A stretch of DNA of 64,000 bases, from sequence record MK509462; one strand, given 5' to 3'. A program made the position numbers and the translations under genes. This stretch comes from Shigella phage MK-13. Below, piece by piece: positions 1 to 64,000 of this stretch (positions are counted from its first letter, which is position 1; each line of letters begins with the position of its first letter). Below the pieces are notes generated by a model. The model had not been told where the DNA came from. It did not search any database and saw only the letters and a program-made list of their open reading frames with translations.

Positions 1-764
1 CCGCTATTCAAGAAACCGAAAACGCTGCCAACGTCGAGCGCCTGCGTCTGGTTGAAGCTCATCAGTCTGAGATTGCTCAGCTGAAAGAGTCTCACTTGAT
101 GGAGATCGCAACCAAAGTTGACAGCTTCCTGAACGCTGTTGTAGAAGAGTGGGCTAACACCAACGCTCCTGCAATCGATGCTCAGATCAAGCGTGAAGCA
201 GCTGAAAACCTGCTGACTGGCCTGACTGGCGTTCTGAAAGAAGCTGGTATCAACTTTGCGACTGACGAAAACGGCCAGATCGCTGCGCTGACTGCCCGCC
301 TGACAGAAGCAGAACAACGCGCTGCGGCTGCTGAAAGCGAAAACCGTCAAATCAAAGAAGCCGCGAATGCGACTCTGCGCGACTCTGTGATCGCCCGTAT
401 CTGTGAAGGCATGGTCGACACCAAGAAAGCAACGGTTGTCAATCTGCTGGAAGCGGTGCAGTTCACCACCGAAAGCGAATTCGCTTCCCGCGTACACACC
501 TTCCGCAACCTGGTAGAAGGTAAGTCCGCGAAGAAAGAAGGCGATGACGATGACGACTTCCAGGATAAAGTCGGCGGCAAAGATGGCGACGACGACAACA
601 AAGGCGACAAAGACAAAGTCGACGAAGGCAAAAAGTCTAAGAAAGAAGGCGATGACGGCGACGATGATGGCAAAGACGATGAAGATGAAACAGACAAAGA
701 GCTGAAAGAATCTATCAAGCGTCAGTTGGCCGACTATAATCGTCGCTTCGGCATCAACGGCTAA
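1..764 (+). CDS. prohead core scaffold protein, gp22-like (5' partial; reading frame opens at nt 3)
   Basis: Open frame runs to window start; coiled-coil then acidic K/D/G/E low-complexity tail; sits immediately upstream of gp23 homolog as in T4. Confidence 0.6.
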   Translation, partial: AIQETENAANVERLRLVEAHQSEIAQLKESHLMEIATKVDSFLNAVVEEWANTNAPAIDAQIKREAAENLLTGLTGVLKEAGINFATDENGQIAALTARLTEAEQRAAAAESENRQIKEAANATLRDSVIARICEGMVDTKKATVVNLLEAVQFTTESEFASRVHTFRNLVEGKSAKKEGDDDDDFQDKVGGKDGDDDNKGDKDKVDEGKKSKKEGDDGDDDGKDDEDETDKELKESIKRQLADYNRRFGING

Positions 765-846
765 TTTTAGCAGCCACAGCCCTCGAAAGGGGGCTTGATT
801 TTGAACTACTAAGTAATTTCAACTTAACTGAATATCAATGTAAGGA

Positions 847-2178
847 ATGACCATCATGGCTAAGAAACTTGTTACTGAACAAATGCGCGAGCAGTGGCTG
901 CCAGTTCTTCAGAAAGAATCTGAAAGTATCCAGCCGCTTTCTGCCGAAAACGTTGCTGTCCGCCTGCTGCAAAACCAGGCTGAGTGGAACGCCAAAAACC
1001 TGGGCGAATCTGACGCTCCTGGTTCTGTGAACAACTCTGTGGGCAAATGGCAGCCAGTCCTGATCGACATGGCAAAACGTCTGGCTCCGATCAACATCGC
1101 GATGGACTTCTTCGGCGTACAGCCGCTGTCTGGTCCTGACGGTCAGATCTTTGCTCTGCGTGCTCGCCAGGGCGTCGGCGACTCATCCAACACCCAACAG
1201 TCCCGTAAAGAACTGTTCATGCAGGAAGCTGATTCCGGCTACTCTGGTGACGGTACTGTACAGGCTGGCGATCCATCTGGCTTTACTCAGGCCGAGATCG
1301 AAGGTTCCGGCGCTGGCGTGACCACCATCGGTAAAGGCATGCCAACCACCGACGCTGAACTGCTGGGCACCACCACCAACCCATGGGCGCGTGTTGGTAT
1401 CACCGTTCAGAAAGCAACCGTGACTGCGAAGTCTCGTGGCCTGTACGCTGACTACAGCCATGAACTGCGCCAGGACATGATGGCGATCCACGGCGAAGAC
1501 GTTGACAGCATCCTGTCCGACGTGATGGTAACTGAAATTCAGGCGGAAATGAACCGTGAGTTCATCCGTACCATGAACTTCAGTGCAGTACGCTTCAAAA
1601 AATTCGGCGCAAACGGCGTTGTAGACATCTCCACCGACATCTCCGGTCGTTGGGCGCTGGAAAAATGGAAGTACATGACTTTCATGCTGGAAGTTGAAGC
1701 GAACGGCATCGGTGTTGACACCCGTCGTGGTAAAGGCAACCGTGTTCTGTGTTCTCCGAACGTAGCATCCGCTCTGGCAATGTCCGGCATGCTGGATTAC
1801 GCTCCGGCGCTGCAGGAAAACACCAAGCTGGCGATCGACCCAACTGGCCAGACCTTCGCTGGTGTTCTGTCTAACGGTATGCGTGTCTACATCGACCCGT
1901 ATGCAGTAGCAGAGTACATCACCCTGGCATACAAAGGCGCGACCGCGCTGGATGCTGGTATCTTCTTCGCGCCGTATGTGCCGCTGGAAATGTACCGCAC
2001 CCAGGGTGAAACCACCTTCAGCCCACGTATGGCGTTCAAAACTCGTTACGGCATCTGCGCGAACCCATTCGTACAGATCCCAGCGAACCAGGACCCACAG
2101 GTTTACGTGACTGCCGATGGTATCGCTCAGGACAGCAACCCTTACTTCCGTAAAGGTCTGATCAAAGGTCTGTTCTAA
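847..2178 (+). CDS. major capsid protein, T4 gp23-like
   Basis: N-terminus MTI..., blocks FFGVQPLSGPDGQIFALRA and NPW...KSRGL...ELRQD...EIQAEMNRE match T4 gp23; highly biased codon usage; alternative start at 856 has better RBS spacing. Confidence 0.85.
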   Translation: MTIMAKKLVTEQMREQWLPVLQKESESIQPLSAENVAVRLLQNQAEWNAKNLGESDAPGSVNNSVGKWQPVLIDMAKRLAPINIAMDFFGVQPLSGPDGQIFALRARQGVGDSSNTQQSRKELFMQEADSGYSGDGTVQAGDPSGFTQAEIEGSGAGVTTIGKGMPTTDAELLGTTTNPWARVGITVQKATVTAKSRGLYADYSHELRQDMMAIHGEDVDSILSDVMVTEIQAEMNREFIRTMNFSAVRFKKFGANGVVDISTDISGRWALEKWKYMTFMLEVEANGIGVDTRRGKGNRVLCSPNVASALAMSGMLDYAPALQENTKLAIDPTGQTFAGVLSNGMRVYIDPYAVAEYITLAYKGATALDAGIFFAPYVPLEMYRTQGETTFSPRMAFKTRYGICANPFVQIPANQDPQVYVTADGIAQDSNPYFRKGLIKGLF

Positions 2179-2197
2179 TCTAACAGGCTGGTCCTAC

Positions 2198-2224
2198 AAA
2201 ACCCCGCTTCGGCGGGGTTTTTCA
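2198..2224 (+). terminator. rho-independent terminator after capsid gene
   Basis: GC hairpin aaaccccgcttcggcggggttt followed by T-run. Confidence 0.7.
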
Positions 2225-2270
2225 TTATGGGGATTCGCTATATGATGTGCCAAACTAATTGGAGGCCATC

Positions 2271-2498
2271 ATGAACGATAAAGAAATAGACATCCGTGCT
2301 ATAGAGCTACAGGGCGCGAAGAAATACATCATGGGACAGATTGAAGAAGCGGAAAAGGAGTTGAGGCGTTTGAAATCTGGTATCTTCAGCTCATTCATGA
2401 ATTCCAAATCGATATTGGCTGTAGAGGTCTACAAAGATACGATGAGTATTCTGCTAGACGACATCAACAAGAAGATCGCTAGACACATTCCGAGTTAA
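2271..2498 (+). CDS. hypothetical protein (75 aa)
   Basis: ORF with GGAGG RBS 6 nt upstream of ATG. Confidence 0.4.
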   Translation: MNDKEIDIRAIELQGAKKYIMGQIEEAEKELRRLKSGIFSSFMNSKSILAVEVYKDTMSILLDDINKKIARHIPS

Positions 2499-2590
2499 TT
2501 CCTTTATCGTGTCGATTTAATACCCGCGTTGTTCAATACACCTGCCTGTTGTATGCTTGTACAGTCAACCATACAACAGGAGTACAAATC

Positions 2591-2923
2591 ATGTCAAGTA
2601 ACCTCGTATCACCAACACAATCCGTGTCCCAAATTCTGGTCAATGCTCGTTCTCATAAAGAGCGTTTGTGCAACCTCCTCACCAATATCAGAAACATCCG
2701 TATCCAACTCGACGGTGATTACCCAACCGCTCAGAAAGGTGAAGATAAAGAAATGGCCGCGCCTGGTCTGGTCGGCTCGGTGATTGACGTCCAGTCTGAC
2801 CAGGACGATATTATCGACGCTATCTTTACCCATCTGGATGTAATCCATGAAAAACTAGGCACTTCATGTCATCCAGAATGTGAAGATGGGGTTGGTTCCC
2901 AGAATATGACTTTGGCTGGATAA
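2591..2923 (+). CDS. hypothetical protein (110 aa)
   Basis: ORF with AGGAG RBS; start chosen by RBS rather than first ATG. Confidence 0.4.
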   Translation: MSSNLVSPTQSVSQILVNARSHKERLCNLLTNIRNIRIQLDGDYPTAQKGEDKEMAAPGLVGSVIDVQSDQDDIIDAIFTHLDVIHEKLGTSCHPECEDGVGSQNMTLAG

Positions 2924-2983
2924 AGAGTTTCAAAGATTGCATGATGGTATTATTACCCTCTCTATTAATCGAGGAAATCACAA

Positions 2984-3183
2984 TGAGCCTGAAAGAAGAT
3001 TCTGTAAACACCACAGTCGCCAACTCCACCTTCCGTGAGTGGCACGACGTATTGTGCAAAGTCGCGAAAAGCCAGGGTGGTTCAGCCGCCGACGCCGACG
3101 CCTGGCGTGATGATTACGAAGCGGGCAAGACCCCTCGCCAGTCTTGGGAAGATGAATGGGGTTGGGAAGAACAAGAAGGATAA
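2984..3183 (+). CDS. hypothetical small acidic Trp-rich protein (66 aa)
   Basis: ORF with GAGGAA RBS. Confidence 0.3.
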
Positions 3184-3243
3184 CAGTTTTCAATAACGGG
3201 GTGAGAGGTATTATTGCCCCGTCTACTATCCGAGGGCTGTGCC

Positions 3244-3471
3244 ATGTACCTGAAAAAGATCGTGAAGAAGCCGAAAGGTGATGTTGTCGAAGTATGTCTC
3301 ATTGAGGCTTACGTTGACTCCTGGAACAACGAGCAGCGTTACTTCATGGTCGACACGATGGTGTATGTGCCAGCCTCTCACCTGAACCGTGATTTCATCA
3401 CAACCGAAAATGTCGTCCGCTGGGAGATTGCAACGCAGTCCGATATCGACGAACATCCCATTTTGAACTGA
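3244..3471 (+). CDS. hypothetical protein (75 aa)
   Basis: ORF with GAGGG RBS. Confidence 0.35.
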   Translation: MYLKKIVKKPKGDVVEVCLIEAYVDSWNNEQRYFMVDTMVYVPASHLNRDFITTENVVRWEIATQSDIDEHPILN

Positions 3472-3483
3472 AGGATCTATATC

Positions 3484-3927
3484 ATGTGTGATAAGAATTT
3501 CATTTTCATTAGTCCCGCCAAGAAACAGTTCTTCCGTAGCTCCGTTGGGGACAAGGTGGAAGGTTTCCGTAAACTCAAAGATTATCGCCTGGCATGCGGT
3601 GATGTTGATTTTCAGAGCTTCGACAATGATCGCCAGGATTTGAACGATGAGGGTTGGACAGAAGTTCCATCCCCACAGTTTATCGACGTCAAGCTGTACT
3701 ACATGAAGGACAGTGGGAAGTATTATTCAGAAGGTGTGATCAAAATCAACCGTGGGGAGGCCGAGGCCGAACCTGCTAAGTCCTGGATGGAGACTATGGA
3801 TAAAATCCGCTATCTGCTTGACTCAGGCAATTTGCCTGGTTTGGTTAAAGGTGCCCGGTACGAGGTCTTCGTGACCGGAGAAGGGCATCCAGGTGGGTAT
3901 CCGGCGGCATTCCACATTAACAACTGA
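3484..3927 (+). CDS. hypothetical protein (147 aa)
   Basis: ORF preceded by conserved aaggaNctatatcATG initiation context. Confidence 0.5.
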   Translation: MCDKNFIFISPAKKQFFRSSVGDKVEGFRKLKDYRLACGDVDFQSFDNDRQDLNDEGWTEVPSPQFIDVKLYYMKDSGKYYSEGVIKINRGEAEAEPAKSWMETMDKIRYLLDSGNLPGLVKGARYEVFVTGEGHPGGYPAAFHINN

Positions 3928-3934
3928 GGTCATC

Positions 3935-4171
3935 ATGAGAATCAAAAAGATCGGCGCAAGTCCTCTCACTGGGACAATCTTCCAGGGCACCCTGAACACC
4001 AAGACCAGCATGTGGATCGGTGAGAAGACTGATGTGACCGAAGACTGCGTGGCGGCCACGGCTGAACACATGCGACACATCAAGAAAGACTATTGCTTCC
4101 CAACGACGGATGGTAAGTTCTTGGTGCTGTCAGCTGAACTGCACGACACCCTTCCTGACCGTTTTAAATAA
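3935..4171 (+). CDS. hypothetical protein (78 aa)
   Basis: ORF with GAGG RBS. Confidence 0.4.
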   Translation: MRIKKIGASPLTGTIFQGTLNTKTSMWIGEKTDVTEDCVAATAEHMRHIKKDYCFPTTDGKFLVLSAELHDTLPDRFK

Positions 4172-4195
4172 ATTCAATAAAAAGTTGAATACGGG

Positions 4196-4224
4196 GTTTA
4201 CTTCTTCAATAAACCCCGTATACT
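4196..4224 (+). promoter_or_regulatory. T4-type early promoter (-35 GTTTAC, 17-nt spacer, -10 TATACT) embedded in stem-loop
   Basis: acggggTTTACttcttcaataaaccccgTATACT; hairpin spans the -35 (PeSL-like cassette). Confidence 0.5.
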
Positions 4225-4273
4225 TCATTCCATAAGCAGCACAACACTGACTCTGAAATGAAGGAAATACATC

Positions 4274-4540
4274 ATGGCACGTTCAATCCACGATTTTAAA
4301 GACTCTGATATCCTGGCTTTCATCATGGACGGTCGAATGGTAGTTGTAAACGATGGCGACGACCGCCACAATACCACTCTGGTGATGAACAACGAAGTTG
4401 TTTACAGCAACACCCGCGAAGGCATGATCAAGATGCTTCAAAACCCTCAGCGCTTCGGCAGCAAAATACACAAAGATTACAAAAGCCGCTGCCCGATGCT
4501 GGCTCAGCGCCTGATTTGGGCGATGCAAAGCGCCGCATAA
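4274..4540 (+). CDS. hypothetical protein (88 aa)
   Basis: ORF with AAGGAA RBS downstream of promoter cassette. Confidence 0.45.
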   Translation: MARSIHDFKDSDILAFIMDGRMVVVNDGDDRHNTTLVMNNEVVYSNTREGMIKMLQNPQRFGSKIHKDYKSRCPMLAQRLIWAMQSAA

Positions 4541-4545
4541 CAAAC

Positions 4546-4565
4546 AAGCCCCTCCGGGGGCTTCT
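4546..4565 (+). terminator. intergenic GC hairpin, probable terminator
   Basis: aagcccctccgggggctt followed by T-containing tract. Confidence 0.5.
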
Positions 4566-4595
4566 GTCTCCCATTTGAATTGAAGGAACTATATC

Positions 4596-4877
4596 ATGAC
4601 AACTAAAGCGCAATTGATCGAAGCCCTGAATGCTGGCGCTATCACCCACTCTCGTTACAAAGTAACATTGCAGCAATTTGTTGGTATGGCCGTCGGAAAT
4701 GCCAAATTCACCCCAATCTCTTCCCCTGAAAAATTTCCAGTTAAGGCCAGCCAGCCGAAGTTTTCGGTAGTTTGCCAGGGTGAAGAAATCACCGCTCTGT
4801 GGGAATATGATAACATGTATTTTGAATGTTCTGACGGCGTGTTAGCATACCATGTGGAAGGCGAGCATTTGTTCTAA
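4596..4877 (+). CDS. hypothetical protein (93 aa)
   Basis: ORF with conserved aaggaactatatcATG context. Confidence 0.45.
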   Translation: MTTKAQLIEALNAGAITHSRYKVTLQQFVGMAVGNAKFTPISSPEKFPVKASQPKFSVVCQGEEITALWEYDNMYFECSDGVLAYHVEGEHLF

Positions 4878-4936
4878 ACCTTTGAACGGGGTATGTTAAC
4901 CGCATACCCTATCCCCTACAAATAGAGGACTTTATC

Positions 4937-5257
4937 ATGGCTAACAGCATCCCAATTTTAGAAGCGGTCGTAAAAGAGAACCCTCGTGCGCGCAAATCGC
5001 GTCGTCGACTGGTCACCAAGCTGGACCTTCTGAAACAGAAGTTCGGCGACCACAGTGTGTTCGCTCGTATCCGTAATGCATTAAAGGAAGGAAGAACCGA
5101 GCTGGAGCTTTATCGCCCGAACGGTTCGACACGCGCGTATCAAACCACTGACGGCTTACTGGAACTGATCCGCCTGAGCGGGATGACAATCGAACCCCGT
5201 TCGTCAGGCACTCCTCTGTGCTCCCTGTATGTCATCGGCAATCTTGGGGCGCTGTGA
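4937..5257 (+). CDS. hypothetical protein (106 aa)
   Basis: ORF with GAGGA RBS after hairpin. Confidence 0.45.
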   Translation: MANSIPILEAVVKENPRARKSRRRLVTKLDLLKQKFGDHSVFARIRNALKEGRTELELYRPNGSTRAYQTTDGLLELIRLSGMTIEPRSSGTPLCSLYVIGNLGAL

Positions 5258-5262
5258 GTTCC

Positions 5263-5685
5263 ATGAAGAAATATATCGTACTCGTTACAGGTTCCCGCTC
5301 AATCACCGAGCGGGATAAGGTATTCGCCAAGCTGGACGAACTCCTCGATCCTCATGAAGTCTATACGTTGATCGAGGGTGAGGCCACGGGTGTCGACACG
5401 ATTTGCCGTGATTGGGCTGAAATCAATTATGTTCATACCACTCCTATGCCAATCCCTCCGAGCTATTATGAAAAGTATGGGAACGGGATGGGCAACAAAC
5501 GCAATCAGGACATGTTAGACAAGGCATTGGATCTCGCCAGGCAGACCAAGCTGGAAGTGTATCCGATTGCGATGTGGGATGGTTCGTCCACTGGCACCCT
5601 GGACATGATCAACCGTTGCAAGAAAGCTGGCCTCCCTGTGGACATCACACTGATGGGCAAGCCGAAGACCAAGCGCCTTTTGTAA
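5263..5685 (+). CDS. hypothetical protein, possible Rossmann-like (SLOG/LOG-like) fold
   Basis: N-terminal MKKYIVLVTGSRSI motif resembles Rossmann-type nucleotide-binding families; weak call. Confidence 0.35.
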   Translation: MKKYIVLVTGSRSITERDKVFAKLDELLDPHEVYTLIEGEATGVDTICRDWAEINYVHTTPMPIPPSYYEKYGNGMGNKRNQDMLDKALDLARQTKLEVYPIAMWDGSSTGTLDMINRCKKAGLPVDITLMGKPKTKRLL

Positions 5686-5726
5686 CATACCATAAATAAT
5701 TTGAGTTCACACAGCGGAGATACATC

Positions 5727-5894
5727 ATGTTTGTCGTCAATCTGTTCTGCTATATCTTCACGGCGTACTTCCTGGGAGCAGTAGGGTTCGAGACCTACAA
5801 TGACCTGAAGGAGGGCGAATACGCCGACTGGAAGGTCTATGCCAAGAAGTTCGCTCGGAAGTTCTGGTCCAACTTCGTTTACAAACTGCCATGA
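5727..5894 (+). CDS. hypothetical small hydrophobic protein (55 aa)
   Basis: ORF below 60 aa with GGAGA RBS, hydrophobic N-terminus. Confidence 0.3.
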   Translation: MFVVNLFCYIFTAYFLGAVGFETYNDLKEGEYADWKVYAKKFARKFWSNFVYKLP

Positions 5895-5931
5895 TCACCT
5901 AAATACCCCCATCATCCATGGGGGTATTTTC

Positions 5932-6661
5932 TATGAACGCACAGATCTATGACGCCCTTGAGCAGGGCAACGCATTTAACAATCCTCTCCCGTCCCTCAG
6001 CAGCACGTCTCAGGGTTTAATCACCAGCGGCAAGGCGACTACAGCTGCACTGGCAAACACCGGAAATACGCAAATCCAGGGCGCTCTGACGGCAGGCGGT
6101 CTAACCACGGCCAAGCTCAATGAAACGAACACGATGTTCACCTCTGCCAACACCAGCCTCACCACGCTGAACAACTATGGTGATCAGACTGTGAACGAAG
6201 CGTATTCCCGCATCGGGACTTCCGTGTCGTACAAATCTGGCCTGAAGTCAATCGAGCGCGAGCCGACCAACTGTGATCTGATCAATAATGCCTTCGGCGT
6301 CATACAGACTCTTGGGCGCCAGTGGATCGGCGCTATGGAGGGCGCTCTCAGCACTGTTACCGCCAAGATGGCCGAACTGGCTGAGTTAGTTGCGCAGGGT
6401 GTGAGCGCTGGCCTGGCAAAGATCCAGGCGCTGGCCGCCGAAGTTACCGGATATATCAACGATGCTATTGCTCAGGTGGCGCAAATCGGTCAGGATATCG
6501 CCAATGGTATTGCCTCAGAGTTGGCCCACATCCAAGACATGGTCAGCAAGTGTCTGAACTTCTCGTTCGCCAATGTACTGTCTGAGTGGGCTAAAGACCT
6601 GTGCGCTGGTGGTGTTATCAACAACATCGGTTCTGATAATCTGAAGAGCGCCCTGAAGTAA
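5932..6661 (+). CDS. hypothetical Ala/Thr/Gly-rich protein (243 aa)
   Basis: Long ORF; low-complexity T/A/G-rich N half, helical C half. Confidence 0.5.
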
Positions 6662-7312
6662 TCAGCGCTCCCGCGCCGGAAGAACTCCCACTGGTTCGAT
6701 ACCGTCCAACAGTAGGGAGTTCACCCCGACGTTGCTCAGCCTGATCCAGATCGTCCCCTCTGGCTTCACTTCGAAGATGTTCATCTCATTCCCAACAGCA
6801 TCGTTGTTGACAAACACACCCTGAGTTGCGATTCGTACTGGCTTGTCTGAGTCATTCATGATCTTGAACGTCACGATTATATCCGATGTTTCACTCAGTC
6901 GCCCAACCATGTGTTGCTTCAGTTTGGCGTAGAATGATGGATTAAAAGTGATGATGATGCTGTTGTTCTGAGAGTAATAAATACTTGCTGATAGGTATGG
7001 AATCTTCCCTTCATCGCCACGACGCAGGAGGGGAATCGTGGTCTTCCAGTATGGCTTGAGGGTGCTCGTGTTCTCCTCGAAGCAACCCAAAGGCACGAGC
7101 TTCTGGAAGGTCTGGAACTCTTGCACGATGATGTCCAGCATACCCTTGTTACAAGTAGGAACACTGGCCGACAACGTCACGGGCACGGTGCGTACTTCTG
7201 GGTTCCAGAGTTCGGAAACAGAAATTATTGGCGTGACAAAGATGCGACAGCTCGTAAGCAAGAGCATCGCGCATGCCAACAACAATCTACTGATCCCGCG
7301 CATCAGGGTCAC
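6662..7312 (-). CDS. putative lipoprotein
   Basis: N-terminus MTLMRGISRLLLACAMLLLTSC has signal-peptide shape with lipobox-like L-T-S-C; GTG start with GGAGA RBS (ATG alternative at 7303). Confidence 0.45.
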   Translation of the reverse strand: MTLMRGISRLLLACAMLLLTSCRIFVTPIISVSELWNPEVRTVPVTLSASVPTCNKGMLDIIVQEFQTFQKLVPLGCFEENTSTLKPYWKTTIPLLRRGDEGKIPYLSASIYYSQNNSIIITFNPSFYAKLKQHMVGRLSETSDIIVTFKIMNDSDKPVRIATQGVFVNNDAVGNEMNIFEVKPEGTIWIRLSNVGVNSLLLDGIEPVGVLPARER

Positions 7313-7341
7313 AAAATATCTCCACAGCAAAAGGTGCTATT

Positions 7342-7842
7342 ATGTCCGACGTACAATTCAAGAACGAAAACCCTAATTTCGCGGCGTCCGATAAGTGGCG
7401 TCTGACTATCGGAGACCTTGTACTCCTAACCCGTAACATCCACGACTTCAGTATACCAGGAGTGTACTCTGAAGGCATCGATGGTCCGTCTCCTGGCGAC
7501 GTACTGGTTTCTATCCCTTCAGAACGTTTAACCTATGATCCCGTCGTATTTACTTTCGTTATAGACGAGGACTGGAAATCATGGTTACAGATCCACCAAT
7601 GGATCACCAGCAACGTCGGCAAGGATTTGGCTGTCTCCAAGGACATTACCATTGAATTACTGGATAACCTCAACCGACCGATTGGCCTCACTCTCGTGCT
7701 GGAGGAAGCCCGTCCGACTGCTCTGGACAACGTACTGGTGGATGTGGACGCGGCTGTACCTCAGCTGGTGACGACAGTGACGTTCAAGTTCCAGCAGCTG
7801 GTCCCACTATCTGGTGGGAAGGTGATTGATTCTAATCCATGA
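7342..7842 (+). CDS. hypothetical protein (166 aa), weak resemblance to tail-tube/gp19-like fold
   Basis: Some sequence pattern similarity to T4 gp19 family by eye; not decisive. Confidence 0.4.
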   Translation: MSDVQFKNENPNFAASDKWRLTIGDLVLLTRNIHDFSIPGVYSEGIDGPSPGDVLVSIPSERLTYDPVVFTFVIDEDWKSWLQIHQWITSNVGKDLAVSKDITIELLDNLNRPIGLTLVLEEARPTALDNVLVDVDAAVPQLVTTVTFKFQQLVPLSGGKVIDSNP

Positions 7843-7884
7843 AATACGGTATAATTCTATGACATTGACAAGCTGGGATATTTT

Positions 7885-8337
7885 ATGAAAGAACAACTAC
7901 AGACAATGGCAACCGAGGACATCATGAACGAACTGGAGCCGCTGATTACAGTGGACCCAGAAGACATGAACCTTGACCAGATCTCACTGAAAATCGGGCG
8001 CTCTTGGATGGCCGTACAACGGCATTATCTGCGTGAGGGGCGTTATCTTGAATTCCTCAACGGGCGCTTCCGCCAGATCGATCTCTATCTGCGCCGCTAC
8101 TACGCAGGGGAGTTACCCCCGAACATCTACGCAGAGCGCCCCCTGAAGGTTCGCCCCCTGAAGTCTGACCTGGACACATGGGTCAAAGCCGACGATGACT
8201 ATGTAGAACTGTCTGTTCTGTTACAAGAACAAAAAGCAAAAGTCAAGTTCATCGAGACTTGTTTGGATCGCCTGAACAAGCTGGGATACGAAGTGAAGAA
8301 TGCCATCGATTGGCGAAAATATATGGATGGTTCCTGA
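7885..8337 (+). CDS. uvsY: recombination mediator UvsY-like
   Basis: Size and C-terminal block TCLDRLNKLGYEVKNAIDWRKY resemble T4 UvsY; adjacent to uvsW. Confidence 0.6.
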   Translation: MKEQLQTMATEDIMNELEPLITVDPEDMNLDQISLKIGRSWMAVQRHYLREGRYLEFLNGRFRQIDLYLRRYYAGELPPNIYAERPLKVRPLKSDLDTWVKADDDYVELSVLLQEQKAKVKFIETCLDRLNKLGYEVKNAIDWRKYMDGS

Positions 8338-9083
8338 TGGCATCTCTCCAAGCCCTGCGCAAGCTGAACGACTTCGAAAATCGTCATTACACATTCCAGC
8401 AGTACGAACTTCCTCATAAGGAACTGGAGTGTGTGACGACGGAGAACGGTCGTCATTATGTGTCACCAACTGGTGTCAAGCTGACGTCTGTAACGACGAT
8501 GCTGGGGCGTACTGGTGATCATGAATGGCTTGAGGCTTGGAGGGAGAAGCTGGGTGCAGAGGCCGCCGACCTTGAGACCATGCGTTGCGCTGACCGAGGG
8601 GAGAAGCTGCACCTCGCATGTGAACTGTATTTGAAGAACCGCCCAATGAAAGAAGTGTTGGAAGCGGCTGGCGAATACATGTTCATGTTCAAGCAGCTGT
8701 TCCCCTATCTGAACAAGATGACAAAGATCTATGCTCAGGAGATCCCGTTATATAGCGAGGTGCTTGGTCTCGCAGGTCGAGTGGACCTTATCGGGGTTTA
8801 TGAGGGTAAGCCTGCTATCATCGACTTCAAGACATCGAACACCATGAAGACGCGGGGAATGATCGAGGACTACAGTATCCAGCTGTGCTTGTACTCTGTT
8901 ATGTTCCAGCAGATGTTCGGTGTCAAGATCACCCGCCTCATCAATGTGATTGCCAACGAGTCATCGTTGACGCCAACCATCATAGAGTTCAACCGCGATG
9001 ACATACTGACGAAGATGTTTGAGCGTGTTCGTCTGTACCATCGCATGGATAAAGAACAGAACGGAGTCTGGCCGGATCGCTAA
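8337..9083 (+). CDS. PD-(D/E)XK superfamily nuclease (YqaJ/Cas4-like exonuclease fold, no Fe-S cysteines)
   Basis: Motif GRVDLIG...IIDFKTS (D...D-x-K) typical of PD-(D/E)XK nucleases; start overlaps uvsY stop (ATGA). Confidence 0.5.
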   Translation: MASLQALRKLNDFENRHYTFQQYELPHKELECVTTENGRHYVSPTGVKLTSVTTMLGRTGDHEWLEAWREKLGAEAADLETMRCADRGEKLHLACELYLKNRPMKEVLEAAGEYMFMFKQLFPYLNKMTKIYAQEIPLYSEVLGLAGRVDLIGVYEGKPAIIDFKTSNTMKTRGMIEDYSIQLCLYSVMFQQMFGVKITRLINVIANESSLTPTIIEFNRDDILTKMFERVRLYHRMDKEQNGVWPDR

Positions 9084-9111
9084 ATACCCCATATATCTTG
9101 GGAGATTTTGT

Positions 9112-10620
9112 ATGGCAGACATTCAGATTGTTAAGGTTAACGAAGTCCGCATGCGTTGCATCGCAGATCTTTCTATCAGGGAAGAGCTGAATGACTACTT
9201 CAAATTCGAAGACCCGAACTTCGTTCCCAACCCCTTCTCTAAATGGGACGGGGTTGTTCGCTTGTTCACCAAGTCATCCGGTCTGATTGATATCGGCCTA
9301 CTGTTTGAGGTGTTCAAGTTCTGCAAGAACAACAAATACACCATTGAACTGGATCCGGCTCTGAAGTACATTCAGGACATCCCAGATCAAGAAATCCATG
9401 ACTTCATCGACAGTCTCCATCCAAAGATCCGCACCGAAAATCACGAATACATCGATGCTGAGACCCGCGACTATCAGTACGACACCATCGCCAAGGCTAT
9501 GCGTCAAACCAGATGCGTCTGTGAACTGGCTACGAGTGCTGGTAAGTCCTTTATTCTGTATGTCATGGCGCGGTACTACAGGCAGCGCAGAGAAGCTCTC
9601 GAAAGTCCTCTGAAGACGCTTATCGTGGTGCCGTCGATTCACCTGGTCACTCAGCTGTACGACAACTTTGAAGAGTACGCACACGGCAGCGATTGGAAGC
9701 CCGTTGCCAACACTCAGTTGATCTTTGAGGGCGCGACAAAGGAAATCAGCAAACCAATCGTCATCAGTACATGGCAGGGCATTCAAGACCAGCCGAAAGA
9801 ATGGTTCCACCAGTTCGGTGACATCGTGGTGGATGAAGTGCACACCTCCAAGTCTGAGAAACTGTCCTACATCCTCAACAACTGCATCTACGCCGACCAG
9901 CGCCTGGGGGTTACAGGTACGCTGTCGAACACCAAAGTTGCCGGGCTTCAGGTGGTGGCTCACTTCGGGGCGTACCATAAGATCATCACGGCTCGCGACC
10001 TTATCAATCTCGGGTACGCCACTGACATCAAAGTGAAGATGATTCAGCTGAAGCACACTCCGGCGGATGCTGTTGGTCTGGACGGGGATTATACCAAGGA
10101 AATAGAATACCTTATTACACACCAGTCCCGCAACGAACTGATCGCCAAGATGGCACTGAATCTGAAAGGGAACGTGGCCATCATGTTCGAGCGTATTGAC
10201 GCCCACATGATGGTTGTGTACGATATGCTGAGCGCAGTCAAGCCCAACGTGTTTGTCATCAACGGGGAAGTGAAGATCGAAGACCGCCGCCGCATACAGA
10301 AAGCGATGGAGGATGGAGAGGATATCACGTTGTTGGCTTCATACGGGACAATGCAACAGGGTGTGTCAATCAAGAAGCTACACCACCTTGTACTGGCGCA
10401 CCCGAGCAAGTCATATATCCGCGTCATACAGACATTGGGTCGTCTGATGCGTCAGCACTCCTCCAAGGACGTCGCGTGGATATGGGACTTAGTGGATGAT
10501 GTGTCGTACAACGCCAGCACGAACCACGCTATCAGGCACTCTCATGAGCGATACAAGTTCTACCTGACAGAGCGCCACCCTGTGGAGTTCATGAAGGTGG
10601 CGCTGGGTAATCACGACTGA
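9112..10620 (+). CDS. uvsW: UvsW SF2 DNA helicase
   Basis: Colinear similarity to T4 UvsW: N-terminal domain, Walker A ATSAGKS, DEVH box, VTGTLS, helicase C motifs. Confidence 0.9.
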   Translation: MADIQIVKVNEVRMRCIADLSIREELNDYFKFEDPNFVPNPFSKWDGVVRLFTKSSGLIDIGLLFEVFKFCKNNKYTIELDPALKYIQDIPDQEIHDFIDSLHPKIRTENHEYIDAETRDYQYDTIAKAMRQTRCVCELATSAGKSFILYVMARYYRQRREALESPLKTLIVVPSIHLVTQLYDNFEEYAHGSDWKPVANTQLIFEGATKEISKPIVISTWQGIQDQPKEWFHQFGDIVVDEVHTSKSEKLSYILNNCIYADQRLGVTGTLSNTKVAGLQVVAHFGAYHKIITARDLINLGYATDIKVKMIQLKHTPADAVGLDGDYTKEIEYLITHQSRNELIAKMALNLKGNVAIMFERIDAHMMVVYDMLSAVKPNVFVINGEVKIEDRRRIQKAMEDGEDITLLASYGTMQQGVSIKKLHHLVLAHPSKSYIRVIQTLGRLMRQHSSKDVAWIWDLVDDVSYNASTNHAIRHSHERYKFYLTERHPVEFMKVALGNHD

Positions 10621-10988
10621 TCTTGATTCACATAGGCGGGGGTGGCCTCGCCTTCATCAGATACTGCGCCGAACAATTTGTCCAGAGAAACCAGACATTG
10701 TGCGTTCAGGTGTTCACTGATAGTGTCCTTCAGCATTTGTTCGCTGCCCAATTTGAATGGCAGAACCTTCGCTTCGACGCCGTTTTCAAACGTCACCACA
10801 CCGACATACAGACCAACTTTCAGGCCTGCCATCAAACCCAGAGGGACAAATCGCGGCTCCGATGGTAAGTTCTTGTCTGACGCCAGCTGCGCCAGATAAA
10901 CTGGGGTGCCTGTGACAAATTGCCCTGCGGTGAGGATGGCGTCTGGCTTACTGCATCCGACCGCATATAATCCTACGAACTGTTTCAT
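10611..10988 (-). CDS. hypothetical protein (125 aa)
   Basis: Minus-strand ORF with GAGAG RBS, convergent with uvsW. Confidence 0.4.
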   Translation of the reverse strand: MKQFVGLYAVGCSKPDAILTAGQFVTGTPVYLAQLASDKNLPSEPRFVPLGLMAGLKVGLYVGVVTFENGVEAKVLPFKLGSEQMLKDTISEHLNAQCLVSLDKLFGAVSDEGEATPAYVNQDQS

Positions 10989-11328
10989 ATATTACTCTCG
11001 TGTGTTGGTTAACATGACATACATATTATTTCGCGTGCATGTTTAGACCAAATAAATTAATTTTGCTGTTGAATAAAAATTGCTTTCCTGTTGAACAAAT
11101 GGCGCGGTATTATACGAGTTGTGAGTGTTAACGAACAACGAGTATTTGTTTTATGAGCGAAGCGAATAGGATTAATAAAGGTTATTATCTTTAATAAAGT
11201 CCATAAATGCCGAAGGCATTTATTAATAACGCGTAGCGCAATTTGCCACTTGTTCTATAAGCACAACACAGCGATACTAGATTGCGTCAAACATGACTTG
11301 AACCCCACTATATTTTGAGGATACATAA

Positions 11329-11997
11329 ATGCAAGAGATCACTCTCTCCGAACGTACACTCCAGTTGCTGGCCAACTTTGAGACCATCAACCCATCTATC
11401 GTTCTGACACCGGGTAAGATGCTGCGCAGCATTAACGATTCGTCTACTGTTATCGCCGTGGCACAGATCGAAGAAGACTTCCCGTTTGAGTTCCCTATCC
11501 TGGACCTGACCAAACTTCTGGCCATCCAGCGCCTGCCTTCCTTCAAAGGCGGTAAAGCCGAATTCCATCAGGACTACATCCTGTTGAAAGGCGAAAGCTC
11601 TCAGCTGCAATTCTGGCGTTCTGCTAAAGAACTCACTGTTGTTCCGGCTGACACCATTGAACTGCCGTCTGTCGACTTTGAAGCGATCATCACTCCAGAG
11701 AAGATGAAAGAACTGACCCGCGCCTGTTCTACCCTCGGTCACAAGACTGTGCGCCTGGTTGCTCAGGGTGGCAAAACTCGTCTGGTTGCAACCACCACTA
11801 CCCTGGATAACTCCAACAACTACACCGTTGAGCTGGGTGAAACCGCGCTGCCGGACTTCGTCATGCCACTGGACGTTGCCAACCTGAAGATGATCGAAGG
11901 CAACTACACTCTGCGTGCCTGCGCTGAGCTGCAGATGGTGAACTTCCAATCATCCGACGCGACGATCAATTACTTCGTCGGCGCACAGATTGAGTAA
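11329..11997 (+). CDS. sliding clamp, gp45-like
   Basis: Length and sequence pattern match T4 gp45; precedes gp44/gp62 as in T4. Confidence 0.9.
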   Translation: MQEITLSERTLQLLANFETINPSIVLTPGKMLRSINDSSTVIAVAQIEEDFPFEFPILDLTKLLAIQRLPSFKGGKAEFHQDYILLKGESSQLQFWRSAKELTVVPADTIELPSVDFEAIITPEKMKELTRACSTLGHKTVRLVAQGGKTRLVATTTTLDNSNNYTVELGETALPDFVMPLDVANLKMIEGNYTLRACAELQMVNFQSSDATINYFVGAQIE

Positions 11998-12078
11998 TCA
12001 ATCTCCAGCCTGATGCTATAATGTGTGGGCGGGGGCGTTCCCCGCCTATTTGAAATGATTCTTCTACACGAGGCTGAA

Positions 12079-13068
12079 ATGTCTAATATCACTATCGTTT
12101 CCGACCAGTACGCATGGGAAAACAAGTACCGCCCTGACAACCTGGACGAGATCATCATCCCTCAAGACGTCCGCGCTAAAATCCATGGCTACATTACCAG
12201 TGGCAACGGTAACATCCCGTCTATGCTGTTCTACTCCCCTCAGCCTGGTACTGGCAAGACTACCTCTGCCCTGGCCGTGTGTAATGAAATCGGCTGTAAG
12301 CAACCACTGATGATCAACGCATCCCTGGACAACAGCATCGACGTTATCCGTGACCGCGTGATTCAGTACTCTACTGGTGTGAGTGTATTCGGTGGCCGCA
12401 AAGTCGTTATCCTCGACGAAGTAGAGCGTCTGTCTATGGCGGCACAGGAGTCGCTGAAGGGTATTGTGGAGAAGGTCTCCAAGAACTGTTCATTCATCCT
12501 GACCACCAACGCCAAGCAACGTGTGAACGAACCTCTGCGCTCTCGTTGCCGTGAAATCGACTTTATCTGGAATGAGACCGAGGCTGATGAGGTAAAACTT
12601 CAGTTCATGCGCCGCTGTGCTGAAATCCTTCGCAGCGAAGGTGTTGAGTATGACCCTCCTGTGTTGGCTGCTATTGTCAAACGTCATTTCCCCGATAACC
12701 GCCGCATCATGGGTGCCCTACAGGATAACGTCACCACCTACGGCAAGATCGATGAACGCGCCCTCGCCGTATTGAAATCTGCCGACATGGGTGTGTTGGT
12801 TGATATGCTGAAAGGCAATGACTGGGCTGGCATGAAGCAGTGGGTGACTGACAACCAGAACTACATCACCGAAGACTTCTATTCCCGCTTCTTCCAGTTC
12901 TGTGTACCACAGGATAAAGAGAAGCCGATGCTGGTTCAGAATGAGTCTATCCCTGATCTGGTATGCGTATGTGGTCAGTCTCAGATTGAACACCGTCAGG
13001 TCGGCGATGTCTGGCTGCATGCTGTGTTTTTCCTGACCAACGTCATGCTCAACATCAAGTGGAAGTGA
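12079..13068 (+). CDS. clamp loader large subunit, gp44-like (AAA+)
   Basis: Walker A PQPGTGKTT, DEVE box, SRC motif; T4 gp44-like N-terminus. Confidence 0.9.
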   Translation: MSNITIVSDQYAWENKYRPDNLDEIIIPQDVRAKIHGYITSGNGNIPSMLFYSPQPGTGKTTSALAVCNEIGCKQPLMINASLDNSIDVIRDRVIQYSTGVSVFGGRKVVILDEVERLSMAAQESLKGIVEKVSKNCSFILTTNAKQRVNEPLRSRCREIDFIWNETEADEVKLQFMRRCAEILRSEGVEYDPPVLAAIVKRHFPDNRRIMGALQDNVTTYGKIDERALAVLKSADMGVLVDMLKGNDWAGMKQWVTDNQNYITEDFYSRFFQFCVPQDKEKPMLVQNESIPDLVCVCGQSQIEHRQVGDVWLHAVFFLTNVMLNIKWK

Positions 13069-13072
13069 TACT

Positions 13073-13495
13073 ATGGCCGCCCCTGGATTGTTCGATTACC
13101 TGGCTGCTCTGAACAGCAGCAAAGAAAACCTTCTGCAGTCTGATGACCCAGAAGTGTTGAAAGGATTCGACCCGTTTATGACGCGGCGTGGTTTAGCTCA
13201 GAGCAAAGACACTCTGGTGACTGCACAGCAGATGAACAAGCTGCATGCCGTTACTCCATGGATGCAATGGTCATATGCCTTTCACACCATTCCGGCGCGG
13301 AAACGCTACGACAAATGGTCTAAGAAAGGTCCGATTGATCCTGACGTGAAGTTGCTCTCCGAGTACTTCTACATCAGCATGGAGAAGGCATCCGAGTACG
13401 TCCGTTTCTTGCCGAAGGAAGTCCTGGCCGAGATACGCGAGAAGATGGGACGTACTGAGCTGAACGCCAAAGCGAAACCGCGCAAGGCTAAGTAG
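13073..13495 (+). CDS. clamp loader small subunit, gp62-like
   Basis: Position after gp44 and block ARKRYDKWSKK resembling T4 gp62 RGKRYGKWAKL. Confidence 0.75.
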   Translation: MAAPGLFDYLAALNSSKENLLQSDDPEVLKGFDPFMTRRGLAQSKDTLVTAQQMNKLHAVTPWMQWSYAFHTIPARKRYDKWSKKGPIDPDVKLLSEYFYISMEKASEYVRFLPKEVLAEIREKMGRTELNAKAKPRKAK

Positions 13496-13524
13496 TTCAA
13501 ACTATTGTAAAAGGGGAATGAGTC

Positions 13525-13989
13525 ATGGCGCGCAATACGCTAGACATATTGAACATTTCAGCCGTCAACGATGAGGCCAGCATCGTTGATTGTATGGTTG
13601 AAGTTCAATTGAACCAAGATCGGCCAGGAATATTCCTGGGGATCAAGGAAACACTGAGCCGAATTGGGGTAAACACGCGCCAAGAGCCGAATACTCTGTA
13701 TCAGACTTGTCATATTCTTCACAAGTATGGCAAGTATTATATCGTCCACTTCAAGCATCTGTTTATGCTGGACGGGCATTACAACGGGTTTAACCGCGAA
13801 GATGTCCTGAGGATGAACCGCATCATCAAGCTGCTCGAGCAGTGGAATATGGTGAAGGTCATTCATCCCGAGCAGGTCACCGAAGCCGCCGATATGTCAC
13901 GCATTAAAGTGGTTAAACACGATCAGGTTCCTGAATGGAAGCTGGTTCCAAAATACATTATCCGGCCTACAAAGGCCAAAAGCGAATAA
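13525..13989 (+). CDS. regA: translational repressor RegA
   Basis: Strong similarity to T4 RegA (LYQTCHILHKYGKYYIVHFKHLF...EWKLVPKYIIRP). Confidence 0.85.
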   Translation: MARNTLDILNISAVNDEASIVDCMVEVQLNQDRPGIFLGIKETLSRIGVNTRQEPNTLYQTCHILHKYGKYYIVHFKHLFMLDGHYNGFNREDVLRMNRIIKLLEQWNMVKVIHPEQVTEAADMSRIKVVKHDQVPEWKLVPKYIIRPTKAKSE

Positions 13990-14005
13990 CTGGAGTCGCT
14001 AAATC

Positions 14006-14875
14006 ATGACAACTACATTTTCTAAGAACGTGAATCTGAATCTGGCTTTCGGTAATGCAAAGGGCGATGTCACATCGCCCGACTTTGGTAAGATCCGCAA
14101 TCAGGCGAAACTGGTGCTGGAAGAGACCCGTGAACTGTTGGAGGCGGCGTACTACGATTGCGATGTGAAACTGGATCTGGTGCTCACACCTAAACAAGAA
14201 CCTTACCAGACCAGAACCATTCAGGAAATCCTGAAGGATATCATGGACGCCCAGGGTGATATCACCACTGTCAACGACGGTGTGGCTCATATTGCTGGTT
14301 TCGACGGTGACGAATGCTTACAGCGCGTGTATGCCTCTAACATGAGCAAGTTCATTCGTAATGAAGGTGAAGTTGTGCCTGCACTGGATTACTACTACAA
14401 CAAAGGCTTCCCACGCGAAAGTCTGCGCATCGAAGGGGAATTCCCCCAGGCGTGCATCAAAGTGGTAGACACCATCACCGTCGACGGCAAAGAGTACCCG
14501 GCTGGTAAGTTCCTGAAGAACATGGCAACCTTCAAAGAGCCGGACTTCAGTGATATGCTGACCACCGAGCCTAAGCGCCAGATCACCGAAATCATTCTGA
14601 CGGGCACGGCTACCCCAGGTCGACTCGGATGCAACGAACACGCTGGTGTTGCCTTCGCTCCGTTCGACTTTGTTGACGAGATCGTGGGATACACCAAGAT
14701 GGGCTTCCAGGCGTTCTCTGGCGAAACAGTCGAGAGTTATATTCCCGTGTTTGTTTTCAATGAAGACAACTTCCCAACTCTACCGTTGATCTGGGGTGAA
14801 TGGAAAGCCAACGTCCGTATCTATGTGGCCAGCCCAGTGCAATCATCTATCACCCAGCTGACCCGTATCGATTAA
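14006..14875 (+). CDS. hypothetical protein; N-terminus possibly MazG/gp56-like all-alpha NTP pyrophosphatase
   Basis: LVLEETRELLEAAYYD resembles the EExxE metal-binding helix of MazG-type enzymes; rest unassigned. Confidence 0.3.
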   Translation: MTTTFSKNVNLNLAFGNAKGDVTSPDFGKIRNQAKLVLEETRELLEAAYYDCDVKLDLVLTPKQEPYQTRTIQEILKDIMDAQGDITTVNDGVAHIAGFDGDECLQRVYASNMSKFIRNEGEVVPALDYYYNKGFPRESLRIEGEFPQACIKVVDTITVDGKEYPAGKFLKNMATFKEPDFSDMLTTEPKRQITEIILTGTATPGRLGCNEHAGVAFAPFDFVDEIVGYTKMGFQAFSGETVESYIPVFVFNEDNFPTLPLIWGEWKANVRIYVASPVQSSITQLTRID

Positions 14876-14944
14876 GATATACAGTTATTCACTAAACAAC
14901 AGAGGCTATAATGGCCTCTGTTTTTCGTATTCTAAGAGGATACC

Positions 14945-16165
14945 ATGAAAGATAAAGCCCTGGACGTCCCGTACTGCGGTGTCCGTGAAGAAAAGATAAA
15001 GTCGGCCAAACCGGTTCTCAGTCCGACCCATACCCGCCTTTCTTACGAATGGATGAGCGAGCGCTATAAGATCCACGTCAAGAAGGACGTCCAGCGTCTT
15101 CCTGCTCCTTGGACGAATAATCCTATACTACGGCAGGTCAAGTTCTGTAACGTCCGGAGAGAGCACGACAGGCAGTCTCTTAACCTGATCAACAACATCG
15201 TCAACAACGATGCTCTGGGTATGGCAGACAAGATGTTTAACTGCGTGCTGTTCCGCATGTTCAACCTCTGGGATCCGATCCAGGCTATCGGCGGCGCGAT
15301 GGCGATCAAAGAATTCGCCAAGATCAACCTTGACGCAACCCGCGAACGACTTCAGAAGTTCGAGGCCGACGGCGGCAAGGTGTTCACCAATGCCTTCAAC
15401 ACAGGCGGCCTGAAGCAATGCCTGGCTTTCCCTGAGCTGGTTGTCAACCACAAAGAGCAGCGCTTCGGTGGGATGATGGTGAACCTGATCTGTAAGGACG
15501 GTTCGACCCAGAACATGGATTATAAGGAAGCCAAGGCTATTGCTGAAGCAGAGCCGGACTTCTACACCATAGAAGGCTGGGAGCCGTACATGCCAATGCG
15601 TGTCATCCGTTCCCTGAAGGCATTCGTCAACAAGTATCCAAATTACTTCCATGACCTACTGCGCCTTGGTACTCCTCTGGAAGTATACCAGCGCATGTAC
15701 GACGACATCGAAGGTCTTGGTCCATTCCTGGCCTATCAGATCTGGGTTGATTTCACGTACATGCCTGGTTATCCGTTCAGTGAGAACCACTTCACGATCG
15801 CCGGACCGGGCTGTCGCGCAGGTATTGATCTGCTGTTCCTGAACAAGGACGGCATGACTCACGAAGAATGCATATTCTGGCTACGGGATAATCAGGACGC
15901 AGTATACTCCCAATATGGGTATGTTCGCGAGCAATTCTGGTCGGCCGAAGAGCCTGTAGACCAATGCATGAACGTTATGCAGCTGGAGAACATGTTCTGT
16001 GAACTGAGCAAGTACACTCGCTGTGTTGAGGCGGTTGGGCGCGGTGAAAAACCTCGGGGCAAGGTCAGCTATGACGGCGGTGGGGAATACAAAAAGCGCT
16101 GTGATGAAGTCGTGCTCAAACGTGGTTCCGTCAATTTGCTGGACCGTTTGAAGAAACCTGAATAA
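14945..16165 (+). CDS. hypothetical protein (406 aa)
   Basis: Long ORF with AGAGGA RBS; no motif recognised. Confidence 0.6.
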   Translation: MKDKALDVPYCGVREEKIKSAKPVLSPTHTRLSYEWMSERYKIHVKKDVQRLPAPWTNNPILRQVKFCNVRREHDRQSLNLINNIVNNDALGMADKMFNCVLFRMFNLWDPIQAIGGAMAIKEFAKINLDATRERLQKFEADGGKVFTNAFNTGGLKQCLAFPELVVNHKEQRFGGMMVNLICKDGSTQNMDYKEAKAIAEAEPDFYTIEGWEPYMPMRVIRSLKAFVNKYPNYFHDLLRLGTPLEVYQRMYDDIEGLGPFLAYQIWVDFTYMPGYPFSENHFTIAGPGCRAGIDLLFLNKDGMTHEECIFWLRDNQDAVYSQYGYVREQFWSAEEPVDQCMNVMQLENMFCELSKYTRCVEAVGRGEKPRGKVSYDGGGEYKKRCDEVVLKRGSVNLLDRLKKPE

Positions 16166-16280
16166 AGATTCCCTTTACTTCATTCTTCAATAACTTTTTT
16201 CAACGTATTATTGACCTCACTTAAACGAAGCGCCCTGGCAAACGGGGCGCACATTTGAACTGAAACAGGAAGACTACATC

Positions 16281-18299
16281 ATGTCAGAATTTAAGCCCTT
16301 CGCAGTAGCCGTAAACAATAATGTGCTGGCCATGTCAGCAACTGGTCTGTTCATGACCAACATCGATAAAGATGCTCTGTGGGATCTGTACCTGAACTCT
16401 TTCCCTGCTGGCACCAACCCGCTCTACCGTGAGCGCACCGAGCACGACTGCACCTGCTGTAAACAATTCATCCGTAACATCGGCGGTGTGGTGACCATCG
16501 ACGCCGACCTGAACGTGATCTCTATCTGGGATAACATTCAGCTGGGTAACGAATACGACGTTGTCGCTGCGGCGCTGTCTGCGTATGTCAAGCAACACGC
16601 AATCGTCGACGTGTACTTCAACGATACCAAGAAAGTCGGTGTTGAGTCGAATCACGAAATGAAAGACGGTAATGTCCGCACCTACAACCACTTCCACACC
16701 GACCTGCTGCCCAGCTATGTTCTGCGGGCTGATGCCATCGCTTCTAAGAAGGGTGAAATCCGCCAGGCGATTGAAGTGTTTGAGCGCGGCCTGCGTGAAC
16801 TGTCTCTGGAATCGGCCGAAATCGTTCTGGAACTGATTGATCAGAATTCTCTGTATCGTGGTGAAGAGCACAAAGCTGCTGTGCAGGCGTTCGTGACGAG
16901 CAAGACCATGTACGAACAAACTGCAGAAGAGAAACGCGCTCTGTGGGCTTGGCGTACTGGCTACCGTGCAAACGGACACACCCCTCACGGCATCCGCAAT
17001 ACCGTGATTGGCTCTCTGTTGGTAGACCTCAATGAAGGTCGGGATCTGGAAACCGCCGTGAAGTCCTTTGAAGCCAAAGTCGCTCCGACGAACTACAAGC
17101 GCCCAACCGCGCTGGTCACGAAGTCCATGATTGAAAACGCGCAGAAAGAAGTCGAAGCGCTGGGTCTGACTGATTCACTGGGTCGCCGTTATGCCGTGTA
17201 TGACGATCTGACCATCAACAACGTTTTGTTTGCCGACCTGGCAGCACAGAAGAAGATGGACCCGTTTGCTCAGCTGGCGTCTGAAGTGAAGACTCCGACC
17301 AAGTCCCTGGACAAGGTTGAAGAGATCACCATCGACGACTTCCTGACCAACGTGTTGCCAAAGGCGCATTCCCTGGAAGTGCTGGTTGAGAACTCTCACA
17401 CTGGCAACCTGATGTCCCTGATCGCCCCGGCTACGGTGGGTGCTCCTAACCTGTTCAAGTGGAACAACGGCTTCAGCTGGTCATACAATGGCGAAGTGGC
17501 CGACTCCATCAAAGAGCGCGTGAAGACAGCAGGCGGCAACGTCGACAGCTTCCTCCGTGTGTCGCTGGCGTGGCATAACAACGACGACCTGGATCTGAGC
17601 CTGAACGATCCTCTTCACAACCACGTGTATTTCAACAACCGTCGTTCGGCAACTGGTGCAACCCTGGACATCGACATGAACGGTATGGACGGTATTGACC
17701 CGAACCGCCGTCCGGTGGAGAACATCTTCTTCAGCGATGAACGCAAGCTGCGTGACGGGAACTATGAGTTCTATGTCACCAACTACAGCAAGCGCGAAAC
17801 CTGCGATGTGGGCTTCGAAATCGAAGTTGAATACAAAGGCCAGACCAAGCGCTTCTCGCATCCTGGTCTGGGTAACAAAGACCGCACGTTGGCTGTTGTG
17901 GTTCAGGTACGCGCTGGTCAGGTGGTCGACATCAGTTCTACCCTGAAAGACGACGCTCGCTCTCAGGAAATCTGGGGCATCAAGACCTCCGTCTTCCAGA
18001 AGGTACAGCTGGTTCTGAACTCACCAAACCATTGGGACGGCGAGCAGACGGGCAACAAGCACGTGTTCTTCATCCTGGAAGGTTGTGCTAACCCTGTCGG
18101 CACCCGTGGCTTCTACAACGAATATCTGAAGCCGGAACTTGATAAACACCGCAAGGTTTTTGAAATGTTAGGTGGTAAGATTAAAGTACAGCCAAGCACT
18201 GAGCAGCTGTCCGGTCTGGGCTTCTCTACCACCCAACGCAACCACGTGTTCGTGAAGGTGAGCGGCTCGTTCAACCGCACTGTGAAAGTTGTGTTCTAA
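16281..18299 (+). CDS. hypothetical large protein (672 aa) with N-terminal Cys cluster
   Basis: Long ORF with AGGAAG RBS; HDCTCCKQF motif; no catalytic family recognised. Confidence 0.6.
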   Translation: MSEFKPFAVAVNNNVLAMSATGLFMTNIDKDALWDLYLNSFPAGTNPLYRERTEHDCTCCKQFIRNIGGVVTIDADLNVISIWDNIQLGNEYDVVAAALSAYVKQHAIVDVYFNDTKKVGVESNHEMKDGNVRTYNHFHTDLLPSYVLRADAIASKKGEIRQAIEVFERGLRELSLESAEIVLELIDQNSLYRGEEHKAAVQAFVTSKTMYEQTAEEKRALWAWRTGYRANGHTPHGIRNTVIGSLLVDLNEGRDLETAVKSFEAKVAPTNYKRPTALVTKSMIENAQKEVEALGLTDSLGRRYAVYDDLTINNVLFADLAAQKKMDPFAQLASEVKTPTKSLDKVEEITIDDFLTNVLPKAHSLEVLVENSHTGNLMSLIAPATVGAPNLFKWNNGFSWSYNGEVADSIKERVKTAGGNVDSFLRVSLAWHNNDDLDLSLNDPLHNHVYFNNRRSATGATLDIDMNGMDGIDPNRRPVENIFFSDERKLRDGNYEFYVTNYSKRETCDVGFEIEVEYKGQTKRFSHPGLGNKDRTLAVVVQVRAGQVVDISSTLKDDARSQEIWGIKTSVFQKVQLVLNSPNHWDGEQTGNKHVFFILEGCANPVGTRGFYNEYLKPELDKHRKVFEMLGGKIKVQPSTEQLSGLGFSTTQRNHVFVKVSGSFNRTVKVVF

Positions 18300-18343
18300 A
18301 CCTGATTTGAAATTGTAACCCATTCATCATTGAGGATAGTAAA

Positions 18344-18715
18344 ATGTTTGATAAAGCAACCCGTCTGAAACTGCGCTTCGAATCCAACAAAGGTCTGCTG
18401 TCTGTTGAGCAGGTCTGGGATCTGAGCCTGACTGCCCTGAACGAAATGGCGAAAAGCCTGAGCCGTCAGGTGAAGGCAGCGGAAACCGATGAAGAAGATT
18501 TCATCGGCACCAAAAGCAACGTTGACTCCGAACTGCAGCTGCGCTTCGACGTTGTCAAGCACATCATCGGCGTTAAGCTGAAAGAGCGTGACGACAGCAA
18601 AGACGCGGCAGAGCGTAAGGCGAACAACCAGGTTATCCTGGAGCTGATCCAGCGTAAGAAACAGCAGGAGCTGGAAGGCAAATCTGTTGAAGAACTGGAA
18701 GCGCTGCTGAAATAA
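18344..18715 (+). CDS. hypothetical charged helical protein (123 aa)
   Basis: ORF with GAGGA RBS, followed by terminator. Confidence 0.5.
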   Translation: MFDKATRLKLRFESNKGLLSVEQVWDLSLTALNEMAKSLSRQVKAAETDEEDFIGTKSNVDSELQLRFDVVKHIIGVKLKERDDSKDAAERKANNQVILELIQRKKQQELEGKSVEELEALLK

Positions 18716-18730
18716 CCTGTCGGCCTGAGC

Positions 18731-18757
18731 AACCCCGCCATGTGCGGGGTTTCTTTT
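18731..18757 (+). terminator. rho-independent terminator
   Basis: aaccccgccatgtgcggggtt followed by T-run. Confidence 0.7.
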
Positions 18758-18768
18758 GGACAAAGAAT

Positions 18769-19170
18769 ATGAAACCTGTCATCTGTGATTACTGCGGCCT
18801 CCCAGCCGAATTCGTCGGTGGTGACGTCCTCCACCCTCATCGCCCTGACCTCCGCAATCTGAAGTTCTGGGTATGCACTCCATGTGGCGCTCGCGTCGGT
18901 TGCCATGCCCATGGCGACGGTAGACAACCTCTGGGAAGGATGGCGAATGCCGCTCTCCGTGCCGAGAAGCGAAAAGCCCATAGATCGTTTGACCCATTGT
19001 GGAAAAGCGGAGAGAGGAGCAGGAGCGACGCTTACAGTTGGCTGGCGCATAAGCTGGGGATCAAGAAGCGTGATTGCCATATCGGCTTGTTCGATATCGA
19101 CATGTGCCGTAAAGTAGTTGTTGTATGCAACCAATTACGGGAAACACAGAATGGCAACCATCAATCGTAA
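18769..19170 (+). CDS. zinc-finger protein (Cys/His-rich, 133 aa)
   Basis: CDYC...C..CGARVGCH Cys/His cluster. Confidence 0.5.
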   Translation: MKPVICDYCGLPAEFVGGDVLHPHRPDLRNLKFWVCTPCGARVGCHAHGDGRQPLGRMANAALRAEKRKAHRSFDPLWKSGERSRSDAYSWLAHKLGIKKRDCHIGLFDIDMCRKVVVVCNQLRETQNGNHQS

Positions 19171-19945
19171 TGAACCCAAAGGTGTTGAGCTGAAGGGTAA
19201 ATCTGTTCGCGAAGGTCTGAAGCTGTCTCCAGACCTCCTGAAGTCCCACATTGCTGAAGTCATCTATGAAGACCGTGAAGTCGGTGGTCATCGTGTCATC
19301 ACCTGCCATTTCAAGATGGACAACGGCTTTGTCGTCTTTGGTAAGAATAGCTCTACTTCCATCGACCCTGCCAACTTTGATGAAGAGTTGGGCAAGAAGC
19401 TGGCCTATGACAAGACTTTCTCCCAGTTGTGGGAACTGGAAGCCTACCGCGCCGTTGTGGAGAAGCAGATGTTGGAGGTGGCTACCGCCGATGCGAAGAT
19501 AGACATTTTCCAGTACATCTTCGAAAGGGGGAAGATAAACCAGATGGCTGGTATGGCATTCTTGAAAGGTCATAGCCAGTCTTTCGTGTTCCATCATCCA
19601 CGAGACCCAAGTCGCGGATTCGGTGCTGAATTTATTCATACCGACAACGAACTTCACAATGACCAACACAACAGCAAAGTCCAGGCCAGAGTGGAAACAT
19701 ATTTGCGTTCACACATGCGGCCTGATGAACTGTATTCTGAACTCGTTGTTCGCCTGGCCAAGACTTGCACGGCGGCTTACAAGGGTGGGATCTACTTTAA
19801 TGCCACCACTTGGGATAAGATGAGCGCCGAAGAGCAGAAAGGCTGCTGTGAAGACATTAGGCGGCTCTTGCTGGCTCCGGCGGATTATATCCCAACCGAC
19901 CAGAAGGACGCGCTGTTCAAGGCCATCGTCGATTCCTACAAATAA
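19151..19945 (+). CDS. hypothetical protein (264 aa)
   Basis: ORF overlapping upstream gene end; no motif recognised. Confidence 0.5.
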   Translation: MATINRNEPKGVELKGKSVREGLKLSPDLLKSHIAEVIYEDREVGGHRVITCHFKMDNGFVVFGKNSSTSIDPANFDEELGKKLAYDKTFSQLWELEAYRAVVEKQMLEVATADAKIDIFQYIFERGKINQMAGMAFLKGHSQSFVFHHPRDPSRGFGAEFIHTDNELHNDQHNSKVQARVETYLRSHMRPDELYSELVVRLAKTCTAAYKGGIYFNATTWDKMSAEEQKGCCEDIRRLLLAPADYIPTDQKDALFKAIVDSYK

Positions 19946-20055
19946 CTGAATTATCAAACTCCTTCAATATCAATGACGCCCAGTATATTTGCTGGGTGTT
20001 TCAATTTGTGCATCACAGTATAATACGGCTGTACAATACACCATGAGGCTACATT

Positions 20056-20910
20056 ATGTTTCGTTTGAAATTGAACGACCAAGATGTGTTCTACAAACAC
20101 TTCACCTTCCCAGGTGGTGAGGAACATATCAAGATCCAAAAGTCTGGTATCCCTATCGGCCACGTCCAGAACGTGGCGATTGATGCTCACATCAAATCAT
20201 CAGCCGACTTCGTTGAGCTGGCACTGCTGGTTAACGCCGTGCGCGGCCTGGGTAACGTGGACCGTCTGACGACCTTCCATGCGTATATCCCTTACTTCCC
20301 GTATGCTCGCCAGGACCGCCATTGCGACTTCGGCGAGCCTCTGTCCGTGAAGTGGGCGGCTGAGTTCATCAATAGCATGAACTTTGACCGCGTGGCGATC
20401 AAAGACCCTCACAGCCATGTTGTGTCTTCTCTTATCAACAACGTCCATGTGGTCCCGCAAGATTACATCGTGCGGCAGTATCTGGGCTGGTTCATCCGTG
20501 GGAACAACGCTGTGTTGGTAGCCCCTGACGGCGGCGCGGCTAAGAAGACCGAAGCCCTCAGCCTGTCTCTGGATGGCGTTCCTGTTGTCTACGGACACAA
20601 GAACCGTGACGCCAAGACTGGTGAGATCATTGGGGTGAGTATTACAACCCCTGAACTGATCAAAGACCGTTATCTGGTGGTGGTCGATGATATCTGCGAC
20701 GGTGGGCGCACGTTCGTTGAGTTAGGCAAAGAGCTTCAGAAGCACAAGCCCAAACACATGACGCTCTTCGTTACCCATGGCATCTTCAGCAAAGGGCTTT
20801 CCGTGTTCGACGGGATCTACGATGCTGTGTATGCCGACACTGTCTGGTGGGAGAATATCACCGCCGACGGTCTTCCTTTCAAAACTGAAAATACAGGACG
20901 TGTAAAATGA
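20056..20910 (+). CDS. ribose-phosphate pyrophosphokinase (Prs)-like; candidate ADP-ribose pyrophosphokinase
   Basis: Prs signature YFPYARQDR and PRPP-binding loop VVVDDICDGGRT. Confidence 0.85.
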   Translation: MFRLKLNDQDVFYKHFTFPGGEEHIKIQKSGIPIGHVQNVAIDAHIKSSADFVELALLVNAVRGLGNVDRLTTFHAYIPYFPYARQDRHCDFGEPLSVKWAAEFINSMNFDRVAIKDPHSHVVSSLINNVHVVPQDYIVRQYLGWFIRGNNAVLVAPDGGAAKKTEALSLSLDGVPVVYGHKNRDAKTGEIIGVSITTPELIKDRYLVVVDDICDGGRTFVELGKELQKHKPKHMTLFVTHGIFSKGLSVFDGIYDAVYADTVWWENITADGLPFKTENTGRVK

Positions 20911-22571
20911 GCATGCGCCACTTAGACCCAATCCATGCAATCGACTTCTACAAATCAGGGCACATCTATCAGTTCCCTGAAGGCAGCGAGCTGGTGTTCT
21001 CCAACGGAACTCCGCGCTCCAACAAACTGTTCAACTCTCACCTGCCGAAGAACGGCGTGGTGGTCTGGGGCATCCAGGGTTTCATGACTTGGTTCCATGA
21101 ACTGTTTGACGAAGCATTCTTCCAGCGCCCGAAGGCCAAGGTGTTGAAGAAGTATGCCCGTCGCATGAACAAAGTCCTGGGTCCAGGCCGCGTCGGCACA
21201 GAGCATATTGAAGCCCTGCATGACCTCGGCTACCTGCCTATCGAAGTCCGCGCGCTGCCTGAAGGCACCATGTGCCCGTATGGCGTTCCGGTGTATGTGA
21301 TGTTCAACACCCTGCCGGAGTTCTACTGGCTGACCAACTATCTGGAGACTGTGTTCAGCTCTGAGATCTGGAAGCCGATGACGAACGCCACTATCGCTCT
21401 GCATTACAAGGCACTGATGGTGAAAGCTGCCCTCGCTACAGGCGTGTCACCGGACCATTGGTTCATCGACTACCAAGGCCACGACTTCTCCTTCCGTGGC
21501 ATGAGCGGGTGGCATGACGCGGCGTCTTCCGGTTCCGGTCATCTGGTGTTCTTCAAAGGCACCGATACCAACCCTGCCCTGGACTTCGTTGAAGAGTATT
21601 ATGGCGCAGACATCGACGAAGACTATGTCGTTGCTGGCTCCGTTGCGGCTACAGAACACGCCGTGATGTGTATGGGTACGAAGGATGGTGAATTCGAAAC
21701 CTTCCGCCGCCTGGTGCAGGACGTGTATCCTGATGGCATCGTCAGCATCGTGTCTGATGCGTGGGATTACTGGCAGGTCATCGACGACTATCTCCCTCGC
21801 CTGAAAGATATTATCATGGCGCGTAACGGTAAAGTCGTGATCCGCCCTGACTCGGGCGACCCAGTTCATATCGTCGGCGGCTACCGCATTGAGGGGTTCA
21901 AAGACCGCGCCACGCTGAACATCAGCGGCGTGTCTAGCAGCACTGAAGTCATTCACATCGAAGAGACGAACACCTATCACCTGATCACAGGCGAAGGCAC
22001 GATCAACTCTCTGATGGCAGACGACCGTAATATCATCAGCCGTTCTGAAGCAGTCGGCTCTATCCAGCGACTGTGGGAGATCTTTGGCGGTACTCAAACT
22101 GAAACTGGCCACTTCCTGTTGGACGAACACATCGGTCTGATCTACGGTGACTCCATCACCCTGGCGCGTGAAGACCAGATCTTTAGCCGTCTGGCTGGCC
22201 GGAACTTCGCTTCCATCAACGTGGTGTTCGGTATCGGTTCCTACACCTACCAGATGAACACCCGTGACAGTACTGGCACGGCGGTGAAAGCAACGGCTGG
22301 TAAGGTGAACGGTGAATTCCGTGAGATCTTCAAAGAGCCGAAGACCGACAAAGGCGGGACTAAAAAGTCTGCGCGTGGTTTCCTTAAAGTCATTAAAGAC
22401 TCTCAGGGTAAACTAGTGTTGGTTGACGGTATCACCTTTGATCAGGTGCAAGACGCCGACAACCAGCACCAGCTGGTGTATCGTGATGGCAAGTTCTTCA
22501 ACACTCAAACTCTGGAAGATGCGCGTGTCCGCGCCGCTCCTCTGGTAGCAGAACTGGCATCACAAATCTGA
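20907..22571 (+). CDS. nicotinamide phosphoribosyltransferase (Nampt/NadV)-like; candidate nicotinamide ADP-ribose transferase
   Basis: N-terminal DFYKSGHIYQFP matches Nampt DSYKVTHYKQYP block; length 554 aa; start overlaps Prs stop (ATGA). Confidence 0.85.
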   Translation: MSMRHLDPIHAIDFYKSGHIYQFPEGSELVFSNGTPRSNKLFNSHLPKNGVVVWGIQGFMTWFHELFDEAFFQRPKAKVLKKYARRMNKVLGPGRVGTEHIEALHDLGYLPIEVRALPEGTMCPYGVPVYVMFNTLPEFYWLTNYLETVFSSEIWKPMTNATIALHYKALMVKAALATGVSPDHWFIDYQGHDFSFRGMSGWHDAASSGSGHLVFFKGTDTNPALDFVEEYYGADIDEDYVVAGSVAATEHAVMCMGTKDGEFETFRRLVQDVYPDGIVSIVSDAWDYWQVIDDYLPRLKDIIMARNGKVVIRPDSGDPVHIVGGYRIEGFKDRATLNISGVSSSTEVIHIEETNTYHLITGEGTINSLMADDRNIISRSEAVGSIQRLWEIFGGTQTETGHFLLDEHIGLIYGDSITLAREDQIFSRLAGRNFASINVVFGIGSYTYQMNTRDSTGTAVKATAGKVNGEFREIFKEPKTDKGGTKKSARGFLKVIKDSQGKLVLVDGITFDQVQDADNQHQLVYRDGKFFNTQTLEDARVRAAPLVAELASQI

Positions 22572-22613
22572 TAACCGAAGGGGAGGAAACTCCCCTGTTT
22601 TGAGGGAAACCTG

Positions 22614-22973
22614 ATGTCTGTGAAGATGAAAGGTGTCGAGTTCAATGCGTACTACCACGATGATGAATATTGGGTGAACGGCGCTTGGCACGACGATCAT
22701 TGCATCAAAGTCAATGGTGAATATCGCGAAGATGTAGACGCAGATATCCCCGATGACGCCGATGTGGTTATTGAATCCGGCGTGGTCTATGTTCCTGTGA
22801 ATGGCGAAAGCGGGGTGGAAGAAAAAGACATCTCACTCGTCACCCATTTCAAGAACTGGCGCAAACAGAAGAATTTCTCCTTCATTGTCGTGACGGTGGA
22901 GAAGAACAAGGTCGCCGATGTTCGCCAAGCCCTGCGGTCGATCCCTGGTGTCACCGAAGTCAAAGGTGGCTGA
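22614..22973 (+). CDS. hypothetical acidic protein (119 aa)
   Basis: ORF with GAGGGAAA RBS. Confidence 0.45.
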   Translation: MSVKMKGVEFNAYYHDDEYWVNGAWHDDHCIKVNGEYREDVDADIPDDADVVIESGVVYVPVNGESGVEEKDISLVTHFKNWRKQKNFSFIVVTVEKNKVADVRQALRSIPGVTEVKGG

Positions 22974-22975
22974 CA

Positions 22976-23145
22976 TGGCCAAACCATTTGAACGTGCGGG
23001 CGTCGACAACCTCGACCGCCGCTTTAGCCCATCGGAAACGCTGATGAGTCAGATTGAACTCAATCGCGATTTCCTGGAACACATGCTGGTCAAGCCGGAA
23101 GGTGAGGCCGAAGACAACCCTGAAGAAGGCAATAACGATGATTGA
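22976..23145 (+). CDS. hypothetical small acidic protein (56 aa)
   Basis: Short ORF tightly packed between neighbours. Confidence 0.3.
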
Positions 23146-25339
23146 ATCATTAGAATTTAAGAATGCGGTTGAGACTGCTGCCCCGTCCAACCATGTAATC
23201 GTTGTGGACATCTCTTATTCGATGTACCGTGCGCTCCCTGAAGTCCGTAAGCATCTGAAGGAGAACCTGCCTTCTCTGGTGAAACCGGAAGACACTGTGA
23301 GTGTTCTGTATTTCTCCTCCAAAGGCGACTTTGGCACAGTGTTTGCTGGTCGTCAAATCAGCGCGGCTTCCGACCTGAGTGAGATGAACAAACTGATCGA
23401 CCGCTTCCTACAACCGTCCGGATGCACCGGATTCGTGGAACCTCTGGGTCTGGCTGTAGACACCGCTCGTAGTCTGAAGAAGCCTGGTTATGTCAACAAC
23501 CTGGCATTCATGACCGACGGCTATGACAACTGCTGGCGCTCCAATGAAATCCTGGCCGTCGCCGAAACCCTGCCATTTGCTTTCGATAACATTACATTTA
23601 TCGAATACGGCTGGTACTGTAACCGCGAACTGCTGGCTCTGATGTCTGAGCGCTCCGGTGCGACCCACGTGTTTGCCGAAGGTCAGGTTGAGTATCAGGC
23701 CGAGCTGGAAACCGTGCTGAAGTCTTCAGTGCCGAAGGTGGTTGTTGATGTGCCTCTGCTATACACCCACGCCATCTATGTTGAAAACGGCGTGGCAACT
23801 GTTCTGGCAGTACAGGCAGACTCAGAGCATCCCGTTGGCCACGTGAGCATCCCTGAGAGCGTCACGAAGCTGTGGGTCGTCAATCCTAACATGATCGACC
23901 AGCTTGATGCGCTGGCGGACATCCAGGCGGCATACGTGCTGGCGTTCTATGGCGTACACATCATGGACGCCGATTTGGTATGGGCTGCCCTGAAGAAAAC
24001 GGGTGACGTTCGCTTCATCAAACAGTACAGCAACTGCTTCACCAAGCAGGACTACTCCAACATCAAGATCGATCTGGTTCAGGCTATTGTTGACGACCAG
24101 CTGCGCGGCGTTGACGGTATTGACTATGACCTGGTTCCAGCTGAAGATGCGACGACCGTCGTTGACGTGCTGACGTATCTGGCTGAAGCTGGCGTGTGTG
24201 TTGCTACCAAACATCCTATGTTCTCCTACAAGAGCATCGGTCGCGGTACGGCTCAGAAACTGGACGATACCGAAGACAAGCTGGCAGAACAGATCGCGAA
24301 CGCCGAGTCCAAAGAAGAGCGCAAAGCCCTGGCTCTCAAGCTGGCCGAGCACGAAGAGTGGAACCCGACGTTCGAACCTAACAACGATCTGGGTGTTGTG
24401 CCAATCAGCGATTTGGTCTATAACTCCGAACGCCCTAATATCAGTGTACGCACTGTCCAGCACGGCACTGTGGCGATTCCGGAGTTCGTGCAGAAGAAGT
24501 TCGGTCTGCCTGAAGAACTGGATACTTTCCAATGGCGCAACTACACCATCGTCAAAGACGGCATCATCAACGTGAAGACTCTGCCGTTCAGGGCTGATGT
24601 TGAAGTTGTAACCAATCTGTGCCAGATGGGCGTCCATGTGTTCGGTGGTCCGGAAGTGTTTGTCCTGAACCTGGAAAGCGTACCGCTGGTCAACCGCGCC
24701 ATGGTCAAGAACATCAGTGCTGCTCAGTTCTTTGCGGATAATGTCCGTCTGGAAGCCCTGAAAGGCAAGCAGAAGGTGCTGAAGTTCTTCCGTGATGAAC
24801 TGGTTGGCAAAGGTAACGCCAAAGGCCTGGCAGTACAGTACGGTGCTGAGGCGGCCGAGTTCCTGTCCTTCTACGGCATCCGTGATTACGGCTTCTCACC
24901 GAAGACCGAACTGAAGGACTCCACGGATGTCTACATGAGCCGTGAGCTGAACGTTAAGATCGCTGGAGCGTCTTCTCTGCCTAGCATCGCGGCAGTACAG
25001 AAGAAGATTGCCGAGAACAAGAAACTCAATGCGGGTGACTTGTTCATCGCCAATGCTCTGAAGGAATACGAAGCATTCGTGAAGTCTCCTGCGATCACTG
25101 CCGTGCCTGAAGCCGTACAGAAACAGCTGATCGAAAACTGGATCGACGCTGCTGCCAAGGCGGCCATCACTGAAGTCCGCGCCCTGAACAAGACGCTGTC
25201 TAAAGTGGTGTATGGTATCGTTGCTGGTCACGGCTGGTTCACCGACCTCGACCTGGAAGAGTCCACCATGGAAGTTGAAGTGGATGGTGTGAAGTACAAG
25301 GTCACTGCCGAACTGGCAGAGAAAGAGATCAAAATCTAA
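23138..25339 (+). CDS. von Willebrand factor A (vWA) domain protein (733 aa)
   Basis: MIDAS-like VVVDISYSM (D-x-S-x-S) near N-terminus followed by TDG...D elements; long C-terminal extension of unknown function. Confidence 0.65.
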   Translation: MIESLEFKNAVETAAPSNHVIVVDISYSMYRALPEVRKHLKENLPSLVKPEDTVSVLYFSSKGDFGTVFAGRQISAASDLSEMNKLIDRFLQPSGCTGFVEPLGLAVDTARSLKKPGYVNNLAFMTDGYDNCWRSNEILAVAETLPFAFDNITFIEYGWYCNRELLALMSERSGATHVFAEGQVEYQAELETVLKSSVPKVVVDVPLLYTHAIYVENGVATVLAVQADSEHPVGHVSIPESVTKLWVVNPNMIDQLDALADIQAAYVLAFYGVHIMDADLVWAALKKTGDVRFIKQYSNCFTKQDYSNIKIDLVQAIVDDQLRGVDGIDYDLVPAEDATTVVDVLTYLAEAGVCVATKHPMFSYKSIGRGTAQKLDDTEDKLAEQIANAESKEERKALALKLAEHEEWNPTFEPNNDLGVVPISDLVYNSERPNISVRTVQHGTVAIPEFVQKKFGLPEELDTFQWRNYTIVKDGIINVKTLPFRADVEVVTNLCQMGVHVFGGPEVFVLNLESVPLVNRAMVKNISAAQFFADNVRLEALKGKQKVLKFFRDELVGKGNAKGLAVQYGAEAAEFLSFYGIRDYGFSPKTELKDSTDVYMSRELNVKIAGASSLPSIAAVQKKIAENKKLNAGDLFIANALKEYEAFVKSPAITAVPEAVQKQLIENWIDAAAKAAITEVRALNKTLSKVVYGIVAGHGWFTDLDLEESTMEVEVDGVKYKVTAELAEKEIKI

Positions 25340-25381
25340 TCCAACGGGCGGGGCAACCCGCCTTTCTTTGGGAGAAGTAGC

Positions 25382-25708
25382 ATGAGCAGTAAACCAACAT
25401 ATGTTGAAGTCATGCGTCATCTGGCTCAGTACGCCACTGACAATCTGAACTTAGATGCAGACGAGGTGAAATACCCAAACGTCAAGAAAATGATTGACGG
25501 TGAAGTTGCCACAGACGATGCGTTGGATAAGTTTGCAGGCCTCCGCACCAAGAAGGATCTCGGCGGTGATGAACTGGACGCTATCGAAATTGTAATGGAC
25601 CTCGAAGAAGAGTTTCAGGTCGAAATCGACGACGGTTGGCTGGGTAGTAAAGGCGATGACCCGACCATGGGTGAACTCGCTGAACTCGTGGTTGCCCTGC
25701 GCAAATAA
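25382..25708 (+). CDS. acyl carrier protein-like protein lacking the phosphopantetheine-attachment serine
   Basis: DLGGDELDAIEIVMDLEEEFQVEI aligns with ACP helix II [24 protein letters not shown] but has Glu where the modified Ser should be. Confidence 0.7.
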   Translation: MSSKPTYVEVMRHLAQYATDNLNLDADEVKYPNVKKMIDGEVATDDALDKFAGLRTKKDLGGDELDAIEIVMDLEEEFQVEIDDGWLGSKGDDPTMGELAELVVALRK

Positions 25709-25714
25709 CAGAAG

Positions 25715-25739
25715 TCCCCAACGTTTGTTGGGGATTTTT
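25715..25739 (+). terminator. rho-independent terminator
   Basis: tccccaacgtttgttgggga followed by T-run. Confidence 0.7.
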
Positions 25740-25749
25740 ACTTTTAGGG

Positions 25750-25779
25750 GTTTACTTCCTCTAAGGAATATCCTATTAT
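25750..25779 (+). promoter_or_regulatory. T4-type early promoter (-35 GTTTAC, -10 TATTAT)
   Basis: GTTTAC, 18-nt spacer, TATTAT directly after terminator. Confidence 0.45.
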
Positions 25780-25831
25780 TCAATAACTGGCGAACGATGG
25801 GGTTCACCAGGTTGAAAGGTAAGATTATATC

Positions 25832-26071
25832 ATGAAGAACAAAATGGTCGAAACTTCAGTAGAGATTGATCGCAATTGGGGCTTGCTCCGCGCTAAAGGG
25901 TTCCGCCGTGTGTATGCGACCAAAGAGGTATATGCCCAGCGCCGTGACGTTATCATCAGCAAGAAGGGCAAAGAGTGGGTTGCTGAAGAAGTCGATGTTG
26001 AGACAGGCGTCGTCGGCAAGGTGAAAGCCAAGGCCGCGATCCTCTTCGCTCTTCTGAAGCACATCAGCTAA
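25832..26071 (+). CDS. hypothetical protein (79 aa)
   Basis: ORF with conserved aaggtaagattatatcATG context. Confidence 0.4.
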   Translation: MKNKMVETSVEIDRNWGLLRAKGFRRVYATKEVYAQRRDVIISKKGKEWVAEEVDVETGVVGKVKAKAAILFALLKHIS

Positions 26072-26083
26072 TTCTATAAACTC

Positions 26084-26133
26084 CGGCGGGGTATGATTAC
26101 CCCGTCTATTTGAAATGCAGGAACTATATCATG
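26084..26133 (+). repeat. intergenic hairpin cassette copy 1 (near-identical copy at 26643..26692)
   Basis: cggcggggtatgattaccccg...atttgaaa...tatatcATG; about 40 of 50 positions shared with copy 2. Confidence 0.7.
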
Positions 26134-26637
26134 ACCGATCAACAAATTCAAGATTTATTTTACCTCGCCCATGATAAGTCCCACATCATGCGCCCCGGTA
26201 CTGTTTCCCCTGCCGTCCGTGATCTGGTGCAAGAATTACGCGAACCACAGACGACCACACTTTATCGCGGGCTGCCTAAGGAGGACGTTGCGCGTTTAGA
26301 GATGTTGTTTGAACGAGGCGACATGTTCCAGACATGGGATTCTTGTCTTAGCTTCAGTGAACTGAAGCATGTGGCCAAACAATTTTCTAAATCGTACGGA
26401 ACCAAAGCTGTTGCCCGCATTTGTTACAAACATCGAAACGGACTCCCGGAGGGGCTTAATGTCTATGGTTCTCTAGAAAAATTTGTGAACAAAGGCGATG
26501 AATCAGAAATGGATATGCTGGACTTGGCGTCCATGGAGAAAGAATGGATATTCTGCCAGCCTCGCGTCATACCAGTTTCAAGAAAAATGGCAACAGACGG
26601 GACGATGGTTTTTACCGTATCACTTGTTACCCTATAA
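26131..26637 (+). CDS. hypothetical protein (168 aa), flanked by direct-repeat cassettes
   Basis: Start placed at ATG after conserved ctatatc context; bracketed by the 26084 and 26643 repeats. Confidence 0.5.
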   Translation: MTDQQIQDLFYLAHDKSHIMRPGTVSPAVRDLVQELREPQTTTLYRGLPKEDVARLEMLFERGDMFQTWDSCLSFSELKHVAKQFSKSYGTKAVARICYKHRNGLPEGLNVYGSLEKFVNKGDESEMDMLDLASMEKEWIFCQPRVIPVSRKMATDGTMVFTVSLVTL

Positions 26638-26642
26638 ACCCA

Positions 26643-26692
26643 CGGCGGGGTATGATTACCCCGCCCATTTGAAACCAAGAGACTATATCATG
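26643..26692 (+). repeat. intergenic hairpin cassette copy 2
   Basis: See copy 1. Confidence 0.7.
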
Positions 26693-27064
26693 AAAAAGTT
26701 AATCCTCGCTGTTGCCCTGCTGGGTGCTTCCTTTGCTGCTGTTTCCGCCCCTCCTGTCATCACCGGAGTGTCTACCAACGGCGTTTATGCTTTCAAGGCG
26801 TATGGCCAAGACCTCGTTCTGTATAAGAACGGGAAGATGATTGAGCGCTGTGTAGCGGATGGTGTAAACCGTGGGATCGACAATCAGGGCAGTCCGTTCA
26901 TCCTGGACTTCTATGCCTGCTCCAACGGGACGAAGACCTTTGGTGTCAAGACCTTCGGCAACGTCGCCGACGGCGGCTGGGGCTTCATGATCGAAACCCG
27001 CAACCGCCGCCCGGTCACGACCATTGAAGAAGAGTTCTTGATCTCTGTCGGGGGCACGTTATGA
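26690..27064 (+). CDS. putative secreted protein (signal peptide, 124 aa)
   Basis: N-terminus MKKLILAVALLGASFAAVSA is a classical Sec signal peptide. Confidence 0.5.
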   Translation: MKKLILAVALLGASFAAVSAPPVITGVSTNGVYAFKAYGQDLVLYKNGKMIERCVADGVNRGIDNQGSPFILDFYACSNGTKTFGVKTFGNVADGGWGFMIETRNRRPVTTIEEEFLISVGGTL

Positions 27065-27348
27065 CACCATCAGAGAGAAGTTCTATCAAGGAGATGATCA
27101 GAGACAAGGCGTGTGTTGGCCATACTCAGTCAGAGAACATCTTGCGCCTGATGGAGGTCAAGAATCATATCGACAATGGCCGATTCCAATCAGCGTTGTA
27201 TGGTATGCTGGAGTTTATATCGCGGTCATCTGATCTTGGCACGGTCCGATATCTTGACGATCTGACCAAGCTGCTGAACACGGGCGGGGAAACTTTCGAC
27301 ACCGCTCGTATCCTGATTGACGGTGGACCTGAAGAAGACGAGGTGTGA
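27061..27348 (+). CDS. hypothetical protein (95 aa)
   Basis: ORF overlapping upstream stop (ATGA). Confidence 0.45.
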   Translation: MTPSERSSIKEMIRDKACVGHTQSENILRLMEVKNHIDNGRFQSALYGMLEFISRSSDLGTVRYLDDLTKLLNTGGETFDTARILIDGGPEEDEV

Positions 27349-27458
27349 TGGTGGACATTGAATTTTGGGGTTGGCTTATTGGATGTTCATTGGGCGTCTT
27401 GCTCGTTTTGTTGTGTGAATATCTCGGAGCCGTACTGTGTAAGACATTTCACGCCTAA
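27348..27458 (+). CDS. hypothetical small membrane peptide (36 aa)
   Basis: Sub-threshold ORF, start overlaps upstream stop; single hydrophobic helix GWLIGCSLGVLLVLL. Confidence 0.3.
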   Translation: MVDIEFWGWLIGCSLGVLLVLLCEYLGAVLCKTFHA

Positions 27459-27491
27459 CTAAGGGATAATCCATATCCCGAGGTGAATCTC

Positions 27492-27941
27492 ATGTTCATG
27501 TCTTCCTTCATAGACTGGTTGAACATTATCAACGGCCTGAGGATTCCTGTCGGAAACCTCGGGCTTTCTCGTTCTTCTATGCCACAGATCGACGATGACA
27601 AGCAGCAGGCGTTCCATGACTACCTGGAGGAACTTGGCATCACCATCGACGCTGGCCAGGTTCCTATCAAATCCCTCCGTCTCACCCAGAACGAAATCAA
27701 CAAGATGAAGGTCTGGAAGATCATGAAGAACATCAGAAACAAGAAGCCCATGGGTCGGGTTTGGGTGTCTTCTGATAACTATGTGGTCGACGGCTCGCAC
27801 CGCTATGTCGCCGCCCTGAACATGGATGACCGTCAGCGCATCAAGGTCTACAAAGTGGACATGCCAGCGATGGAGTTCGTCAAGGTCGCCAAGCAGTTCA
27901 AGGGTGTGAAGTTCAGAACCGTGTCTGACGCTCGCTTCTGA
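27492..27941 (+). CDS. ParB/sulfiredoxin-like nuclease-domain protein
   Basis: VVDGSHRYVAA resembles ParB N-terminal-domain GxxR-type motif; GAGG RBS. Confidence 0.45.
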   Translation: MFMSSFIDWLNIINGLRIPVGNLGLSRSSMPQIDDDKQQAFHDYLEELGITIDAGQVPIKSLRLTQNEINKMKVWKIMKNIRNKKPMGRVWVSSDNYVVDGSHRYVAALNMDDRQRIKVYKVDMPAMEFVKVAKQFKGVKFRTVSDARF

Positions 27942-27963
27942 ATACGATAGTTTATTGAAACCC

Positions 27964-27992
27964 TTTACTCAACATGGTGATCCGCCTATCAT
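27964..27992 (+). promoter_or_regulatory. T4-type early promoter (-35 TTTACT, 17 nt, -10 TATCAT)
   Basis: cccTTTACTcaacatggtgatccgccTATCAT. Confidence 0.4.
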
Positions 27993-28020
27993 TTCATCCA
28001 ATGAAATAAGGAGAATCACC

Positions 28021-28707
28021 ATGAAACGTTTAATCCTCGGGGTCGTGCTGGCTGGTCTGGCATTACCCGCCGTCGCCAAGCTGAACTCCACAGGTGACAA
28101 ACTGTGGTCTGATCTTTCCTACTGTGCTGGGTTCTCCCAGGCAGTCGCCATCGACAAGTCTGGTTCCATAGAGAACTTTGCTGAACTCTGGAACACAGGC
28201 AACGTCTCCACTGCAGTTGTTAACGCTGGGATTGAGTTCAACCGTTACAAACAGGGAGCCTATAACCTCAAGGGCTACCTCAATGACGACGAATTTAATC
28301 GAGGCGGCATGGAGGCTGGCGATCTTATCATGACTGGGCGTATGGGCACCCAAGGCCGAATGACAGTCAGACAGTGCCGTTCTCTCCCTTCTCCGGCATT
28401 ACAGAAGGGTGTGCAGATAGGCCGCCGCCACCTGAACCTCATCAACGATGGCAATCAGTGCATCAAAGTATTCGAATACAGCGCTACGCAGACCTCTGAT
28501 CGAGTCCTGAAGAAGGAATGGCGCACCCGCGCCCTCGACCTCAGGGCATGGTTGGTGGAGAACGATTATTACTTTGAAGACAGGGTTCAGAACGGCCTGA
28601 AAGACCTGGCCACGAATCTGAGCGTGAACCTTGATGATCCTCGCATGTCGCGCGAACTCCAGCAGACTCGTGTTGACTGCGACAATATGATGAAGGAGAA
28701 CGAGTGA
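28021..28707 (+). CDS. putative secreted protein (signal peptide, 228 aa)
   Basis: MKRLILGVVLAGLALPAVA signal peptide; AAGGAG RBS. Confidence 0.55.
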   Translation: MKRLILGVVLAGLALPAVAKLNSTGDKLWSDLSYCAGFSQAVAIDKSGSIENFAELWNTGNVSTAVVNAGIEFNRYKQGAYNLKGYLNDDEFNRGGMEAGDLIMTGRMGTQGRMTVRQCRSLPSPALQKGVQIGRRHLNLINDGNQCIKVFEYSATQTSDRVLKKEWRTRALDLRAWLVENDYYFEDRVQNGLKDLATNLSVNLDDPRMSRELQQTRVDCDNMMKENE

Positions 28708-29021
28708 TGAAAGGTAAAATCCTACTCCTGCTGTTACTGATGGCCGGGTGTGTAAACGCCACACCACCGTCTAAACTGAATACCTGCGCCGCCTGGATGG
28801 AGACGTATCAGCAATTCCATCCGGACGACAAAGATACATCTATCCTCCTGTCTGACTTCGAGGGAGAGCTGAAGCGCCTTGATCTGTTCAGTGTTGATCA
28901 GATAGAGAATGCGCTGGACCTACCAATGATGATGTCTGCGGCCGAAAACAGCCCACAAACGAAGAAAGACCTGATGTATTGTCGGGGGATTGCCCAGGAC
29001 TTTGTCGGATTTCAAAAATAA
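28707..29021 (+). CDS. putative lipoprotein (104 aa)
   Basis: MKGKILLLLLLMAGC: signal peptide with lipobox L-M-A-G-C. Confidence 0.5.
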   Translation: MKGKILLLLLLMAGCVNATPPSKLNTCAAWMETYQQFHPDDKDTSILLSDFEGELKRLDLFSVDQIENALDLPMMMSAAENSPQTKKDLMYCRGIAQDFVGFQK

Positions 29022-29072
29022 GTTTCGGGTTAAAATTTAGCCCTACATTGTGAACTGAAGGAATACACTGTG

Positions 29073-29978
29073 ATGCTCCTGACCAAATCAATCGCTGCGG
29101 CGATTATCGAAAAGAATAAGGCTTTTGCCCCCAACACAGCCAAAGTTATGTTGGTACACGAAGACGCTCGCGTGATCTTCGCCGAGAAGTTCGAGATGGG
29201 TGCGAAGTTCTGGTATGCCGACAACTTGCGTGAGAGCAAACTTCAGGGCATCATCCACAAACTGACTCTGGTCGCCAAGCGTAATGACCAGGGTGACTGG
29301 GTCGGTGTTTCTGACTTCAGTACGAAGATCACCCCAAAGGCTCCACTTTCTCGTCAAGAGCGCATTCTGGAAGCCCAGGAAAAGCTGCGTGCGGCTCGGA
29401 GTACCCCAAAGGCGAAGCCAGATGCAAGCCCGGTCATAACTCCTGCCACCAAACTGCCTCCGGTGAGTGACAAGTCCGTCGAGCAATATGCGGAGAAGCG
29501 CAACGGCAACGGGATGTCTGTATCCAAGATGTCTAAGACTGTTGAGCCATTTAAGACGAATCCGGCAGTTGAAGTTGTGTCCGCAGTAACTGAAGTTGTC
29601 AGTAAAATTCGCGAAGACATGATCGCCCTGGGTGCATTGGACGATCCCTCTGAATTTATCTCCCTGCGTGAACTCGAGCCACCCACCCGCCGCCGTATTG
29701 CCAATGAGATGTTTGTGTCGTTCAGGTCGGATGGCAAGATCATCCTGTGTAAAGCCTTGCGTGACATCATTCCGTGGACCACGTTGAACATGATGGTGAC
29801 ACGCGACTTCAAGCGCTTCGGTATTATGCAAGGCAAGGACTACAACGTCAACCAGAGCGGGACTTATGTCAATCGCGCCATGTGCTCTAAGCTGTCATTC
29901 CCTGAAGATACCGGAACGATCCGCGTCGTTCTGAACTGGGATGACAAGCTGAACATGTATGTTGGCGATTTCCAATAA
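29073..29978 (+). CDS. hypothetical protein (301 aa)
   Basis: Long ORF with conserved gaaggaatacac context; opposite-strand ORF rejected. Confidence 0.5.
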   Translation: MLLTKSIAAAIIEKNKAFAPNTAKVMLVHEDARVIFAEKFEMGAKFWYADNLRESKLQGIIHKLTLVAKRNDQGDWVGVSDFSTKITPKAPLSRQERILEAQEKLRAARSTPKAKPDASPVITPATKLPPVSDKSVEQYAEKRNGNGMSVSKMSKTVEPFKTNPAVEVVSAVTEVVSKIREDMIALGALDDPSEFISLRELEPPTRRRIANEMFVSFRSDGKIILCKALRDIIPWTTLNMMVTRDFKRFGIMQGKDYNVNQSGTYVNRAMCSKLSFPEDTGTIRVVLNWDDKLNMYVGDFQ

Positions 29979-30036
29979 ATCAATAACCTCGGGCGGCTAT
30001 CATAAAGTCGCTCCCTTTCATTTGAGAGACTATATC

Positions 30037-30699
30037 ATGGAAAAACTTTATTCTATTATCGTCGGTCCTGATCCTGACGGATTATTCTTCGCCCCGTTGT
30101 CTTATATTGCCCACGCCCGTATCGGCAGCCATTACGCATATTGCACACGTGGCCACGACGGTTCCAATGTCCTCCATTATAGCCGTTTTAACGATTTCCT
30201 GGCACTTCAACCAGAAGATGTTGTGTTGGCGCGTCGCGTGTTCATCGACTTCAACGCGATGCACAACAACGAAATCGACGCTCGCTATCATGCCATGCGT
30301 TCTATGGAAGGGGGAGACTGCATTTATCGCATCGACCATTTCGGCAAGTATGTTGAATCCATTGATTGGTTTATCTCTGATAAAGTGATGGGTGAAAGAA
30401 TCGTCACGACACCATGGGCGCATGCAGACCAACTTCGGGTGTCTACCGATGCGTACAAAGAAGTCGACAATCTGTGCAACAAGTTCCGCATCTCCGTGAC
30501 CTGTAATCAAGACCTGGGCGAAGAGATCCAATGGACAGCTGAGTCTCCTCATTTCAGCGACCTGGTGATGACGGCCGAAACCCGTTCCCGCGCTGTCGTT
30601 CAGTTGGTTCTGTGGGCATTCTACCAGCGCACCCCATTCTCCTACATGGGGCAGAAAGCTATTGACGAACTCCTGAAGTCTCACGCGGTGGAGGTATAA
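30037..30699 (+). CDS. hypothetical protein (220 aa)
   Basis: Conserved agagactatatcATG initiation context. Confidence 0.5.
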   Translation: MEKLYSIIVGPDPDGLFFAPLSYIAHARIGSHYAYCTRGHDGSNVLHYSRFNDFLALQPEDVVLARRVFIDFNAMHNNEIDARYHAMRSMEGGDCIYRIDHFGKYVESIDWFISDKVMGERIVTTPWAHADQLRVSTDAYKEVDNLCNKFRISVTCNQDLGEEIQWTAESPHFSDLVMTAETRSRAVVQLVLWAFYQRTPFSYMGQKAIDELLKSHAVEV

Positions 30700-30700
30700 C

Positions 30701-30985
30701 ATGGCTGGCGTATGGTGTGATGTCTTGCTGGTTCGTTACAGTGTAAATGGGTGCGCCCAAGTGTGTTCTGCTTTCTATCCGGTCCCATTCTCTTCTGGTG
30801 GCCTGACGGTTCAGCGAGTTCTCGACGTTGAGGCAGAACTGAACAAACGATCTTGGGGTGTGCGTGATGTGCAAGTCCTGGGGTACGATCTTCTGAACGA
30901 AATGTTGATCGATGAAGATCGTGTAGAAACGATTATTTCCCGGGCAGACATGGCATCATTCATCTCCAAAGGAAACACCCAATAA
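30701..30985 (+). CDS. hypothetical protein (94 aa)
   Basis: GGAGG RBS; adjacent to upstream stop. Confidence 0.45.
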   Translation: MAGVWCDVLLVRYSVNGCAQVCSAFYPVPFSSGGLTVQRVLDVEAELNKRSWGVRDVQVLGYDLLNEMLIDEDRVETIISRADMASFISKGNTQ

Positions 30986-31075
30986 TTCCGCTTTATTCAA
31001 TAAAATTTGTTAGTTAAACTGTAGTCCTCTTGTAGTGAACATGAAAGTAAACATTAACCCAACGGAGAAATCCAG

Positions 31076-31354
31076 ATGAATCGTACTGAATTTGTTGCCC
31101 ACATTGCTTCGACCCAGAACATCACCAAAGGCGAAGCGGAGAAAGTAGTGGCATCCTTTATCGACGGCGTTAAAACTGCAGTTGCTGCAGGTGCGTCTGT
31201 ACAGCTGGTCGGCTTCGGCGCGTTCGAAGTGAAGCACCAGGAAGCTCGTGAAGGTCGTAACCCTCTGAACGGCCAGACCATTCAGATCGAAGCGAAAAAC
31301 GTTGTGAAATTCAAAGTGGGCGAAGGTCTGAAGAACGCTGCCAACGGCAAGTAA
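31076..31354 (+). CDS. HU/IHF-family DNA-binding protein
   Basis: Near full-length match to bacterial HU: MNRTEF...VQLVGFGAFEVKHQEAREGRNPLNGQTIQIEA. Confidence 0.85.
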   Translation: MNRTEFVAHIASTQNITKGEAEKVVASFIDGVKTAVAAGASVQLVGFGAFEVKHQEAREGRNPLNGQTIQIEAKNVVKFKVGEGLKNAANGK

Positions 31355-31406
31355 TTCTATCTGACGCGCGGCCTGGCTCTGCGACGCAGGGCATGGCAAA
31401 AGAGAA

Positions 31407-31434
31407 AGCCGGAGCATTGTACTCCGGCTTTTTC
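31407..31434 (+). terminator. rho-independent terminator after HU gene
   Basis: agccggagcattgtactccggctt followed by TTTT. Confidence 0.7.
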
Positions 31435-31483
31435 GTTCCTGGGAATCGGTTAAACTAAAGGCGAATCCTATAGGAGGAAGAAA

Positions 31484-33202
31484 GTGACAGCATTCAACCA
31501 ATATACCAAGGCGCTTGATGGCGTCGGACCAGTTAGCATAGACCGCATCAAGTCTCTTGCCACTGAGTTCTTCCCATACGACACCGCCAACCCAGGACAG
31601 ATGGAGTGCATCGTTGAAGCCGTTGATGCCCTTGTGAATAAGAAATTCAAACACGTGATCATCGAGGCTCCGACTGGTGTGGGCAAATCCCTCATTGGCA
31701 CTACCATCCATAACGTGCTTCGCCATCTGGTTCTTGAGCGCAACCCATATGGTCAGTTCCGCACGTCTATCACAACACCGACCAAAGGGTTACAAGATCA
31801 GTATGCGGCTGAAAGGGCAGTGGCGATAGACATCCTGAAGGGCAAGAAGAACTATCGTTGTCATATCAGCCCTGACCTGTATTACAATGCTATCCAGTGC
31901 CGTATGGCATGCCGAGATGGCCACTGTAATAAAAATCGTTGCCCATATGTTCAGGCTCGTCGTCTTTGGACGGACATCTCTTCTCTGCGCTGCACCAACG
32001 CCGCCATGATGGTGGAGATGTGCACGACGATCTGTATGAAGCCCGAAAACCGCGCCGATATGCTGATCCTTGACGAGTGCCATAAAATGCCCTCTACGCT
32101 CCTAGAGCACACGATCATGGAATACAGCATAAAGGCTGTGGAAGGGTTGCTTACGATCCCCGAGGGAGTGCCTATCGTGGAACTCATCAAGGATATCATC
32201 ATCCGCACAGAGAACTATGAATTGGGCAAGCTGTATTCCCTGTCTGGTGAGATGCATGCGATATTTGACGACCTGCATGACAAGGTTGAAGCCCTGCTGG
32301 AAACCCTTGAGGAACTGGTAGAGGACGAGCGCCTGACTGAAGCCCAGGTGATGAAGTTGTCGGACATCATTGACACCCTTCACAACCTCAGCGACTACTG
32401 TGGGATCATGGGGCAGACCAACGCCAGCACCTTCATCGTGCAGGAGAAGGACAAGGGCATGATTCAGTTCAAGCCTGTCATCGCATCTGATGTATCCCAG
32501 TTCGGCCTGTTCCGCAAGGGTGACTACCACGTTCACATGTCGGCGACCATTTGTGGGATTGACTCGTACGCTCGGTCACTGGGTATCCGTGAGGGCGAGT
32601 ACCACAAGATTCAGATCGGAAACCCTATCCCGATTGAGAACCGGAAAGTCAACTACATGCCCATCATGAAGATGACGGCGAACATGGGTGACTATGAGAT
32701 GAAGAAGCTGGCCGAATACGTGGATGAAATCATCGCATTCCACCCTGGGCAGTCTGGCATCATTCACACAGTAAGTTATGACCGCGCCCTGGCTCTACAG
32801 AAGTTCAGTAAGTACCGGAATATGATTCACGTTCCTCGTACTCGTAAGGCTCTAATGGACATCATGGAACACGCGTTCCGGACCAAGAAGCCTTGTGTCA
32901 TCGCCAGTCCGGCTATGGAAGAGGGGTATGACTTCAAAGGCGATTACAGCCGATTTCAGATCTTGATCAAGGTTCCATACGATTACCTTGGTGATCCTCT
33001 GGTGGCTCACGTCAACAGTGTAGACCCATCGGCGTACTTCAGGATGGCGGTACTGCGTATCGTTCAGATGTGCGGGCGTTCGGTCAGGGGCGTGAATGAC
33101 TGGGCTGCGACATACATCCTTGATTCTTCTTTTGAATCACTGATGATGCGCAACCCAGAGTTCTTCCCCGCTTGGTTTACTGATGCCGTGTTCGAGGTTT
33201 AG
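31484..33202 (+). CDS. DinG/XPD-like SF2 helicase with Cys-rich (Fe-S-type) insertion
   Basis: Walker A APTGVGKS, DECH box, eight Cys between them; GTG start with TAGGAGG RBS. Confidence 0.7.
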   Translation: MTAFNQYTKALDGVGPVSIDRIKSLATEFFPYDTANPGQMECIVEAVDALVNKKFKHVIIEAPTGVGKSLIGTTIHNVLRHLVLERNPYGQFRTSITTPTKGLQDQYAAERAVAIDILKGKKNYRCHISPDLYYNAIQCRMACRDGHCNKNRCPYVQARRLWTDISSLRCTNAAMMVEMCTTICMKPENRADMLILDECHKMPSTLLEHTIMEYSIKAVEGLLTIPEGVPIVELIKDIIIRTENYELGKLYSLSGEMHAIFDDLHDKVEALLETLEELVEDERLTEAQVMKLSDIIDTLHNLSDYCGIMGQTNASTFIVQEKDKGMIQFKPVIASDVSQFGLFRKGDYHVHMSATICGIDSYARSLGIREGEYHKIQIGNPIPIENRKVNYMPIMKMTANMGDYEMKKLAEYVDEIIAFHPGQSGIIHTVSYDRALALQKFSKYRNMIHVPRTRKALMDIMEHAFRTKKPCVIASPAMEEGYDFKGDYSRFQILIKVPYDYLGDPLVAHVNSVDPSAYFRMAVLRIVQMCGRSVRGVNDWAATYILDSSFESLMMRNPEFFPAWFTDAVFEV

Positions 33203-33966
33203 TAACCAGCGATAAACGACAGATGGCATTTGACATTCGGCTCCAGGGAAGTAACAGAGACTGTCATGCTATCTGTGTCTTGACTGAAGTCAATGGTGGC
33301 GAGAGGTTTGGTCTGAACATGGTTGTAGACGCTGTAGAACAGATCCTCGCCACGATATCCTACTTTTCCGTCGGTGTCCTGCCAATGACCCAGTGTCTCA
33401 TCGTAGACATGCACTCTGAACTCGATCATATGGAAGAGCGCCTTGGGGATGTCCTTGAGTACGCTGGTGCCAACCACAGGGATCTCAATGGAAGAGTCAT
33501 TGGAGTTCCCTTCATAGACCGAAGCCCATGCAAAGGTAGGATCACCCCCAGCAACCGGGGTACGCTTCCAGTATTGGAATTCGGGGTTGCCTGAAGCGTT
33601 CTTCTGAAGTAGAATGACCTCACCACCCGTGAAGTTCGCGGTGTCGATGTCGCCTCGCTCAAGTTCATCTGCCGGAGACCCAATAAATTTCCAGCCTTCG
33701 CGATCCAGTAAAGACTTATAATAGTCAGTGAACACGTTGCTGTCTTCTGCAGCGTTGATGGCATCTTTGAGGCCTTGGCCTGTTACCATCTCGTTGAGCT
33801 TCAACCACATGTTCTTGACGGCAGACGCTGCTGCGACTTGCCCAACAGTCCCACCTGCAGCATAATCATAGATGATATCTTCTGACTTGATAGCATCATT
33901 GATAGAAAGGAGCAATTGCTCAATCTGCGGGGCGGTGAGACTGAAACGATATGCGCGGGGTGCCAT
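33199..33966 (-). CDS. hypothetical late protein (255 aa), probably virion-associated
   Basis: Minus-strand ORF with GAGGAA RBS and an exact TATAAATA late-promoter motif about 35 nt upstream. Confidence 0.5.
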   Translation of the reverse strand: MAPRAYRFSLTAPQIEQLLLSINDAIKSEDIIYDYAAGGTVGQVAAASAVKNMWLKLNEMVTGQGLKDAINAAEDSNVFTDYYKSLLDREGWKFIGSPADELERGDIDTANFTGGEVILLQKNASGNPEFQYWKRTPVAGGDPTFAWASVYEGNSNDSSIEIPVVGTSVLKDIPKALFHMIEFRVHVYDETLGHWQDTDGKVGYRGEDLFYSVYNHVQTKPLATIDFSQDTDSMTVSVTSLEPNVKCHLSFIAGY

Positions 33967-34001
33967 AGTTTCATTCCTCTTTCTATAAAACCAGTTTGGG
34001 A

Positions 34002-34009
34002 TATTTATA
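34002..34009 (-). promoter_or_regulatory. T4-type late promoter motif TATAAATA (minus strand)
   Basis: Exact TATAAATA on minus strand upstream of 33966 start. Confidence 0.5.
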
Positions 34010-34011
34010 TC

Positions 34012-34539
34012 ATGATAGAAATTTATTCTGACGGGGGTTCTAACCCGAAGACCAACCAGGCCGCAGGATGGGCATTTGTCATCAGGCCAATATCGGGTAT
34101 GCAATGGAAGGTGTTCTTCGGTCACCTGCCTCCCCCGTCCACCAACAACATCGCCGAGTTGTTGGGTGTGACCAACGCATTGAAGCTGCTGTGGGCATTC
34201 TCAGGAAAGGGTGAGCGCAGAATACCAAAGGCAACAATTTGGTCTGACAGTCAATACACCATCAAGAGCGTCACCGAATGGCGAGCGAAGTGGGAGTATC
34301 AGGGTTTCCCAGACAAGAACGTTGAACTCATCAAAGATCTGTTCAGAATCTATGATCTCGTTTGTTCAATTTGTGAAGTTGAACTAAAATGGGTTAAGGG
34401 TCATGCGGGGCACGAAGGTAACGAACTTGCCGATGACTGGGCCACAGCAGCCAAAAACGACAGCAACTTCCTGATTGAGAATGACAAGATCTCAGTGAAG
34501 AAGGTTGTTGGATCTTTTGATGAATTTATCGGTATCTGA
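34012..34539 (+). CDS. rnhA: ribonuclease HI
   Basis: DGG...TNNIAEL...SDSQY...KWVKGHAGHEGNELADDWA matches RNase HI DEDD active-site pattern. Confidence 0.85.
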   Translation: MIEIYSDGGSNPKTNQAAGWAFVIRPISGMQWKVFFGHLPPPSTNNIAELLGVTNALKLLWAFSGKGERRIPKATIWSDSQYTIKSVTEWRAKWEYQGFPDKNVELIKDLFRIYDLVCSICEVELKWVKGHAGHEGNELADDWATAAKNDSNFLIENDKISVKKVVGSFDEFIGI

Positions 34540-34550
34540 GGGTTCCCACA

Positions 34551-35279
34551 ATGGGTATGAATTATGTTGATCGTGGCGAGAATGTCGTCAAATATTTCAC
34601 GGACGAAGATAACGAGCGTGTCATCAGTATCCTTCGTGATTGGATCCCTGCTCGTAAGAAGGCTCTGGCTGAAGGCACCAGGCTTCCAAAGATCCCCAAC
34701 TATGTTGCTCTACAGGTCCAGCGCATCATCACCAAGATGAGCACCCGCTACAACTATCGCGACTATCCCTTCCGTGAAGACATGGTCTCTGAAGCAATCG
34801 TCAACATCCTGCGTTACCTCCACACCTTTGACGTCGACCACATTGGAAAGAAAGGGAAGATCAACTTCTTCTCTTGGGTGACCATGTGTGCGGATCGCTC
34901 ATTTGCTCGTAAACTGAATATCGAAGAAGAACATACGTACATCAAATTGCGCTCATTTGAAGAGGCGGGTGGGTTCGCAGGCCTAGCAGACGATCCCGAC
35001 TTCCAACAAGAGATCTTTGTTGACGCGACAGGGATTGGTATGGACTTCCGTGAACGTATCGGCAACTTTGAGAACAAAAAGGACGCTCAAAGGCAGAAGG
35101 AGCGAGAGAAGGTGGAGGCAGCTCGTCTCGCAGAATCGAATAAAAAGATTGCGAAAGGCATACTTCAATACATGGCGCAGGCTAAGAATACGGTAACAGC
35201 GCAGGCCGAAGACAATTCAGATCAGGACTTCGGCAAAACCCAATTCGATTTGGACGAAACCGAAGGAGAAACAGAATAA
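34551..35279 (+). CDS. late-transcription sigma factor, gp55-like
   Basis: Central region resembles T4 gp55 (ILRDW...NILRYLHTFD vs IIDW...IKGLHNFD); precedes gp47/gp46 as in T4. Confidence 0.7.
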   Translation: MGMNYVDRGENVVKYFTDEDNERVISILRDWIPARKKALAEGTRLPKIPNYVALQVQRIITKMSTRYNYRDYPFREDMVSEAIVNILRYLHTFDVDHIGKKGKINFFSWVTMCADRSFARKLNIEEEHTYIKLRSFEEAGGFAGLADDPDFQQEIFVDATGIGMDFRERIGNFENKKDAQRQKEREKVEAARLAESNKKIAKGILQYMAQAKNTVTAQAEDNSDQDFGKTQFDLDETEGETE

Positions 35280-36394
35280 TGGCGATTGCTAAAATCGGCG
35301 ATCTGCATATCGGGAGCCGTAATGGTTCCCGTTACGTTCGCGACTTCATCAAGAACTACCTCATCAATTATTTCATCCCTGAACTTGTCGCCTCCGACAT
35401 CCATGAGGTGTGGCAGTTTGGTGACACATTTGATGTCCGCAAATTCATGTACGGTCGTGACAAGGACTGGTTGAAAGATGAGCTGACTCCGGCGCTGAAA
35501 GAGGCTGGTATCAAGTGGAATGGCATTGTTGGCAACCACGACATCACCCTGGAAGAGTCCAACCGCATCAACTGGCCATCCTACCTGAACGAACTCGACC
35601 CAGATGTGTACTGCTACTACAGCGAACCGACCGAAGTGATGATCGAGGGTGTCAAGACTCTGCTCCTACCGTGGATCAATAAGGAAAACTACGATGCATC
35701 TATTGCGGCGATACACGCTACGGACGCCAAGTACTGTTTTGCGCATCTGGAGTTGGCGGGGTTCAAAATGTACCAGTCCTCTACTTGTGATCACGGTCAG
35801 ATCGACGTTGCGCTCCTTTCCAAGTTTGACAGGGTCGACACGGGGCATTTCCATACCCGTTCGATGGAAGGTAACATTCAGTATCTTGGGACTCCGTATC
35901 ACCTGAATTGGGAAGACTACAAAGACGGCACCAACCGTGGCTTCTATGTGGACGACATGCGCGGCGGAGAGGTATTCATCCCCAACAGCGAGCACCAGAC
36001 GTTGTTCCGCTATGTGGAGTATGACTACACCAAGCTGTCCTCAGACGATGAGGGTAACTGGATCGACCCGGAATGGCTGAACACAGGCTTGGGTATTGAA
36101 GGACAGATCGTTAAGGTAATCGTACAGAACCGCGACAATGCTAAGCATTATGAAAAGTTCTGTGATGCCATGAAGCGCTGCAAGTGCATTGACTACAACT
36201 TCATCGACCGGACTATCACCGTGGCGGCTGAGAAGGTTGAGGTCACCGAAGAGATGGTGGCAACCGATGCAGTGGAAGTCCTGAAGAAGGATATCCGCGC
36301 CGGGAACAACATCCAGCGCCCTGAAAACGTCTGTAAACTTGCAGAGCACTTCTACAATGCTGCCCAACAACGCCTGAACAAACTGGACGCATAA
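35279..36394 (+). CDS. recombination nuclease subunit gp47-like (Mre11 family)
   Basis: Phosphoesterase motifs GDLH, GDTFD, GNHD, H..H; T4 gp47-like. Confidence 0.85.
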   Translation: MAIAKIGDLHIGSRNGSRYVRDFIKNYLINYFIPELVASDIHEVWQFGDTFDVRKFMYGRDKDWLKDELTPALKEAGIKWNGIVGNHDITLEESNRINWPSYLNELDPDVYCYYSEPTEVMIEGVKTLLLPWINKENYDASIAAIHATDAKYCFAHLELAGFKMYQSSTCDHGQIDVALLSKFDRVDTGHFHTRSMEGNIQYLGTPYHLNWEDYKDGTNRGFYVDDMRGGEVFIPNSEHQTLFRYVEYDYTKLSSDDEGNWIDPEWLNTGLGIEGQIVKVIVQNRDNAKHYEKFCDAMKRCKCIDYNFIDRTITVAAEKVEVTEEMVATDAVEVLKKDIRAGNNIQRPENVCKLAEHFYNAAQQRLNKLDA

Positions 36395-36395
36395 C

Positions 36396-38732
36396 ATGAC
36401 TCAGAGCACAGATATCCTGGCCAAATTTGGCAATCTTTTGAAGGAAGCCGACACTCCGGTTGAGGTCGAAGTCCCATTTGAAGTGCGTGACAACATTACG
36501 CACAAACTGACCTTCCGCAAAGGCCGTGCCAAGAACTTCCGCTCCATCGGTAATCAGTTCATGGAGATTGATTACCAGCGCAACCCGGCTACCCTCGTCA
36601 CGTCTGACGATAACGGCGCGGGTAAATCCACGATGCTGGTGTGGCTGCTGTTCTTCGTACTGTACAACGACACGTACAGCAAGAAGGAGAAGAAGGCAGG
36701 CCTGGTAAACTCACAGAGCCGCAAGGAATGTGTGGGTGAGGTGGAGTTTGCCTGCCGTGGTAGCGAATGGAAGGTTCGCCGTGGCATTAAACCTGACTTT
36801 GTTGAAGTCTACCAGATGGTGGACGGCAAGTGGTTGCAGATCGATAACGAAGCAGCCAAAGCCGACATGAACAAGTACATCGTGAACCTCATCGGCGTGG
36901 ACCAGAAGATGTTTGAGAACTCTCTGGTGCTGGGCAAAGAGAAGTTCATTCCGTTCACGGAGATGTACACCGCCGACCGCCGCGCCATGGTGGAGACTAT
37001 CTGGGACTTGGGCTTCTTCAGCCTGATGAACGAAGATGTCAAGGCGTCCATCAAGAAAGCGAACGAAAAGCTGGACACGATCGCGAATGAATGTGCGTTG
37101 AAGGTTGTTGACCACACCAACAAGAAGACGCAGCTGCAGCAGATAGAGCAATCCAATGCCCTTATCCAACAGCAGTCGGCCGATATCCTTGTACAGCAAC
37201 AGGAAGCCCTGGTATCGCTGGACGCTGACATTGCCGCGCAGAATGAGGAGCGCACCCGTCTCACTGCCGTGGAATTCGAAGCCACTCAGGAAATGAAGAC
37301 GGTGGAAAGCCGCCTGCATGACGAATCCATGGTGGAGATCGAGGCTGTCAAGAAAGACTTTGAAGCCAAGATCCAGGCGGTGAAGGATGCCGCTCAGGAA
37401 AAGGCCGATGATTATGAGCGCATCGAAGTGTCTACTGCGGAGCATGATCTTCAGGTCTTGCGTGACCGCGCCTTTACGGTGGCCGAAAGCAAGAACACCC
37501 TGCTCACCGAGCGCAACGCCAACCTGGACACCCTGAACGCTGCTATCCAGCGCCGCCAACAGGGTGAGAACTTCCGTATCCGTTTCCAAACAGAAATGGA
37601 TGGTCATCAAGCGGCCATCAAGCGCTTCCACGATATGGGGACTTGCCCAACATGCACCCAGCTGGTGTCCGACGATACCAAAGCGCGCATTGAGAGCGAG
37701 TACAGCCCTCAGATACAGGAACTGCAGGCGAAGTTGGATCAGCTGGATAAGGTCACTGCCGATGTCACAACCCTGATTGATGGTCACAAGGCTCAGGACG
37801 ACAAGCTGGTTGCTGACATTGCTGTGTTGGATGCCGAACTGGATGCAATGCGCAAGCAGGCCGACGAAATCGTTGACAACATCAAGCAGCTGCACCGTGA
37901 CATTCAGGGCTTCCATGAAGCGGCCACGATTGAGTGTAATTCGCTGAACCGTGAATGCCAACAGAAGATCCTTGACATCCGCAAGGCGTTGAACGTTCGT
38001 TTTGAAGATATCACTGCGTCGCTGCAACAGACGCGAGAGAATGCCGTCAGCGGGATTAAAGCCGTCGATGATAAGATCGCCGAGCTGAAAGCCCGTCGTG
38101 CTCCTCTCGTGGCGTCCATTGCCGATCTGGAGCGTAAACTGGCTGTAAAGCCGACGCCTACCGCCGACCTGGAGAACTCTATCGCTGCGTTGGAAGGTGA
38201 ACTGGAGGCTCTGTATGAACTCCGTGAAGATGCAGATGAGGAACTCCAGGATCTACAGCACCTGTTATTCTTCCTGAAGGATGACCAGACCAAGGCGCGC
38301 ATCATCGCCCTGTACTTGCCATTCCTCAATAGCAAGATCAACGAGTATCTTGAAGCCCTCAACATGTTCTTGGACATCGTTGTTGACGATACCTTTGAGA
38401 TCACGATGAGCGCAGCAGGCCGCAAGGGGCAGAGCATCTTCTCCCTGTCTACTGGCCAACGCAGCCGCCTGAACCTGGCTGTGACACTGGCTCTGCGCGA
38501 CGTGGCTAACCTCAAGGCATCGGTGCAATGTAACCTGTTTGTCCTGGACGAAATCCTTGAGAACATGAGCGAGCGCGGGGTGCAGGAATCGGTTGAGATG
38601 CTGAAGCATAAGTTCGGCGGGAACAACCTGTTTGTCATCAGTCAGCGTGAGCAGGAGTTCCAAGAGTACTTCCCTCACAACATCCGCTATGGCCTGCGCA
38701 ACGGCCTGACCGAAGTTATCAAGAAGGATTGA
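36396..38732 (+). CDS. recombination ATPase subunit gp46-like (Rad50/SbcC family)
   Basis: Walker A DNGAGKST, long coiled coil with CPTC zinc hook, C-terminal signature and D-loop (LFVLDE). Confidence 0.9.
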   Translation: MTQSTDILAKFGNLLKEADTPVEVEVPFEVRDNITHKLTFRKGRAKNFRSIGNQFMEIDYQRNPATLVTSDDNGAGKSTMLVWLLFFVLYNDTYSKKEKKAGLVNSQSRKECVGEVEFACRGSEWKVRRGIKPDFVEVYQMVDGKWLQIDNEAAKADMNKYIVNLIGVDQKMFENSLVLGKEKFIPFTEMYTADRRAMVETIWDLGFFSLMNEDVKASIKKANEKLDTIANECALKVVDHTNKKTQLQQIEQSNALIQQQSADILVQQQEALVSLDADIAAQNEERTRLTAVEFEATQEMKTVESRLHDESMVEIEAVKKDFEAKIQAVKDAAQEKADDYERIEVSTAEHDLQVLRDRAFTVAESKNTLLTERNANLDTLNAAIQRRQQGENFRIRFQTEMDGHQAAIKRFHDMGTCPTCTQLVSDDTKARIESEYSPQIQELQAKLDQLDKVTADVTTLIDGHKAQDDKLVADIAVLDAELDAMRKQADEIVDNIKQLHRDIQGFHEAATIECNSLNRECQQKILDIRKALNVRFEDITASLQQTRENAVSGIKAVDDKIAELKARRAPLVASIADLERKLAVKPTPTADLENSIAALEGELEALYELREDADEELQDLQHLLFFLKDDQTKARIIALYLPFLNSKINEYLEALNMFLDIVVDDTFEITMSAAGRKGQSIFSLSTGQRSRLNLAVTLALRDVANLKASVQCNLFVLDEILENMSERGVQESVEMLKHKFGGNNLFVISQREQEFQEYFPHNIRYGLRNGLTEVIKKD

Positions 38733-38734
38733 TC

Positions 38735-39043
38735 ATGGGTAGTCTGATCCGTGTTTCAAAGAAATCCAAGGGCGCTGAAAAGCGCCTGTACAAAGCCGTC
38801 CGGTTGATGATTCTCTACAAATACATTGCTGAGAATCAGTGCTGGCGCAAGAAGACACGTGTCCGTTATGAGGTCGCGCAGTATAATATGAAACAACGTG
38901 TGATCCGTCTGGCGTTGAAGATCGCGGGGAATTACAGTTATTGGACATGTGATGCCGTGGGCAGCCGCAAGGCCATTGACCTCATACATGGCCGGAATCT
39001 GTCCTTCTTGATCAGTCTGTCTAACCATGAGGATATGTCATGA
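38735..39043 (+). CDS. hypothetical protein (102 aa)
   Basis: ORF with GAAGGA RBS directly after gp46. Confidence 0.4.
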   Translation: MGSLIRVSKKSKGAEKRLYKAVRLMILYKYIAENQCWRKKTRVRYEVAQYNMKQRVIRLALKIAGNYSYWTCDAVGSRKAIDLIHGRNLSFLISLSNHEDMS

Positions 39044-39201
39044 CTAATGTTCTGATTGCCACCGTTTTTCTAATTGCTTCTATAACCACGTTCATCTTAG
39101 GTTACAGGCGTGTATTTCAGGCCGATATTATCACTGGCCTGATGTATATCGCGCTGGGTTCATTTCTGGCGTTCGGCTTCTCTGGGTTTACGTTAGAATG
39201 A
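39040..39201 (+). CDS. hypothetical small membrane protein (53 aa)
   Basis: Sub-threshold ORF with ATGA overlaps at both ends; two hydrophobic segments. Confidence 0.35.
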   Translation: MTNVLIATVFLIASITTFILGYRRVFQADIITGLMYIALGSFLAFGFSGFTLE

Positions 39202-39527
39202 AAGTCGTCCACTTCAAGAAGGAGCCATACGACATCTACATTGGTCGTCCGGGCAAATGGGGGAACCCGTTCGAGGTCAGAGACCACGGGCGGGGCAACT
39301 GCGTAGAGTTGTTTGAGGACGACCTGTATGCGCGCCTGATTGAAGGAAATATCACCGAGGATGAACTCCTTGAGCTTGATGGGAAGATCCTGGGGTGCTG
39401 GTGTAAGCCGCGCCCCTGCCATGGAGATGTTTACGTCAAAGTCATCGGGCGTATTAAACTATTCCGCAAGCTGGGTAAATCCTTTACTGAACACCTGAGA
39501 CAAACATATGTCAGAAAACAAAGATGA
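39198..39527 (+). CDS. DUF4326-like protein
   Basis: YDIYIGRPGKWGNPF ... LGCWCKPRPCHGDV matches the DUF4326 signature as recalled. Confidence 0.55.
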   Translation: MKVVHFKKEPYDIYIGRPGKWGNPFEVRDHGRGNCVELFEDDLYARLIEGNITEDELLELDGKILGCWCKPRPCHGDVYVKVIGRIKLFRKLGKSFTEHLRQTYVRKQR

Positions 39528-39792
39528 AATTCAGGAATCCTGTGACATTGCTGTGGAGATATGGAACCGCCGGAACCCGCATTACCAGGTGACAGTCACG
39601 CCAAATCGCTACCTTGAGCAGGGCGGTTTGATTGTTGTTGATGCTGTGCTTGCGTTCAACAAGTACACCGACATGCAGATCTTGGACGGCAACTTCACCG
39701 TCGCGACCAAGACGGCTTGGGATGACCCGATGGAGTTCGTCTACGGCTGGCTAGAGTGTATCGAGGAATCCTACCACCTCATCTACGAATAA
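39508..39792 (+). CDS. hypothetical protein (94 aa)
   Basis: ORF overlapping upstream gene end. Confidence 0.4.
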   Translation: MSENKDEIQESCDIAVEIWNRRNPHYQVTVTPNRYLEQGGLIVVDAVLAFNKYTDMQILDGNFTVATKTAWDDPMEFVYGWLECIEESYHLIYE

Positions 39793-39891
39793 GGGTGAAG
39801 GGCACTAAATACCACGTGCCCTTTATCTTTTAACCCCTGTCAGGAGGCTCAAGCGAGCTGCAAGTCGACAATCCACATAAGGAACGCCATC

Positions 39892-40506
39892 ATGACGATG
39901 ACAACGTTGAAGGCCATGGCCTTGTCCGTGACCTTTACCATTGCCAGCGGGAATGTGCACGCTTCCCAAAATACAAGTCAATGTGTTTATGATTTCTCTG
40001 AGCAACAACTTAATACGCTGGCAACTGCCTATCACATAGGCAAGACACAAGATCTTGGTTACACCCTGGCTGCCATATCTTGGCGAGAGAGCCGTGCTGG
40101 TGAAGATGTAGTGTCAATGCGCTACGGTCTCAAGGCGGCCAACATGGGAGCCTTTCAGAACAAGGTGAAGACAGTTGGCGATCGCGAAGGTTGTAAGAAT
40201 CGCAAGTGCTATGCCAATGTCGCCATCAAGTTGTTGACCGACCAAGAATATGCCGCGCAAGCCGCCCTCGATGAGATGCAGTTCTGGCTGACCTATCACA
40301 AGCAGAATGTACGCAAATCCCTCTCCTCTTACAATGCTGGCTTCGCCCGTAATCCCGCATCGAACGCTTATGCCGCTGACGTCGTGAAGAAAGCTAAATA
40401 TCTTCAGAAATGTGTGTCCTTCAAAGGCCGGACCATCTCCGAGGTAGATCCTCGGGTGATCGCCATGAACAAGCGCACGATAGAGAAACTGAAGAGGACA
40501 AGATAA
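39892..40506 (+). CDS. putative secreted protein (signal peptide, 204 aa)
   Basis: N-terminal signal peptide ...ASGNVHA; AAGGAA RBS. Confidence 0.5.
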   Translation: MTMTTLKAMALSVTFTIASGNVHASQNTSQCVYDFSEQQLNTLATAYHIGKTQDLGYTLAAISWRESRAGEDVVSMRYGLKAANMGAFQNKVKTVGDREGCKNRKCYANVAIKLLTDQEYAAQAALDEMQFWLTYHKQNVRKSLSSYNAGFARNPASNAYAADVVKKAKYLQKCVSFKGRTISEVDPRVIAMNKRTIEKLKRTR

Positions 40507-41144
40507 TGAACATCACTCCATCTCAGACCGGATATGAACATATCTTGGTCTTCATCGCTCTACAGGGCGCGAAGGAAGGCATCATCGTATCCGAGTACTC
40601 GGGGACTGTGCGCCTTGCCGATTACGTCGCACCCGAGGCATTCATTAAGAAGTGCATTGATGCATGGTGCCTCTATGCCCTCGGCACGTATCCTGCTCCT
40701 CCTGAGGGCGAGCTGTTGTTTACTGTACCGACTCCGGCTGCTGGCGATACGGACGCGATCTTTGCCGATATGCTGGCCAAGGGGTATCTGGTGTATGACA
40801 TCACTCACGATGTCTACTCCTTCACCTCGCTGAACACCGTGTTTGGATTCACCATCACATCTGAAGCCAACATCCCTGACTGGGGCATCTTGGCGTGGGG
40901 TGTTGACGGTCTGGGTGCAACCTACGCATCGTCTGACGTCGGTGCGGTTCTGATTGATGAGGGTGTCACCATGGAGCAGTACCTTGCCCAGTTCCCTCAG
41001 CACAATATCACAGGCAGCGACATCATTTTAGTTCAGCCTGGTGCTATCGCTCTCCCCCGTTTGGTGGATGGATGGAAGCCTCAGCTGAAGGATATCATCG
41101 CCGGGATCAGATTCCATATTCCTGTGGTGAACCCAACGCCGTAA
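40506..41144 (+). CDS. hypothetical protein (212 aa)
   Basis: ATGA-overlapped start; opposite-strand ORF rejected. Confidence 0.5.
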   Translation: MNITPSQTGYEHILVFIALQGAKEGIIVSEYSGTVRLADYVAPEAFIKKCIDAWCLYALGTYPAPPEGELLFTVPTPAAGDTDAIFADMLAKGYLVYDITHDVYSFTSLNTVFGFTITSEANIPDWGILAWGVDGLGATYASSDVGAVLIDEGVTMEQYLAQFPQHNITGSDIILVQPGAIALPRLVDGWKPQLKDIIAGIRFHIPVVNPTP

Positions 41145-41156
41145 AAATAATTCAAT

Positions 41157-41177
41157 AAAAGGGGCTTTCGCCCCTTT
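41157..41177 (+). terminator. terminator hairpin of promoter cassette
   Basis: aaaaggggctttcgccccttt. Confidence 0.6.
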
Positions 41178-41203
41178 ACTTCTTCAATATCCTTCCCTAT
41201 ACT
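41175..41203 (+). promoter_or_regulatory. T4-type early promoter (-35 TTTACT, 17 nt, -10 TATACT)
   Basis: Same cassette as 4196..4224; downstream leader is near-identical. Confidence 0.5.
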
Positions 41204-41251
41204 TCATTCCATAAGCAGTACGACACCAACTTGAAACGAAGGAACTATATC

Positions 41252-41623
41252 ATGAACGCGATCAAAACAGATTTCACCAAACCAGAAATGTCTATCCTTG
41301 AATCCCTTGGCTTCGGCGTTGTAACCCTCGAAGGTCAGATTGTTGACCGTGGTTTGGTAGACAACGTTGAAATGGGTATCACGACAAACGGTGATCGCGA
41401 CGCTACGATGAAAGCGGTCCACGCAAAATTCCTGGCTGAAGGTTGGAATTTCAAAAATTCCCCAGTGAATGGTTTGCCAGTTGACCACATGCACCACACG
41501 ATCTTCCTGAAAGATGGGTTCCAGATTGGATTCTACTCCATGGACGCCATCGTCAAATCCGGTAAAGAACTGATCGAGTCTAAAGATCACTACCTTTCCG
41601 TAAGTAAATCCACCTGGGCATGA
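41252..41623 (+). CDS. hypothetical protein (123 aa)
   Basis: Conserved aaggaactatatcATG context. Confidence 0.45.
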   Translation: MNAIKTDFTKPEMSILESLGFGVVTLEGQIVDRGLVDNVEMGITTNGDRDATMKAVHAKFLAEGWNFKNSPVNGLPVDHMHHTIFLKDGFQIGFYSMDAIVKSGKELIESKDHYLSVSKSTWA

Positions 41624-41700
41624 TCTGACAAGAGAGCTTCGGCTCTCTTTTGGTTTCGCTAATTAGAAGAAACCGCCATAATTCCATCAGGAGATACAAA

Positions 41701-43746
41701 ATGTCAAAGCCAAATTTCCTTCAGTTCATGCAGGAAAAGGATCAGTTGGACGAAGCGTTCAACTCCGCTCCGTATGAGCTGACCATGGGCAAGAAGAACG
41801 CAGGCGATGTGTTCTTCACCTTCATCGACGAAGATGAAAAGGAATACCGCATTCAGTTCTATACCCCTCAGGGGCTGGGCAAGAACGTTCGTCAGGTATT
41901 CATCGGCCAGAAGCGCGGCTCTGTCTATCCTGATGCCATCGCTCGCTTCAAGAACCCAATGCGCGTTATTGCTTCCATGATCGAAGCGACCAAGCAGTTC
42001 CTGGCGACCCCTCTTGGCAAGACTATCGATGGCTATGCTGTCAACTTCTCTAAGAAAGCGCTGGAACGCGGGATGACACTGATTCCTAAGATCATCCGCC
42101 AGTCCGGCCTGAAGCAGAAACTCAATGTCATGGACCTGACCTACGCGCCTGTCCCTGACCGTGGTTATGTGTGGCTGGTTCGTAAGGGTAAAGATCCGGC
42201 TCAGGTATTCGACGGTCCGAAGATGCAGGGCATCACTTGGGATGATCCAGACAAGGTTGGTGACGTTCCGGTTCAGAACAACACCCCTGATGTGGGGACT
42301 TCGTCAAACAACCCCGACTGGAACATTTCCGTCATGGCGAAATCCAACGGTATCTTCAGTTCTGTTGTGAAGGTAGTCGGTGCCAACGACGTGACTCTGA
42401 GTTCCAACGATCTGGCCATCATGGTCAAAGACGGCGCAATGGCGAAGATTGCTCGCACCCAAACCATCGCTCAGGTGACTGTGTTCAACAAAGAGTATGT
42501 TGGTCGTGGTGAAGTAGATCGCAAACTCATGGCGGCTTCTGACCGTCAGGGCATGGGTTGGGAACTGAAGTCTGGTGGTAAGATTGTGGCTTATGTTGAA
42601 TTTGGCGTTGGGGCTATACAGTCCAATCCCGACTATGAAGATAAAGGACAATGGAAATACGACAACCGCAATCAGCGCGGTAAACAACCTCAGATGGTGT
42701 ATTCTATCACAAAAGGTCGAAACACTTATTCGGCCATGCTATCTGCTCATTCTTCTGAACCAGGCACGTATGTACTTCATGGCAGCGATGGCAAATCATT
42801 TCGTGGGCCATCTGCCGATCTGATTATTGGGCAAGCTCGTTTGCCGTCTCCCCCTATTGATATGTACAACCAGTTCACACGCGATTCCAAAGAATTCTGG
42901 GCACAGATCGACATCACCGAAGGCGTGAAAGTTCCCAGCAATGGTGAGGTCATCACCAAAACCAAATCCACCTTCACCATACGTTGGAACATGGGATTTC
43001 CTCCATCAGGGCCATACGCTGGGGCAGTGCTAGAAACAACGGTACTGCGGGTGCGTGAAAATGACTACGTGATAAGCAACATTGCGTCCACTAAAAACAA
43101 AACTCTGAATGATTTGAAGTCATATGACTACAGAGGAGATATTAACTCTTTGTTGAAAGAAGAGGGCGAGCGTTATTCTTTGGCCAACTCCCAATTGTCT
43201 ACACTGACTTCTATTTCCTATAACCCAAATAAACTGGGATATGACCTTGTTTCTGTAGGGAGTTACGGGGAAGTCAGGTTCAATGGTCAAGACATCGGCC
43301 TCCCTAGTAATCGGCAGGTTGTGATCAACGCCGTAATGAAGATGAACAATGAATACGAGAAGACTGGCGGTGGTAAGAAGACTGGTGTTGACCTGGCAAC
43401 ATACGCAGGCTCCATCCGCGACAACGCTCCAAAAGGCCGCGACCTGGATTGGCAGATCTATGCAAGCCGCGATGGCCAGACCCTGAACGTGGACTGGGAT
43501 ATCACCTTCCGCCGCAACACAACTGAAGGTGCATATCGCGAGTTCAAAGCTCAGATTGACCGCGCCAACCAGTACCTGCAGACTCTGTACCAGGATGCGA
43601 AGTCCAAGGGTTACAACCCGACTGAACCAAACCTGATGACTCTGGCTCGCGCCCAGCAGTCTGACCAGTGGGCGAAAGACGACGGGGAGAGCGCATACAG
43701 TGAGTATGAGCAGTCCCTGGGCGGCAACATGCAGATTAAAATCTGA
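41701..43746 (+). CDS. large hypothetical protein (681 aa) with capsid-targeting-like N-terminus
   Basis: N-terminus MSKPNFLQFMQE resembles T4 capsid targeting sequence MKTYQEFIAE; located just upstream of internal-head-protein genes. Confidence 0.55.
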   Translation: MSKPNFLQFMQEKDQLDEAFNSAPYELTMGKKNAGDVFFTFIDEDEKEYRIQFYTPQGLGKNVRQVFIGQKRGSVYPDAIARFKNPMRVIASMIEATKQFLATPLGKTIDGYAVNFSKKALERGMTLIPKIIRQSGLKQKLNVMDLTYAPVPDRGYVWLVRKGKDPAQVFDGPKMQGITWDDPDKVGDVPVQNNTPDVGTSSNNPDWNISVMAKSNGIFSSVVKVVGANDVTLSSNDLAIMVKDGAMAKIARTQTIAQVTVFNKEYVGRGEVDRKLMAASDRQGMGWELKSGGKIVAYVEFGVGAIQSNPDYEDKGQWKYDNRNQRGKQPQMVYSITKGRNTYSAMLSAHSSEPGTYVLHGSDGKSFRGPSADLIIGQARLPSPPIDMYNQFTRDSKEFWAQIDITEGVKVPSNGEVITKTKSTFTIRWNMGFPPSGPYAGAVLETTVLRVRENDYVISNIASTKNKTLNDLKSYDYRGDINSLLKEEGERYSLANSQLSTLTSISYNPNKLGYDLVSVGSYGEVRFNGQDIGLPSNRQVVINAVMKMNNEYEKTGGGKKTGVDLATYAGSIRDNAPKGRDLDWQIYASRDGQTLNVDWDITFRRNTTEGAYREFKAQIDRANQYLQTLYQDAKSKGYNPTEPNLMTLARAQQSDQWAKDDGESAYSEYEQSLGGNMQIKI

Positions 43747-43770
43747 TCATCTAAAGCCCCTTCGGGGGCT

Positions 43771-43778
43771 TATAAATA
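43771..43778 (+). promoter_or_regulatory. T4-type late promoter motif TATAAATA
   Basis: Exact TATAAATA 26 nt upstream of internal head protein gene start, after a terminator hairpin. Confidence 0.55.
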
Positions 43779-43803
43779 ACTGAAATCCCCGAGGAGATTC
43801 AAG

Positions 43804-44373
43804 ATGAAACCGTTCCTTCAATACTTTAAAGAACAAGCTGCTCAGCCTCAGACCCATGCTGGTGTCCAGGGCAAAAGCGTATCCATCACCAAGCAAGCTG
43901 ACGGCACTCAGTGGTGCTCCGGTGCTACCGTGACCCAGATCACTCCTGACAATCAGGCGGATGTCTACAACCTGGAGTTAACCAACGGCAACACCATCAA
44001 GGTGAAGCTGACCCCAGACCAGACTCACGGTATCTCCCAAGGTCAGGAAGTCGTTGCTGTCCATGACGGCTTCGAATTCTTCTTTGGCAAGTCTGCCGAC
44101 AAAGGCCAGGTGACCGAAGCCTACGCTCAGGAACTGGCGAACATGGACAAGATGATCGGTAAAGCACTGGGTGTTGGCAAGTCTCGCAAGAGTGGTCGCA
44201 CTGAGTTCGAATACTCTGGCATCCCTGGCATCGGCAAGGCGATCACCGTGAACTTCGGTGGTGAAGATGACCCGTATGTGATCGTCACCTGCAACGGCAA
44301 GGAGCAGGATATCAGCAAGGGTAAAAACCTGGCTGCTGACATTGCCAAGTTCCTCGGCGTTAAGCCTGTGTAG
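43804..44373 (+). CDS. internal head protein-like (capsid targeting sequence)
   Basis: N-terminus MKPFLQYFKE fits CTS and prohead-protease L/I-x-E cleavage pattern; late promoter upstream. Confidence 0.6.
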   Translation: MKPFLQYFKEQAAQPQTHAGVQGKSVSITKQADGTQWCSGATVTQITPDNQADVYNLELTNGNTIKVKLTPDQTHGISQGQEVVAVHDGFEFFFGKSADKGQVTEAYAQELANMDKMIGKALGVGKSRKSGRTEFEYSGIPGIGKAITVNFGGEDDPYVIVTCNGKEQDISKGKNLAADIAKFLGVKPV

Positions 44374-44381
44374 GGGGATGT

Positions 44382-44864
44382 ATGAAAGGGTTCCAGGACT
44401 TCCTAACGGAGGTCAAGCAAGTTGGTTGGCGTTTAGTCAAGACTGAATGGACTTGTTCCCTTGTGTACGACAGCAAAGGTCCGAGCTATTCAATCTATCA
44501 AGGCAAGACTCCTGGTACGTTCTACGGGCACAAGTCCCCTAGTGGTTCGACCATCAAAGGTGAGCCACAGGAATTGGCCGAGAAGCTGAAGCTGCCCCCT
44601 ATCCCAGACGATCTACTCAAAGCATTCCTGGAGGGGGTTAAGAATCTAAAGACCGAAGGCGTGGATCACCGGGCGCTGGGGAAGCGCGGCCAGTATGACA
44701 TCACCGATGTTGGCCGCCCAACCAAAGGCGAACTGATCGACTACTACAACCGCAACGGCGACAAGCGACAAGGGAAAGTGAAGTCTGTGAACGCACAAGA
44801 CGTCATGACCCTGACAGACACCGACACGGGTGAAACCGTCAAGATGACTCTGGTCAAGCCATAA
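44382..44864 (+). CDS. internal head protein-like (capsid targeting sequence)
   Basis: N-terminus MKGFQDFLTEV, near-identical pattern to T4 IP N-terminus MKTYQEFIAEA. Confidence 0.6.
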   Translation: MKGFQDFLTEVKQVGWRLVKTEWTCSLVYDSKGPSYSIYQGKTPGTFYGHKSPSGSTIKGEPQELAEKLKLPPIPDDLLKAFLEGVKNLKTEGVDHRALGKRGQYDITDVGRPTKGELIDYYNRNGDKRQGKVKSVNAQDVMTLTDTDTGETVKMTLVKP

Positions 44865-44867
44865 AAG

Positions 44868-44889
44868 AAACCCCGCTTTTGCGGGGTTT
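44868..44889. terminator. bidirectional terminator between convergent genes
   Basis: aaaccccgcttttgcggggttt flanked by A-run and T-run. Confidence 0.7.
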
Positions 44890-44891
44890 TG

Positions 44892-45497
44892 TTATTTCAC
44901 ATACATACTGACTTGTACTTTCTTACCTTTTTCGTTTTTGACGTCCATCAGTTTGGATGCACCATTCAGTTTCATGACGGTTCCGCGTTCTTTGCCGCCA
45001 TTCGGTAACTCGTATTCAATATCTTCCCCAGGAGATGGCATACCCGCATGAGGTCCCATAACCATGGCGATCTTATAACGAGCCAAGCCGGGGCGACCGC
45101 CTTTATACGCATACCAACCACCTTCGGTCATTTCTTTCCATTGCTTGTTACCGTCAATGGAGATAAAGGAATTGCCCATACCTGATTTGACATCCAACAA
45201 GTCAATATATTTGCCTGATTTGTTGTACTTGACAGCGGTGTCAGTATCAACCTTGTCAATCATCTGGGCACTGGCAAACTGCCCATCTTTCAATCCAGAT
45301 GCTGAGATGATGTCTTTAGCACCCGTCAGGATTATCTTGCGACCGTCAGGGGTTTCAAAGGTGGCTTTGTCGCCACTAACACTAACTCGCAAGAAAGTGC
45401 CGATATTGTCTTCGGTGGATTTGCCGATCTTGTCTGCCTTGATATGAACAGACATCGGCGGCACGGCTTCGGTCAGAAAGTCTTGAAAAGTTTTCAT
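44892..45497 (-). CDS. internal head protein-like (capsid targeting sequence)
   Basis: N-terminus MKTFQDFLTEA closely matches T4 IP CTS MKTYQEFIAEA. Confidence 0.6.
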   Translation of the reverse strand: MKTFQDFLTEAVPPMSVHIKADKIGKSTEDNIGTFLRVSVSGDKATFETPDGRKIILTGAKDIISASGLKDGQFASAQMIDKVDTDTAVKYNKSGKYIDLLDVKSGMGNSFISIDGNKQWKEMTEGGWYAYKGGRPGLARYKIAMVMGPHAGMPSPGEDIEYELPNGGKERGTVMKLNGASKLMDVKNEKGKKVQVSMYVK

Positions 45498-45586
45498 TTT
45501 CGTTCTCCAGTTATATTATTCTATATAGTACCTCATGGACCCATTAACACTAAATACTAGATGGTTCACAATACAGGAAACAAATC

Positions 45587-45940
45587 ATGGTTAACGCGAG
45601 TATTTTCATCAACCGTGGACTGCTTGCTATAGCCCACTCTCATGCCCTGCACTTCGTTACAACGTCCTACGCCAAGCACAAGGCGCTCGGGGAGTTCTAC
45701 GGGGAACTGGAGGACTTGCTGGACACGTTTACCGAAGCATACATCGGTGCGGGTGGCCAGTACGTTCCGTCGTTTGAGAACATCAAGCTCTATAACCCAG
45801 ACCCTATCTCCTATGTCAACAGCGTGGTGATAGACGTCGATGGCATCTACAGGCAGTGCGACTCCCACCTTCAGAACACGCTTGATGAAATCAAGACGCT
45901 GTGCTATCAGACGATCTACAAACTGAAGCAGCTGTCGTAA
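45587..45940 (+). CDS. hypothetical protein (117 aa)
   Basis: ORF with AGGAAA RBS. Confidence 0.45.
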   Translation: MVNASIFINRGLLAIAHSHALHFVTTSYAKHKALGEFYGELEDLLDTFTEAYIGAGGQYVPSFENIKLYNPDPISYVNSVVIDVDGIYRQCDSHLQNTLDEIKTLCYQTIYKLKQLS

Positions 45941-46002
45941 GTCAATACGAAATAAAGGCATATAATTTTGCTCATTATTCACCGAAAGGAAAGGAAAGGA
46001 CA

Positions 46003-46614
46003 ATGAGCAAAATCTTTACCCCGACACATCGTGAAGGATGTGAGATCGCGGCCAACTACCTGCGCGGTCGCATGAACTGCGGCGCTGTCTTCATCGAGCC
46101 AAATTCGTTTGACAACAAAGAATCACCTGATGCCATCGGGTTTCGTTCAGGCGGGTGCTCTGTCCTGATGGAAGTGAAGGTGTCCCGCGCCGACTTTCTC
46201 ACTGACAAGAAGAAGCCCCATCGGATGGACCCCACAACAGGGATGGGTGCATACCGCTTTTATGTCTGCCCTCAGGATGTGATCAGGGTTGAAGACCTGC
46301 CACCAAAGTGGGGGTTGTTCTACTTCACACCCCGCAAGTCCCTGATGCCAGTTCATGTGCCAGACATGCAGTACTCTTCATTGTCATCACCAGAGCATTA
46401 TCAGAAGTATCTTGATGAACAGATCAAGAGAGGAAGAACCGTTACCCGGCATATGCGCAGCTACATGGATCTCCTGGACGGCTTCGCCCACTTTGAGCGC
46501 AACACTGCCGGGGAGCAGAATATCCTGTATGGGGCTTGGCGCCAACTGTGTATAGCTCAAAGTCGTGGTGTAGACTATACTGTGACCGAAGTGTTCCAGA
46601 GGCCAGCGATTTAA
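46003..46614 (+). CDS. hypothetical protein, possible PD-(D/E)XK-like nuclease fold
   Basis: DAIGFRSGGCSVLMEVKVSRADF gives a D...E-x-K arrangement; weak. Confidence 0.4.
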   Translation: MSKIFTPTHREGCEIAANYLRGRMNCGAVFIEPNSFDNKESPDAIGFRSGGCSVLMEVKVSRADFLTDKKKPHRMDPTTGMGAYRFYVCPQDVIRVEDLPPKWGLFYFTPRKSLMPVHVPDMQYSSLSSPEHYQKYLDEQIKRGRTVTRHMRSYMDLLDGFAHFERNTAGEQNILYGAWRQLCIAQSRGVDYTVTEVFQRPAI

Positions 46615-46623
46615 GAGGTCATT

Positions 46624-46908
46624 ATGTCATTAGAAGCATACAACAGAGAGTTTTCAGAAATCAACTATGGTCTAATGTTCGCCAGAGAAAAACGATTTAT
46701 CCAGGCAAGTGAATATTTGGAAAGACATGGGATGGTTTCTGAGTACAAAAATAAATTGAATATGAAAGCCGCTATGGCTTCTGTGGAACTTGGCGCTGAT
46801 TGTGCTGAAGCCCAATCGTATTCCCGTCAAACTGATTACGACCAGGACATGGTGGAAGAGTATAAATCTATCCTTTTCCGTACCGGGTGGATAAATGAAA
46901 TTTCTTGA
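46624..46908 (+). CDS. hypothetical protein (94 aa)
   Basis: ORF with AAGAGG RBS. Confidence 0.4.
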   Translation: MSLEAYNREFSEINYGLMFAREKRFIQASEYLERHGMVSEYKNKLNMKAAMASVELGADCAEAQSYSRQTDYDQDMVEEYKSILFRTGWINEIS

Positions 46909-47953
46909 CGAGCAATTTATCAACAACGTGTCGCCCCGCCTTGACAAGTTCAAGTGGGAGCGCGTTGGTACTGTCGCAAACTTCCGTTGTCCCCTGTGTG
47001 GTGACTCCACGAAGTCTGCTAACAAGCGCCGTGGATACTTCTTCTATGATCGGGATCATGACTGCTTCCGGTTCAAGTGCCACAACTGCAACCAGATGAA
47101 TGGCTGGTCATTTGAGTTCTGGCTGAAGAAGTTCGACGAACGCCTCTCATCCGAGTACAACATGGAGAAGTTCCGTCTGCTGGGTGATACGTCGGGCAGA
47201 CCACTTCCTTCCCTGAAGCCGTTGCCGAAGCTGACACAGACCGCCCGTATTGGCTCAGTGGCGGCAAAACGCGACGAGAGCCTCCTCGGCAATATGCTCC
47301 GGCTTGATCTACTACCGCCTGACCATAAGGCTCGACAGTACGTACAGTGGCGAGGGCTGCCGGAGAGCACTTGGTCCTTACTGTACTACACACAGCGCTT
47401 TCGTGAAGACCTGAAGCTGTTTGAAACAGACCCCGAAAAGCAACTGAAGATCCCTGATGACGAACGGCTGGTGATTCCATTCTGGACGCAAGACGGGCGG
47501 ATGAAGGTCGTTCAGGGGCGTGCATTCGACAAGAACGCGACCCTGCGATACGCGACAGTCAAGCCCAAGGACGAGGACACCAAAGTCTATGGGGAAGACC
47601 GGGTGAACATTCACAAGACCAAGCTGGTGGTGGAAGGTCCGATTGATAGCCTCTTCCTGCCGAATTGTATGGCGTCAGCAGATGCCGACTTGTTGAGCGT
47701 GAAGGGCGACATCTATATCCCTGATAATCAGTACCGGAACCCGCAGGTCTGTGATGGTATTCAGAAGATGATAGATAAAGGTGTCAAGGTCGTGCTGTTC
47801 CCACCGGACGTTCCGTGGAAGGATATCAACGACATGGTCATGCCATCAAAGGGCAACATGCCGATACAAGACCTCCTGAAGCTGATCGCCAAGAACGTCT
47901 ACCAGGGTATGGCCGCTTCATTGCAATTCGCTGAACTGAGGAAAGTGAAATGA
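46895..47953 (+). CDS. DNA primase, gp61-like
   Basis: Zinc ribbon FRCPLCGDS...CHNC and TOPRIM VVEGPIDSLF match T4 gp61. Confidence 0.9.
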   Translation: MKFLDEQFINNVSPRLDKFKWERVGTVANFRCPLCGDSTKSANKRRGYFFYDRDHDCFRFKCHNCNQMNGWSFEFWLKKFDERLSSEYNMEKFRLLGDTSGRPLPSLKPLPKLTQTARIGSVAAKRDESLLGNMLRLDLLPPDHKARQYVQWRGLPESTWSLLYYTQRFREDLKLFETDPEKQLKIPDDERLVIPFWTQDGRMKVVQGRAFDKNATLRYATVKPKDEDTKVYGEDRVNIHKTKLVVEGPIDSLFLPNCMASADADLLSVKGDIYIPDNQYRNPQVCDGIQKMIDKGVKVVLFPPDVPWKDINDMVMPSKGNMPIQDLLKLIAKNVYQGMAASLQFAELRKVK

Positions 47954-48156
47954 CGTTAGAAGAACTGAACAAACTGGACGACGGGGAGATCGTGCGGGGA
48001 TACTTGAAATCTCGTGAGGGGTATGTCCTATCTGGGGAAGAGTCCCCGAGTTTCATCCACGGCTGGAAGAATGGCCAGGTGGACTTCCATGGGGTTCCTA
48101 TCAGTGCTGAGCAGGCCGAATTGGCTCGCGAGTTTGTAAGAGTTCGCCCGAGCTAA
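47950..48156 (+). CDS. hypothetical protein (68 aa)
   Basis: ATGA-overlapped ORF with GAGGAAA RBS. Confidence 0.4.
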   Translation: MTLEELNKLDDGEIVRGYLKSREGYVLSGEESPSFIHGWKNGQVDFHGVPISAEQAELAREFVRVRPS

Positions 48157-48249
48157 AACTTTTTACTTCACATCACCTCCCTCCAGGCCTCGTCGAATGA
48201 GGCCTTTTAAAATACTTCAAAATTATTTTAAAAATTTATTGAAAAAGAC

Positions 48250-48278
48250 TTTACTCTTCAATAATGATGCACTATTAT
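48250..48278 (+). promoter_or_regulatory. T4-type early promoter (-35 TTTACT, 17 nt, -10 TATTAT) with AT-rich upstream element
   Basis: ctTTACTcttcaataatgatgcacTATTAT preceded by a 40-nt A/T tract. Confidence 0.5.
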
Positions 48279-48351
48279 AGTTCACATAGGGCGGCAACAC
48301 ACCGCCGAATGAAAAGTGAAACGAACCAACTACATTATGAGGAATTACATC

Positions 48352-48840
48352 ATGGCTACTACCAAAACTCTGATCACCAACGGCACCATCTCTTTCGAAC
48401 TGAACACCGAAGTTGCTAAAGTTGAAATGTTCCGCATCGCTCAGGCAGCTGGCTTCACTGGTGGCAAAACTTCCTTCATGAACCTGCTGAACGGCAAAGT
48501 AAAAGCGACCAACGGCTTCACCCTGGTAGAGCAGGTTGTGGTTGACAAAGCTGTGGTTGCTAAGACCGCCGACAAAGTTGGCATGCTGAAAGACCTGGGT
48601 CACGACATCCACGTTGTCGAAGCGAACACCGAAACTTACGGCACCATCGTAGTCGGTAAAGGTCGCATCCAGCTGAACCCACTGAACAACGGTTCCTTCT
48701 CTGTGATGGTCTTCCCTAAGAAAGGCTACGCAAACGAAGACATCGTGAAAGCGGCTGGTGGTGAAGCAAAAGCTCAGTACGTCAAAATGGGTAAACTGGC
48801 CGCCAAAGACGTTCAGACCCTAGTGAGCAAACTGGCTTAA
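48352..48840 (+). CDS. hypothetical protein (162 aa), probably abundantly expressed
   Basis: Strongly biased codon choice similar to capsid gene; strong promoter and terminator flank it. Confidence 0.55.
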   Translation: MATTKTLITNGTISFELNTEVAKVEMFRIAQAAGFTGGKTSFMNLLNGKVKATNGFTLVEQVVVDKAVVAKTADKVGMLKDLGHDIHVVEANTETYGTIVVGKGRIQLNPLNNGSFSVMVFPKKGYANEDIVKAAGGEAKAQYVKMGKLAAKDVQTLVSKLA

Positions 48841-48894
48841 TCGAAAGGGGGAGGAAACTCCCCTCCTTATTCAGATTTTTGGTGGGAGACCATT

Positions 48895-49083
48895 ATGTCC
48901 CGCGCTGTCATCCAAGCCTCTTCAGGCGCTCTCTGGGTTGCCGACCGCATTCCGAACAAAGTCTTCCCTCAGTTCCAAGAGGAACTCGAGCAGGCGATGC
49001 TGGCAGTCCTTGAAAAATACGGGTACGACGTCGAAGTTCGTACGTCCTTCAGAGAAGTTATGCCAGTGGTGGTAACAAGATGA
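48895..49083 (+). CDS. hypothetical protein (62 aa)
   Basis: ORF with GGTGGGAGA RBS. Confidence 0.35.
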   Translation: MSRAVIQASSGALWVADRIPNKVFPQFQEELEQAMLAVLEKYGYDVEVRTSFREVMPVVVTR

Positions 49084-49415
49084 AACTAACAAAACAAGAG
49101 GCTTTGGCCATAACAGAGCCAGGTAAACCAGAAGGCACTCCAAAGAATAACTTGGAATTGTCAAGATTGGCTCTGTATGAACTCAAAATTTCTTTGGGCC
49201 AGGTGGACTGGGAAATACTCAGAAACATAGAAGGCGCAGACATCAAAATGTGTCGTAAGTCGTTTTTGATGACCTACCATCAGTATGAGAAACTTTGGTC
49301 GGCGAAAATCATCGGGTGGGATTCATTAGAAGGGCGTGGCAAATCGGCTCCGGAAGCGTACATCAGTTTGCGCAAGAAGGTGGAATTTATGGCAACGCTG
49401 CTCAAAGAAATGTAG
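49080..49415 (+). CDS. hypothetical protein (111 aa)
   Basis: ATGA-overlapped ORF. Confidence 0.4.
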   Translation: MKLTKQEALAITEPGKPEGTPKNNLELSRLALYELKISLGQVDWEILRNIEGADIKMCRKSFLMTYHQYEKLWSAKIIGWDSLEGRGKSAPEAYISLRKKVEFMATLLKEM

Positions 49416-49483
49416 TACACACTCCCTCAAGTAGTTCACTTTCACTTTAAATACCTTCGCATTCATTGCGGAGGTATTTTCTT

Positions 49484-50278
49484 ATGGCCATTCTAAAACT
49501 TGGCAACCGTGGCACTGAAGTGAAGGCACTTCAGCAGAGCCTCAACAAAATCGGCTTCACCCTCGTCGCTGACGGCATCTTTGGTAAGGCAACAGAGAAC
49601 GCTGTCAAGACTGTTCAGGCGGGTGCGGGGCTTGTCATTGATGGTATTGTGGGTCCAAAGACCTCCTATGCTATTCGCAACGCCGGAGACGCCCATCAGG
49701 ATCACCTGACTGAGGCTGACCTTATCGACGCGGCCAACCAGCTGGGAGTTGACCTCGCCTCTGTGAAGGCAGTCAATCAGGTTGAATCCCGTGGCACTGG
49801 CTTCACCAAGTCTGGTAAGATCAAGACGTTGTTTGAGCGTCACATCATGTACAAGAAGATGATGGCGAAGTTCGGGCAGGCTCGGGCGAATGCTGCTGGT
49901 CAGATGTATCCAACCCTTGTCAGTCCAGTGGCAGGCGGGTACACGGGCGGCGACGCGGAGTTGGATCGACTTCACGCAGCCATCAACATCGATGAGGATT
50001 GTGCGTACGAGAGCGCTTCATACGGCCTCTTCCAGATCATGGGCTTCAACTGCCAGGTCTGTGGGTACGCCAACGCCAAGGAGATGTTCAATGACTTCCT
50101 GACGGGCGAACGTGCTCATCTGATGGCATTCGTGAAGTTCATCAAGGCCGATGCCAAGCTCTGGCAGGCTCTGAAGGACAAGAACTGGGCTGAGTTTGCG
50201 CGGCGCTATAATGGTCCGGCGTATGCCAAGAACCAGTACGACACGAAGCTCGCTGCTGCATACAAGAGTTTCAGTTAA
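49484..50278 (+). CDS. endolysin: peptidoglycan-binding domain plus N-acetylmuramidase-type catalytic domain
   Basis: N-terminal PG-binding repeat pattern (ALQ..L...GF....DGIFG..T..AV..FQ) and C-terminal ESASYGLFQIMGFN muramidase-like block. Confidence 0.7.
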   Translation: MAILKLGNRGTEVKALQQSLNKIGFTLVADGIFGKATENAVKTVQAGAGLVIDGIVGPKTSYAIRNAGDAHQDHLTEADLIDAANQLGVDLASVKAVNQVESRGTGFTKSGKIKTLFERHIMYKKMMAKFGQARANAAGQMYPTLVSPVAGGYTGGDAELDRLHAAINIDEDCAYESASYGLFQIMGFNCQVCGYANAKEMFNDFLTGERAHLMAFVKFIKADAKLWQALKDKNWAEFARRYNGPAYAKNQYDTKLAAAYKSFS

Positions 50279-50282
50279 CTCA

Positions 50283-50306
50283 AAGGCCGGAAACGGCCTT
50301 TTTCTT
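50283..50306 (+). terminator. rho-independent terminator after endolysin
   Basis: aaaggccggaaacggccttttt. Confidence 0.7.
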
Positions 50307-50382
50307 TATCCACCCCTCGGGTATGCTGGGTGTGTCGCCTTAATTAAAGGTGATGACACCCCTGAGATATAGGAAGGTTCCC

Positions 50383-51225
50383 ATGCAATCTGCCACCAAA
50401 GTTGTAAGTATGAAGCCAGCGGGCAAGACCAAGTCAGCACGTAAGAAAGAGACTGTTCAGAAAGAAGATGACTGGATGAAGTTCTCCAAAGGTGACTTCA
50501 GAATCGCTCCGTTCAATGGCCTCTCAGAGAATCAGAACCTCGCATATCAATCTGCTCTTGAAGAAAACCTCACCATCGCGATCGGTCCTGCTGGTACAGG
50601 TAAATCGTACTGTGGTGCCTCAGCCGCCGCCAAGCTCCTGATCGATAAAGTTGTCAGCAAGATCGTCATCACGCGCTCTCCGCTGCCAACAGGCCAGACA
50701 GCAGGCTTCCGTCCTGGTGACACGTACGAAAAGCTCATGCCATACCTGATGCCCCTGATTCAGACGTTGAAGAAGGTGCTGAAGACCGACACAGGGAGCG
50801 ACGGTTTCTTCAACTATCTGTGGGAGAAGCGGATCATCGAGATCCAGGATCTGGAGACCATCAAGGGGATGACCTTTGACGACACCTTCTTGATCATCGA
50901 AGAAGCCCAAGAATGCGATATGGAGCAGCTGAAGAACCTGCTGACTCGCGCATCTGATTCAACCTACATCTTTGTCAACGGTGATATCAAACAGTCCAAC
51001 AAGCGCCTGCGTGATAGCGCCCTGGAAAGGTACGTCGGTTCCTTCCGCGACTTCAACGCCAAGCTGGAGGCCGGAACTCTGAAGATCGATGGTGTTGGTG
51101 TCGGTGATGAATATCCTGAATGGGTTCAGCCGTTCAGCATCATCGAATTCAACAAGACCGACCGCAACGGGCGCGGGGACTTCACCCGCCTGATGCTGGA
51201 AGTCAACGATCTGTACGACATTTAA
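50383..51225 (+). CDS. phoH: PhoH-like ATPase
   Basis: Walker A GPAGTGKS and PhoH-family architecture; AGGAAGG RBS. Confidence 0.8.
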   Translation: MQSATKVVSMKPAGKTKSARKKETVQKEDDWMKFSKGDFRIAPFNGLSENQNLAYQSALEENLTIAIGPAGTGKSYCGASAAAKLLIDKVVSKIVITRSPLPTGQTAGFRPGDTYEKLMPYLMPLIQTLKKVLKTDTGSDGFFNYLWEKRIIEIQDLETIKGMTFDDTFLIIEEAQECDMEQLKNLLTRASDSTYIFVNGDIKQSNKRLRDSALERYVGSFRDFNAKLEAGTLKIDGVGVGDEYPEWVQPFSIIEFNKTDRNGRGDFTRLMLEVNDLYDI

Positions 51226-51310
51226 GTAACTCACCAACACTCCCCGCCGCCTTCAATCTACGAGGGCGGCGTATAATAAAACCTGCTTATAACACAAACC
51301 GAGGATCGCT

Positions 51311-53590
51311 ATGATTAACGTCATTAAGCGGGACGGATCTTCTGTCCCCTTTGATATTGAGAAACTACACGCAGTCGTAGACCGCGCATGTGACGGCCTG
51401 ACTGGTGTATCAATGTCAGAGGTAATCGCTGCATCGAAGATTCAGTTCACCGACAACATGAGAACAGATCGCATTCAGGATATCCTCATCCAGGCTGCGG
51501 CTTCACTGATCTCTGTAGACAAACCCAATTACCAGTATGTGGCTGCTCGTCTGAAGTCATATGATCTGCGCAAGGCTGTCTATGGCCAGTACAAGCCGCC
51601 TCACCTGCTGGATATCTTCGTCAAGAACATCAAACAGCGCGTGTACGATCGTGAGTTCCTTGATCTCTACACGACCGAAGAGTTCAACGAGCTGAACGAT
51701 GTCATTAACCACAAACGCGATAAGAACTTCACGTGGGCGGCCATGGGCCAGCTGACAGAGAAGTATCTGCTGCGCGACCGTTCCAAGAAAGACAGCAAGA
51801 TCTTCTACGAAACCCCACAGGTCATGTACATGGGCATCGCCATGGCGTTGTTCTCTAACTGGGACAAAGACAGCCGCCTGGAGATGGTGAAGAAGTTCTA
51901 TGAATATGCCAGCACAGGCAAGTTCAGTCTTCCCACCCCGATTATGGCAGGTGTTCGTACTCCTACCCGTCAGTTCAGTTCCTGTGTCCTGATCAAAACT
52001 GGTGACACCCTGGACTCTATCAACGCAACGGCCAAGACCATCGTTGACTATGTGTCCAAACGTGCGGGTATCGGCTTTGACGTCGGGGCTATCCGTGGGA
52101 TTGGCAGTCCTATTCGCGGTGGAGAGATGGTTCACACAGGCCTGATCCCATTCATCAAGTATCTCACTGGGGCGCTCAAGTCGTGCTCCCAGGGCGGCAT
52201 TCGTGGTGGTGCGGCGACAGCGTACATCCCTCTGTGGCATTACCAGTTCGATGACGTCGTTGTACTGAAGAACAACCGTGGCACTGAAGAAAACCGCGAA
52301 CGCCGTATCGACTACGGTATTCAGATCAACCGCGTGATGTTTGAGCGCCTGGTTGCCAAGCAGCCTCTGTATCTGTTCGACCCGAAAGACAACCGCGAAA
52401 TGTACGAAGCATACTTCGCTGACGTTGACAAGTTCCGTACTCTGTATGAGAACATGATCAAGGCCGCCGATGCAGGCCTGGTTCGTTCTAAGAAGCTGCA
52501 GGCCGAAGAAGTGTTCCAGATGCTGTTAGACCAGCGTTCAGACACAGGCCGCATCTACATCGCATTCGTCGATCACATGAATGAATACAGCCCATTCAAC
52601 CTCGACACCATCTACAGCTCCAACCTGTGTCTTGAAATCGCCCTGCCGACCCGTGAGTTCGAGCAGTACAACGATGAAAACGGACGCGTGGCTCTGTGTA
52701 CCCTGGCTTCCTTTAACCTGACGGCGTTCGAAGACCCGACCGAAATGGAAGACGTGGCGTTCGTGTTGGTGTCTGCGCTGGACATGCTGCTTGAATATCA
52801 GGACTATCCAGCGATTCAGGCTCGCAAGGCTGTTGAAGACTATCGTCCTCTGGGTGTTGGTATCGTGAACGTGGCTCACTTCCTGGCCAAGAACTTCACG
52901 GGCTACGGCTCACCAGCTGGTCTTGAGATGTTGGATGCGTGGATGGCACACCTTCACTTCTATCTGGTCAAGGCTTCCAACCGTCTGGCTATGAAGTTCG
53001 GCGCTTGCAAACGTGGAACCATCCATGGTATGGGTCAGGTCACCGCCGATCTTCAGCCGCTTCCGCTTGACATCCTGCCAAATGGTAAGAAGCCGGAAGG
53101 CATGGCATATGGGCTGGACTGGGATGACCTGAAGGATGACCTGAAGACCTATGGTATCCGCAATGCCACCCTGCTGGCAGTAGCCCCTACCGAAAGCTCC
53201 TCACAAGTCCTCAACGCAACGAACGGCATTGAGCCACCGAAGGGCTTGGTAAGCATTAAGGGCAGCAAGGACGGCACGTACAAACAGGTTGTTCCGGATG
53301 TAGAGACCCTTGGACCGCTGTATGACCTCAAGTGGGACCTGGACTGCATCGAGTACCTGAAGACTGCTGCTGTCATCCAGCGCTGGGTTGACCAGTCCAT
53401 CAGTACCAACACGTGGTATGACCCAGAGAAGTACCCAGATGGCAAGATCCCTCGCGCCAAGATGATGCAGGATATCCTGTCCTTCTATATGTGGGGTGGT
53501 AAGACTCTGTATTACAACACGAACAAGGACGCCAAGGAAGACGAAGAGTTGAAACAGGCTGAGGAAATTTGTGACACCTGTGTTGTCTGA
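51311..53590 (+). CDS. nrdA: ribonucleotide reductase class Ia large subunit NrdA
   Basis: ATP-cone N-terminus VIKRDGS..PFD..K; full-length match to NrdA including C-terminal Cys pair. Confidence 0.95.
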   Translation: MINVIKRDGSSVPFDIEKLHAVVDRACDGLTGVSMSEVIAASKIQFTDNMRTDRIQDILIQAAASLISVDKPNYQYVAARLKSYDLRKAVYGQYKPPHLLDIFVKNIKQRVYDREFLDLYTTEEFNELNDVINHKRDKNFTWAAMGQLTEKYLLRDRSKKDSKIFYETPQVMYMGIAMALFSNWDKDSRLEMVKKFYEYASTGKFSLPTPIMAGVRTPTRQFSSCVLIKTGDTLDSINATAKTIVDYVSKRAGIGFDVGAIRGIGSPIRGGEMVHTGLIPFIKYLTGALKSCSQGGIRGGAATAYIPLWHYQFDDVVVLKNNRGTEENRERRIDYGIQINRVMFERLVAKQPLYLFDPKDNREMYEAYFADVDKFRTLYENMIKAADAGLVRSKKLQAEEVFQMLLDQRSDTGRIYIAFVDHMNEYSPFNLDTIYSSNLCLEIALPTREFEQYNDENGRVALCTLASFNLTAFEDPTEMEDVAFVLVSALDMLLEYQDYPAIQARKAVEDYRPLGVGIVNVAHFLAKNFTGYGSPAGLEMLDAWMAHLHFYLVKASNRLAMKFGACKRGTIHGMGQVTADLQPLPLDILPNGKKPEGMAYGLDWDDLKDDLKTYGIRNATLLAVAPTESSSQVLNATNGIEPPKGLVSIKGSKDGTYKQVVPDVETLGPLYDLKWDLDCIEYLKTAAVIQRWVDQSISTNTWYDPEKYPDGKIPRAKMMQDILSFYMWGGKTLYYNTNKDAKEDEELKQAEEICDTCVV

Positions 53591-53659
53591 GTTGGTCTAA
53601 ACCTGCTACCGTTATATCATCAGGGGTGAGAGATCACCCCTATTCATCAGGAAAGAAAC

Positions 53660-54763
53660 ATGAGCGAACAGAAACAATTCTCCGTATTCGACCCAAGCTC
53701 GAACAACACTGGTCTGCCGTTCTTCGGTGACCCAGTGAGCATCCAGCGCTATGATATTGTGGCCTGGCCATTCGTACAGAAGTGGTATGAGAAAGGTCTC
53801 AGCCAGTTCTGGCGTCCTGAAGAGGTGGACATCACCAAGGACAAGGCCGACTATGCAACCCTCACACCTGCTGAAAAGCGCATCTATGAGAGCAACCTGA
53901 AGCGCCAGACCATGCTGGATTCTATTCAGGGTGCGGCTCCGTTCGAGGCGTTTGGTCCGTGGGCGTCTACCCCTGAAATGCAGTTCGCCGTCCTTGAGTG
54001 GACACGCCAGGAAGCCATTCACTCTCTGTCGTACACCCACATCCTGCGCAACACTGTGAACGATCCTGGCATCGTGTTTGACCACGTGTTGGACGTTGCA
54101 GAGATCGTGGATTGCGCGCATCAGATTAGTACTCACTATGACGATATGGTTCGTTACAGTGGCATGCGTATGGCTGGTCGCGCCTTTACCCGTGAAGACA
54201 TTATGAATGCCAAACGTGCATTCTGGCGTGCTCTGTTTGCTGCCAACACACTGGAAGGTATCCGCTTCTACGTGTCCTTTGCATGCTCTTGGGCGTTCAC
54301 ACAGTTCCAGAAGAAGATGGAAGGCAATGCTAAAATCATTCGCCAGATCGCCCGTGATGAGCAAGATCACCTGATCCTGACCCAGACTCTGCTGAACCGC
54401 CTGCCTGGTATGGACCCTGACTTCGAAATCATCCGTGAGGAACTGCGCGGTGAGATGACCCAGATGTTCTTGGACGTGGGCAATCAGGAGAAGCAATGGG
54501 CTGACTATCTGTTCCAGGACGGCTCTATGCTTGGTCTGAACGCGAAGATCCTACACCATATGGTAGACTGGTTGCTCACCCACCGCATGGGTGCTATCGG
54601 ACACCCATATCCTGGGGAACCACGTAAGGAATGCCCAGTGCCATGGATCAACGAGTGGCTAAATAATAAGACAATGCAGTACGCGTTGCAGGAAGCTGAA
54701 GCTCCTGATTATCTGATGGGTGTACTGACTGGTTCAGTATCCGACGGCCTCAAATTCGCTTAA
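53660..54763 (+). CDS. nrdB: ribonucleotide reductase small subunit NrdB
   Basis: Diiron/tyrosyl-radical R2 pattern; immediately after nrdA. Confidence 0.9.
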   Translation: MSEQKQFSVFDPSSNNTGLPFFGDPVSIQRYDIVAWPFVQKWYEKGLSQFWRPEEVDITKDKADYATLTPAEKRIYESNLKRQTMLDSIQGAAPFEAFGPWASTPEMQFAVLEWTRQEAIHSLSYTHILRNTVNDPGIVFDHVLDVAEIVDCAHQISTHYDDMVRYSGMRMAGRAFTREDIMNAKRAFWRALFAANTLEGIRFYVSFACSWAFTQFQKKMEGNAKIIRQIARDEQDHLILTQTLLNRLPGMDPDFEIIREELRGEMTQMFLDVGNQEKQWADYLFQDGSMLGLNAKILHHMVDWLLTHRMGAIGHPYPGEPRKECPVPWINEWLNNKTMQYALQEAEAPDYLMGVLTGSVSDGLKFA

Positions 54764-54772
54764 AGGTGAGAA

Positions 54773-54997
54773 ATGATTACGATCTATTCCAAACAAGGTT
54801 GCGCTCAGTGTGTAACAGCCGAAAATCTGTGCAAGATGAAAGGGCTGGAACACAAGATCCTCAAGCTGGACAAAGACTACCAGCTGGAAGAACTTCAGAA
54901 GTTGACTGGTAAACAGCGCATGTCTATGCCTGTTATCGTCCTCGCTGACCAGACCGTGACCGACGTTAGTGGACTCGCCGCCAGCCTCAAACGCTGA
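54773..54997 (+). CDS. glutaredoxin/NrdH-like redoxin
   Basis: CAQC active-site motif near N-terminus, about 74 aa, follows nrdB. Confidence 0.65.
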   Translation: MITIYSKQGCAQCVTAENLCKMKGLEHKILKLDKDYQLEELQKLTGKQRMSMPVIVLADQTVTDVSGLAASLKR

Positions 54998-55003
54998 TCT
55001 GTC

Positions 55004-55026
55004 AAAGCCCCTTTATTAGGGGCTTT
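55004..55026 (+). terminator. terminator hairpin of promoter cassette
   Basis: aaagcccctttattaggggcttt. Confidence 0.6.
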
Positions 55027-55050
55027 ACTTTTCAAAACAATTTTTATAGT
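55024..55050 (+). promoter_or_regulatory. possible early promoter (-35 TTTACT, -10 TATAGT, short 15-nt spacer)
   Basis: gcTTTACTtttcaaaacaattttTATAGT. Confidence 0.3.
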
Positions 55051-55098
55051 ATTCTAGGCCGCGGCAACAATGCCGCATTTGACCAGAAGGACTATATC

Positions 55099-55485
55099 AT
55101 GGATCTACACTCCCGTAGTATGTTAGACGCCACCACCGCTTTCCCTATCCAAGGCCTGGCTTTGTCTTTACCATTTAAACAATATGTGCCATATATGTTT
55201 ACAGTTATCGGGGAAGAGTATCCCCGCTCTATCATCAGAGCGTTGCGTGATGCTCTTCATGGGGGCGCAGCGTTATCCAAGGAGACTATGCGCTCGAAGA
55301 ACGTTATGGTAATTGATCCCGAATGTTTGTCTGAAGACCAAAAATTATACAAAGAGTTTCAAGGTAATGCTCAACATGCGGAATTTCTGTATCAATCTGA
55401 ACGCCTCACGTTCAGAAAGGACAACCAACTCTTGTACGTGATCGACCGTGGCACAAACTTGCCGTTGGCTCTCTATATTCAATAA
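55099..55485 (+). CDS. hypothetical protein (128 aa)
   Basis: Conserved aaggactatatcATG context. Confidence 0.45.
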   Translation: MDLHSRSMLDATTAFPIQGLALSLPFKQYVPYMFTVIGEEYPRSIIRALRDALHGGAALSKETMRSKNVMVIDPECLSEDQKLYKEFQGNAQHAEFLYQSERLTFRKDNQLLYVIDRGTNLPLALYIQ

Positions 55486-55500
55486 AATACAGTAAATTCA

Positions 55501-55521
55501 AAGCCCTCACTGAGGGCTTTA
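55501..55521 (+). terminator. terminator hairpin of promoter cassette
   Basis: aagccctcactgagggcttt. Confidence 0.6.
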
Positions 55522-55546
55522 CTTTTGAAACGCCCTCCCCTATACT
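55518..55546 (+). promoter_or_regulatory. T4-type early promoter (-35 TTTACT, 17 nt, -10 TATACT)
   Basis: gcTTTACTtttgaaacgccctccccTATACT. Confidence 0.5.
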
Positions 55547-55596
55547 TCCCAGTAATTCATTGGCATTCGCCACAAATTGAAAGCGGGAACTATATC

Positions 55597-55836
55597 ATGA
55601 CCGACTCCGAAGTCTACGACGCCTCAATGAAATACCACGCCATGACAGCCAAACGCGGCTGTGCTGCTGACAAGGTCTATTGGATAGGTGAACTCAGAAC
55701 CCTCCGCGCCGTGGTCAACCACGAAATCATTATGAATCGCGGCAACAACGGTCAAGGTAAAGACCGGGAAGAATTGAAGGTTGCTCGTGAACGCCTTCGC
55801 TTTGGTCTGACCAAAGCCCTTGAATATGTGAAATAA
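55597..55836 (+). CDS. hypothetical protein (79 aa)
   Basis: Conserved gggaactatatcATG context. Confidence 0.4.
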   Translation: MTDSEVYDASMKYHAMTAKRGCAADKVYWIGELRTLRAVVNHEIIMNRGNNGQGKDREELKVARERLRFGLTKALEYVK

Positions 55837-55847
55837 GGAACTATATC

Positions 55848-56309
55848 ATGACAAACAAAGTACTCACCAACCCACTGCACAACTTCGGTTACATTCAACT
55901 CCCTCTGGTGATCGACACCCTGTACGCCGACGACAAAGAAGAGATCTGCTGGTCACCCGCTGCACTGATTGAACGCGAAATCTTCAAGTCTGTTGTTGAT
56001 GTTATGTTCCGTATCGGTCGCAATGGACCTCTGGTCTACCTCGGCAAAGTAACTGAACTGAAGACAAGCCACAGTGAACGCTTCCTGCGTATTGATACCA
56101 CAGGGTGCTATCAGCAGGACTTCAACACACTGCGTAACTATGTACTGATCAACCGTCCGGTCAGCCAGCACCGCCCGTACCTGACGTCAATGCACATCGA
56201 CAATTTCATCACCGACGTACACCTCCGCGCCGAAACCCTCCATGAAGAGGAAACAGGCCGAGCTATCGACACAGTCTTAAATATGGTTGTGATCACCCTG
56301 GCGGAGTAG
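55848..56309 (+). CDS. hypothetical protein (153 aa)
   Basis: Conserved aaggaactatatcATG context. Confidence 0.45.
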   Translation: MTNKVLTNPLHNFGYIQLPLVIDTLYADDKEEICWSPAALIEREIFKSVVDVMFRIGRNGPLVYLGKVTELKTSHSERFLRIDTTGCYQQDFNTLRNYVLINRPVSQHRPYLTSMHIDNFITDVHLRAETLHEEETGRAIDTVLNMVVITLAE

Positions 56310-56314
56310 ACCTC

Positions 56315-56665
56315 ATGCAAGATTACAAAGAGTTGAGAATGCAGCTGGCAGTCCCCATACCAGACAAAGGTTTATACCAGAACCTGCAACATCTGATGTC
56401 TGAAGGGCACATGCTACCATTGCGGTCTGAGGATGGATCTCAGATCGGTTATGCCACCAGTTGCGTGGTCTACGACAAACCAGGAGACGAAGAGCGTGGG
56501 AAGGTCAGTGTCGGTTCCAGATTTGTGTTGAACAAGAAGCTGGAGGGATCAGTGGTTGACGTCAGACCGATGATTATCCTCTACCACTTCAACGGTAAAG
56601 AGATGTTCAGGTTATTGAGCCACTTTATGCTGGTCGTGGCTCCGGCATTCAGGACGAAATTCTAA
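56315..56665 (+). CDS. hypothetical protein (116 aa)
   Basis: ORF closely following upstream gene. Confidence 0.45.
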   Translation: MQDYKELRMQLAVPIPDKGLYQNLQHLMSEGHMLPLRSEDGSQIGYATSCVVYDKPGDEERGKVSVGSRFVLNKKLEGSVVDVRPMIILYHFNGKEMFRLLSHFMLVVAPAFRTKF

Positions 56666-57042
56666 TTCGTCCTTTTCAACCACACGGTGTCTGTTATTGG
56701 ATCTGGATTGTTGACCACATAGAATGTGATGGTCACACCCAGAGAATGGTAATCCTCTGACAGACTCACCGTGACTTCTTCTACCTCGGCTCGCCGTTCA
56801 TACAGAGCAATAGCATCTTCAACTTTGTTCTTCACATCTACCTGAATCGTTGGGGTGGTGTTCTCTCCAAGGAGATTATACAGCCCTGCGCCGATCCCAG
56901 GATAAGTGGGCCAGTCACCGACTGAAGACATGACGATATTCCGCACAGATTGCAAGACAGCGTATACGCCTGATTTCATGGTGACATCTTTGGTCACCGG
57001 GTGCATGCCGAACTTCAGATCGACATCTTTGTACTCTTTCAT
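56662..57042 (-). CDS. baseplate wedge protein, gp25/GPW-like
   Basis: Size and pattern (PGIGAGLYNLLGE..., ...YVVNNPDPI...) resemble T4 gp25; adjacent to gp5 homolog. Confidence 0.7.
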   Translation of the reverse strand: MKEYKDVDLKFGMHPVTKDVTMKSGVYAVLQSVRNIVMSSVGDWPTYPGIGAGLYNLLGENTTPTIQVDVKNKVEDAIALYERRAEVEEVTVSLSEDYHSLGVTITFYVVNNPDPITDTVWLKRTN

Positions 57043-57115
57043 TTCGCGATCCTCTCAGGATGCCTATAAGGAGCAGAGAGGCATGCTGCCCCTCTGCCAC
57101 TAAACTTATACCAAC

Positions 57116-58726
57116 TTACTCTTCGGTGCCGAAATTACCACCATTGTCTTTTAATTCTGCCTTGATATCAATCTCACCTGGTCCCGTAGGGGATGCAGGG
57201 GTTGCACCTGACAGAGAAGAAGCGCGACCAGCACCTTCGGCATATATGATGTTACCATTAATCGTCTGAGCAACCGTCAGTTTGTCGGCGATGATCTCTG
57301 TTGCCAGAATCTTAGGAACCTTCAACGTCCCGCCGACCTCCAGAGTCTCGCAGATGATGCGCAGAATATTCTGTGCTTGCAACTCAGCCAGGTCACTGAA
57401 TTTCATCAGCGCTGTACCCGCAACCACGTTGGAGTAGTTGTTGGAGTGAAGGTGATAGACCTCGCCAGTCTTGCGCTGCACTTCAGTTCCTTTGACCGTC
57501 AGGTTGTGGTCCCCGCCGACATAATAGCGCTTGTCAAACATGGTCAGGTCATAATGATCCTTCACTGACTTGTTGACGACGTCGCCGTTCGGGAGCATCT
57601 GTTTGTAGGAGCCGGACATGTGCATCCAATGAAGACGCTCACCACCAGGAGTGTCGTCCACCTCCATTATGTGACCTGCTCGGGATGCCATGACGTTGTT
57701 GTACGGGTACTTGGAGCCACCCGCTGCCGGAACCATAGTTTCGCCCGTGTTATCAATATCCTGTACGCGCCCTGTAGGAGCCGGAGTTGCCTGCTCTTTT
57801 GGGGTACGATCAGGGATAGGCTCAGACCATTTCCCGTTCTGTTGTGCTGGGGCGGCTGAAGCTGTATTCGCCGGACCAGGCCAGCGGTAGCCCAGGACTG
57901 ACGAACGGCTGAATCGGCTGACCTTCACTGAATCGGATTGGTTGCCACCGATACACCAGACATAGTTTGCATCGAACTTCTGTACAAACGCCACGTGTCC
58001 AAATGTAGGGTTGTTACCGCGCCGGAAGACTACGATAGCACCATATTGTGGCGCTGACAGTGCACTACCCCATGTAAGGTAAGATCGGGCAAGAGCGGAG
58101 CGCGTAGACGTGTATCCAGCCTGCAACATAACCCAGCCCACGAACGCCGCACACCACGACACTTCATCTTCAGAAGCACCAAGGGAGGTTGTCTTGTGAT
58201 ATTCTATAATGCGCGGGTTGTTGTTGAACTTTCCGGCGTACTCCTTGACACCCAGCTCACCACGAGCGATGGTCATCCATTTTTCAGGATCATACCCACC
58301 AACAGGTGGTTGTGGATCTGGTTGTGGTTCGTCTTCTTGTTTCACAGGAACGTCAGTGACGGCGTTGTACGCCTGACGTTCTACCGATTGAACGACCTGT
58401 CCGAGAGCCAGCGGGTTCGTGTCAGCTCCATCAGTGGGACTTGCCCCAGGCCAAGTCCAAGTGATACGCAGGTTCTGGTATGCTTCGTCAAGGGCGAACC
58501 CCATAACCTCAGTGCCAGGAATGATACCCGTTGGAGACCAACCTAAACCAGCAGAGGAGGCGTTTGAAGCAGGCATCAGTACCTTCGCCCATGGGAGTTT
58601 GTCCGTAGGCAGGAGGACGGTGTCATCAGTGTGGACGCCATAGATGCGGACGGCGACGCGCCCGTTTTGGTCTGGATCGTTGACATCTTCAACGGTGCCA
58701 TAAAACCATCTCATATTGTCTAACAT
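57116..58726 (-). CDS. baseplate central spike gp5-like with CHAP-type peptidoglycan hydrolase domain
   Basis: N-terminus MLDNMRWFYGTVEDVNDP matches T4 gp5 OB-fold start; central WCAAFVGWV...GHVAFV resembles CHAP Cys/His peptidase rather than T4 lysozyme. Confidence 0.7.
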   Translation of the reverse strand: MLDNMRWFYGTVEDVNDPDQNGRVAVRIYGVHTDDTVLLPTDKLPWAKVLMPASNASSAGLGWSPTGIIPGTEVMGFALDEAYQNLRITWTWPGASPTDGADTNPLALGQVVQSVERQAYNAVTDVPVKQEDEPQPDPQPPVGGYDPEKWMTIARGELGVKEYAGKFNNNPRIIEYHKTTSLGASEDEVSWCAAFVGWVMLQAGYTSTRSALARSYLTWGSALSAPQYGAIVVFRRGNNPTFGHVAFVQKFDANYVWCIGGNQSDSVKVSRFSRSSVLGYRWPGPANTASAAPAQQNGKWSEPIPDRTPKEQATPAPTGRVQDIDNTGETMVPAAGGSKYPYNNVMASRAGHIMEVDDTPGGERLHWMHMSGSYKQMLPNGDVVNKSVKDHYDLTMFDKRYYVGGDHNLTVKGTEVQRKTGEVYHLHSNNYSNVVAGTALMKFSDLAELQAQNILRIICETLEVGGTLKVPKILATEIIADKLTVAQTINGNIIYAEGAGRASSLSGATPASPTGPGEIDIKAELKDNGGNFGTEE

Positions 58727-59069
58727 ATTGAGTTCCGGTTGTCAAACAAGGATTTGAAGGTATTTATGCGCAGCGGATTTTGCCTTATATACTATAGGAA
58801 GCTCTGCTTCCGTTCATTTTATTTGTTATTCGATCCTATTCGCTTCGCTCATCACACCGCCTTATGCAGGCAGCACCATTCCAATGCCATGGAGGCATAA
58901 GAGCGAGGCAATAACTGTACACCTCAGAACACTCCTTGAAAAATGGTATTTTACTGACAATCTGATTCAAAATAGACGATCCCCAACAAATGACTCAGGA
59001 ACAAGCCCATTATAACAATTTCAGGTAAAGAGAGCACGCGTTAACCTGTTTTACAGTTAAGCCAATAAA

Positions 59070-59089
59070 AATCCCGCCGAAGCGGGATT
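59070..59089 (-). terminator. rho-independent terminator (minus strand)
   Basis: aatcccgccgaagcgggatt with A-run upstream on + strand, i.e. T-run downstream on minus strand. Confidence 0.6.
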
Positions 59090-59236
59090 ACTGTTTCTTA
59101 GACAACCTGACCTTGAGGGCTTCGGTTAACAAGTCAAGATGCCACGGCATCGACTCGTTGATTTCAAATATGCTATAGCCGTGTAACTTCAATTCATCAC
59201 ACATCACGAAGTAGGATAGTAAATCAGTTTCAAACA

Positions 59237-60043
59237 TTAGATGAAAATTTCATTAATGCTATTGAATTCGATCTTGTGTTCCTTACCACACTTCGGACAC
59301 TTGATTGAACTCTTGTAGTGGATGCGCGGTATTTTGTGGAAGAAGTTCTTCGTAATGCTGTCGATGACATCTGATTCGATGTTATCCTTCACCCACCCAA
59401 CAAACGCTTCTTTCACACGGCGGCGCTCGGTGGCCTCTTCCGGAGTGATCCCGATTTCTTCAGGATTCTCAACCTTCCACACCTGACCGTCATCGTCGTA
59501 CAGACAGTCGATAAAGGTGGCCAGCATCATCTCAACACTTGCAGCATCAGACAGCGCCGTAGCGTCTGAGAAGGAAGGTTGGCGCATCTTGAGGTGATAT
59601 CCGCCTGGCAGGTCAAACGTCTCCTGGAAGCCGTCCTGTGCAATGCATTTTACATTGTTCAGCGGGATAGGCAGAGTCAGTTCCTGCTCACAGGGAACCA
59701 TCTGGCGCTTTTCTTGGCCATCTCCCAGATCGATCGTTTCTTCAACCTGATTATTGCACTTGTAGCGAATCTTCATCAATTCGCCGATGGCGATCATGCG
59801 CATACGGATGAACACTTCCTCAACAACACCGATTGGCAGTTTGCTGAAAGGCGCACCTGCATTCACACACTCGCTGAAGAGGCTCTCCATCATGGCCGCG
59901 CGTTCTTCAATCGGCGTTTGCGGATCTGACACCTGAAGTAATAAAGTTTGTTGCCCCGCAGTAAAGGCGCGATATTTGATCACAGTAGGCCAAAAGTCGC
60001 TTTTATATGTCTTTTCTGTTCTGGGCAATGATGGCAAATTCAT
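59237..60043 (-). CDS. hypothetical protein with C-terminal zinc ribbon (268 aa), possibly baseplate-associated
   Basis: GGAG RBS; CPKCGKEH near C-terminus; upstream of gp5 on same strand. Confidence 0.5.
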   Translation of the reverse strand: MNLPSLPRTEKTYKSDFWPTVIKYRAFTAGQQTLLLQVSDPQTPIEERAAMMESLFSECVNAGAPFSKLPIGVVEEVFIRMRMIAIGELMKIRYKCNNQVEETIDLGDGQEKRQMVPCEQELTLPIPLNNVKCIAQDGFQETFDLPGGYHLKMRQPSFSDATALSDAASVEMMLATFIDCLYDDDGQVWKVENPEEIGITPEEATERRRVKEAFVGWVKDNIESDVIDSITKNFFHKIPRIHYKSSIKCPKCGKEHKIEFNSINEIFI

Positions 60044-60092
60044 AATGTATCTCCACGGTATATTGTAAGAGTAATTATAACGAGGAATGAAA

Positions 60093-60617
60093 ATGCGCGG
60101 ATTTTGTTTTAGTGAAATAGGCAAAGAATTGTCTATACAATATCCCGATCCCAACACAGACTTCTTTATCTTCCTGTCCGATTATGCCAAGAAAGAGAAT
60201 ATTCTCCAGGTGGCAATGAAGCACGAAGATTATAAGTTCTGTCGTCTGGGCGTCAAGGATTTATTGTCGTATGGCCTACAGGTGGTCATCGTAGACCCGT
60301 GCTACAGCCCTATCGACGATGAAGAAGTGTTGCCTGTCTATGTCCACCGCAATATTGACACCCTTGACAAAAATTATCCCGATTGTATTGTTATCGGTGA
60401 ACTCATCTCTTATTATCATCGTGGGCGAAAGCTGGAACAGATTAAAAGTTATTTTCAAGAGGGGGTTGGTCAATATAAGATGAATGCCCTCAGTAGTGGA
60501 TGGAGGGTGCTGTCTTCAGCAGGTGGTGCCGACTATATTAAGATGCGTGTCTACCAATATGTTGTGGAGCGCGATTATGAACTGGAGAAAAGTAATGCAA
60601 AACGAAAAACCCGTTGA
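60093..60617 (+). CDS. hypothetical protein (174 aa)
   Basis: GAGGAA RBS; second ATG chosen by spacing. Confidence 0.45.
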   Translation: MRGFCFSEIGKELSIQYPDPNTDFFIFLSDYAKKENILQVAMKHEDYKFCRLGVKDLLSYGLQVVIVDPCYSPIDDEEVLPVYVHRNIDTLDKNYPDCIVIGELISYYHRGRKLEQIKSYFQEGVGQYKMNALSSGWRVLSSAGGADYIKMRVYQYVVERDYELEKSNAKRKTR

Positions 60618-61086
60618 ACGTGCTCCGATTGAGGAAGTACAACAACACGTCCTGGACCTTATGAAACACACAGTTTCTGATGCCGAAGGTAAAGTGCCGG
60701 ATGAGTTCATCGGTGCGTTCGATCAGGTGGCTTTCGATACCGAGGGAGTTCCTTTGATCCAGACGATCGCTGGTATGGTGTTGTTTGACCCGACAGCAGC
60801 AGAAAACGGCGCTATCGTCTACTCAGCCAACATCGGCGTTGACGGTGAATCCCTGTCGCTGGAAGTCAGCAACATCGCCAAGTACCTGATGAAATGCGGG
60901 TATGATCTGCAGGTTGTGTCGGCTCATTATATCGATCCTCAGGGGCAGATCTCTTATGGTGATGAGGCTCGCAAAGTGAAACGCCACATCGACACTACCG
61001 TGATCCTGCAGAGTATCCAACAGATGCAGAAGAACCTGGACCACCCTGGTCTGATCCTGCCTGATAGCAAAATCATCACCCGTTAA
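60595..61086 (+). CDS. hypothetical protein (163 aa)
   Basis: GGAG RBS; overlaps upstream gene end. Confidence 0.45.
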   Translation: MQNEKPVERAPIEEVQQHVLDLMKHTVSDAEGKVPDEFIGAFDQVAFDTEGVPLIQTIAGMVLFDPTAAENGAIVYSANIGVDGESLSLEVSNIAKYLMKCGYDLQVVSAHYIDPQGQISYGDEARKVKRHIDTTVILQSIQQMQKNLDHPGLILPDSKIITR

Positions 61087-61094
61087 CCCGGCGT

Positions 61095-61136
61095 AAATAG
61101 CCCATACACCAATGAAACTTCGTTATGGGCTATTTA
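61095..61136 (+). promoter_or_regulatory. perfect 12-bp inverted repeat hairpin directly upstream of resolvase gene
   Basis: aatagcccata ... tatgggctatt with 16-nt loop, ending 2 nt before ATG. Confidence 0.4.
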
Positions 61137-61137
61137 C

Positions 61138-61728
61138 ATGAAATATTGCGGAATCGACTACTCCTATGGTTGCCCATCCCTGTGCTTCTGGGATGACAAA
61201 GACCCTCTTGATTTTGATCATCTGCGCTTCTACGCATATTATACTGTGGAGAAGTACTGCACTCAGATTCGCCAGAACATCCTCATCATGAAGCAGCCGA
61301 AGTGGGAGACCCCAGAAGAGCGCTTCTATAACATCTGTAAATGGGCTGAGGCTGTCCTGTTGACCGAGAAGCCGGATGCGATCACTCTTGAAGGGTATGC
61401 CATGGGCAACTCTAAGAACTCCAACAACATCTGCCAGACCGCAGAGAATACCTCTCTGTTGAAGCAAGCCCTGCGCCGTAACAATTTCGACTTCCAGATC
61501 GTGACGCCATCCCATGTGAAGAAGATGTTCACCGACAAGGGCAACGCGGATAAACACGCCATGATCGCTCACTTCGAGTCGCTGTTCAATGTTAATATGC
61601 GCGGTATAATGGACATGTTGGAAGTTAAGGATCCCAAGCCAATCGATGACCTCGTGGATTCGTTTGCGATAATGGCTTGTGGCTCTTACTTCATTGAGAA
61701 TAATCCAGACTTCAACAGAGGTGTATAA
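61138..61728 (+). CDS. RuvC-like Holliday junction resolvase
   Basis: MKYCGIDYS (GID), ITLEGYA (E), DLVDSFAIMACG (D..D) fit RuvC-fold catalytic residues. Confidence 0.6.
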   Translation: MKYCGIDYSYGCPSLCFWDDKDPLDFDHLRFYAYYTVEKYCTQIRQNILIMKQPKWETPEERFYNICKWAEAVLLTEKPDAITLEGYAMGNSKNSNNICQTAENTSLLKQALRRNNFDFQIVTPSHVKKMFTDKGNADKHAMIAHFESLFNVNMRGIMDMLEVKDPKPIDDLVDSFAIMACGSYFIENNPDFNRGV

Positions 61729-62039
61729 TGGTCGATTACTGGTTGTTGGCGAACTTCCTGACGTTCGCTTTGTTGTTAGTGGTTGTCTTGGTCTGGGTGA
61801 AGTCGTTCTTCACTCTGGTTCATGCGTATGTGTACCAGATCAACTTCTACACACTGTCACCACATCGTGACACGAACGTTCGTGCCGATCAACAGGCCGA
61901 GGCTATCCTCTCATATCAGTTCATTCAGATCCGTGACAAAATGATTAAACGCATTGTGTTTTCTACAGTGTTGCTGCTGGTTATCATTATGGTTCGTTTT
62001 GTGCTGACAACTGTGGGGGTGTTCCATGCCGCTGTATGA
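61728..62039 (+). CDS. hypothetical membrane protein (103 aa)
   Basis: Two hydrophobic segments; AGAGG RBS; ATGA overlap. Confidence 0.45.
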   Translation: MVDYWLLANFLTFALLLVVVLVWVKSFFTLVHAYVYQINFYTLSPHRDTNVRADQQAEAILSYQFIQIRDKMIKRIVFSTVLLLVIIMVRFVLTTVGVFHAAV

Positions 62040-62271
62040 TTATCAATGCAAGGGCTGTGGTAACGCGTTGACACTGCGTAAATCTATTGCAGATCGCCAT
62101 GAGCCTGAATCCAACCCCTGCACTGAGTGCGGAGGGGAGATTAAAATGGTGGTGGGTGCTCCCAAGATTGTCTCTGGGGTGAAGGGACCACAATCGGCTC
62201 CAGACGGCTTCAAGGACGTCTTGCGCACGATAAAGAAGGGTTCGGGCAAGGGGAACACGATCGATGTCTGA
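62026..62271 (+). CDS. FmdB-family zinc-ribbon protein
   Basis: MPLYDYQCKGCG...CTECGG pattern. Confidence 0.6.
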   Translation: MPLYDYQCKGCGNALTLRKSIADRHEPESNPCTECGGEIKMVVGAPKIVSGVKGPQSAPDGFKDVLRTIKKGSGKGNTIDV

Positions 62272-62509
62272 CGAAAAACTACCAGCGCTTGTAATGACAC
62301 CAGAATCATTTTCTGAAATTGTCCTACTGCGCGCCGCCCAAACCAAGGATAGTATCCTTGAGACTCTGGCTGCTGTCTGTGAAGAGAACGACATAGACGA
62401 AACCAAAGTCAGAAAGATGATTACAGCACCATTGTTGTCGCGACTGACAGCTGAGTGCTCCGATGCGCGCCTGATCAAAGACACGCTGAAGTCCAAGAAA
62501 TTAGTGTAG
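62264..62509 (+). CDS. hypothetical protein (81 aa)
   Basis: ORF overlapping upstream stop. Confidence 0.4.
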   Translation: MSDEKLPALVMTPESFSEIVLLRAAQTKDSILETLAAVCEENDIDETKVRKMITAPLLSRLTAECSDARLIKDTLKSKKLV

Positions 62510-62516
62510 GTTTATT

Positions 62517-62756
62517 ATGAGCAAAGAATCAATTTACAGCGCAATGAAAGCTGCCGAGTTTCTTCCTGGCGCAATGCGCTGGCGAGTGGGTAGCCTGAAC
62601 GAGCATGCCGACCAGACGGATCGTATTCGTTACGTTACCCCTGATGGTCGCTCATATGTCGTTGAGTACCATACCCACGAGGAAGGCAAGAAGACGTTTT
62701 CGGACGTGTTCGACATTATTGAAATTGACCCAGCAAATCAAGTGCTTAAAGGTTAA
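62517..62756 (+). CDS. hypothetical protein (79 aa)
   Basis: ORF with short intergenic spacing. Confidence 0.4.
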   Translation: MSKESIYSAMKAAEFLPGAMRWRVGSLNEHADQTDRIRYVTPDGRSYVVEYHTHEEGKKTFSDVFDIIEIDPANQVLKG

Positions 62757-62854
62757 ATCAATGTAGTATCGGGGTATAATTACCCCGCTTGTAACAAAAC
62801 TGAAAATACATGTAACAGAATAGCCCTGAGGGGCGGAAACAGAGGAATTAAGAA

Positions 62855-63886
62855 ATGGGTAATTTATTCGATCGTCTGAAAGCGTCCCGTGGCCAGCAAG
62901 CTGACGCAATGCAGGCGCGTCTTGCACAGCAAGGCCAGAAGTCCGGCTTCCAGAAGGATCCTCGCATCTGGAAATGGACTTGGAACAAAGATGGCATCTC
63001 CGAGAACACCATCCGCTTCCTACCAGTCCCACTGGTAGACATCAAGGCACAGGAAGAAGGAACGATCGATAAAGATCAGATCCTGACCCCTTGCGCCATG
63101 ATCATGAAGCATCAGTTCCAGGGACCTGGTGGTTGGTACATTGAGAACTCACCTCAGACGTTCGGCAACGACGATCCGGTGCGCGACCATGACCGTCCGC
63201 TGTGGGCGCAACAGAAAGAAACGAACGACGAAAAGCTGAAGGACATCCTGAAGAAACGTCTGCCTGACACCAAATACTACGCCAACATCCTGGTGATCAA
63301 CGATGTCAACGTACCGGAAAACAACGGCAAGGTCTTCCTGCTGGAGTTTGGTAACGCCATCAAGAAAATCCTGGATCAGGCGCAGAATCCTAAGTTCCCA
63401 ACCGACCCTAAATTCGATCCGTTCGATCTGTGGGAAGGTGCCAACCTGAACCTGAAGCTCTTTGGTGAGCAGAAGAAGTTTGGGAACTGGGAAGGTCTGG
63501 TGGCCAACTTCTCCAACGTCAGTTGGGCTGCTCCGGCTCCACTGAGCGACGACGAAGCCTACATGGAAGACGTGTGGTCTCGTGAACACAGCCTGTTTGA
63601 ATTCTTCAATCCGGCTAACTTCAAAGACTACGACTCTCTGGAAAAGCGTCTGCGTAAAGTTCTGGCAATCCCTGATGGCCAGCCTCTGGTTGAAGGTGGT
63701 GCGGCCACGATGGCACATGCCCCTAACACCCAGACTGCTCACCAGCAGCCAACTGCTCAAGACAGCCTGAAACAACAGCAGGCCGCGCCGTCACAGACTC
63801 AGACTCAAATTCAGTCTCAGCCTACACCGGATGCCAAGAACACGGCTTCCATTGACGACTTCGAGCAGTATCTCAAGTCTAACTAA
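62855..63886 (+). CDS. single-stranded DNA-binding protein, gp32-like
   Basis: IRFLPV, WY, ANILVINDVNVPENNGKVFLLEFG, WEGANLNLK match T4 gp32; acidic low-complexity C-terminus. Confidence 0.9.
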   Translation: MGNLFDRLKASRGQQADAMQARLAQQGQKSGFQKDPRIWKWTWNKDGISENTIRFLPVPLVDIKAQEEGTIDKDQILTPCAMIMKHQFQGPGGWYIENSPQTFGNDDPVRDHDRPLWAQQKETNDEKLKDILKKRLPDTKYYANILVINDVNVPENNGKVFLLEFGNAIKKILDQAQNPKFPTDPKFDPFDLWEGANLNLKLFGEQKKFGNWEGLVANFSNVSWAAPAPLSDDEAYMEDVWSREHSLFEFFNPANFKDYDSLEKRLRKVLAIPDGQPLVEGGAATMAHAPNTQTAHQQPTAQDSLKQQQAAPSQTQTQIQSQPTPDAKNTASIDDFEQYLKSN

Positions 63887-63891
63887 TGAAC

Positions 63892-63916
63892 AAGCCCTCT
63901 TCGGAGGGCTTTTTAT
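63892..63916. terminator. terminator hairpin between convergent genes
   Basis: aagccctcttcggagggctt followed by T-run. Confidence 0.65.
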
Positions 63917-64000
63917 TTGCCCATCACGTCTTGCAATATCCCCAACAGGTTTGTCTTCTCCGCCGCCGTCAGGTTATCGTTGCCCATGATGTCACGAGAG
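63913..64000 (-). CDS. hypothetical protein (3' end only; gene continues beyond window)
   Basis: Minus-strand open frame entering from window end, stop at 63913..63915. Confidence 0.3.
   Translation of the reverse strand, partial: SRDIMGNDNLTAAEKTNLLGILQDVMGK

Follow-up and report, generated by a model that had tools for sequence, protein, structure and literature searches.

We analysed a 64-kb stretch of DNA (64,000 nucleotides, here called the window), which comes from an Agtrevirus-like Ackermannviridae phage. The 5-kb neighbourhood of the locus described below matches 275 Ackermannviridae records, and the best matches are Agtrevirus phages, with ChubbyThor at 97% followed by Gloob, SKML-39, and Ag3. 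At the center of the locus lies an ORF of 168 aa that opens with an ATG and encodes a predicted mono-ADP-ribosyltransferase (ART). A pair of direct repeats brackets the ORF, with a conserved 79-aa gene (g79) to its left and the gene for a 124-aa signal-peptide protein to its right. The features are listed in order along the window.

25715–25779, + strand: intrinsic terminator and sigma70-like promoter; hairpin TCCCCAAC-GTTT-GTTGGGGA with a T-run, then TTTACT-N17-TATTAT (25751–25779)
25832–26071, + strand: g79, conserved, 79 aa, phrog_804; left anchor of the slot
26074–26134, + strand: repeat copy 1; CTATAAAC, hairpin 26085–26106, initiation region 26107–26130, ending at the ART start codon, 26131
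26131–26637, + strand: ART, 168 aa, predicted ModA/ModB-like R-S-ExE mono-ADP-ribosyltransferase; R46, S74-x-S76, E136-K-E138
26632–26693, + strand: repeat copy 2; CTATAAAC, hairpin 26644–26665, initiation region 26666–26689, ending at the start codon of the next gene, 26690
26690–27064, + strand: 124-aa protein with an N-terminal signal peptide, phrog_5474; right anchor in Agtrevirus/Maynard-type backbones

The left anchor is constant: g79 lies upstream of the repeat module in 23/23 loci examined. The right anchor varies with the backbone, and in Cba120-type backbones a 92-aa g95-like gene takes the place of the 124-aa signal-peptide protein. The promoter at 25751–25779 was listed by the promoter scan, and its TTTACT-N17-TATTAT pattern occurs 8 times in the 64-kb window against 2.3 expected. 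The composite at 25715–25779 is likely the start of an early transcription unit that runs through g79, ART, and the downstream genes. On the + strand, the scan found no sigma70-like site in 26072–26133 or in 26638–26692. Because a promoter is present upstream of g79 and none is found in the repeat copies, ART probably stands second in an operon of the early type and would be expressed early. In pSal-SNUABM-02, this terminator-plus-promoter composite is present twice, with an extra gene between the two copies.

Anatomy of the repeat copies

The earlier note described near-identical direct repeats of about 50 bp on either side of the 168-aa ORF, and this description is accurate. Over the coordinates given there (26084–26133 and 26643–26692), the two copies agree at 43/50 positions. 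Our repeat search delimits the pair as 26084–26134 and 26643–26693, which are 51 nt long, 559 nt apart, and 86% identical (44/51 matches); among direct-repeat families of at least 36 nt, none in the 64-kb window ranks higher. When a 1-nt indel is allowed, the homology reaches upstream to CTATAAAC (26074–26081 and 26632–26639) and is longer than first reported; the ART stop codon (26635–26637) falls inside the CTATAAAC of copy 2. Each copy is composed of an RNA hairpin, in which a 9-bp stem closes a 4-nt loop, and, after it, a translation-initiation region that contains ATTTGAAA, a Shine–Dalgarno (SD) sequence, CTATATC, and the ATG. The two halves of the repeat are unlike. The 5′ hairpin half is locus-specific, and the 3′ initiation-region half is dispersed through the window. 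The 17-nt hairpin core GGGGTATGATTACCCCG has exactly two mismatch-free occurrences in the 64-kb window, where the chance expectation for this core with up to three mismatches is 0.09.

In copy 1, the hairpin (26085–26106) reads GGCGGGGUA-UGAU-UACCCCGUC and folds as sense RNA with an energy of −16.8 kcal/mol (z = −2.5), while the hairpin of copy 2 (26644–26665), GGCGGGGUA-UGAU-UACCCCGCC with GCC at its 3′ end, folds with −19.6 kcal/mol (z = −4.2). For both hairpins, the antisense strand folds more weakly than the sense RNA. Across 21 distinct copies, the stem is paired in 99.5% of cells, as compared with 43–65% when the 3′ arm is slid. The variation within the stem is nearly all C-to-U or A-to-G, which yields G–U wobble pairs in the sense RNA and would yield A–C mismatches in the antisense. 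The Ag3 hairpin has one compensatory change, from G–C to A–U, and in two loci the central 8 nt are inverted with the stem kept. The covariation is statistically weak, the observed score being reached by 41/500 shuffles (not significant), and the pattern as a whole is only suggestive of constraint at the level of the RNA.

The tails that follow the stems, UAUUUGAA and CAUUUGAA, are U-poor and contain no good U-tract. Neither hairpin was listed by the terminator scan, and the combination of stem-loop and U-rich tract that defines an intrinsic terminator is absent from both, although the homologous site carries a terminator annotation in one RefSeq record. The hairpin would probably serve as an attenuator or as an mRNA-stabilising (3′-stabiliser) element. 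An Rfam search of 25300–27500 returned no matching family and only a sub-threshold chance match to a CRISPR-DR. One further similar hairpin is present in the window at 62770–62787, behind an unrelated 79-aa ORF, and the scan flagged no promoter or terminator at that site. That ORF was considered as a paralogue of g79 and rejected (BLASTP E = 2.6). The loop TATGAT was considered as a sigma70 −10 element and also rejected, since no acceptable −35 lies at 16–18 nt, there is no TG extension, and the scan left it unflagged.

The initiation region has the layout (T/C)ATTTGAAA, SD (AGGA or GAGA), ACTATATC, ATG. In copy 1 (26107–26130), it is TATTTGAAATGCAGGAACTATATC, with the SD AGGA at 26119–26122; in copy 2 (26666–26689), it is CATTTGAAACCAAGAGACTATATC. 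The pattern TTGAAA-N9-TATATC-ATG occurs 7 times in the 64-kb window against 0.13 expected, and with relaxed matching this context is seen before 12 or more further genes in the window. The string TATTTGAAATGCAGGAACTATATC-ATGACC is identical before ART in the window and before the gene for the DenV glycosylase in P46FS4 (L012), and the same initiation-region string is found before ART, DenV, and g92. The initiation-region halves of copies 1 and 2 are nonetheless distinct from each other, and each is conserved with its own downstream gene. These observations bear on the age of the repeats. The earlier note read the near-identity of the copies as a sign of a recent event, a reading that we do not retain: single-copy genomes from other genera conserve the hairpin core equally well and the initiation halves are individually conserved, so the similarity of the copies reflects function rather than recency.

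The ART protein

ART matches PHROG 832, "RNA polymerase ADP-ribosylase", with E = 7.8e-15, and its Cba120 orthologue bears the name "RNA polymerase ADP-ribosylase" in RefSeq. Sequence searches against Pfam, NCBIfam, and the PDB gave no usable match, and PF26816, a Pfam tag attached to two relatives, was not reproduced by the Pfam search. Structure prediction for the 168-aa protein, suggested in the earlier note, returned an ADP-ribosyltransferase fold. The AlphaFold (AF2) model built from the family alignment has a pLDDT of 85.5, and a Foldseek search of the PDB with this model retrieved HopU1 (E = 5e-7), C3 (TM 0.60), ExoS/T, and Tre1. In BFVD, the best viral matches outside the family are T4-like ModA/ModB, with TM about 0.70 and E about 1e-10. 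Alignment of ART to the single sequences of T4 ModA/ModB by hhalign is modest (E about 1e-4, probability 55–58%) and lines up L-Y-R46-G, S74-F-S76, and E136-K-E138 with the T4 motifs L[YW]RG, S-x-[ST], and EQEW. Within the ART family alignment, R46, S74-x-S76, and E136/E138 are invariant. The family is small, with 9 clusters at 90% identity, and in a library of 1.8 billion proteins only 2 ART representatives were found below 1e-10.

Among R-S-E ADP-ribosyltransferases, E-x-E rather than Q-x-E predicts arginine specificity. Since ART has E-x-E and not the Q-x-E of C3, specificity for arginine is predicted. The dN/dS of ART against Cba120 is about 0.12, indicative of purifying selection. ART is probably an intact, selectively maintained, dispensable arginine-specific mono-ADP-ribosyltransferase, whose targets during takeover, by analogy with its T4 counterparts, would probably be host RNA polymerase and/or translation factors. 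We found no published experimental work on the ART of Ackermannviridae. The window contains no DenV and no second ART.

Slot contents and history of the ART allele

The position between g79 and the downstream backbone gene was compared across 23 related loci, which comprise IMG/VR loci anchored on g79 together with GenBank loci. The slot after g79 holds ART, the DenV glycosylase, or nothing. Among the roughly 275 records of related phages, 65 contain ART, which is absent from the very close relatives SKML-39, Gloob, and Ag3; this distribution bears out its description as an accessory gene. DenV, a pyrimidine-dimer glycosylase of 151 aa (Pfam Pyr_excise, 2.7e-13), occurs in 100 records, Limestonevirus included.

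Modules were counted with an 81-nt query spanning copy 2. Matches of at least 50 nt were found at 322 places in 268 records, with one module per genome and two in about 54 records, a number that roughly matches that of the ART-bearing records. At the empty sites of SKML-39, Gloob, Ag3, and Maynard (4/4), g79 is followed by exactly one module, and in all four this module equals copy 1 on its left side and copy 2 after the hairpin, with the join inside the hairpin. The post-hairpin part of copy 2 in the window is identical to that of the single copy in the empty-site phages. The comparison of relatives proposed in the earlier note thus gives two modules where ART is present and one where it is missing, which at the four empty sites is a hybrid. 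That note also stated that the same gene without flanking repeats and with conserved neighbours in related genomes would refute its reading; the one such case is the divergent ART lineage L013, which has 56% identity and no downstream hairpin.

The junctions of the cargo differ in extent. At Cba120-type loci, the repeat that flanks ART continues beyond the start codon, so that ART and the next gene have their first 4 codons (MTDQ) in common, as a duplication of the junction on integration would predict. A second hairpin is missing from the DenV cassette, whose right junction consists only of the 12-nt ACTATATCATGA. Both ART and DenV are seen on two downstream backbones, one with the 124-aa signal-peptide protein and one with the 92-aa g95-like gene. 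On the left side, each of the 5-nt haplotypes CTTTG, ACTCC, and ATTAT is found with ART, with DenV, and with a backbone gene, and nearly all combinations of left-flank haplotype, initiation-region type, and cargo occur. This four-gamete-type assortment requires that recombination has occurred repeatedly to the left and to the right of a module only about 46 nt long.

The window itself has a mosaic structure. Its ART differs from that of ChubbyThor by 1 SNP. The 17 nt to the left of the hairpin (26068–26084) show 5 differences from ChubbyThor and are equal to those of Gloob, an empty-site phage, and the g95 gene of the window is of the Gloob/SKML-39 type and very unlike that of ChubbyThor. A ChubbyThor-type ART therefore lies between Gloob-type flanks, which means that the cassette is bracketed by breakpoints at or near both modules. 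The region is mosaic in general, with breakpoints inside genes as well (for example, in ACP at 25450–25540), so the modules are not the sole crossover sites and ordinary homologous recombination is also frequent here.

Synonymous divergence sets ART apart from the backbone. Between the window and Cba120, which belongs to another subfamily, dS is 0.156 for ART and 0.30 for g79, as compared with 2.2 for vWA, 1.2 for ACP, 2.2 for g152, and 1.1 for g250, and nucleotide identity is 95.5% for ART versus 68–82% for the backbone. More broadly, the class-I ART allele is 95–99.8% identical across phages whose backbones are 74–91% identical. The low dS and high identity of ART indicate that the class-I allele spread laterally, well after the backbones had diverged. 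The GC3 of ART is unusually low at 0.473, against a mean of 0.599 (sd 0.062) for the genes of the window, a set that leaves out ART itself because a longer ORF overlaps it. ART orthologues at 55–86% identity occupy the same slot in other Kuttervirus phages, and the family is therefore an old tenant of the locus. Of the recent acquisition that the earlier note proposed, the data support a recent common ancestry of the allele with those of other phages, with its dS of 0.16 against backbone values of 1.1–2.2, but not a recent arrival of the family, whose orthologues in the slot diverge to 55%. The difference between the window and Gloob/SKML-39 can be either a gain by the window lineage or a loss by its relatives.

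Proposed exchange at the module and its relation to known systems

Taken together, these findings make it likely, in our judgment, that ART is an exchangeable accessory cassette that is gained, lost, or replaced by recombination at the hairpin/initiation-region module. From the structures of the junctions, we infer the following course. The g79 spacer would be a recombination-prone slot that is followed directly by a backbone gene, by ART, or by DenV. The ART cassette would bring a second hairpin at its 3′ end and so create two modules in direct orientation, which would supply homology in the form of 21–22 nt of identical hairpin and about 12–27 nt of shared initiation-region/start sequence. 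Recombination of copy with copy within one genome, carried out by the phage recombination machinery, would delete ART and leave one hybrid copy. The reciprocal event, possibly through a circular intermediate, would insert the cassette, and a double crossover with a co-infecting phage would insert or swap the cargo. Exchange at the modules would keep each gene equipped with a ribosome-binding site. Recombination between the repeats had been proposed on first reading of the sequence, and the hybrid single copy at 4/4 empty sites agrees with it; the accompanying idea of an insertion scar or a simple duplication is not supported. We regard the repeats as conserved functional modules that furnish homology for exchange.

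A bolder form of this model would make the g79 spacer a dedicated cassette-exchange slot of the Ackermannviridae and a promoter-less counterpart of the promoter-early stem-loop (PeSL) cassettes of T4-like phages. In such a slot, genes for host takeover and DNA repair, in the form of ART (with at least three allelic classes), DenV, or no cargo, would be actively swapped between genera via excised circles pairing at the hairpin, and the hairpin would be selected for recombination as well as for its RNA function. We hold this to be unlikely; if it were true, lytic phages would gain an integron-like way of trying out accessory genes.

Another possibility, which we rate as unlikely, is that the two copies resemble each other by coincidence of regulatory design. 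Both would represent a terminator-plus-RBS arrangement maintained by selection on expression, the repeats would be irrelevant to the indel, and ART would be inherited vertically and lost by unrelated deletions. This account sits well with the genome-wide initiation-region consensus that makes up the 3′ half of the repeat, with the conservation of the hairpin in single-copy genomes, and with ART orthologues of 55–79% identity in the same slot. However, it leaves unexplained why 4/4 empty sites are precise hairpin-level hybrids, why a hairpin module that is locus-specific is duplicated almost only where ART is present, why flank haplotypes and cargo assort freely, and why the dS of ART is 7–14 times below that of the backbone.

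Very unlikely, in our view, is a history of losses only, in which an ancestral ART with both modules was removed by independent repeat-mediated events and no lineage gained it recently. Deletion between direct repeats is mechanistically easy, and the hybrid single copies as well as the sharing of the slot by ART alleles that have diverged to 55% are compatible with such a history. Against it, class-I ART alleles are 95–99.8% identical on backbones of 74–91% identity, and a dS of 0.16 versus more than 1 requires lateral spread; the left flank of the window is of the empty-site type although its ART is of the ChubbyThor type; and the presence of DenV in the same slot demands insertions or replacements too. 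The least probable of these accounts is insertion of a mobile element, that is, a transposon, a homing endonuclease, or an integron-like recombinase that recognises the hairpin, with the repeats as target-site duplications or att/attC-like sites: a single gene is indeed flanked by direct repeats, the hairpin loosely recalls folded attC sites, and ChubbyThor has an inserted gene for a NUMOD3 HNH endonuclease at a distance of about 1 kb. Against this account, domain searches of ART and its neighbours in the window revealed neither a transposase nor an integrase or endonuclease, a repeat of 50–60 nt that includes a working SD and start codon far exceeds a target-site duplication, the module is present once in every ART-less genome, the right junction of DenV differs, and the HNH gene is missing from the window and from most ART-positive phages.

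With exchange at the module as the preferred explanation, the locus provides a clean natural example, based on 23 loci examined and on counts over about 275 genomes, in which short conserved regulatory sequences would serve lytic jumbo-type phages outside the T4 family as sites for gaining, losing, and replacing accessory genes. The idea of the PeSL may thereby extend to the Ackermannviridae and to hairpin/initiation-region modules that lack a promoter. Phages of the Ackermannviridae find wide application against Salmonella, E. coli O157, and Dickeya, and the slot, as a predictable and naturally tolerated insertion site, would be useful for their engineering. ART is itself an uncharacterised minimal (168-aa) ModA/ModB-like enzyme and a candidate variable host-takeover factor, which may be one reason why therapeutic phages that are otherwise nearly identical differ from each other.

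Among known systems, the ART slot comes closest to the modular shuffling that PeSLs mediate in T4-like phages (Arbiol et al. 2010, PMC2839356; Comeau et al. 2014, PMC4122927). PeSLs carry a sigma70-like early promoter in the cassette, are present in about 50 dispersed copies per genome, lie in hyperplastic regions, and are associated with mini-circles (PMC2839356, PMC4122927). In both systems, the cassette starts at the stop codon of the upstream gene, includes a stem-loop, and ends with the SD and start codon of the gene that follows, and both flank variable genes, which for PeSLs are non-essential and located in the hyperplastic regions. In both, the empty site of relatives keeps a single chimeric cassette, and unrelated cargo is swapped at the cassette. 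In contrast to PeSLs, the modules that flank ART have no sigma70-like promoter, they number 1–2 per genome and are locus-specific, and they are found in Ackermannviridae rather than in the T4-like phages (Straboviridae). With two defining features of PeSLs missing, the promoter and the dispersed copies, the module is PeSL-like in its working but is not classed as a PeSL. The literature that we searched on PeSLs, promoters, terminators, and ADP-ribosyltransferases in Ackermannviridae describes neither this locus nor such a mechanism. Transposons, homing-endonuclease genes, and integron cassettes are marked by an associated enzyme and by short target duplications or attC sites; no such enzyme domain was found in ART or its neighbours, and the repeat is a functional spacer of 50–60 nt that ART-less genomes carry once.

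For the protein, two groups of enzymes offer a comparison. The bacterial R-S-E toxins and effectors (HopU1, C3 exoenzyme, ExoS/ExoT, and Tre1) have the same fold and active-site architecture as ART. Unlike them, ART has no secretion or targeting domains and is set in the context of phage host takeover, and it carries E-x-E where the C3 exoenzyme has Q-x-E. T4 ModA/ModB, which are NAD+:protein-arginine ADP-ribosyltransferases, are longer, at 200/207 aa versus 168 aa, and share only about 15–25% identity with ART. ART nevertheless has the R-S-ExE motifs, the fold, and the PHROG 832 membership in common with ModA/ModB (and with the catalytic domain of Alt), and like them it is small, non-essential, and encoded in an early-type transcription unit.

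Dispersed initiation and promoter-like repeats

Upstream of at least 12 genes in the window lies a translation-initiation context, TTGAAA-N3-AGGA-ACTATATC-ATG, that is strongly conserved and may either act as a translational enhancer or be recognized by a translational regulator of the phage. At the junction of the cassette carrying DenV, the alternative cargo of the slot held here by the ADP-ribosyltransferase gene, this same context doubles as microhomology. Promoter-like sequence is likewise dispersed: a 37-nt repeat holds a -10-like TATACT with TTTACT ahead at -35 (41175-41203), and a weaker copy lies near 55540. We consider that this repeat is probably an early promoter and leader in common. 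The sites are as follows (window coordinates):

3463, 4575, 16260, 25811, 30016, 41231, 55078, 55576, 55827, + strand: initiation context
4216-4252 and 41195-41231: 37-nt repeat, CC(C/G)TATACTTCATTCCATAAGCAG..., 86% identity

Two further repeats were noted in the window. Imperfect tandem-like repeats (GAAGGCGATGACG...) at 516-685 would code for an acidic/lysine-rich low-complexity stretch, and at 2540-2590 the two 11-bp arms of an inverted repeat, CCTGTTGTATG...CATACAACAGG, enclose a loop of ∼14 nt; motif scanning picked up this repeat on both strands.

Hairpin relatives and a loop inversion

In sequence type, the two hairpins flanking the ADP-ribosyltransferase gene are matched by one more in the window:

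62770-62787: third hairpin, CGGGGTATAATTACCCCG, TATAAT in the loop

It lies directly 3' of an unrelated 79-aa ORF (62517-62756), which was ruled out as a paralogue of g79, the conserved 79-aa gene upstream of the slot; no promoter or terminator was flagged at this hairpin. The second hairpin, 3' of the ADP-ribosyltransferase gene, is altered in two IMG/VR phages (L010, 3313-3334; L016, about 3313-3334), in which the central 8 nt are inverted from TATGATTA to TAATCATA and the stem is kept. Loop flips of this kind are a typical result of template switching at hairpins or cruciforms.

Mosaicism within and between neighboring genes

Inside the acyl-carrier-protein (ACP) gene, ∼45 SNPs fall within 90 nt (25450-25540); across this block the window matches Gloob, and ChubbyThor matches SKML-39. 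The block is a sharp recombination patch and, because it is intragenic, mosaicism here extends beyond the intergenic modules. Gene content varies as well. In ChubbyThor, g152 and g250 are separated by a gene for a NUMOD3 HNH homing endonuclease (L004 4311-5141; window equivalent about 27941-27955), which is not present in the window or the remaining loci. In Maynard and Ag3, the position equivalent to the 134-nt spacer between g95 and g152 (27349-27482) is occupied by a gene for a 52-aa membrane protein; tblastn of this protein against the window gave no match, and the spacer may therefore contain a divergent or decayed small ORF.

A terminator-promoter composite upstream of g79

The spacer between the ACP gene and g79 holds a composite element, with counterpart regions in two related-phage loci:

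Window 25715-25779: intrinsic terminator plus sigma70-like promoter, TTTACT-N17-TATTAT
L002 2207-2683 and L007 2008-2489: counterpart regions

An additional 94-aa gene occupies this spacer in Ag3, and in pSal-SNUABM-02 two copies of the composite bracket an additional 74-aa gene. A terminator-promoter composite placed around an extra gene makes this, within Ackermannviridae, an arrangement truly like that of PeSLs, the promoter-early stem-loop cassettes that flank swapped genes in T4-like phages.

Follow-up and report, generated by a model that had tools for sequence, protein, structure and literature searches.

Background

T4 Spackle (Sp) is a periplasmic inhibitor of the gp5 tail lysozyme, a protein of 97 aa with a Sec signal peptide and a helical mature domain, in which two Cys lie close to the two termini. 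T4 RI, likewise a small secreted helical protein of 97 aa with two Cys, is paired with T (218 aa) in lysis inhibition, and the t and rI genes are unlinked in the T4 genome. T5 Llp and Cor are receptor-masking lipoproteins made in the infected cell, and the MliC/PliC lysozyme inhibitors, which are beta-barrels of bacterial origin, occur within one family as both lipoprotein and soluble periplasmic forms. Two-component spanins such as lambda Rz/Rz1 and T4 PseT.3/PseT.2 are encoded by adjacent, overlapping genes, with an N-terminal hydrophobic segment on the first product and a second product of about 100 aa. Exclusion genes are usually accessory and fast-evolving. The Ackermannviridae (ViI, CBA120, LIMEstone and relatives) are widely used as biocontrol and therapy phages.

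Lysis inhibition has been shown for CBA120 without genes being assigned to it, no holin or antiholin was identified in CBA120, ViI or AG3, and a CHAP/NlpC-P60 domain is present in the gp5 homologue (PMC3184105). Most Ackermannviridae are entered as spanin-less in the reference survey of spanins (PMC6139136). In T4, sp is an early gene encoding a periplasmic protein and imm.1 is an early gene encoding a predicted membrane protein; the T4 spanin genes are also expressed early and are unlinked to the endolysin gene (PMC9697503).

Organization of the locus

The window is the whole 64,000-nucleotide stretch of DNA that was analyzed, from Shigella phage MK-13 (MK509462), an Agtrevirus-like member of the Ackermannviridae. 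Positions 26690-29021 encode two signal-peptide proteins, one lipoprotein, a 36-aa transmembrane (TM) peptide and a weakly ParB-like protein. The features of this run are as follows, with the two proteins of main interest called F and G.

26644..26692, + strand: hairpin and conserved translation-initiation cassette; a GC-rich hairpin (GGCGGGGTATGATTACCCCGCC), then cATTTGAAA...GACTATATC-ATG preceding g26690
26690..27064, + strand: g26690, an accessory, exported periplasmic protein of 124 aa with two conserved Cys (phrog_5474)
27061..27348, + strand: g27061, 95 aa, no export signal, ATGA overlap with g26690 (phrog_4458)
27348..27458, + strand: g27348, a 36-aa single-pass hydrophobic peptide in a variable slot; its start overlaps the g27061 stop (TGATG)
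27483..27941, + strand: g27483, a conserved cytoplasmic protein of 152 aa, weakly ParB/Srx-like (phrog_2859)
27964..27992, + strand: promoter-like element, TTTACT-N17-TATCAT, directly upstream of F
28021..28707, + strand: F (g28021), a Sec-exported periplasmic protein of 228 aa with a strong AAGGAG ribosome-binding site; called "i-spanin" in some records (phrog_4260)
28707..29021, + strand: G (g28707), 104 aa, its ATG overlapping the F stop (TGATG); "Rz-like spanin" (phrog_3843)

All of the ORFs of this run named in a first-pass annotation of this DNA are present on the plus strand at the positions it gave, and the overlapping or adjacent starts that it described were recovered at 27061/27064 (ATGA), 27348 (TGATG) and 28707 (TGATG). 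Signal peptides and lipoboxes were called throughout by rules and conservation, and by these calls the envelope targeting of the exported proteins of the run holds. Export or TM signals were found in 10 of the approximately 95 genes in the window, four of them within the six genes of the run, a clustering with a nominal hypergeometric p-value of ~9e-4 that rises to ~0.05-0.1 when the post-hoc choice of window is allowed for. The same neighborhood in other Ackermannviridae genera recurrently contains extra exported or membrane proteins, among them a Band-7 lipoprotein, small TM proteins and additional signal-peptide proteins.

Proteins F and G

The Sec signal peptide reported for F is well founded. 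It consists of a three-residue n-region (MKR), a 12-residue hydrophobic core and an invariant P-A-x-A/K motif (MKRLILGVVLAGLALPAVA/K), with cleavage predicted after A19. Residues P16, A17 and A19 are invariant among 17 aligned homologues, and a small-x-small site follows a variable hydrophobic core in all 33 members of the F family, including homologues of 26-35% identity. Since the signal-peptidase I site is invariant, F most likely ends up free in the periplasm and not anchored in the inner membrane. A further argument, that the hydrophobic core is too short for a transmembrane domain, was dropped as non-decisive; the uncharged run of the T4 holin T is only 15 residues, so a short core does not by itself rule out anchoring, and the case is therefore built on the cleavage motif. 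Four Cys (35, 119, 147 and 220) are invariant in F, and its invariant residues look structural (Gly, Ala, Ser and Cys) rather than catalytic; an enzymatic fold could nonetheless apply, as the AF2 model of F from a 17-sequence alignment reached a pLDDT of only 39.

For G, the membrane anchor is predicted to be a lineage-specific trait. The lipobox is borne out in this phage (LMAGC, with Cys15 and Val at +2) and recurs in Ag3, Maynard, Marshall and P46FS4, but the lipobox or its Cys is missing in 39 of the 46 family cluster representatives (~85%) and in 16 of 19 IMG/VR loci. The proteins without it include those of Vi01, CBA120, LIMEstone1, the Klebsiella/Serratia group, Bue1, 2050H1, L027 and L028 and of the four most divergent lineages, and one variant that is 97% identical to the protein in the window has Ser in place of the lipobox Cys. 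From these sequences, G is predicted to be soluble in most family members, with a lipoprotein signal only in Agtrevirus and the Marshall/Maynard lineage. The signal peptide of G diverges freely (dN 0.45-0.81), whereas the mature domains of both F and G are under strong purifying selection, with dN/dS of 0.04-0.05 (about 0.05). The predicted structure of G is a compact five-helix bundle (pLDDT 88.5 overall and ~97 for residues 21-100), and two Cys in the mature domain (27 and 92) are invariant. The family thus offers a clean natural case of a secreted protein that would switch between soluble and lipid-anchored forms by changes confined to a fast-diverging signal peptide.

A structure search with G found no structural relatives. 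Profile and single-sequence searches of the PDB with F, G, the ParB-like protein and g39892 gave no match, nor did an NCBIfam scan. F shows 82-99% identity among phages that infect Salmonella, Escherichia, Klebsiella, Dickeya and Serratia, and only 10 matches to it were found among 1.84 billion representatives. F and G each occur in about 270-280 phage records, all of which bear genus names seen in Ackermannviridae, and the two-gene unit is found only in this family. The distant F homologues P0069 and P0070 lie in the same synteny again.

Expression of the pair

F and G are translationally coupled behind their own conserved promoter-like element. Both hexamers of the element upstream of F were kept in 20 of 20 loci examined, even where the spacer had diverged, and the F stop overlapped the G start (TGATG or ATGA) in the same number. 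The C-terminal tail of F (MKENE) is invariant and contains the ribosome-binding site of G. Elements of the class TTTACT-N16-18-TATNNT occur six times in the window against 0.11 expected, every one of them intergenic and on the plus strand. The sequence TATATCATG occurs 11 times in the window (0.31 expected), always at plus-strand gene starts, and a second copy of the GGCGGGGTATGATTACCCCGCC hairpin is located at 26085. We dropped a timing argument against a lysis role, which had been drawn from the sigma-70-like promoter and the absence of TATAAATA, because the genuine T4 spanin genes pseT.2 and pseT.3 are early or early-middle, like sp and imm.1.

The ParB-like neighbor

The gene g27483, which probably starts at the ATG at 27492, had been described as ParB/Srx-like on the basis of its VVDGSHR motif. 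The motif is indeed invariant, but the assignment is weak: the protein gave no Pfam, NCBIfam or PDB match, profile search included, and its match to the ParB-like PHROG family phrog_1033 is marginal (E = 1.7e-4, residues 69-123). Identity across genera is 61-87%, and there is no signal peptide. The gene is a conserved neighbor of F and G, not a demonstrated partner.

Comparison with exclusion, lysis-inhibition and spanin proteins

The first-pass annotation likened the run to T4 Imm, Sp and Cor-type proteins. Similarity to the T4 spanins or to T4 Sp, RI and T was detected neither in sequence nor in fold, a direct comparison with T, RI, RI.1, Sp, PseT.2 and PseT.3 of T4 gave no signal, and family scans of the proteins of the run found no known exclusion family, whether Imm-, Cor- or Llp-like.

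The resemblances that do exist are in layout. G has the Spackle-type set of features, being small, Sec-exported and helical (in the model), with a Cys pair predicted to form a disulfide; its arrangement of signal peptide and terminal Cys is that of Sp, and Sp is likewise the product of a T4-related virulent myovirus. However, Sp acts alone whereas G has an obligatory-looking partner in F, and the tail hub of Ackermannviridae, located in this window at 57116-58726 on the minus strand, carries the CHAP/NlpC-P60 domain and not a T4 lysozyme. RI with T resembles G with its mostly periplasmic partner of ~220 aa, and the process they serve, lysis inhibition, also occurs in CBA120. There is no homology here either; F does not have the 34-residue cytoplasmic N-terminus of T and does have a signal-peptidase site, and the F and G genes are coupled, unlike t and rI. 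Like Llp and Cor, G is a small phage lipoprotein, in the lineage of this window only, but the lipid anchor is dispensable in the G family and a second periplasmic protein is coupled to G. MliC/PliC may serve as a precedent for lipidated and soluble forms only, as G is predicted to be all-helical.

With two-component spanins the pair shares the adjacent, overlapping genes, the N-terminal hydrophobic segment of the first product, the length of the second and, in this phage, its outer-membrane lipoprotein signal; as with PseT.3/PseT.2, the genes are unlinked to the endolysin gene. It differs from them in the conserved signal peptide of F, which is predicted to be cleaved and so to leave no anchor, in the absence of the G lipobox from most of the family, in the compact helical bundle of G, and in having neither a predicted coiled coil nor sequence homology. 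PseT.3 further differs from F in its 19-residue anchor and its Cys-free, highly charged ectodomain.

Alternative explanations

In public annotation F and G are an i-spanin and an o-spanin, a label that traces to phage Marshall, whose orthologues SpaninDB lists as a two-component spanin of the separated type (PMC6139136). As such they would link the inner membrane to the outer one and fuse the two in the final step of lysis. The overlapping gene pair with its N-terminal hydrophobic segment, the valid lipoprotein signal of G in this phage, the name of PHROG 3843 and the SpaninDB entry all speak for this explanation, and since the T4 spanin genes are early and endolysin-unlinked, neither the location nor the timing of F-G excludes it. 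We know of no other spanin candidate for the Ackermannviridae. Against it, the uncleaved N-terminal TM anchor expected of an i-spanin, a type II inner-membrane protein, is not what rule-based calling finds in F, with its invariant signal-peptidase site and n-region of only three residues, and the lipobox of G is missing from Vi01, CBA120, LIMEstone1 and all distant genera, so that most family members would have no membrane anchor on either protein. G is modeled as a globular bundle and not as the extended or coiled-coil form that is typical, though not universal, of spanins. The Marshall pair itself is the length outlier of the SpaninDB dataset, pepcoil predicted no coiled coil in either of its proteins (Table S3), and the same survey lists as spanin-less both Ag3 and Maynard, two phages with this same pair, lipobox included (PMC6139136). 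No homology to Rz/Rz1 or PseT.3/PseT.2 was found with Pfam, HMM or BLAST searches, PHROG returning only the proteins' own family, and our literature search found no experimental report of an F-G role in outer-membrane disruption or of Rz/Rz1 complementation. We consider a spanin function very unlikely, and F-G is quite probably an exported, non-spanin periplasmic pair. The labels "i-spanin" and "Rz-like spanin", spread by PHROGs and RefSeq through ~270 genomes, would then falsely suggest that the outer-membrane step is explained; a pair without spanin topology reopens that question for the Ackermannviridae.

The proposal that the entire 2.3-kb run, ParB-like protein included, is one co-functioning envelope or exclusion module was how the first-pass annotation framed it as a candidate, and we consider it very unlikely. 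Export or TM signals in four of six genes, overlapping or tightly packed junctions and an order of ParB-like gene, F and G that is retained in all lineages examined are in its favor, but since Ackermannviridae genomes are broadly syntenic, a shared gene order says little about joint function. Family-wide conservation extends only to these three genes (plus g29070). By contrast, most Kuttervirus loci do not have g26690, nine Kuttervirus-type loci lacking it, and the TM peptide could be recognized in just two of the 21 related loci, at 68% and 38% identity. The ParB-like gene encodes no export signal and is separated from F by the conserved promoter-like element, in some phages by a homing endonuclease gene, and in two further loci by ~0.9 kb of extra DNA. 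A periplasmic function of F-G unrelated to superinfection is a more serious contender, although we still regard it as unlikely: the pair might keep an exported muralytic enzyme of the phage itself, the SLT-like g39892, in check until lysis, or its target might lie in the host, either in the envelope (peptidoglycan enzymes, Tol-Pal, Lpp or proteases) or in a defense system. The protein g39892, which had been called secreted, does have a signal-peptide-like N-terminus by rule-based calling, together with an SLT match that falls just short of the threshold (E = 3.7e-4; 20.5 bits, cutoff 21.3), and shared export is its only link to the pair. The strong purifying selection and the 82-99% identity of F across phages of five host genera fit a target conserved across Enterobacterales; a host target alone, however, would not explain confinement to one phage family, and the searches gave no homology to inhibitor or immunity families and no fold match of significance.

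Proposed role of F-G

Both proteins have N-terminal export signals and mature domains with even numbers of invariant Cys, and they would fold with disulfide bonds in the periplasm. There, F and G may form a stoichiometric complex that works by binding and not by catalysis, lipid-tethered only in the lineage of this phage; their interaction is suggested solely by the coupling of the genes. Because the anchor is optional, the target would have to be accessible on the periplasmic side, and because F-G is restricted to a single phage family and yet highly conserved in phages of many hosts, the target is probably a conserved, family-specific component. We tentatively propose that F-G takes part in the response of the infected cell to secondary infection, with superinfection exclusion or lysis inhibition as the most plausible process. 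In one version, F-G would block the tail hub with which an incoming relative degrades the cell wall, in the manner of Spackle; in the other, it would be a periplasmic antiholin for the lysis inhibition reported in CBA120. The complete account, an exported periplasmic binding pair with this superinfection response as its role, is a serious possibility that falls somewhat short of even likelihood. Superinfection exclusion by envelope proteins of the run is plausible, whereas the core, strongly conserved nature of F-G counts against it, exclusion genes being as a rule neither. As a family-specific, strongly conserved and co-translated periplasmic pair, F-G is in any case a defined candidate for exclusion or for the control of lysis timing.

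A bolder version, to which we give little credence, is that F-G is the system, so far missing from the Ackermannviridae, that controls lysis or breaches the envelope, either as the periplasmic sensor or antiholin behind the T4-like lysis inhibition of CBA120 or as an anchor-independent periplasmic complex that destabilizes the outer membrane. If so, the system would be built from two folds without known relatives. Our search of the literature found no usable Ackermannviridae transcriptome or functional lysis study.

Accessory and other exported genes

The gene g26690 and the 36-aa peptide are variable accessories of the run. The Sec signal peptide noted earlier for g26690 is sound (MKKLILAVALLGASFA/AVSA/PP), and relatives keep both the signal and the two Cys, with the cleavage site AHA/D or AQA/D in the Klebsiella/Serratia group; a Pfam scan gave no match for this protein. 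The protein encoded by g27061 diverges fast between genera (31-93% identity). The 36-aa product of g27348 is a membrane peptide as described, with one strongly hydrophobic segment, and in other lineages its slot is taken by different small TM proteins, some with a basic C-terminal tail. Elsewhere in the window, the putative lipoprotein at 6662..7312, on the minus strand, was confirmed as such by its LLTSC lipobox and matches DUF7424.

Conservation of the run and its neighborhood

The 5 kb around the run at 26690–29021 match 273 phage records, the closest of which (91–97% identity) are Shigella phage ChubbyThor, Salmonella phage pSal-SNUABM-02, Ag3, SKML-39, and P46FS4; on this evidence, the window belongs to an Agtrevirus-like Ackermannviridae phage. 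The run lies within a plus-strand block, with a vWA-domain protein and an acyl carrier protein encoded upstream and an HU-like protein and a DNA helicase downstream. All of the open reading frames (ORFs) named for it in the first-pass annotation exist in the window, with tightly packed junctions (ATGA at 27061, TGATG at 27348, and TGATG at 28707).

6662–7312 (−): lipoprotein, DUF7424, lipobox LLTSC
26110–26637 (+): Alt-like ORF, 175 aa; likely true start ATG 26131
28021–28707 (+): F, exported protein, 228 aa
28707–29021 (+): G, 104 aa
39892–40506 (+): g39892, 204 aa; phrog_600; signal-peptide-like N-terminus …ASGNVHA↓S
49466–50278: endolysin, muramidase and peptidoglycan-binding domains, ~20 kb from the run

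Signal peptides were called by classical rules plus conservation among homologues, and on this basis the envelope targeting ascribed to the run's proteins held. The N-terminus of g26690 (MKKLILAVALLGASFAAVSA) is a signal peptide, as is that of F (MKRLILGVVLAGLALPAVA, then cut before K), which also has a strong AAGGAG site; G begins with a lipoprotein signal (MKGKILLLLLLMAGC, Val at +2), and g27348 is a hydrophobic peptide of 36 residues. The secreted protein reported at 39892 was likewise found to have an export-type N-terminus. In g27483 the motif VVDGSHRYVAA is present, but the ParB-like assignment is weak, the only match being to the PHROG "ParB-like partition protein" (E = 1.7e-4), with none in Pfam, NCBIfam, or the PDB, family profile included. 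The lipoprotein at 6662–7312 is real but encoded on the minus strand; it runs opposite to its neighbors and adjoins a tail-completion gene.

Export or transmembrane signals occur in 10 of ~95 genes (an approximate gene set), 4 of them among the run's six genes, a clustering with a nominal p of ~9e-4, or roughly 0.05–0.1 allowing for post-hoc selection. Superinfection exclusion by these proteins, as first proposed, is plausible. That the six genes form a single module, the original framing, is highly unlikely: when 21 related loci were compared by tblastn, the core was conserved (ParB-like protein 64–99% identity, F 26–99%, G 34–97%, g29070 30–95%) and g26690 and the 36-aa peptide were variable, the former absent from nine Kuttervirus-type loci and the latter detectable in only 2 of the 21. 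The Alt-like ORF is sporadic as well (5/21); of the 1480 positions in the RNA polymerase ADP-ribosylase (Alt-like) PHROG profile, its match covers just the C-terminal 160. The position that the 36-aa peptide occupies is taken in other lineages by different single-pass proteins: loci L006, L013, L017, and L020, between their g27061 and ParB-like orthologues, encode ones of 55–60 aa whose C-terminal tail is strongly basic (e.g., …FYRFFTKYEKRDAERRARQEDIRNRRENW), holin-like in form, in a family without an assigned holin.

In ChubbyThor, the gap between the ParB-like gene and F contains a gene for a NUMOD3 homing endonuclease (gp150, L001 4942–5772), and in L011 and L019 it contains ~0.9 kb of extra DNA; the promoter-like element of F and the F–G coupling stay intact through these insertions. 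The order ParB-like, F, G, with overlap, extends to the most divergent lineages recovered (Erwinia phage Bue1, Serratia phage 2050H1, and two metagenomic contigs), and the shorter F of Bue1 and 2050H1 aligns to the N-terminal half and the C-terminal Cys motif. Distant Ackermannviridae encode further lipoproteins directly downstream of G, a neighborhood that seems to collect envelope genes; the Bue1 protein was likened by eye to that of metagenomic contig L028.

Bue1 (L025) 4903–5682: gp092, 259-aa lipoprotein, phrog_200, lipobox LLAGC
L028 7237–8028: Band-7/SPFH lipoprotein, lipobox LLTGC
2050H1 (L026) 4577–4852: 91-aa lipoprotein, LASC

The spanin annotation of F and G

The conserved heart of the run already carries a public annotation as a spanin, an outer-membrane lysis device. 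Records of several relatives name G an "Rz-like spanin" or "o-spanin" and F an "i-spanin", and PHROG 3843 is named "Rz-like spanin". The sole primary source found for the label was the survey of Kongari et al. 2018 (PMC6139136), in which the Marshall pair is entered as a "separated" two-component spanin; this pair is the survey's length outlier, at 300 periplasmic residues, and a coiled coil is predicted in neither protein. Table 10 of the same survey lists Vi01, SFP10, Maynard, SJ2, SJ3, CBA120, PhaxI, ECML-4, phiSboM-AG3, and Dickeya RC-2014 as spanin-less. By direct translation, G lacks a lipobox in Vi01 and CBA120, and Ag3 and Maynard have the same lipobox-bearing pair as Marshall. Because these last two are listed as spanin-less, the label is internally inconsistent, and it is putative. 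A functional study of the pair was not found in the literature.

At the N-terminus of F, an n-region of three residues is followed by a hydrophobic core of 12 and by P-A-x-A↓K, in which P16, A17, and A19 are invariant. Small residues occupy −3 and −1 in 33/33 family members, while the core varies, and F homologues of 26–35% identity keep them (endings SAWS↓E, ASA↓A, ANA↓G, and VHA↓R). Judged from sequence, this is the pattern expected from selection for signal-peptidase cleavage; the T4 i-spanin PseT.3, in contrast, has a 19-residue uncharged anchor without a cleavage site of this type. The lipobox of G is present in the window, but 39 of 46 clusters of the G family, 16 of 19 IMG/VR loci, and every distant lineage lack it. 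In a variant 97% identical to the window, the lipobox Cys is replaced by Ser, with a usable site, VNA↓T, after it. With a cleavage site in F and no lipobox in G, neither protein would be membrane-tethered in most of the family, which is incompatible with a machine that bridges and fuses two membranes. Neither F nor G showed homology to validated spanins. The spanin annotation is thus probably wrong, and even a non-canonical spanin is very improbable. Two arguments were set aside: promoter timing, because the genuine spanin genes of T4 are likewise early, and the shortness of the hydrophobic core, because the uncharged run of T4 holin T is just as short.

F has four invariant cysteines; across all F relatives, only C35, C220, several Gly/Ala/Ser, M104, and D205 are invariant, and long forms contain an inserted segment with C119 and C147. 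These patterns suggest a structural or binding protein stapled by disulfides, not an enzyme, with the caveat that AlphaFold2 (AF2) gave no usable model of F (pLDDT 39). For G, with invariant cysteines at positions 27 and 92, a 32-sequence alignment (identity down to 35%) gave a compact five-helix bundle with a pLDDT of 88.5, or about 97 for residues 21–100. This compact shape also counts against a spanin. No structural relatives of G emerged: its best Foldseek match in the PDB had an E of 1.5, and BFVD returned only its own family. F had 10 matches in 1.84 billion representatives, in Ackermannviridae-like contexts wherever checkable.

Expression and proposed role of F and G

The F stop and G start overlap in every locus examined (20 loci), and the Shine-Dalgarno sequence of G falls within the invariant C-terminal MKENE of F, an arrangement predicted to make them one expression unit. 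Mature F and mature G have a dN/dS of ~0.04–0.05 (only where dS is unsaturated), and the signal peptide of G diverges freely (dN 0.45–0.81). In the first 19 codons of F (28021–28077), dS is 0.06–0.58 versus 0.56–3.6 in the mature region, which suggests that this stretch is constrained at the nucleotide level, by translation initiation or the structure of the mRNA.

The export and coupling of F and G, their strong conservation and confinement to one family, and the optional nature of the lipid anchor point to a periplasmic complex that would bind a conserved component specific to this phage family. T4 responds to secondary infection with the periplasmic proteins Sp, for exclusion, and RI, an antiholin; each is secreted, ~97 aa long, and has two cysteines. 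Because G shares this layout, we tentatively assign the pair, by analogy, a possible role in the superinfection response, where it would serve exclusion or lysis inhibition. Membership in the Sp or RI family is supported by neither sequence nor fold similarity. According to Kutter et al. 2011 (PMC3184105), lysis inhibition of the T4 type occurs in CBA120 at high multiplicity, CBA120, ViI, and AG3 have no known holin or antiholin, and the tail-hub hydrolase has a CHAP/NlpC-P60 domain, not T4 lysozyme.

It is rather unlikely that the pair serves some other periplasmic purpose, for example to bind a target in the host envelope or to restrain the exported SLT-like g39892. The latter protein, a near-threshold match to the SLT lytic transglycosylase (E = 3.7e-4, 20.5 bits vs a cutoff of 21.3), could represent a second muralytic enzyme, exported by Sec, and the RegB endoribonuclease annotation of its ChubbyThor orthologue looks wrong.

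Window-wide candidate regulatory elements

The promoter-like motif TTTACT-N16-18-TATNNT has six copies in the window (0.11 expected), all of them intergenic.

4197, 25751, 27964, 41175, 48250, 55518 (+): TTTACT-N16-18-TATNNT

The copy at 27964–27992 lies directly upstream of F, and both of its hexamers are kept in 20/20 loci, spacer changes notwithstanding. The −35 part of the motif is similar to the T4 early promoter, GTTTAC. Kutter et al. 2011 (PMC3184105) reported that informatics failed to locate the early promoters of CBA120, and this motif may be the class missing from that account. The same authors report no identified late consensus in CBA120's phage family. An exact T4-type late promoter, TATAAATA, is present at 34002–34009 (−); a virion structural gene (33199–33966, −) probably starts ~36 nt downstream of it. 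The window holds only one other exact copy, at 43771.

A conserved cassette for translation initiation, cATTTGAAnnGAAGGAAC-TATATC-ATG, is characteristic of a set of small genes; g26690 is among them, and the F–G pair is not. The core of the cassette, TATATCATG, is found 11 times against 0.31 expected, always at gene starts on the plus strand.

3478, 4590, 25826, 26125, 26684, 30031, 34006, 41246, 55093, 55591, 55842 (+): cassette copies

Two near-identical GC-rich hairpins, at 26085–26106 and 26644–26665 (GGCGGGGTATGATTACCCCGCC), immediately precede g26131 and g26690, and a related one at ~29990–30013 is upstream of a gene whose start is at 30037; these hairpins are possible terminators or RNA-processing elements.

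Follow-up and report, generated by a model that had tools for sequence, protein, structure and literature searches.

The locus lies in a 64,000-nucleotide stretch of DNA from Shigella phage MK-13 (sequence record MK509462), the whole of which is referred to here as the window. Over the region of interest the window is 99.1% identical to Shigella phage Gloob and 98.2% identical to Ag3, which identifies it as an already sequenced Shigella/Salmonella phage (Agtrevirus, Ackermannviridae), and DNA-level matches to the region occur in 243 phage records. The region is a conserved block of the Agtrevirus genome consisting of a helicase gene, a late gene and an RNase HI gene, and the helicase, the convergent gene and the RNase HI of the original prediction were all found where it had placed them (Table 1). 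The HU-type protein encoded next to the block is 100% identical to Ag3 gp113, and TTTTTCGTT follows the hairpin on the plus strand.

Table 1. Features of the helicase–RNase HI region and T4-type genes elsewhere in the window
Feature	Position	Strand	Remarks
UvsW	9112-10617		T4-type gene
gp45/44/62	11329-13492		T4-type genes
HU-type DNA-binding protein gene	31076..31354	+	Directly 5′ of helicase gene; PF00216, E = 5.9e-30
GC-rich hairpin, terminator-like	31405..31431		Strand not assigned; between HU gene and helicase gene; 12-pair stem in scan
SF2 helicase, XPD/Rad3/DinG family (phage clade phrog_2488)	31484..33202	+	572 aa
Walker A / motif I	31667..31690	+	APTGVGKS, aa 62-69
Four-Cys module	31859..31942	+	C126-X12-C139-X8-C148-X4-C153, between Walker A and DECH; probable [4Fe-4S] site
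Walker B / motif II	32072..32083	+	DECH, aa 197-200
Mainly helical insertion	32111..32518	+	aa ~210-345, between motifs II and III; position of XPD/DinG arch domain
Helicase_C_2 domain	32873..33178	+	aa 464-565; PF13307, 47.1 bits (cut-off 25.3)
Late gene, function unassigned	33199..33966	-	255 aa, ATG start; phrog_3833, E = 1.3e-160
T4-type late promoter motif TATAAATA	34002..34009	-	36 nt upstream of ATG at 33966
Type 1 RNase H (RNase HI)	34012..34539	+	175 aa, ATG 34012; PF00075, phrog_531
gp55/47/46	34551-38732		T4-type genes
Primase	46895-47950		T4-type gene
gp33 and gp32	62234-63883		T4-type genes

The helicase ORF starts with GTG, 6 nt 3′ of an AGGAGG ribosome-binding site, and its match to phrog_2488 (E = 7.9e-260) excludes a chance pattern. 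SF2 motifs, including Walker A and a DEAH-type Walker B, could be readily located, and their key residues are invariant in an alignment of 40 family members: P63, G65, G67 and K68 in Walker A, D197, E198 and H200 in the DECH box (C199 is present in 38 of the 40), and Q528, G531, R532, R535 and G536 in motif VI (QMCGRSVRG, aa 528–536), which falls within Helicase_C_2. A SATICG motif is found at aa 353–358. Eight cysteines (126, 139, 143, 148, 153, 170, 180 and 184) lie between Walker A and DECH, so that the 572-aa helicase with Walker A, DECH box and intervening cysteines described beforehand was recovered in full. In the AF2 model, the insertion between motifs II and III is predicted to form long helices (226–241, 255–279 and 286–311) plus a beta hairpin, and the DinG profile alignment extends across it; the predicted protein has both an arch-type insertion in the first RecA-like domain and the overall fold of the XPD/DinG family.

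Profile searches gave DinG as the best match and XPD/Rad3/FANCJ as the next, with the phage proteins forming a separate clade, phrog_2488. Among PDB sequences the best match was E. coli DinG (phmmer E = 4.3e-6; family profile E = 5.6e-20), again followed by XPD/Rad3/FANCJ, and E. coli DinG was also the top Foldseek match of the predicted structure. These profile matches, together with four invariant cysteines, support the DinG/XPD Fe–S family placement first proposed. Scores stayed well under the NCBIfam equivalog cut-offs for DinG (65 versus 598 bits) and YoaA (57.3 versus 680), and under the NCBIfam cut-offs for dinG_rel (38.6 versus 548) and rad3 (TIGR00604; 24.7 versus 247). The family-specific N-terminal model Pfam DEAD_2 (PF06733) gave no match in the helicase at E ≤ 0.01, and it was present in 1 of the 120 helicase homologs listed. 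The helicase belongs to a phage-specific clade and is not an ortholog of bacterial DinG/YoaA or of archaeal/eukaryotic XPD.

For the RNase HI gene, the mechanical ORF spans 33916..34539, and the domain begins at the ATG given in Table 1. The protein matched the RNase_H fold model PF00075 with 88.9 bits (cut-off 25.8; E = 4.6e-25) and phrog_531 with E = 3e-59. In a full-length alignment with E. coli RNase HI, residues D7, E49, D79, H131 and D141 fall on D10, E48, D70, H124 and D134, giving the DEDD(+H) active site. These sequence comparisons make the 175-aa protein a type 1 RNase H whose active site is complete, which bears out its earlier description as a canonical RNase HI. It scored 76.8 bits against the bacterial rnhA equivalog (NF001236; cut-off 160) and belongs to a divergent phage lineage, phrog_531. 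A sliding-clamp-binding motif considered in its C-terminal tail (…GSFDEFIGI) was dropped: the homologs from Vibrio K474 and YC end in unrelated tails, and Ag3 gp43, gp33 and gp55 have no C-terminal motif in common.

The mechanical ORF of the minus-strand gene between the two (33199..34125) begins with GTG. The ATG start is more likely, because the resulting 255 aa is the length of nearly all homologs; the stop of the gene overlaps that of the helicase. Exact matches to TATAAATA number only two in the 64-kb window, one being that at 34002..34009, and on this sequence evidence the gene reads as a late gene preceded by a TATAAATA promoter. The gene for the late sigma factor gp55 adjoins the block carrying this motif. 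No Pfam or NCBIfam matches were obtained for the product, and some records label it "putative structural protein". Its AF2 model has low overall confidence (pLDDT 62) but a confident C-terminal beta sandwich, and the top Foldseek match, the sole suggestive one, was T4 gp9 (1qex; E = 2.5e-7, TM 0.34); given this weak fold likeness, the product is possibly a gp9-like baseplate protein.

The helicase occurs in 496 phage records, where it is annotated as helicase, dinG or Rad3-related, and is a core gene of Ackermannviridae. The original prediction had called an Fe–S helicase an unusual addition; such a helicase is indeed absent from T4, but "unusual" overstates the case for a core gene of this family, and the protein looks more like a substitute for Dda than a supplement. 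Replication modules of haloviruses, Rhizobium phages and Lak megaphages also contain homologs, another occurs in Delftia phage PhiW-14, and in Rhizobium phage TM40 the gene adjoins those for primase, ligase and Pol A; the helicase is thus part of the replication module in phage families that are unrelated to one another. Vibrio phages (46% and 33% identity) retain the gene order helicase, minus-strand gene, RNase H, gp55, gp47, gp46, whereas in Acinetobacter, Rhizobium and halovirus carriers no RNase H gene lies within 5–6 kb of the helicase gene. Helicase and RNase HI had been presented as a pair; with a late gene on the opposite strand between them and the linkage lost in distant carriers, they are not a transcription unit. 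Their adjacency would instead reflect family synteny of a replication module, not an operon, and physical pairing of the two proteins would not be required.

Ag3 contains gp41, gp59, gp61, gp43, gp44/62/45, gp32, UvsW/X/Y, gp46/47 and ligase. Among these, gp41 is a DnaB-type helicase, gp59 its loader and gp61 the primase. In phmmer searches with T4 Dda and with T4 Rnh, whose gene carries the annotation 5′–3′ exonuclease, against all ORFs of at least 60 aa from the window and from all but about 1.3 kb of Ag3, the best E values were 0.57 and 1.2, respectively, the latter for an unrelated ORF; gp61, gp32, dexA and gp33 were recovered as positive controls, whereas the genuine gp59 came close to being missed (E = 2.3). 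A Pfam scan of 20 unannotated Ag3 proteins gave no Dda-type or FEN domain, and no homolog of T4 Rnh was detected in the window or Ag3. An annotated "exonuclease" adjoining UvsW was considered as a FEN RNase H and rejected, being a PD-(D/E)XK nuclease. The contrast with T4 drawn at the outset is thus correct, in that no homolog of T4 Dda or of T4 Rnh can be detected in this phage lineage. Both rnh and dda appear in the T4 core-genome table, some entries of which are open to substitution or missing from some lineages (PMC2993671).

The explanation that we favor, and consider probable, is a conserved Agtrevirus block that contributes an XPD/DinG-type accessory 5′–3′ helicase and an RNase HI removing primers and R-loops. 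Because gp41/gp59/gp61 and UvsW are kept while neither Dda nor a FEN-type RNase H is detectable, the helicase would most likely serve as the accessory 5′–3′ helicase of the T4-type replication and recombination machinery. Judging from E. coli DinG and T4 Dda, it may free the path of advancing forks from R-loops, D-loops or bound proteins. RNase HI would most likely remove Okazaki RNA primers and the RNA of R-loops, after which host Pol I or ligase-coupled gap filling could finish the process. For DinG, R-loop unwinding and replication across transcription units have been proposed, in work that also defined the Fe–S helicase family (PMC3378879). In the literature searched, no experiment on any member of the phage helicase clade was found, and a search for biochemical or transcriptomic studies of these genes in Ackermannviridae gave genome descriptions only.

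It is also conceivable, though we lean against it, that the helicase is chiefly a recombination and repair enzyme, acting on D-loops, forks and damaged DNA with UvsX/UvsY, gp46/47 and a RuvC-like resolvase rather than removing R-loops and roadblocks, and that nothing ties it functionally to RNase HI, the two genes being adjacent only through inherited gene order. The position of the block directly upstream of gp55–gp47–gp46 agrees with such a role, as do the repair functions of XPD, Rad3 and FANCJ (PMC3378879), and the opposite-strand late gene separating the two genes and the loss of RNase H linkage in distant carriers fit the absence of a functional link. The TM40 helicase gene, however, stands among primase, ligase and polymerase, not recombination genes; moreover, replication and recombination are coupled in T4, so that the roles are not exclusive, and nothing discriminates between them.

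Whether the helicase carries a cluster turns on its four-cysteine module. One criterion of the Fe–S helicase family is a set of four conserved cysteines that lie between Walker A and Walker B (PMC3378879), and the phage protein has them in C126, C139, C148 and C153. Each is present in 40 of 40 family members, with a module span of 27–32 residues, and all four are still kept in homologs at 28–30% identity, one of which is a halovirus protein. C148 and C153 align with C199 and C205 of the E. coli DinG "CPF/CPY" motif, which are known cluster ligands. From this conservation, the four invariant cysteines probably hold a [4Fe-4S] cluster at the position usual for the family. That they bind zinc or merely stabilize the fold, in a DinG-like helicase lacking an Fe–S cluster as in CasDinG and S. 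aureus DinG, appears unlikely. Such a reading would account for the unusual shortness of the module, which at 28 residues is much shorter than that of E. coli DinG (its first ligand, C120, lies about 86 residues from C205), and for the offset of the second invariant cysteine, C139, from DinG C194 in the alignment. CasDinG and S. aureus DinG, which we take to be relatives without a cluster, are moreover among the structural matches of the helicase. Against it, all four cysteines are invariant although the family has diverged to about 30% identity, the last lies in the hallmark C-P-Y/F motif and aligns with DinG C205 and FANCJ C350, and CxxC pairs such as characterize zinc ribbons are absent.

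That the protein is instead the phage's replicative helicase, or belongs to the thymidine hypermodification pathway, is very improbable. Its status as a core gene in a family whose thymidine is hypermodified, with genes for a 5-hmdU DNA kinase and an amino acid:DNA transferase, and a homolog in PhiW-14 speak for such a reading, but a gp41 DnaB-type helicase, a gp59 loader and a gp61 primase are all present, and the helicase is also found in replication modules of haloviruses, Rhizobium phages and Lak megaphages.

Returning to the accessory role, a bolder and only tentative version, which we would not bet on, is that a minimal-cluster XPD/DinG helicase with its 28-residue four-cysteine module replaced Dda while a type 1 RNase H replaced the FEN-type Rnh, the two together forming a dedicated pathway that clears R-loops and primers from hypermodified phage DNA, and that the Fe–S cluster would make replication dependent on host iron–sulfur assembly.

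The finding itself is not new, since the phage genome is published and the genes are already annotated as DNA helicase, dinG, Rad3-related and ribonuclease HI; its discovery value is small, and its value is comparative and modest. An entire phage family with a T4-type replisome, the Ackermannviridae, appears to rely on a probable Fe–S XPD/DinG-type helicase and a type 1 RNase H in place of the Dda and FEN nuclease of T4. If the Fe–S cluster is required, phage replication would be linked to host iron–sulfur metabolism, and an Fe–S helicase of only 572 aa, if well expressed, could serve as a convenient model enzyme.

Among known systems, T4 Dda, an SF1B 5′–3′ accessory helicase, is the counterpart for the niche proposed for the phage helicase, that of a non-replicative 5′–3′ helicase in a T4-type replisome, but it belongs to an unrelated superfamily, and similarity is limited to the P-loop (E = 3.5). 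Likewise, T4 RNase H (rnh), a FEN-family 5′–3′ exonuclease, presumably performs the same task as the phage RNase HI, Okazaki primer removal, with a different fold and mechanism. E. coli RNase HI has the same catalytic D, E, D, H and D as the phage enzyme, which differs in a C-terminal extension of about 25 residues, for which phage homologs show no conservation. Unlike archaeal XPD, yeast Rad3 and human XPD and FANCJ, the phage helicase has neither a DEAD_2 match nor a TFIIH-type context. With E. coli DinG (PDB 6fwr/6fws) and its paralog YoaA it has in common the SF2 XPD-type architecture, and the C-x4/5-C-P-Y/F part of the DinG cluster site aligns; identity to DinG is only 16–18%, however, the phage protein has 572 aa against 716, and the phage cysteine module is the more compact, with the second ligand position shifted.

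The helicase carries the Walker A motif, DECH box and Cys-rich insert of the original prediction, with eight cysteines lying between APTGVGKS and DECH. Pfam matches were to Helicase_C_2, ResIII and DEAD, and the PHROGs assignment was phrog_2488 (E 7.9e-260). As a single sequence searched against PDB sequences, the protein matched E. coli DinG best (4.3e-6); a profile built from 40 family members and run against PDB sequences returned DinG (5.6e-20), F. magna DinG (1.6e-18), T. acidophilum XPD (6e-15), Rad3 (1e-13), human XPD (1e-11) and FANCJ (1e-10). The top NCBIfam models were DinG (65 bits) and YoaA (57 bits), and the DinG, YoaA and rad3 scores all fell an order of magnitude under the curated cut-offs. 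An AlphaFold2 model from the 40-sequence alignment was confident (pLDDT 89.3, pTM 0.88) and contained a largely helical insertion at ~aa 210–345, between motifs II and III, the position occupied by the arch domain in XPD and DinG. Foldseek against the PDB placed E. coli DinG first (E 3.6e-26, TM 0.67), and the 41 hits at ranks 2–42 were all DinG, XPD, Rad3, CasDinG or Hna. Based on the family matches and the sub-cut-off NCBIfam scores, the protein is a member of the XPD/Rad3/DinG family and an ortholog of no characterized member; the DinG/XPD-like assignment thus holds for the family, but there is no clean choice between DinG and XPD.

Features of the helicase/RNase HI block
Feature	Position	Strand	Remarks
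Helicase ORF	31484..33202	+	572 aa; GTG start preceded by AGGAGG ribosome-binding site
APTGVGKS	aa 62-69		helicase
DECH	aa 197-200		helicase
TATAAATA, T4 late-promoter motif	34002-34009	-	exact match
RNase HI	ATG 34012 to 34539	+	175 aa; RNase H domain starts at ATG 34012

In the 40-sequence alignment, whose members are 35–84% identical to the query, half of the cysteines are invariant (C126, C139, C148 and C153) and the others variable (C143, C170, C180 and C184), and the first-to-fourth distance is 27–32 residues in all 40 members. Four Cys are retained in homologs from a Rhizobium phage (30% identity) and a halovirus (28%), but the second does not fall in one alignment column throughout. 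Conservation of four cysteines between the Walker A and Walker B motifs defines the Fe–S helicase family (PMC3378879). C148 and C153 align with C199 and C205 of E. coli DinG, the latter lying in a C-P-Y/F motif common to DinG and FANCJ. A zinc site is possible, given that the module of the phage protein is far more compact than that of DinG and that its second invariant cysteine, C139, is four residues off DinG C194. Taken together, the invariant cysteines, the alignment to DinG and the family definition make a putative [4Fe-4S] site the best reading of the module.

The second enzyme proved to be the canonical RNase HI expected: the whole catalytic domain aligns with E. coli RNase HI, and the active-site residues D10, E48, D70, H124 and D134 of the latter are matched by D7, E49, D79, H131 and D141, so all five are intact. 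The C-terminal extension past the domain (~25 residues) is without conservation in Vibrio phage homologs, and a shared clamp-binding motif was not found in it. In the close relative Ag3 (Ackermannviridae, Aglimvirinae, Agtrevirus), the RefSeq RNase H (sequence L001, 22616–23056) begins at an internal Met, giving 146 aa and costing the first catalytic Asp, D7; relative to that annotation, the DEDD site is complete again in the 175-aa ORF. In the Vibrio K474 record, the RNase H gene is over-extended to 232 aa and overlaps the divergent gene.

The T4-type replisome setting was upheld by genes for UvsW, gp45, gp44/62, gp55, gp47, gp46, gp61, gp33 and gp32 in the window. Ag3 has UvsW, UvsX and UvsY, gp46/47, a RuvC-like resolvase and ligase, alongside gp41, the gp59 loader, gp61, gp43, gp44/62, gp45 and gp32. 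Given this inventory, the putative Fe–S helicase is not the replicative helicase. Neither Dda nor a FEN-type RNase H was detectable: the Ag3 annotation has no Dda and no rnh, and phmmer queries with T4 Dda and T4 Rnh against every ORF of ≥60 aa in the window and in Ag3 (all but ~1.3 kb of it) reached best E values of only 0.57 and 1.2, respectively. Orthologs of the controls T4 gp61, gp32, DexA and gp33 were recovered; gp59 was only marginal, which limits this absence test. Nor did Pfam scans turn up a Dda-type or FEN domain in 20 unannotated Ag3 proteins. An "exonuclease" beside UvsW was rejected as a FEN candidate, being a PD-(D/E)XK nuclease. Both rnh and dda are in the core-genome table of a review of T4 relatives, which includes genes substitutable or missing in some lineages (PMC2993671).

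The minus-strand middle gene terminates at 33199, so its stop overlaps that of the helicase gene. Nearly all homologs are 255 aa, a length that fits a start at ATG 33966, preceded by the ribosome-binding site GAGGAA, better than the mechanical GTG 34125. Only two exact copies of TATAAATA occur within the 64 kb window, and the gp55 late sigma gene adjoins the TATAAATA/RNase HI block. The middle gene is without Pfam or NCBIfam match and belongs to phrog_3833, a PHROGs family with no assigned function. Its model was weak overall (pLDDT 62), with a confident C-terminal beta sandwich; the best structural match of this low-confidence model was T4 baseplate protein gp9 (E 2.5e-7, TM 0.34); baseplate and tailspike N-terminal modules ranked next. 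Several records label homologs "putative structural protein." The fold match, the late promoter and these labels make a gp9-like late structural protein a plausible, if tentative, identity. The product may serve in the baseplate or in tailspike attachment, encoded inside an early/middle gene block. At the end of gp55 (window 35230–35279), the C-terminal tail diverges from Ag3 past ...GKTQF, with DLDETEGETE in the window and 31 different residues in Ag3, because of a 50-nt length difference between the genomes. The C-terminus of T4 gp55 binds the sliding clamp, and by analogy the tail difference may matter.

Over its full length, 31484–34539 is 99.1% identical to Shigella phage vB_SboS_Gloob and 98.2% to Ag3, with lower-identity matches in 240 further phage records, chiefly Salmonella, Klebsiella, Escherichia and Dickeya phages. 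The three genes of the block are labelled in the matching records as "DNA helicase / ATP-dependent helicase," "hypothetical protein" and "RNase H / ribonuclease HI," respectively, and the gene-function table of a Vi01-like phage comparison has ribonuclease, putative ATP-dependent helicase and DNA-binding protein in succession (PMC10892097). The helicase/RNase HI finding is a correct reading of genes already known and annotated; its small point of interest is the compact probable Fe–S module and the apparent replacement of Dda and Rnh. Directly upstream of the helicase gene, window 31076–31431 contains an HU-type DNA-binding protein gene (PF00216, E 5.9e-30) and, after it, a strong GC-rich hairpin.

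By tblastn, the helicase was found in 496 phage records, with carriers in Ackermannviridae, many Vibrio phages, Aeromonas, Acinetobacter, Rhizobium and Agrobacterium phages, haloviruses (HF1, HRTV), jumbo phages and Lak megaphages, under annotations including "dinG" and "Rad3-related DNA helicase." Two Vibrio phages, K474 (46% identity) and YC (33%), share the gene order helicase / small gene / minus-strand gene / RNase H / gp55 / gp47 / gp46. The RNase H gene is 4.6 kb from the helicase gene in Aeromonas phage TSW001, and none lies within 5–6 kb of it in halovirus HRTV-16, Acinetobacter phage SH-Ab 15599 or Rhizobium phage TM40, whose helicase gene has primase, ligase and Pol A as neighbors. 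As linkage is kept in Vibrio phages and lost in distant carriers, the adjacency is family synteny in a replication module and no conserved two-gene unit.

Elsewhere, there are genes for a 5-hmdU DNA kinase (PF18723, E 8.5e-82), for an amino acid:DNA transferase (PF18724) and for a PLP-dependent enzyme, at window 14945–16162 and in Ag3 sequences L004 (7623–8849) and L003 (46542–47798). Given these three genes, the phage DNA probably carries hypermodified thymidine; if so, the helicase and RNase HI must act on such DNA. Window 20056–22568 has an extra 863 bases (~20722–21584) relative to Ag3, and the 547-aa Ag3 "nicotinamide phosphoribosyl transferase" matches two window ORFs, one ending at ~20906 and the second starting at ~20916; from this two-piece match, there seems to have been a gene-fusing deletion in Ag3 or an insertion in the window. 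The homolog of Ag3 gp096 (573 aa; weak T4SS-DNA_transf match) is a locally variable gene, its C-terminal half (window 42925–43743) only 58% identical to Ag3 in surroundings of 97–100% identity.

No biochemistry of any phage member of the helicase clade was found in the literature searched. By analogy with its relatives, the helicase would have 5'-3' polarity and fill an accessory-helicase niche, clearing R-loops, D-loops or protein blocks in the way put forward for DinG (PMC3378879). RNase HI would degrade primer RNA and R-loop RNA. A precedent for a replisome-linked Fe–S helicase is E. coli YoaA, whose binding partner is chi, a clamp-loader subunit.
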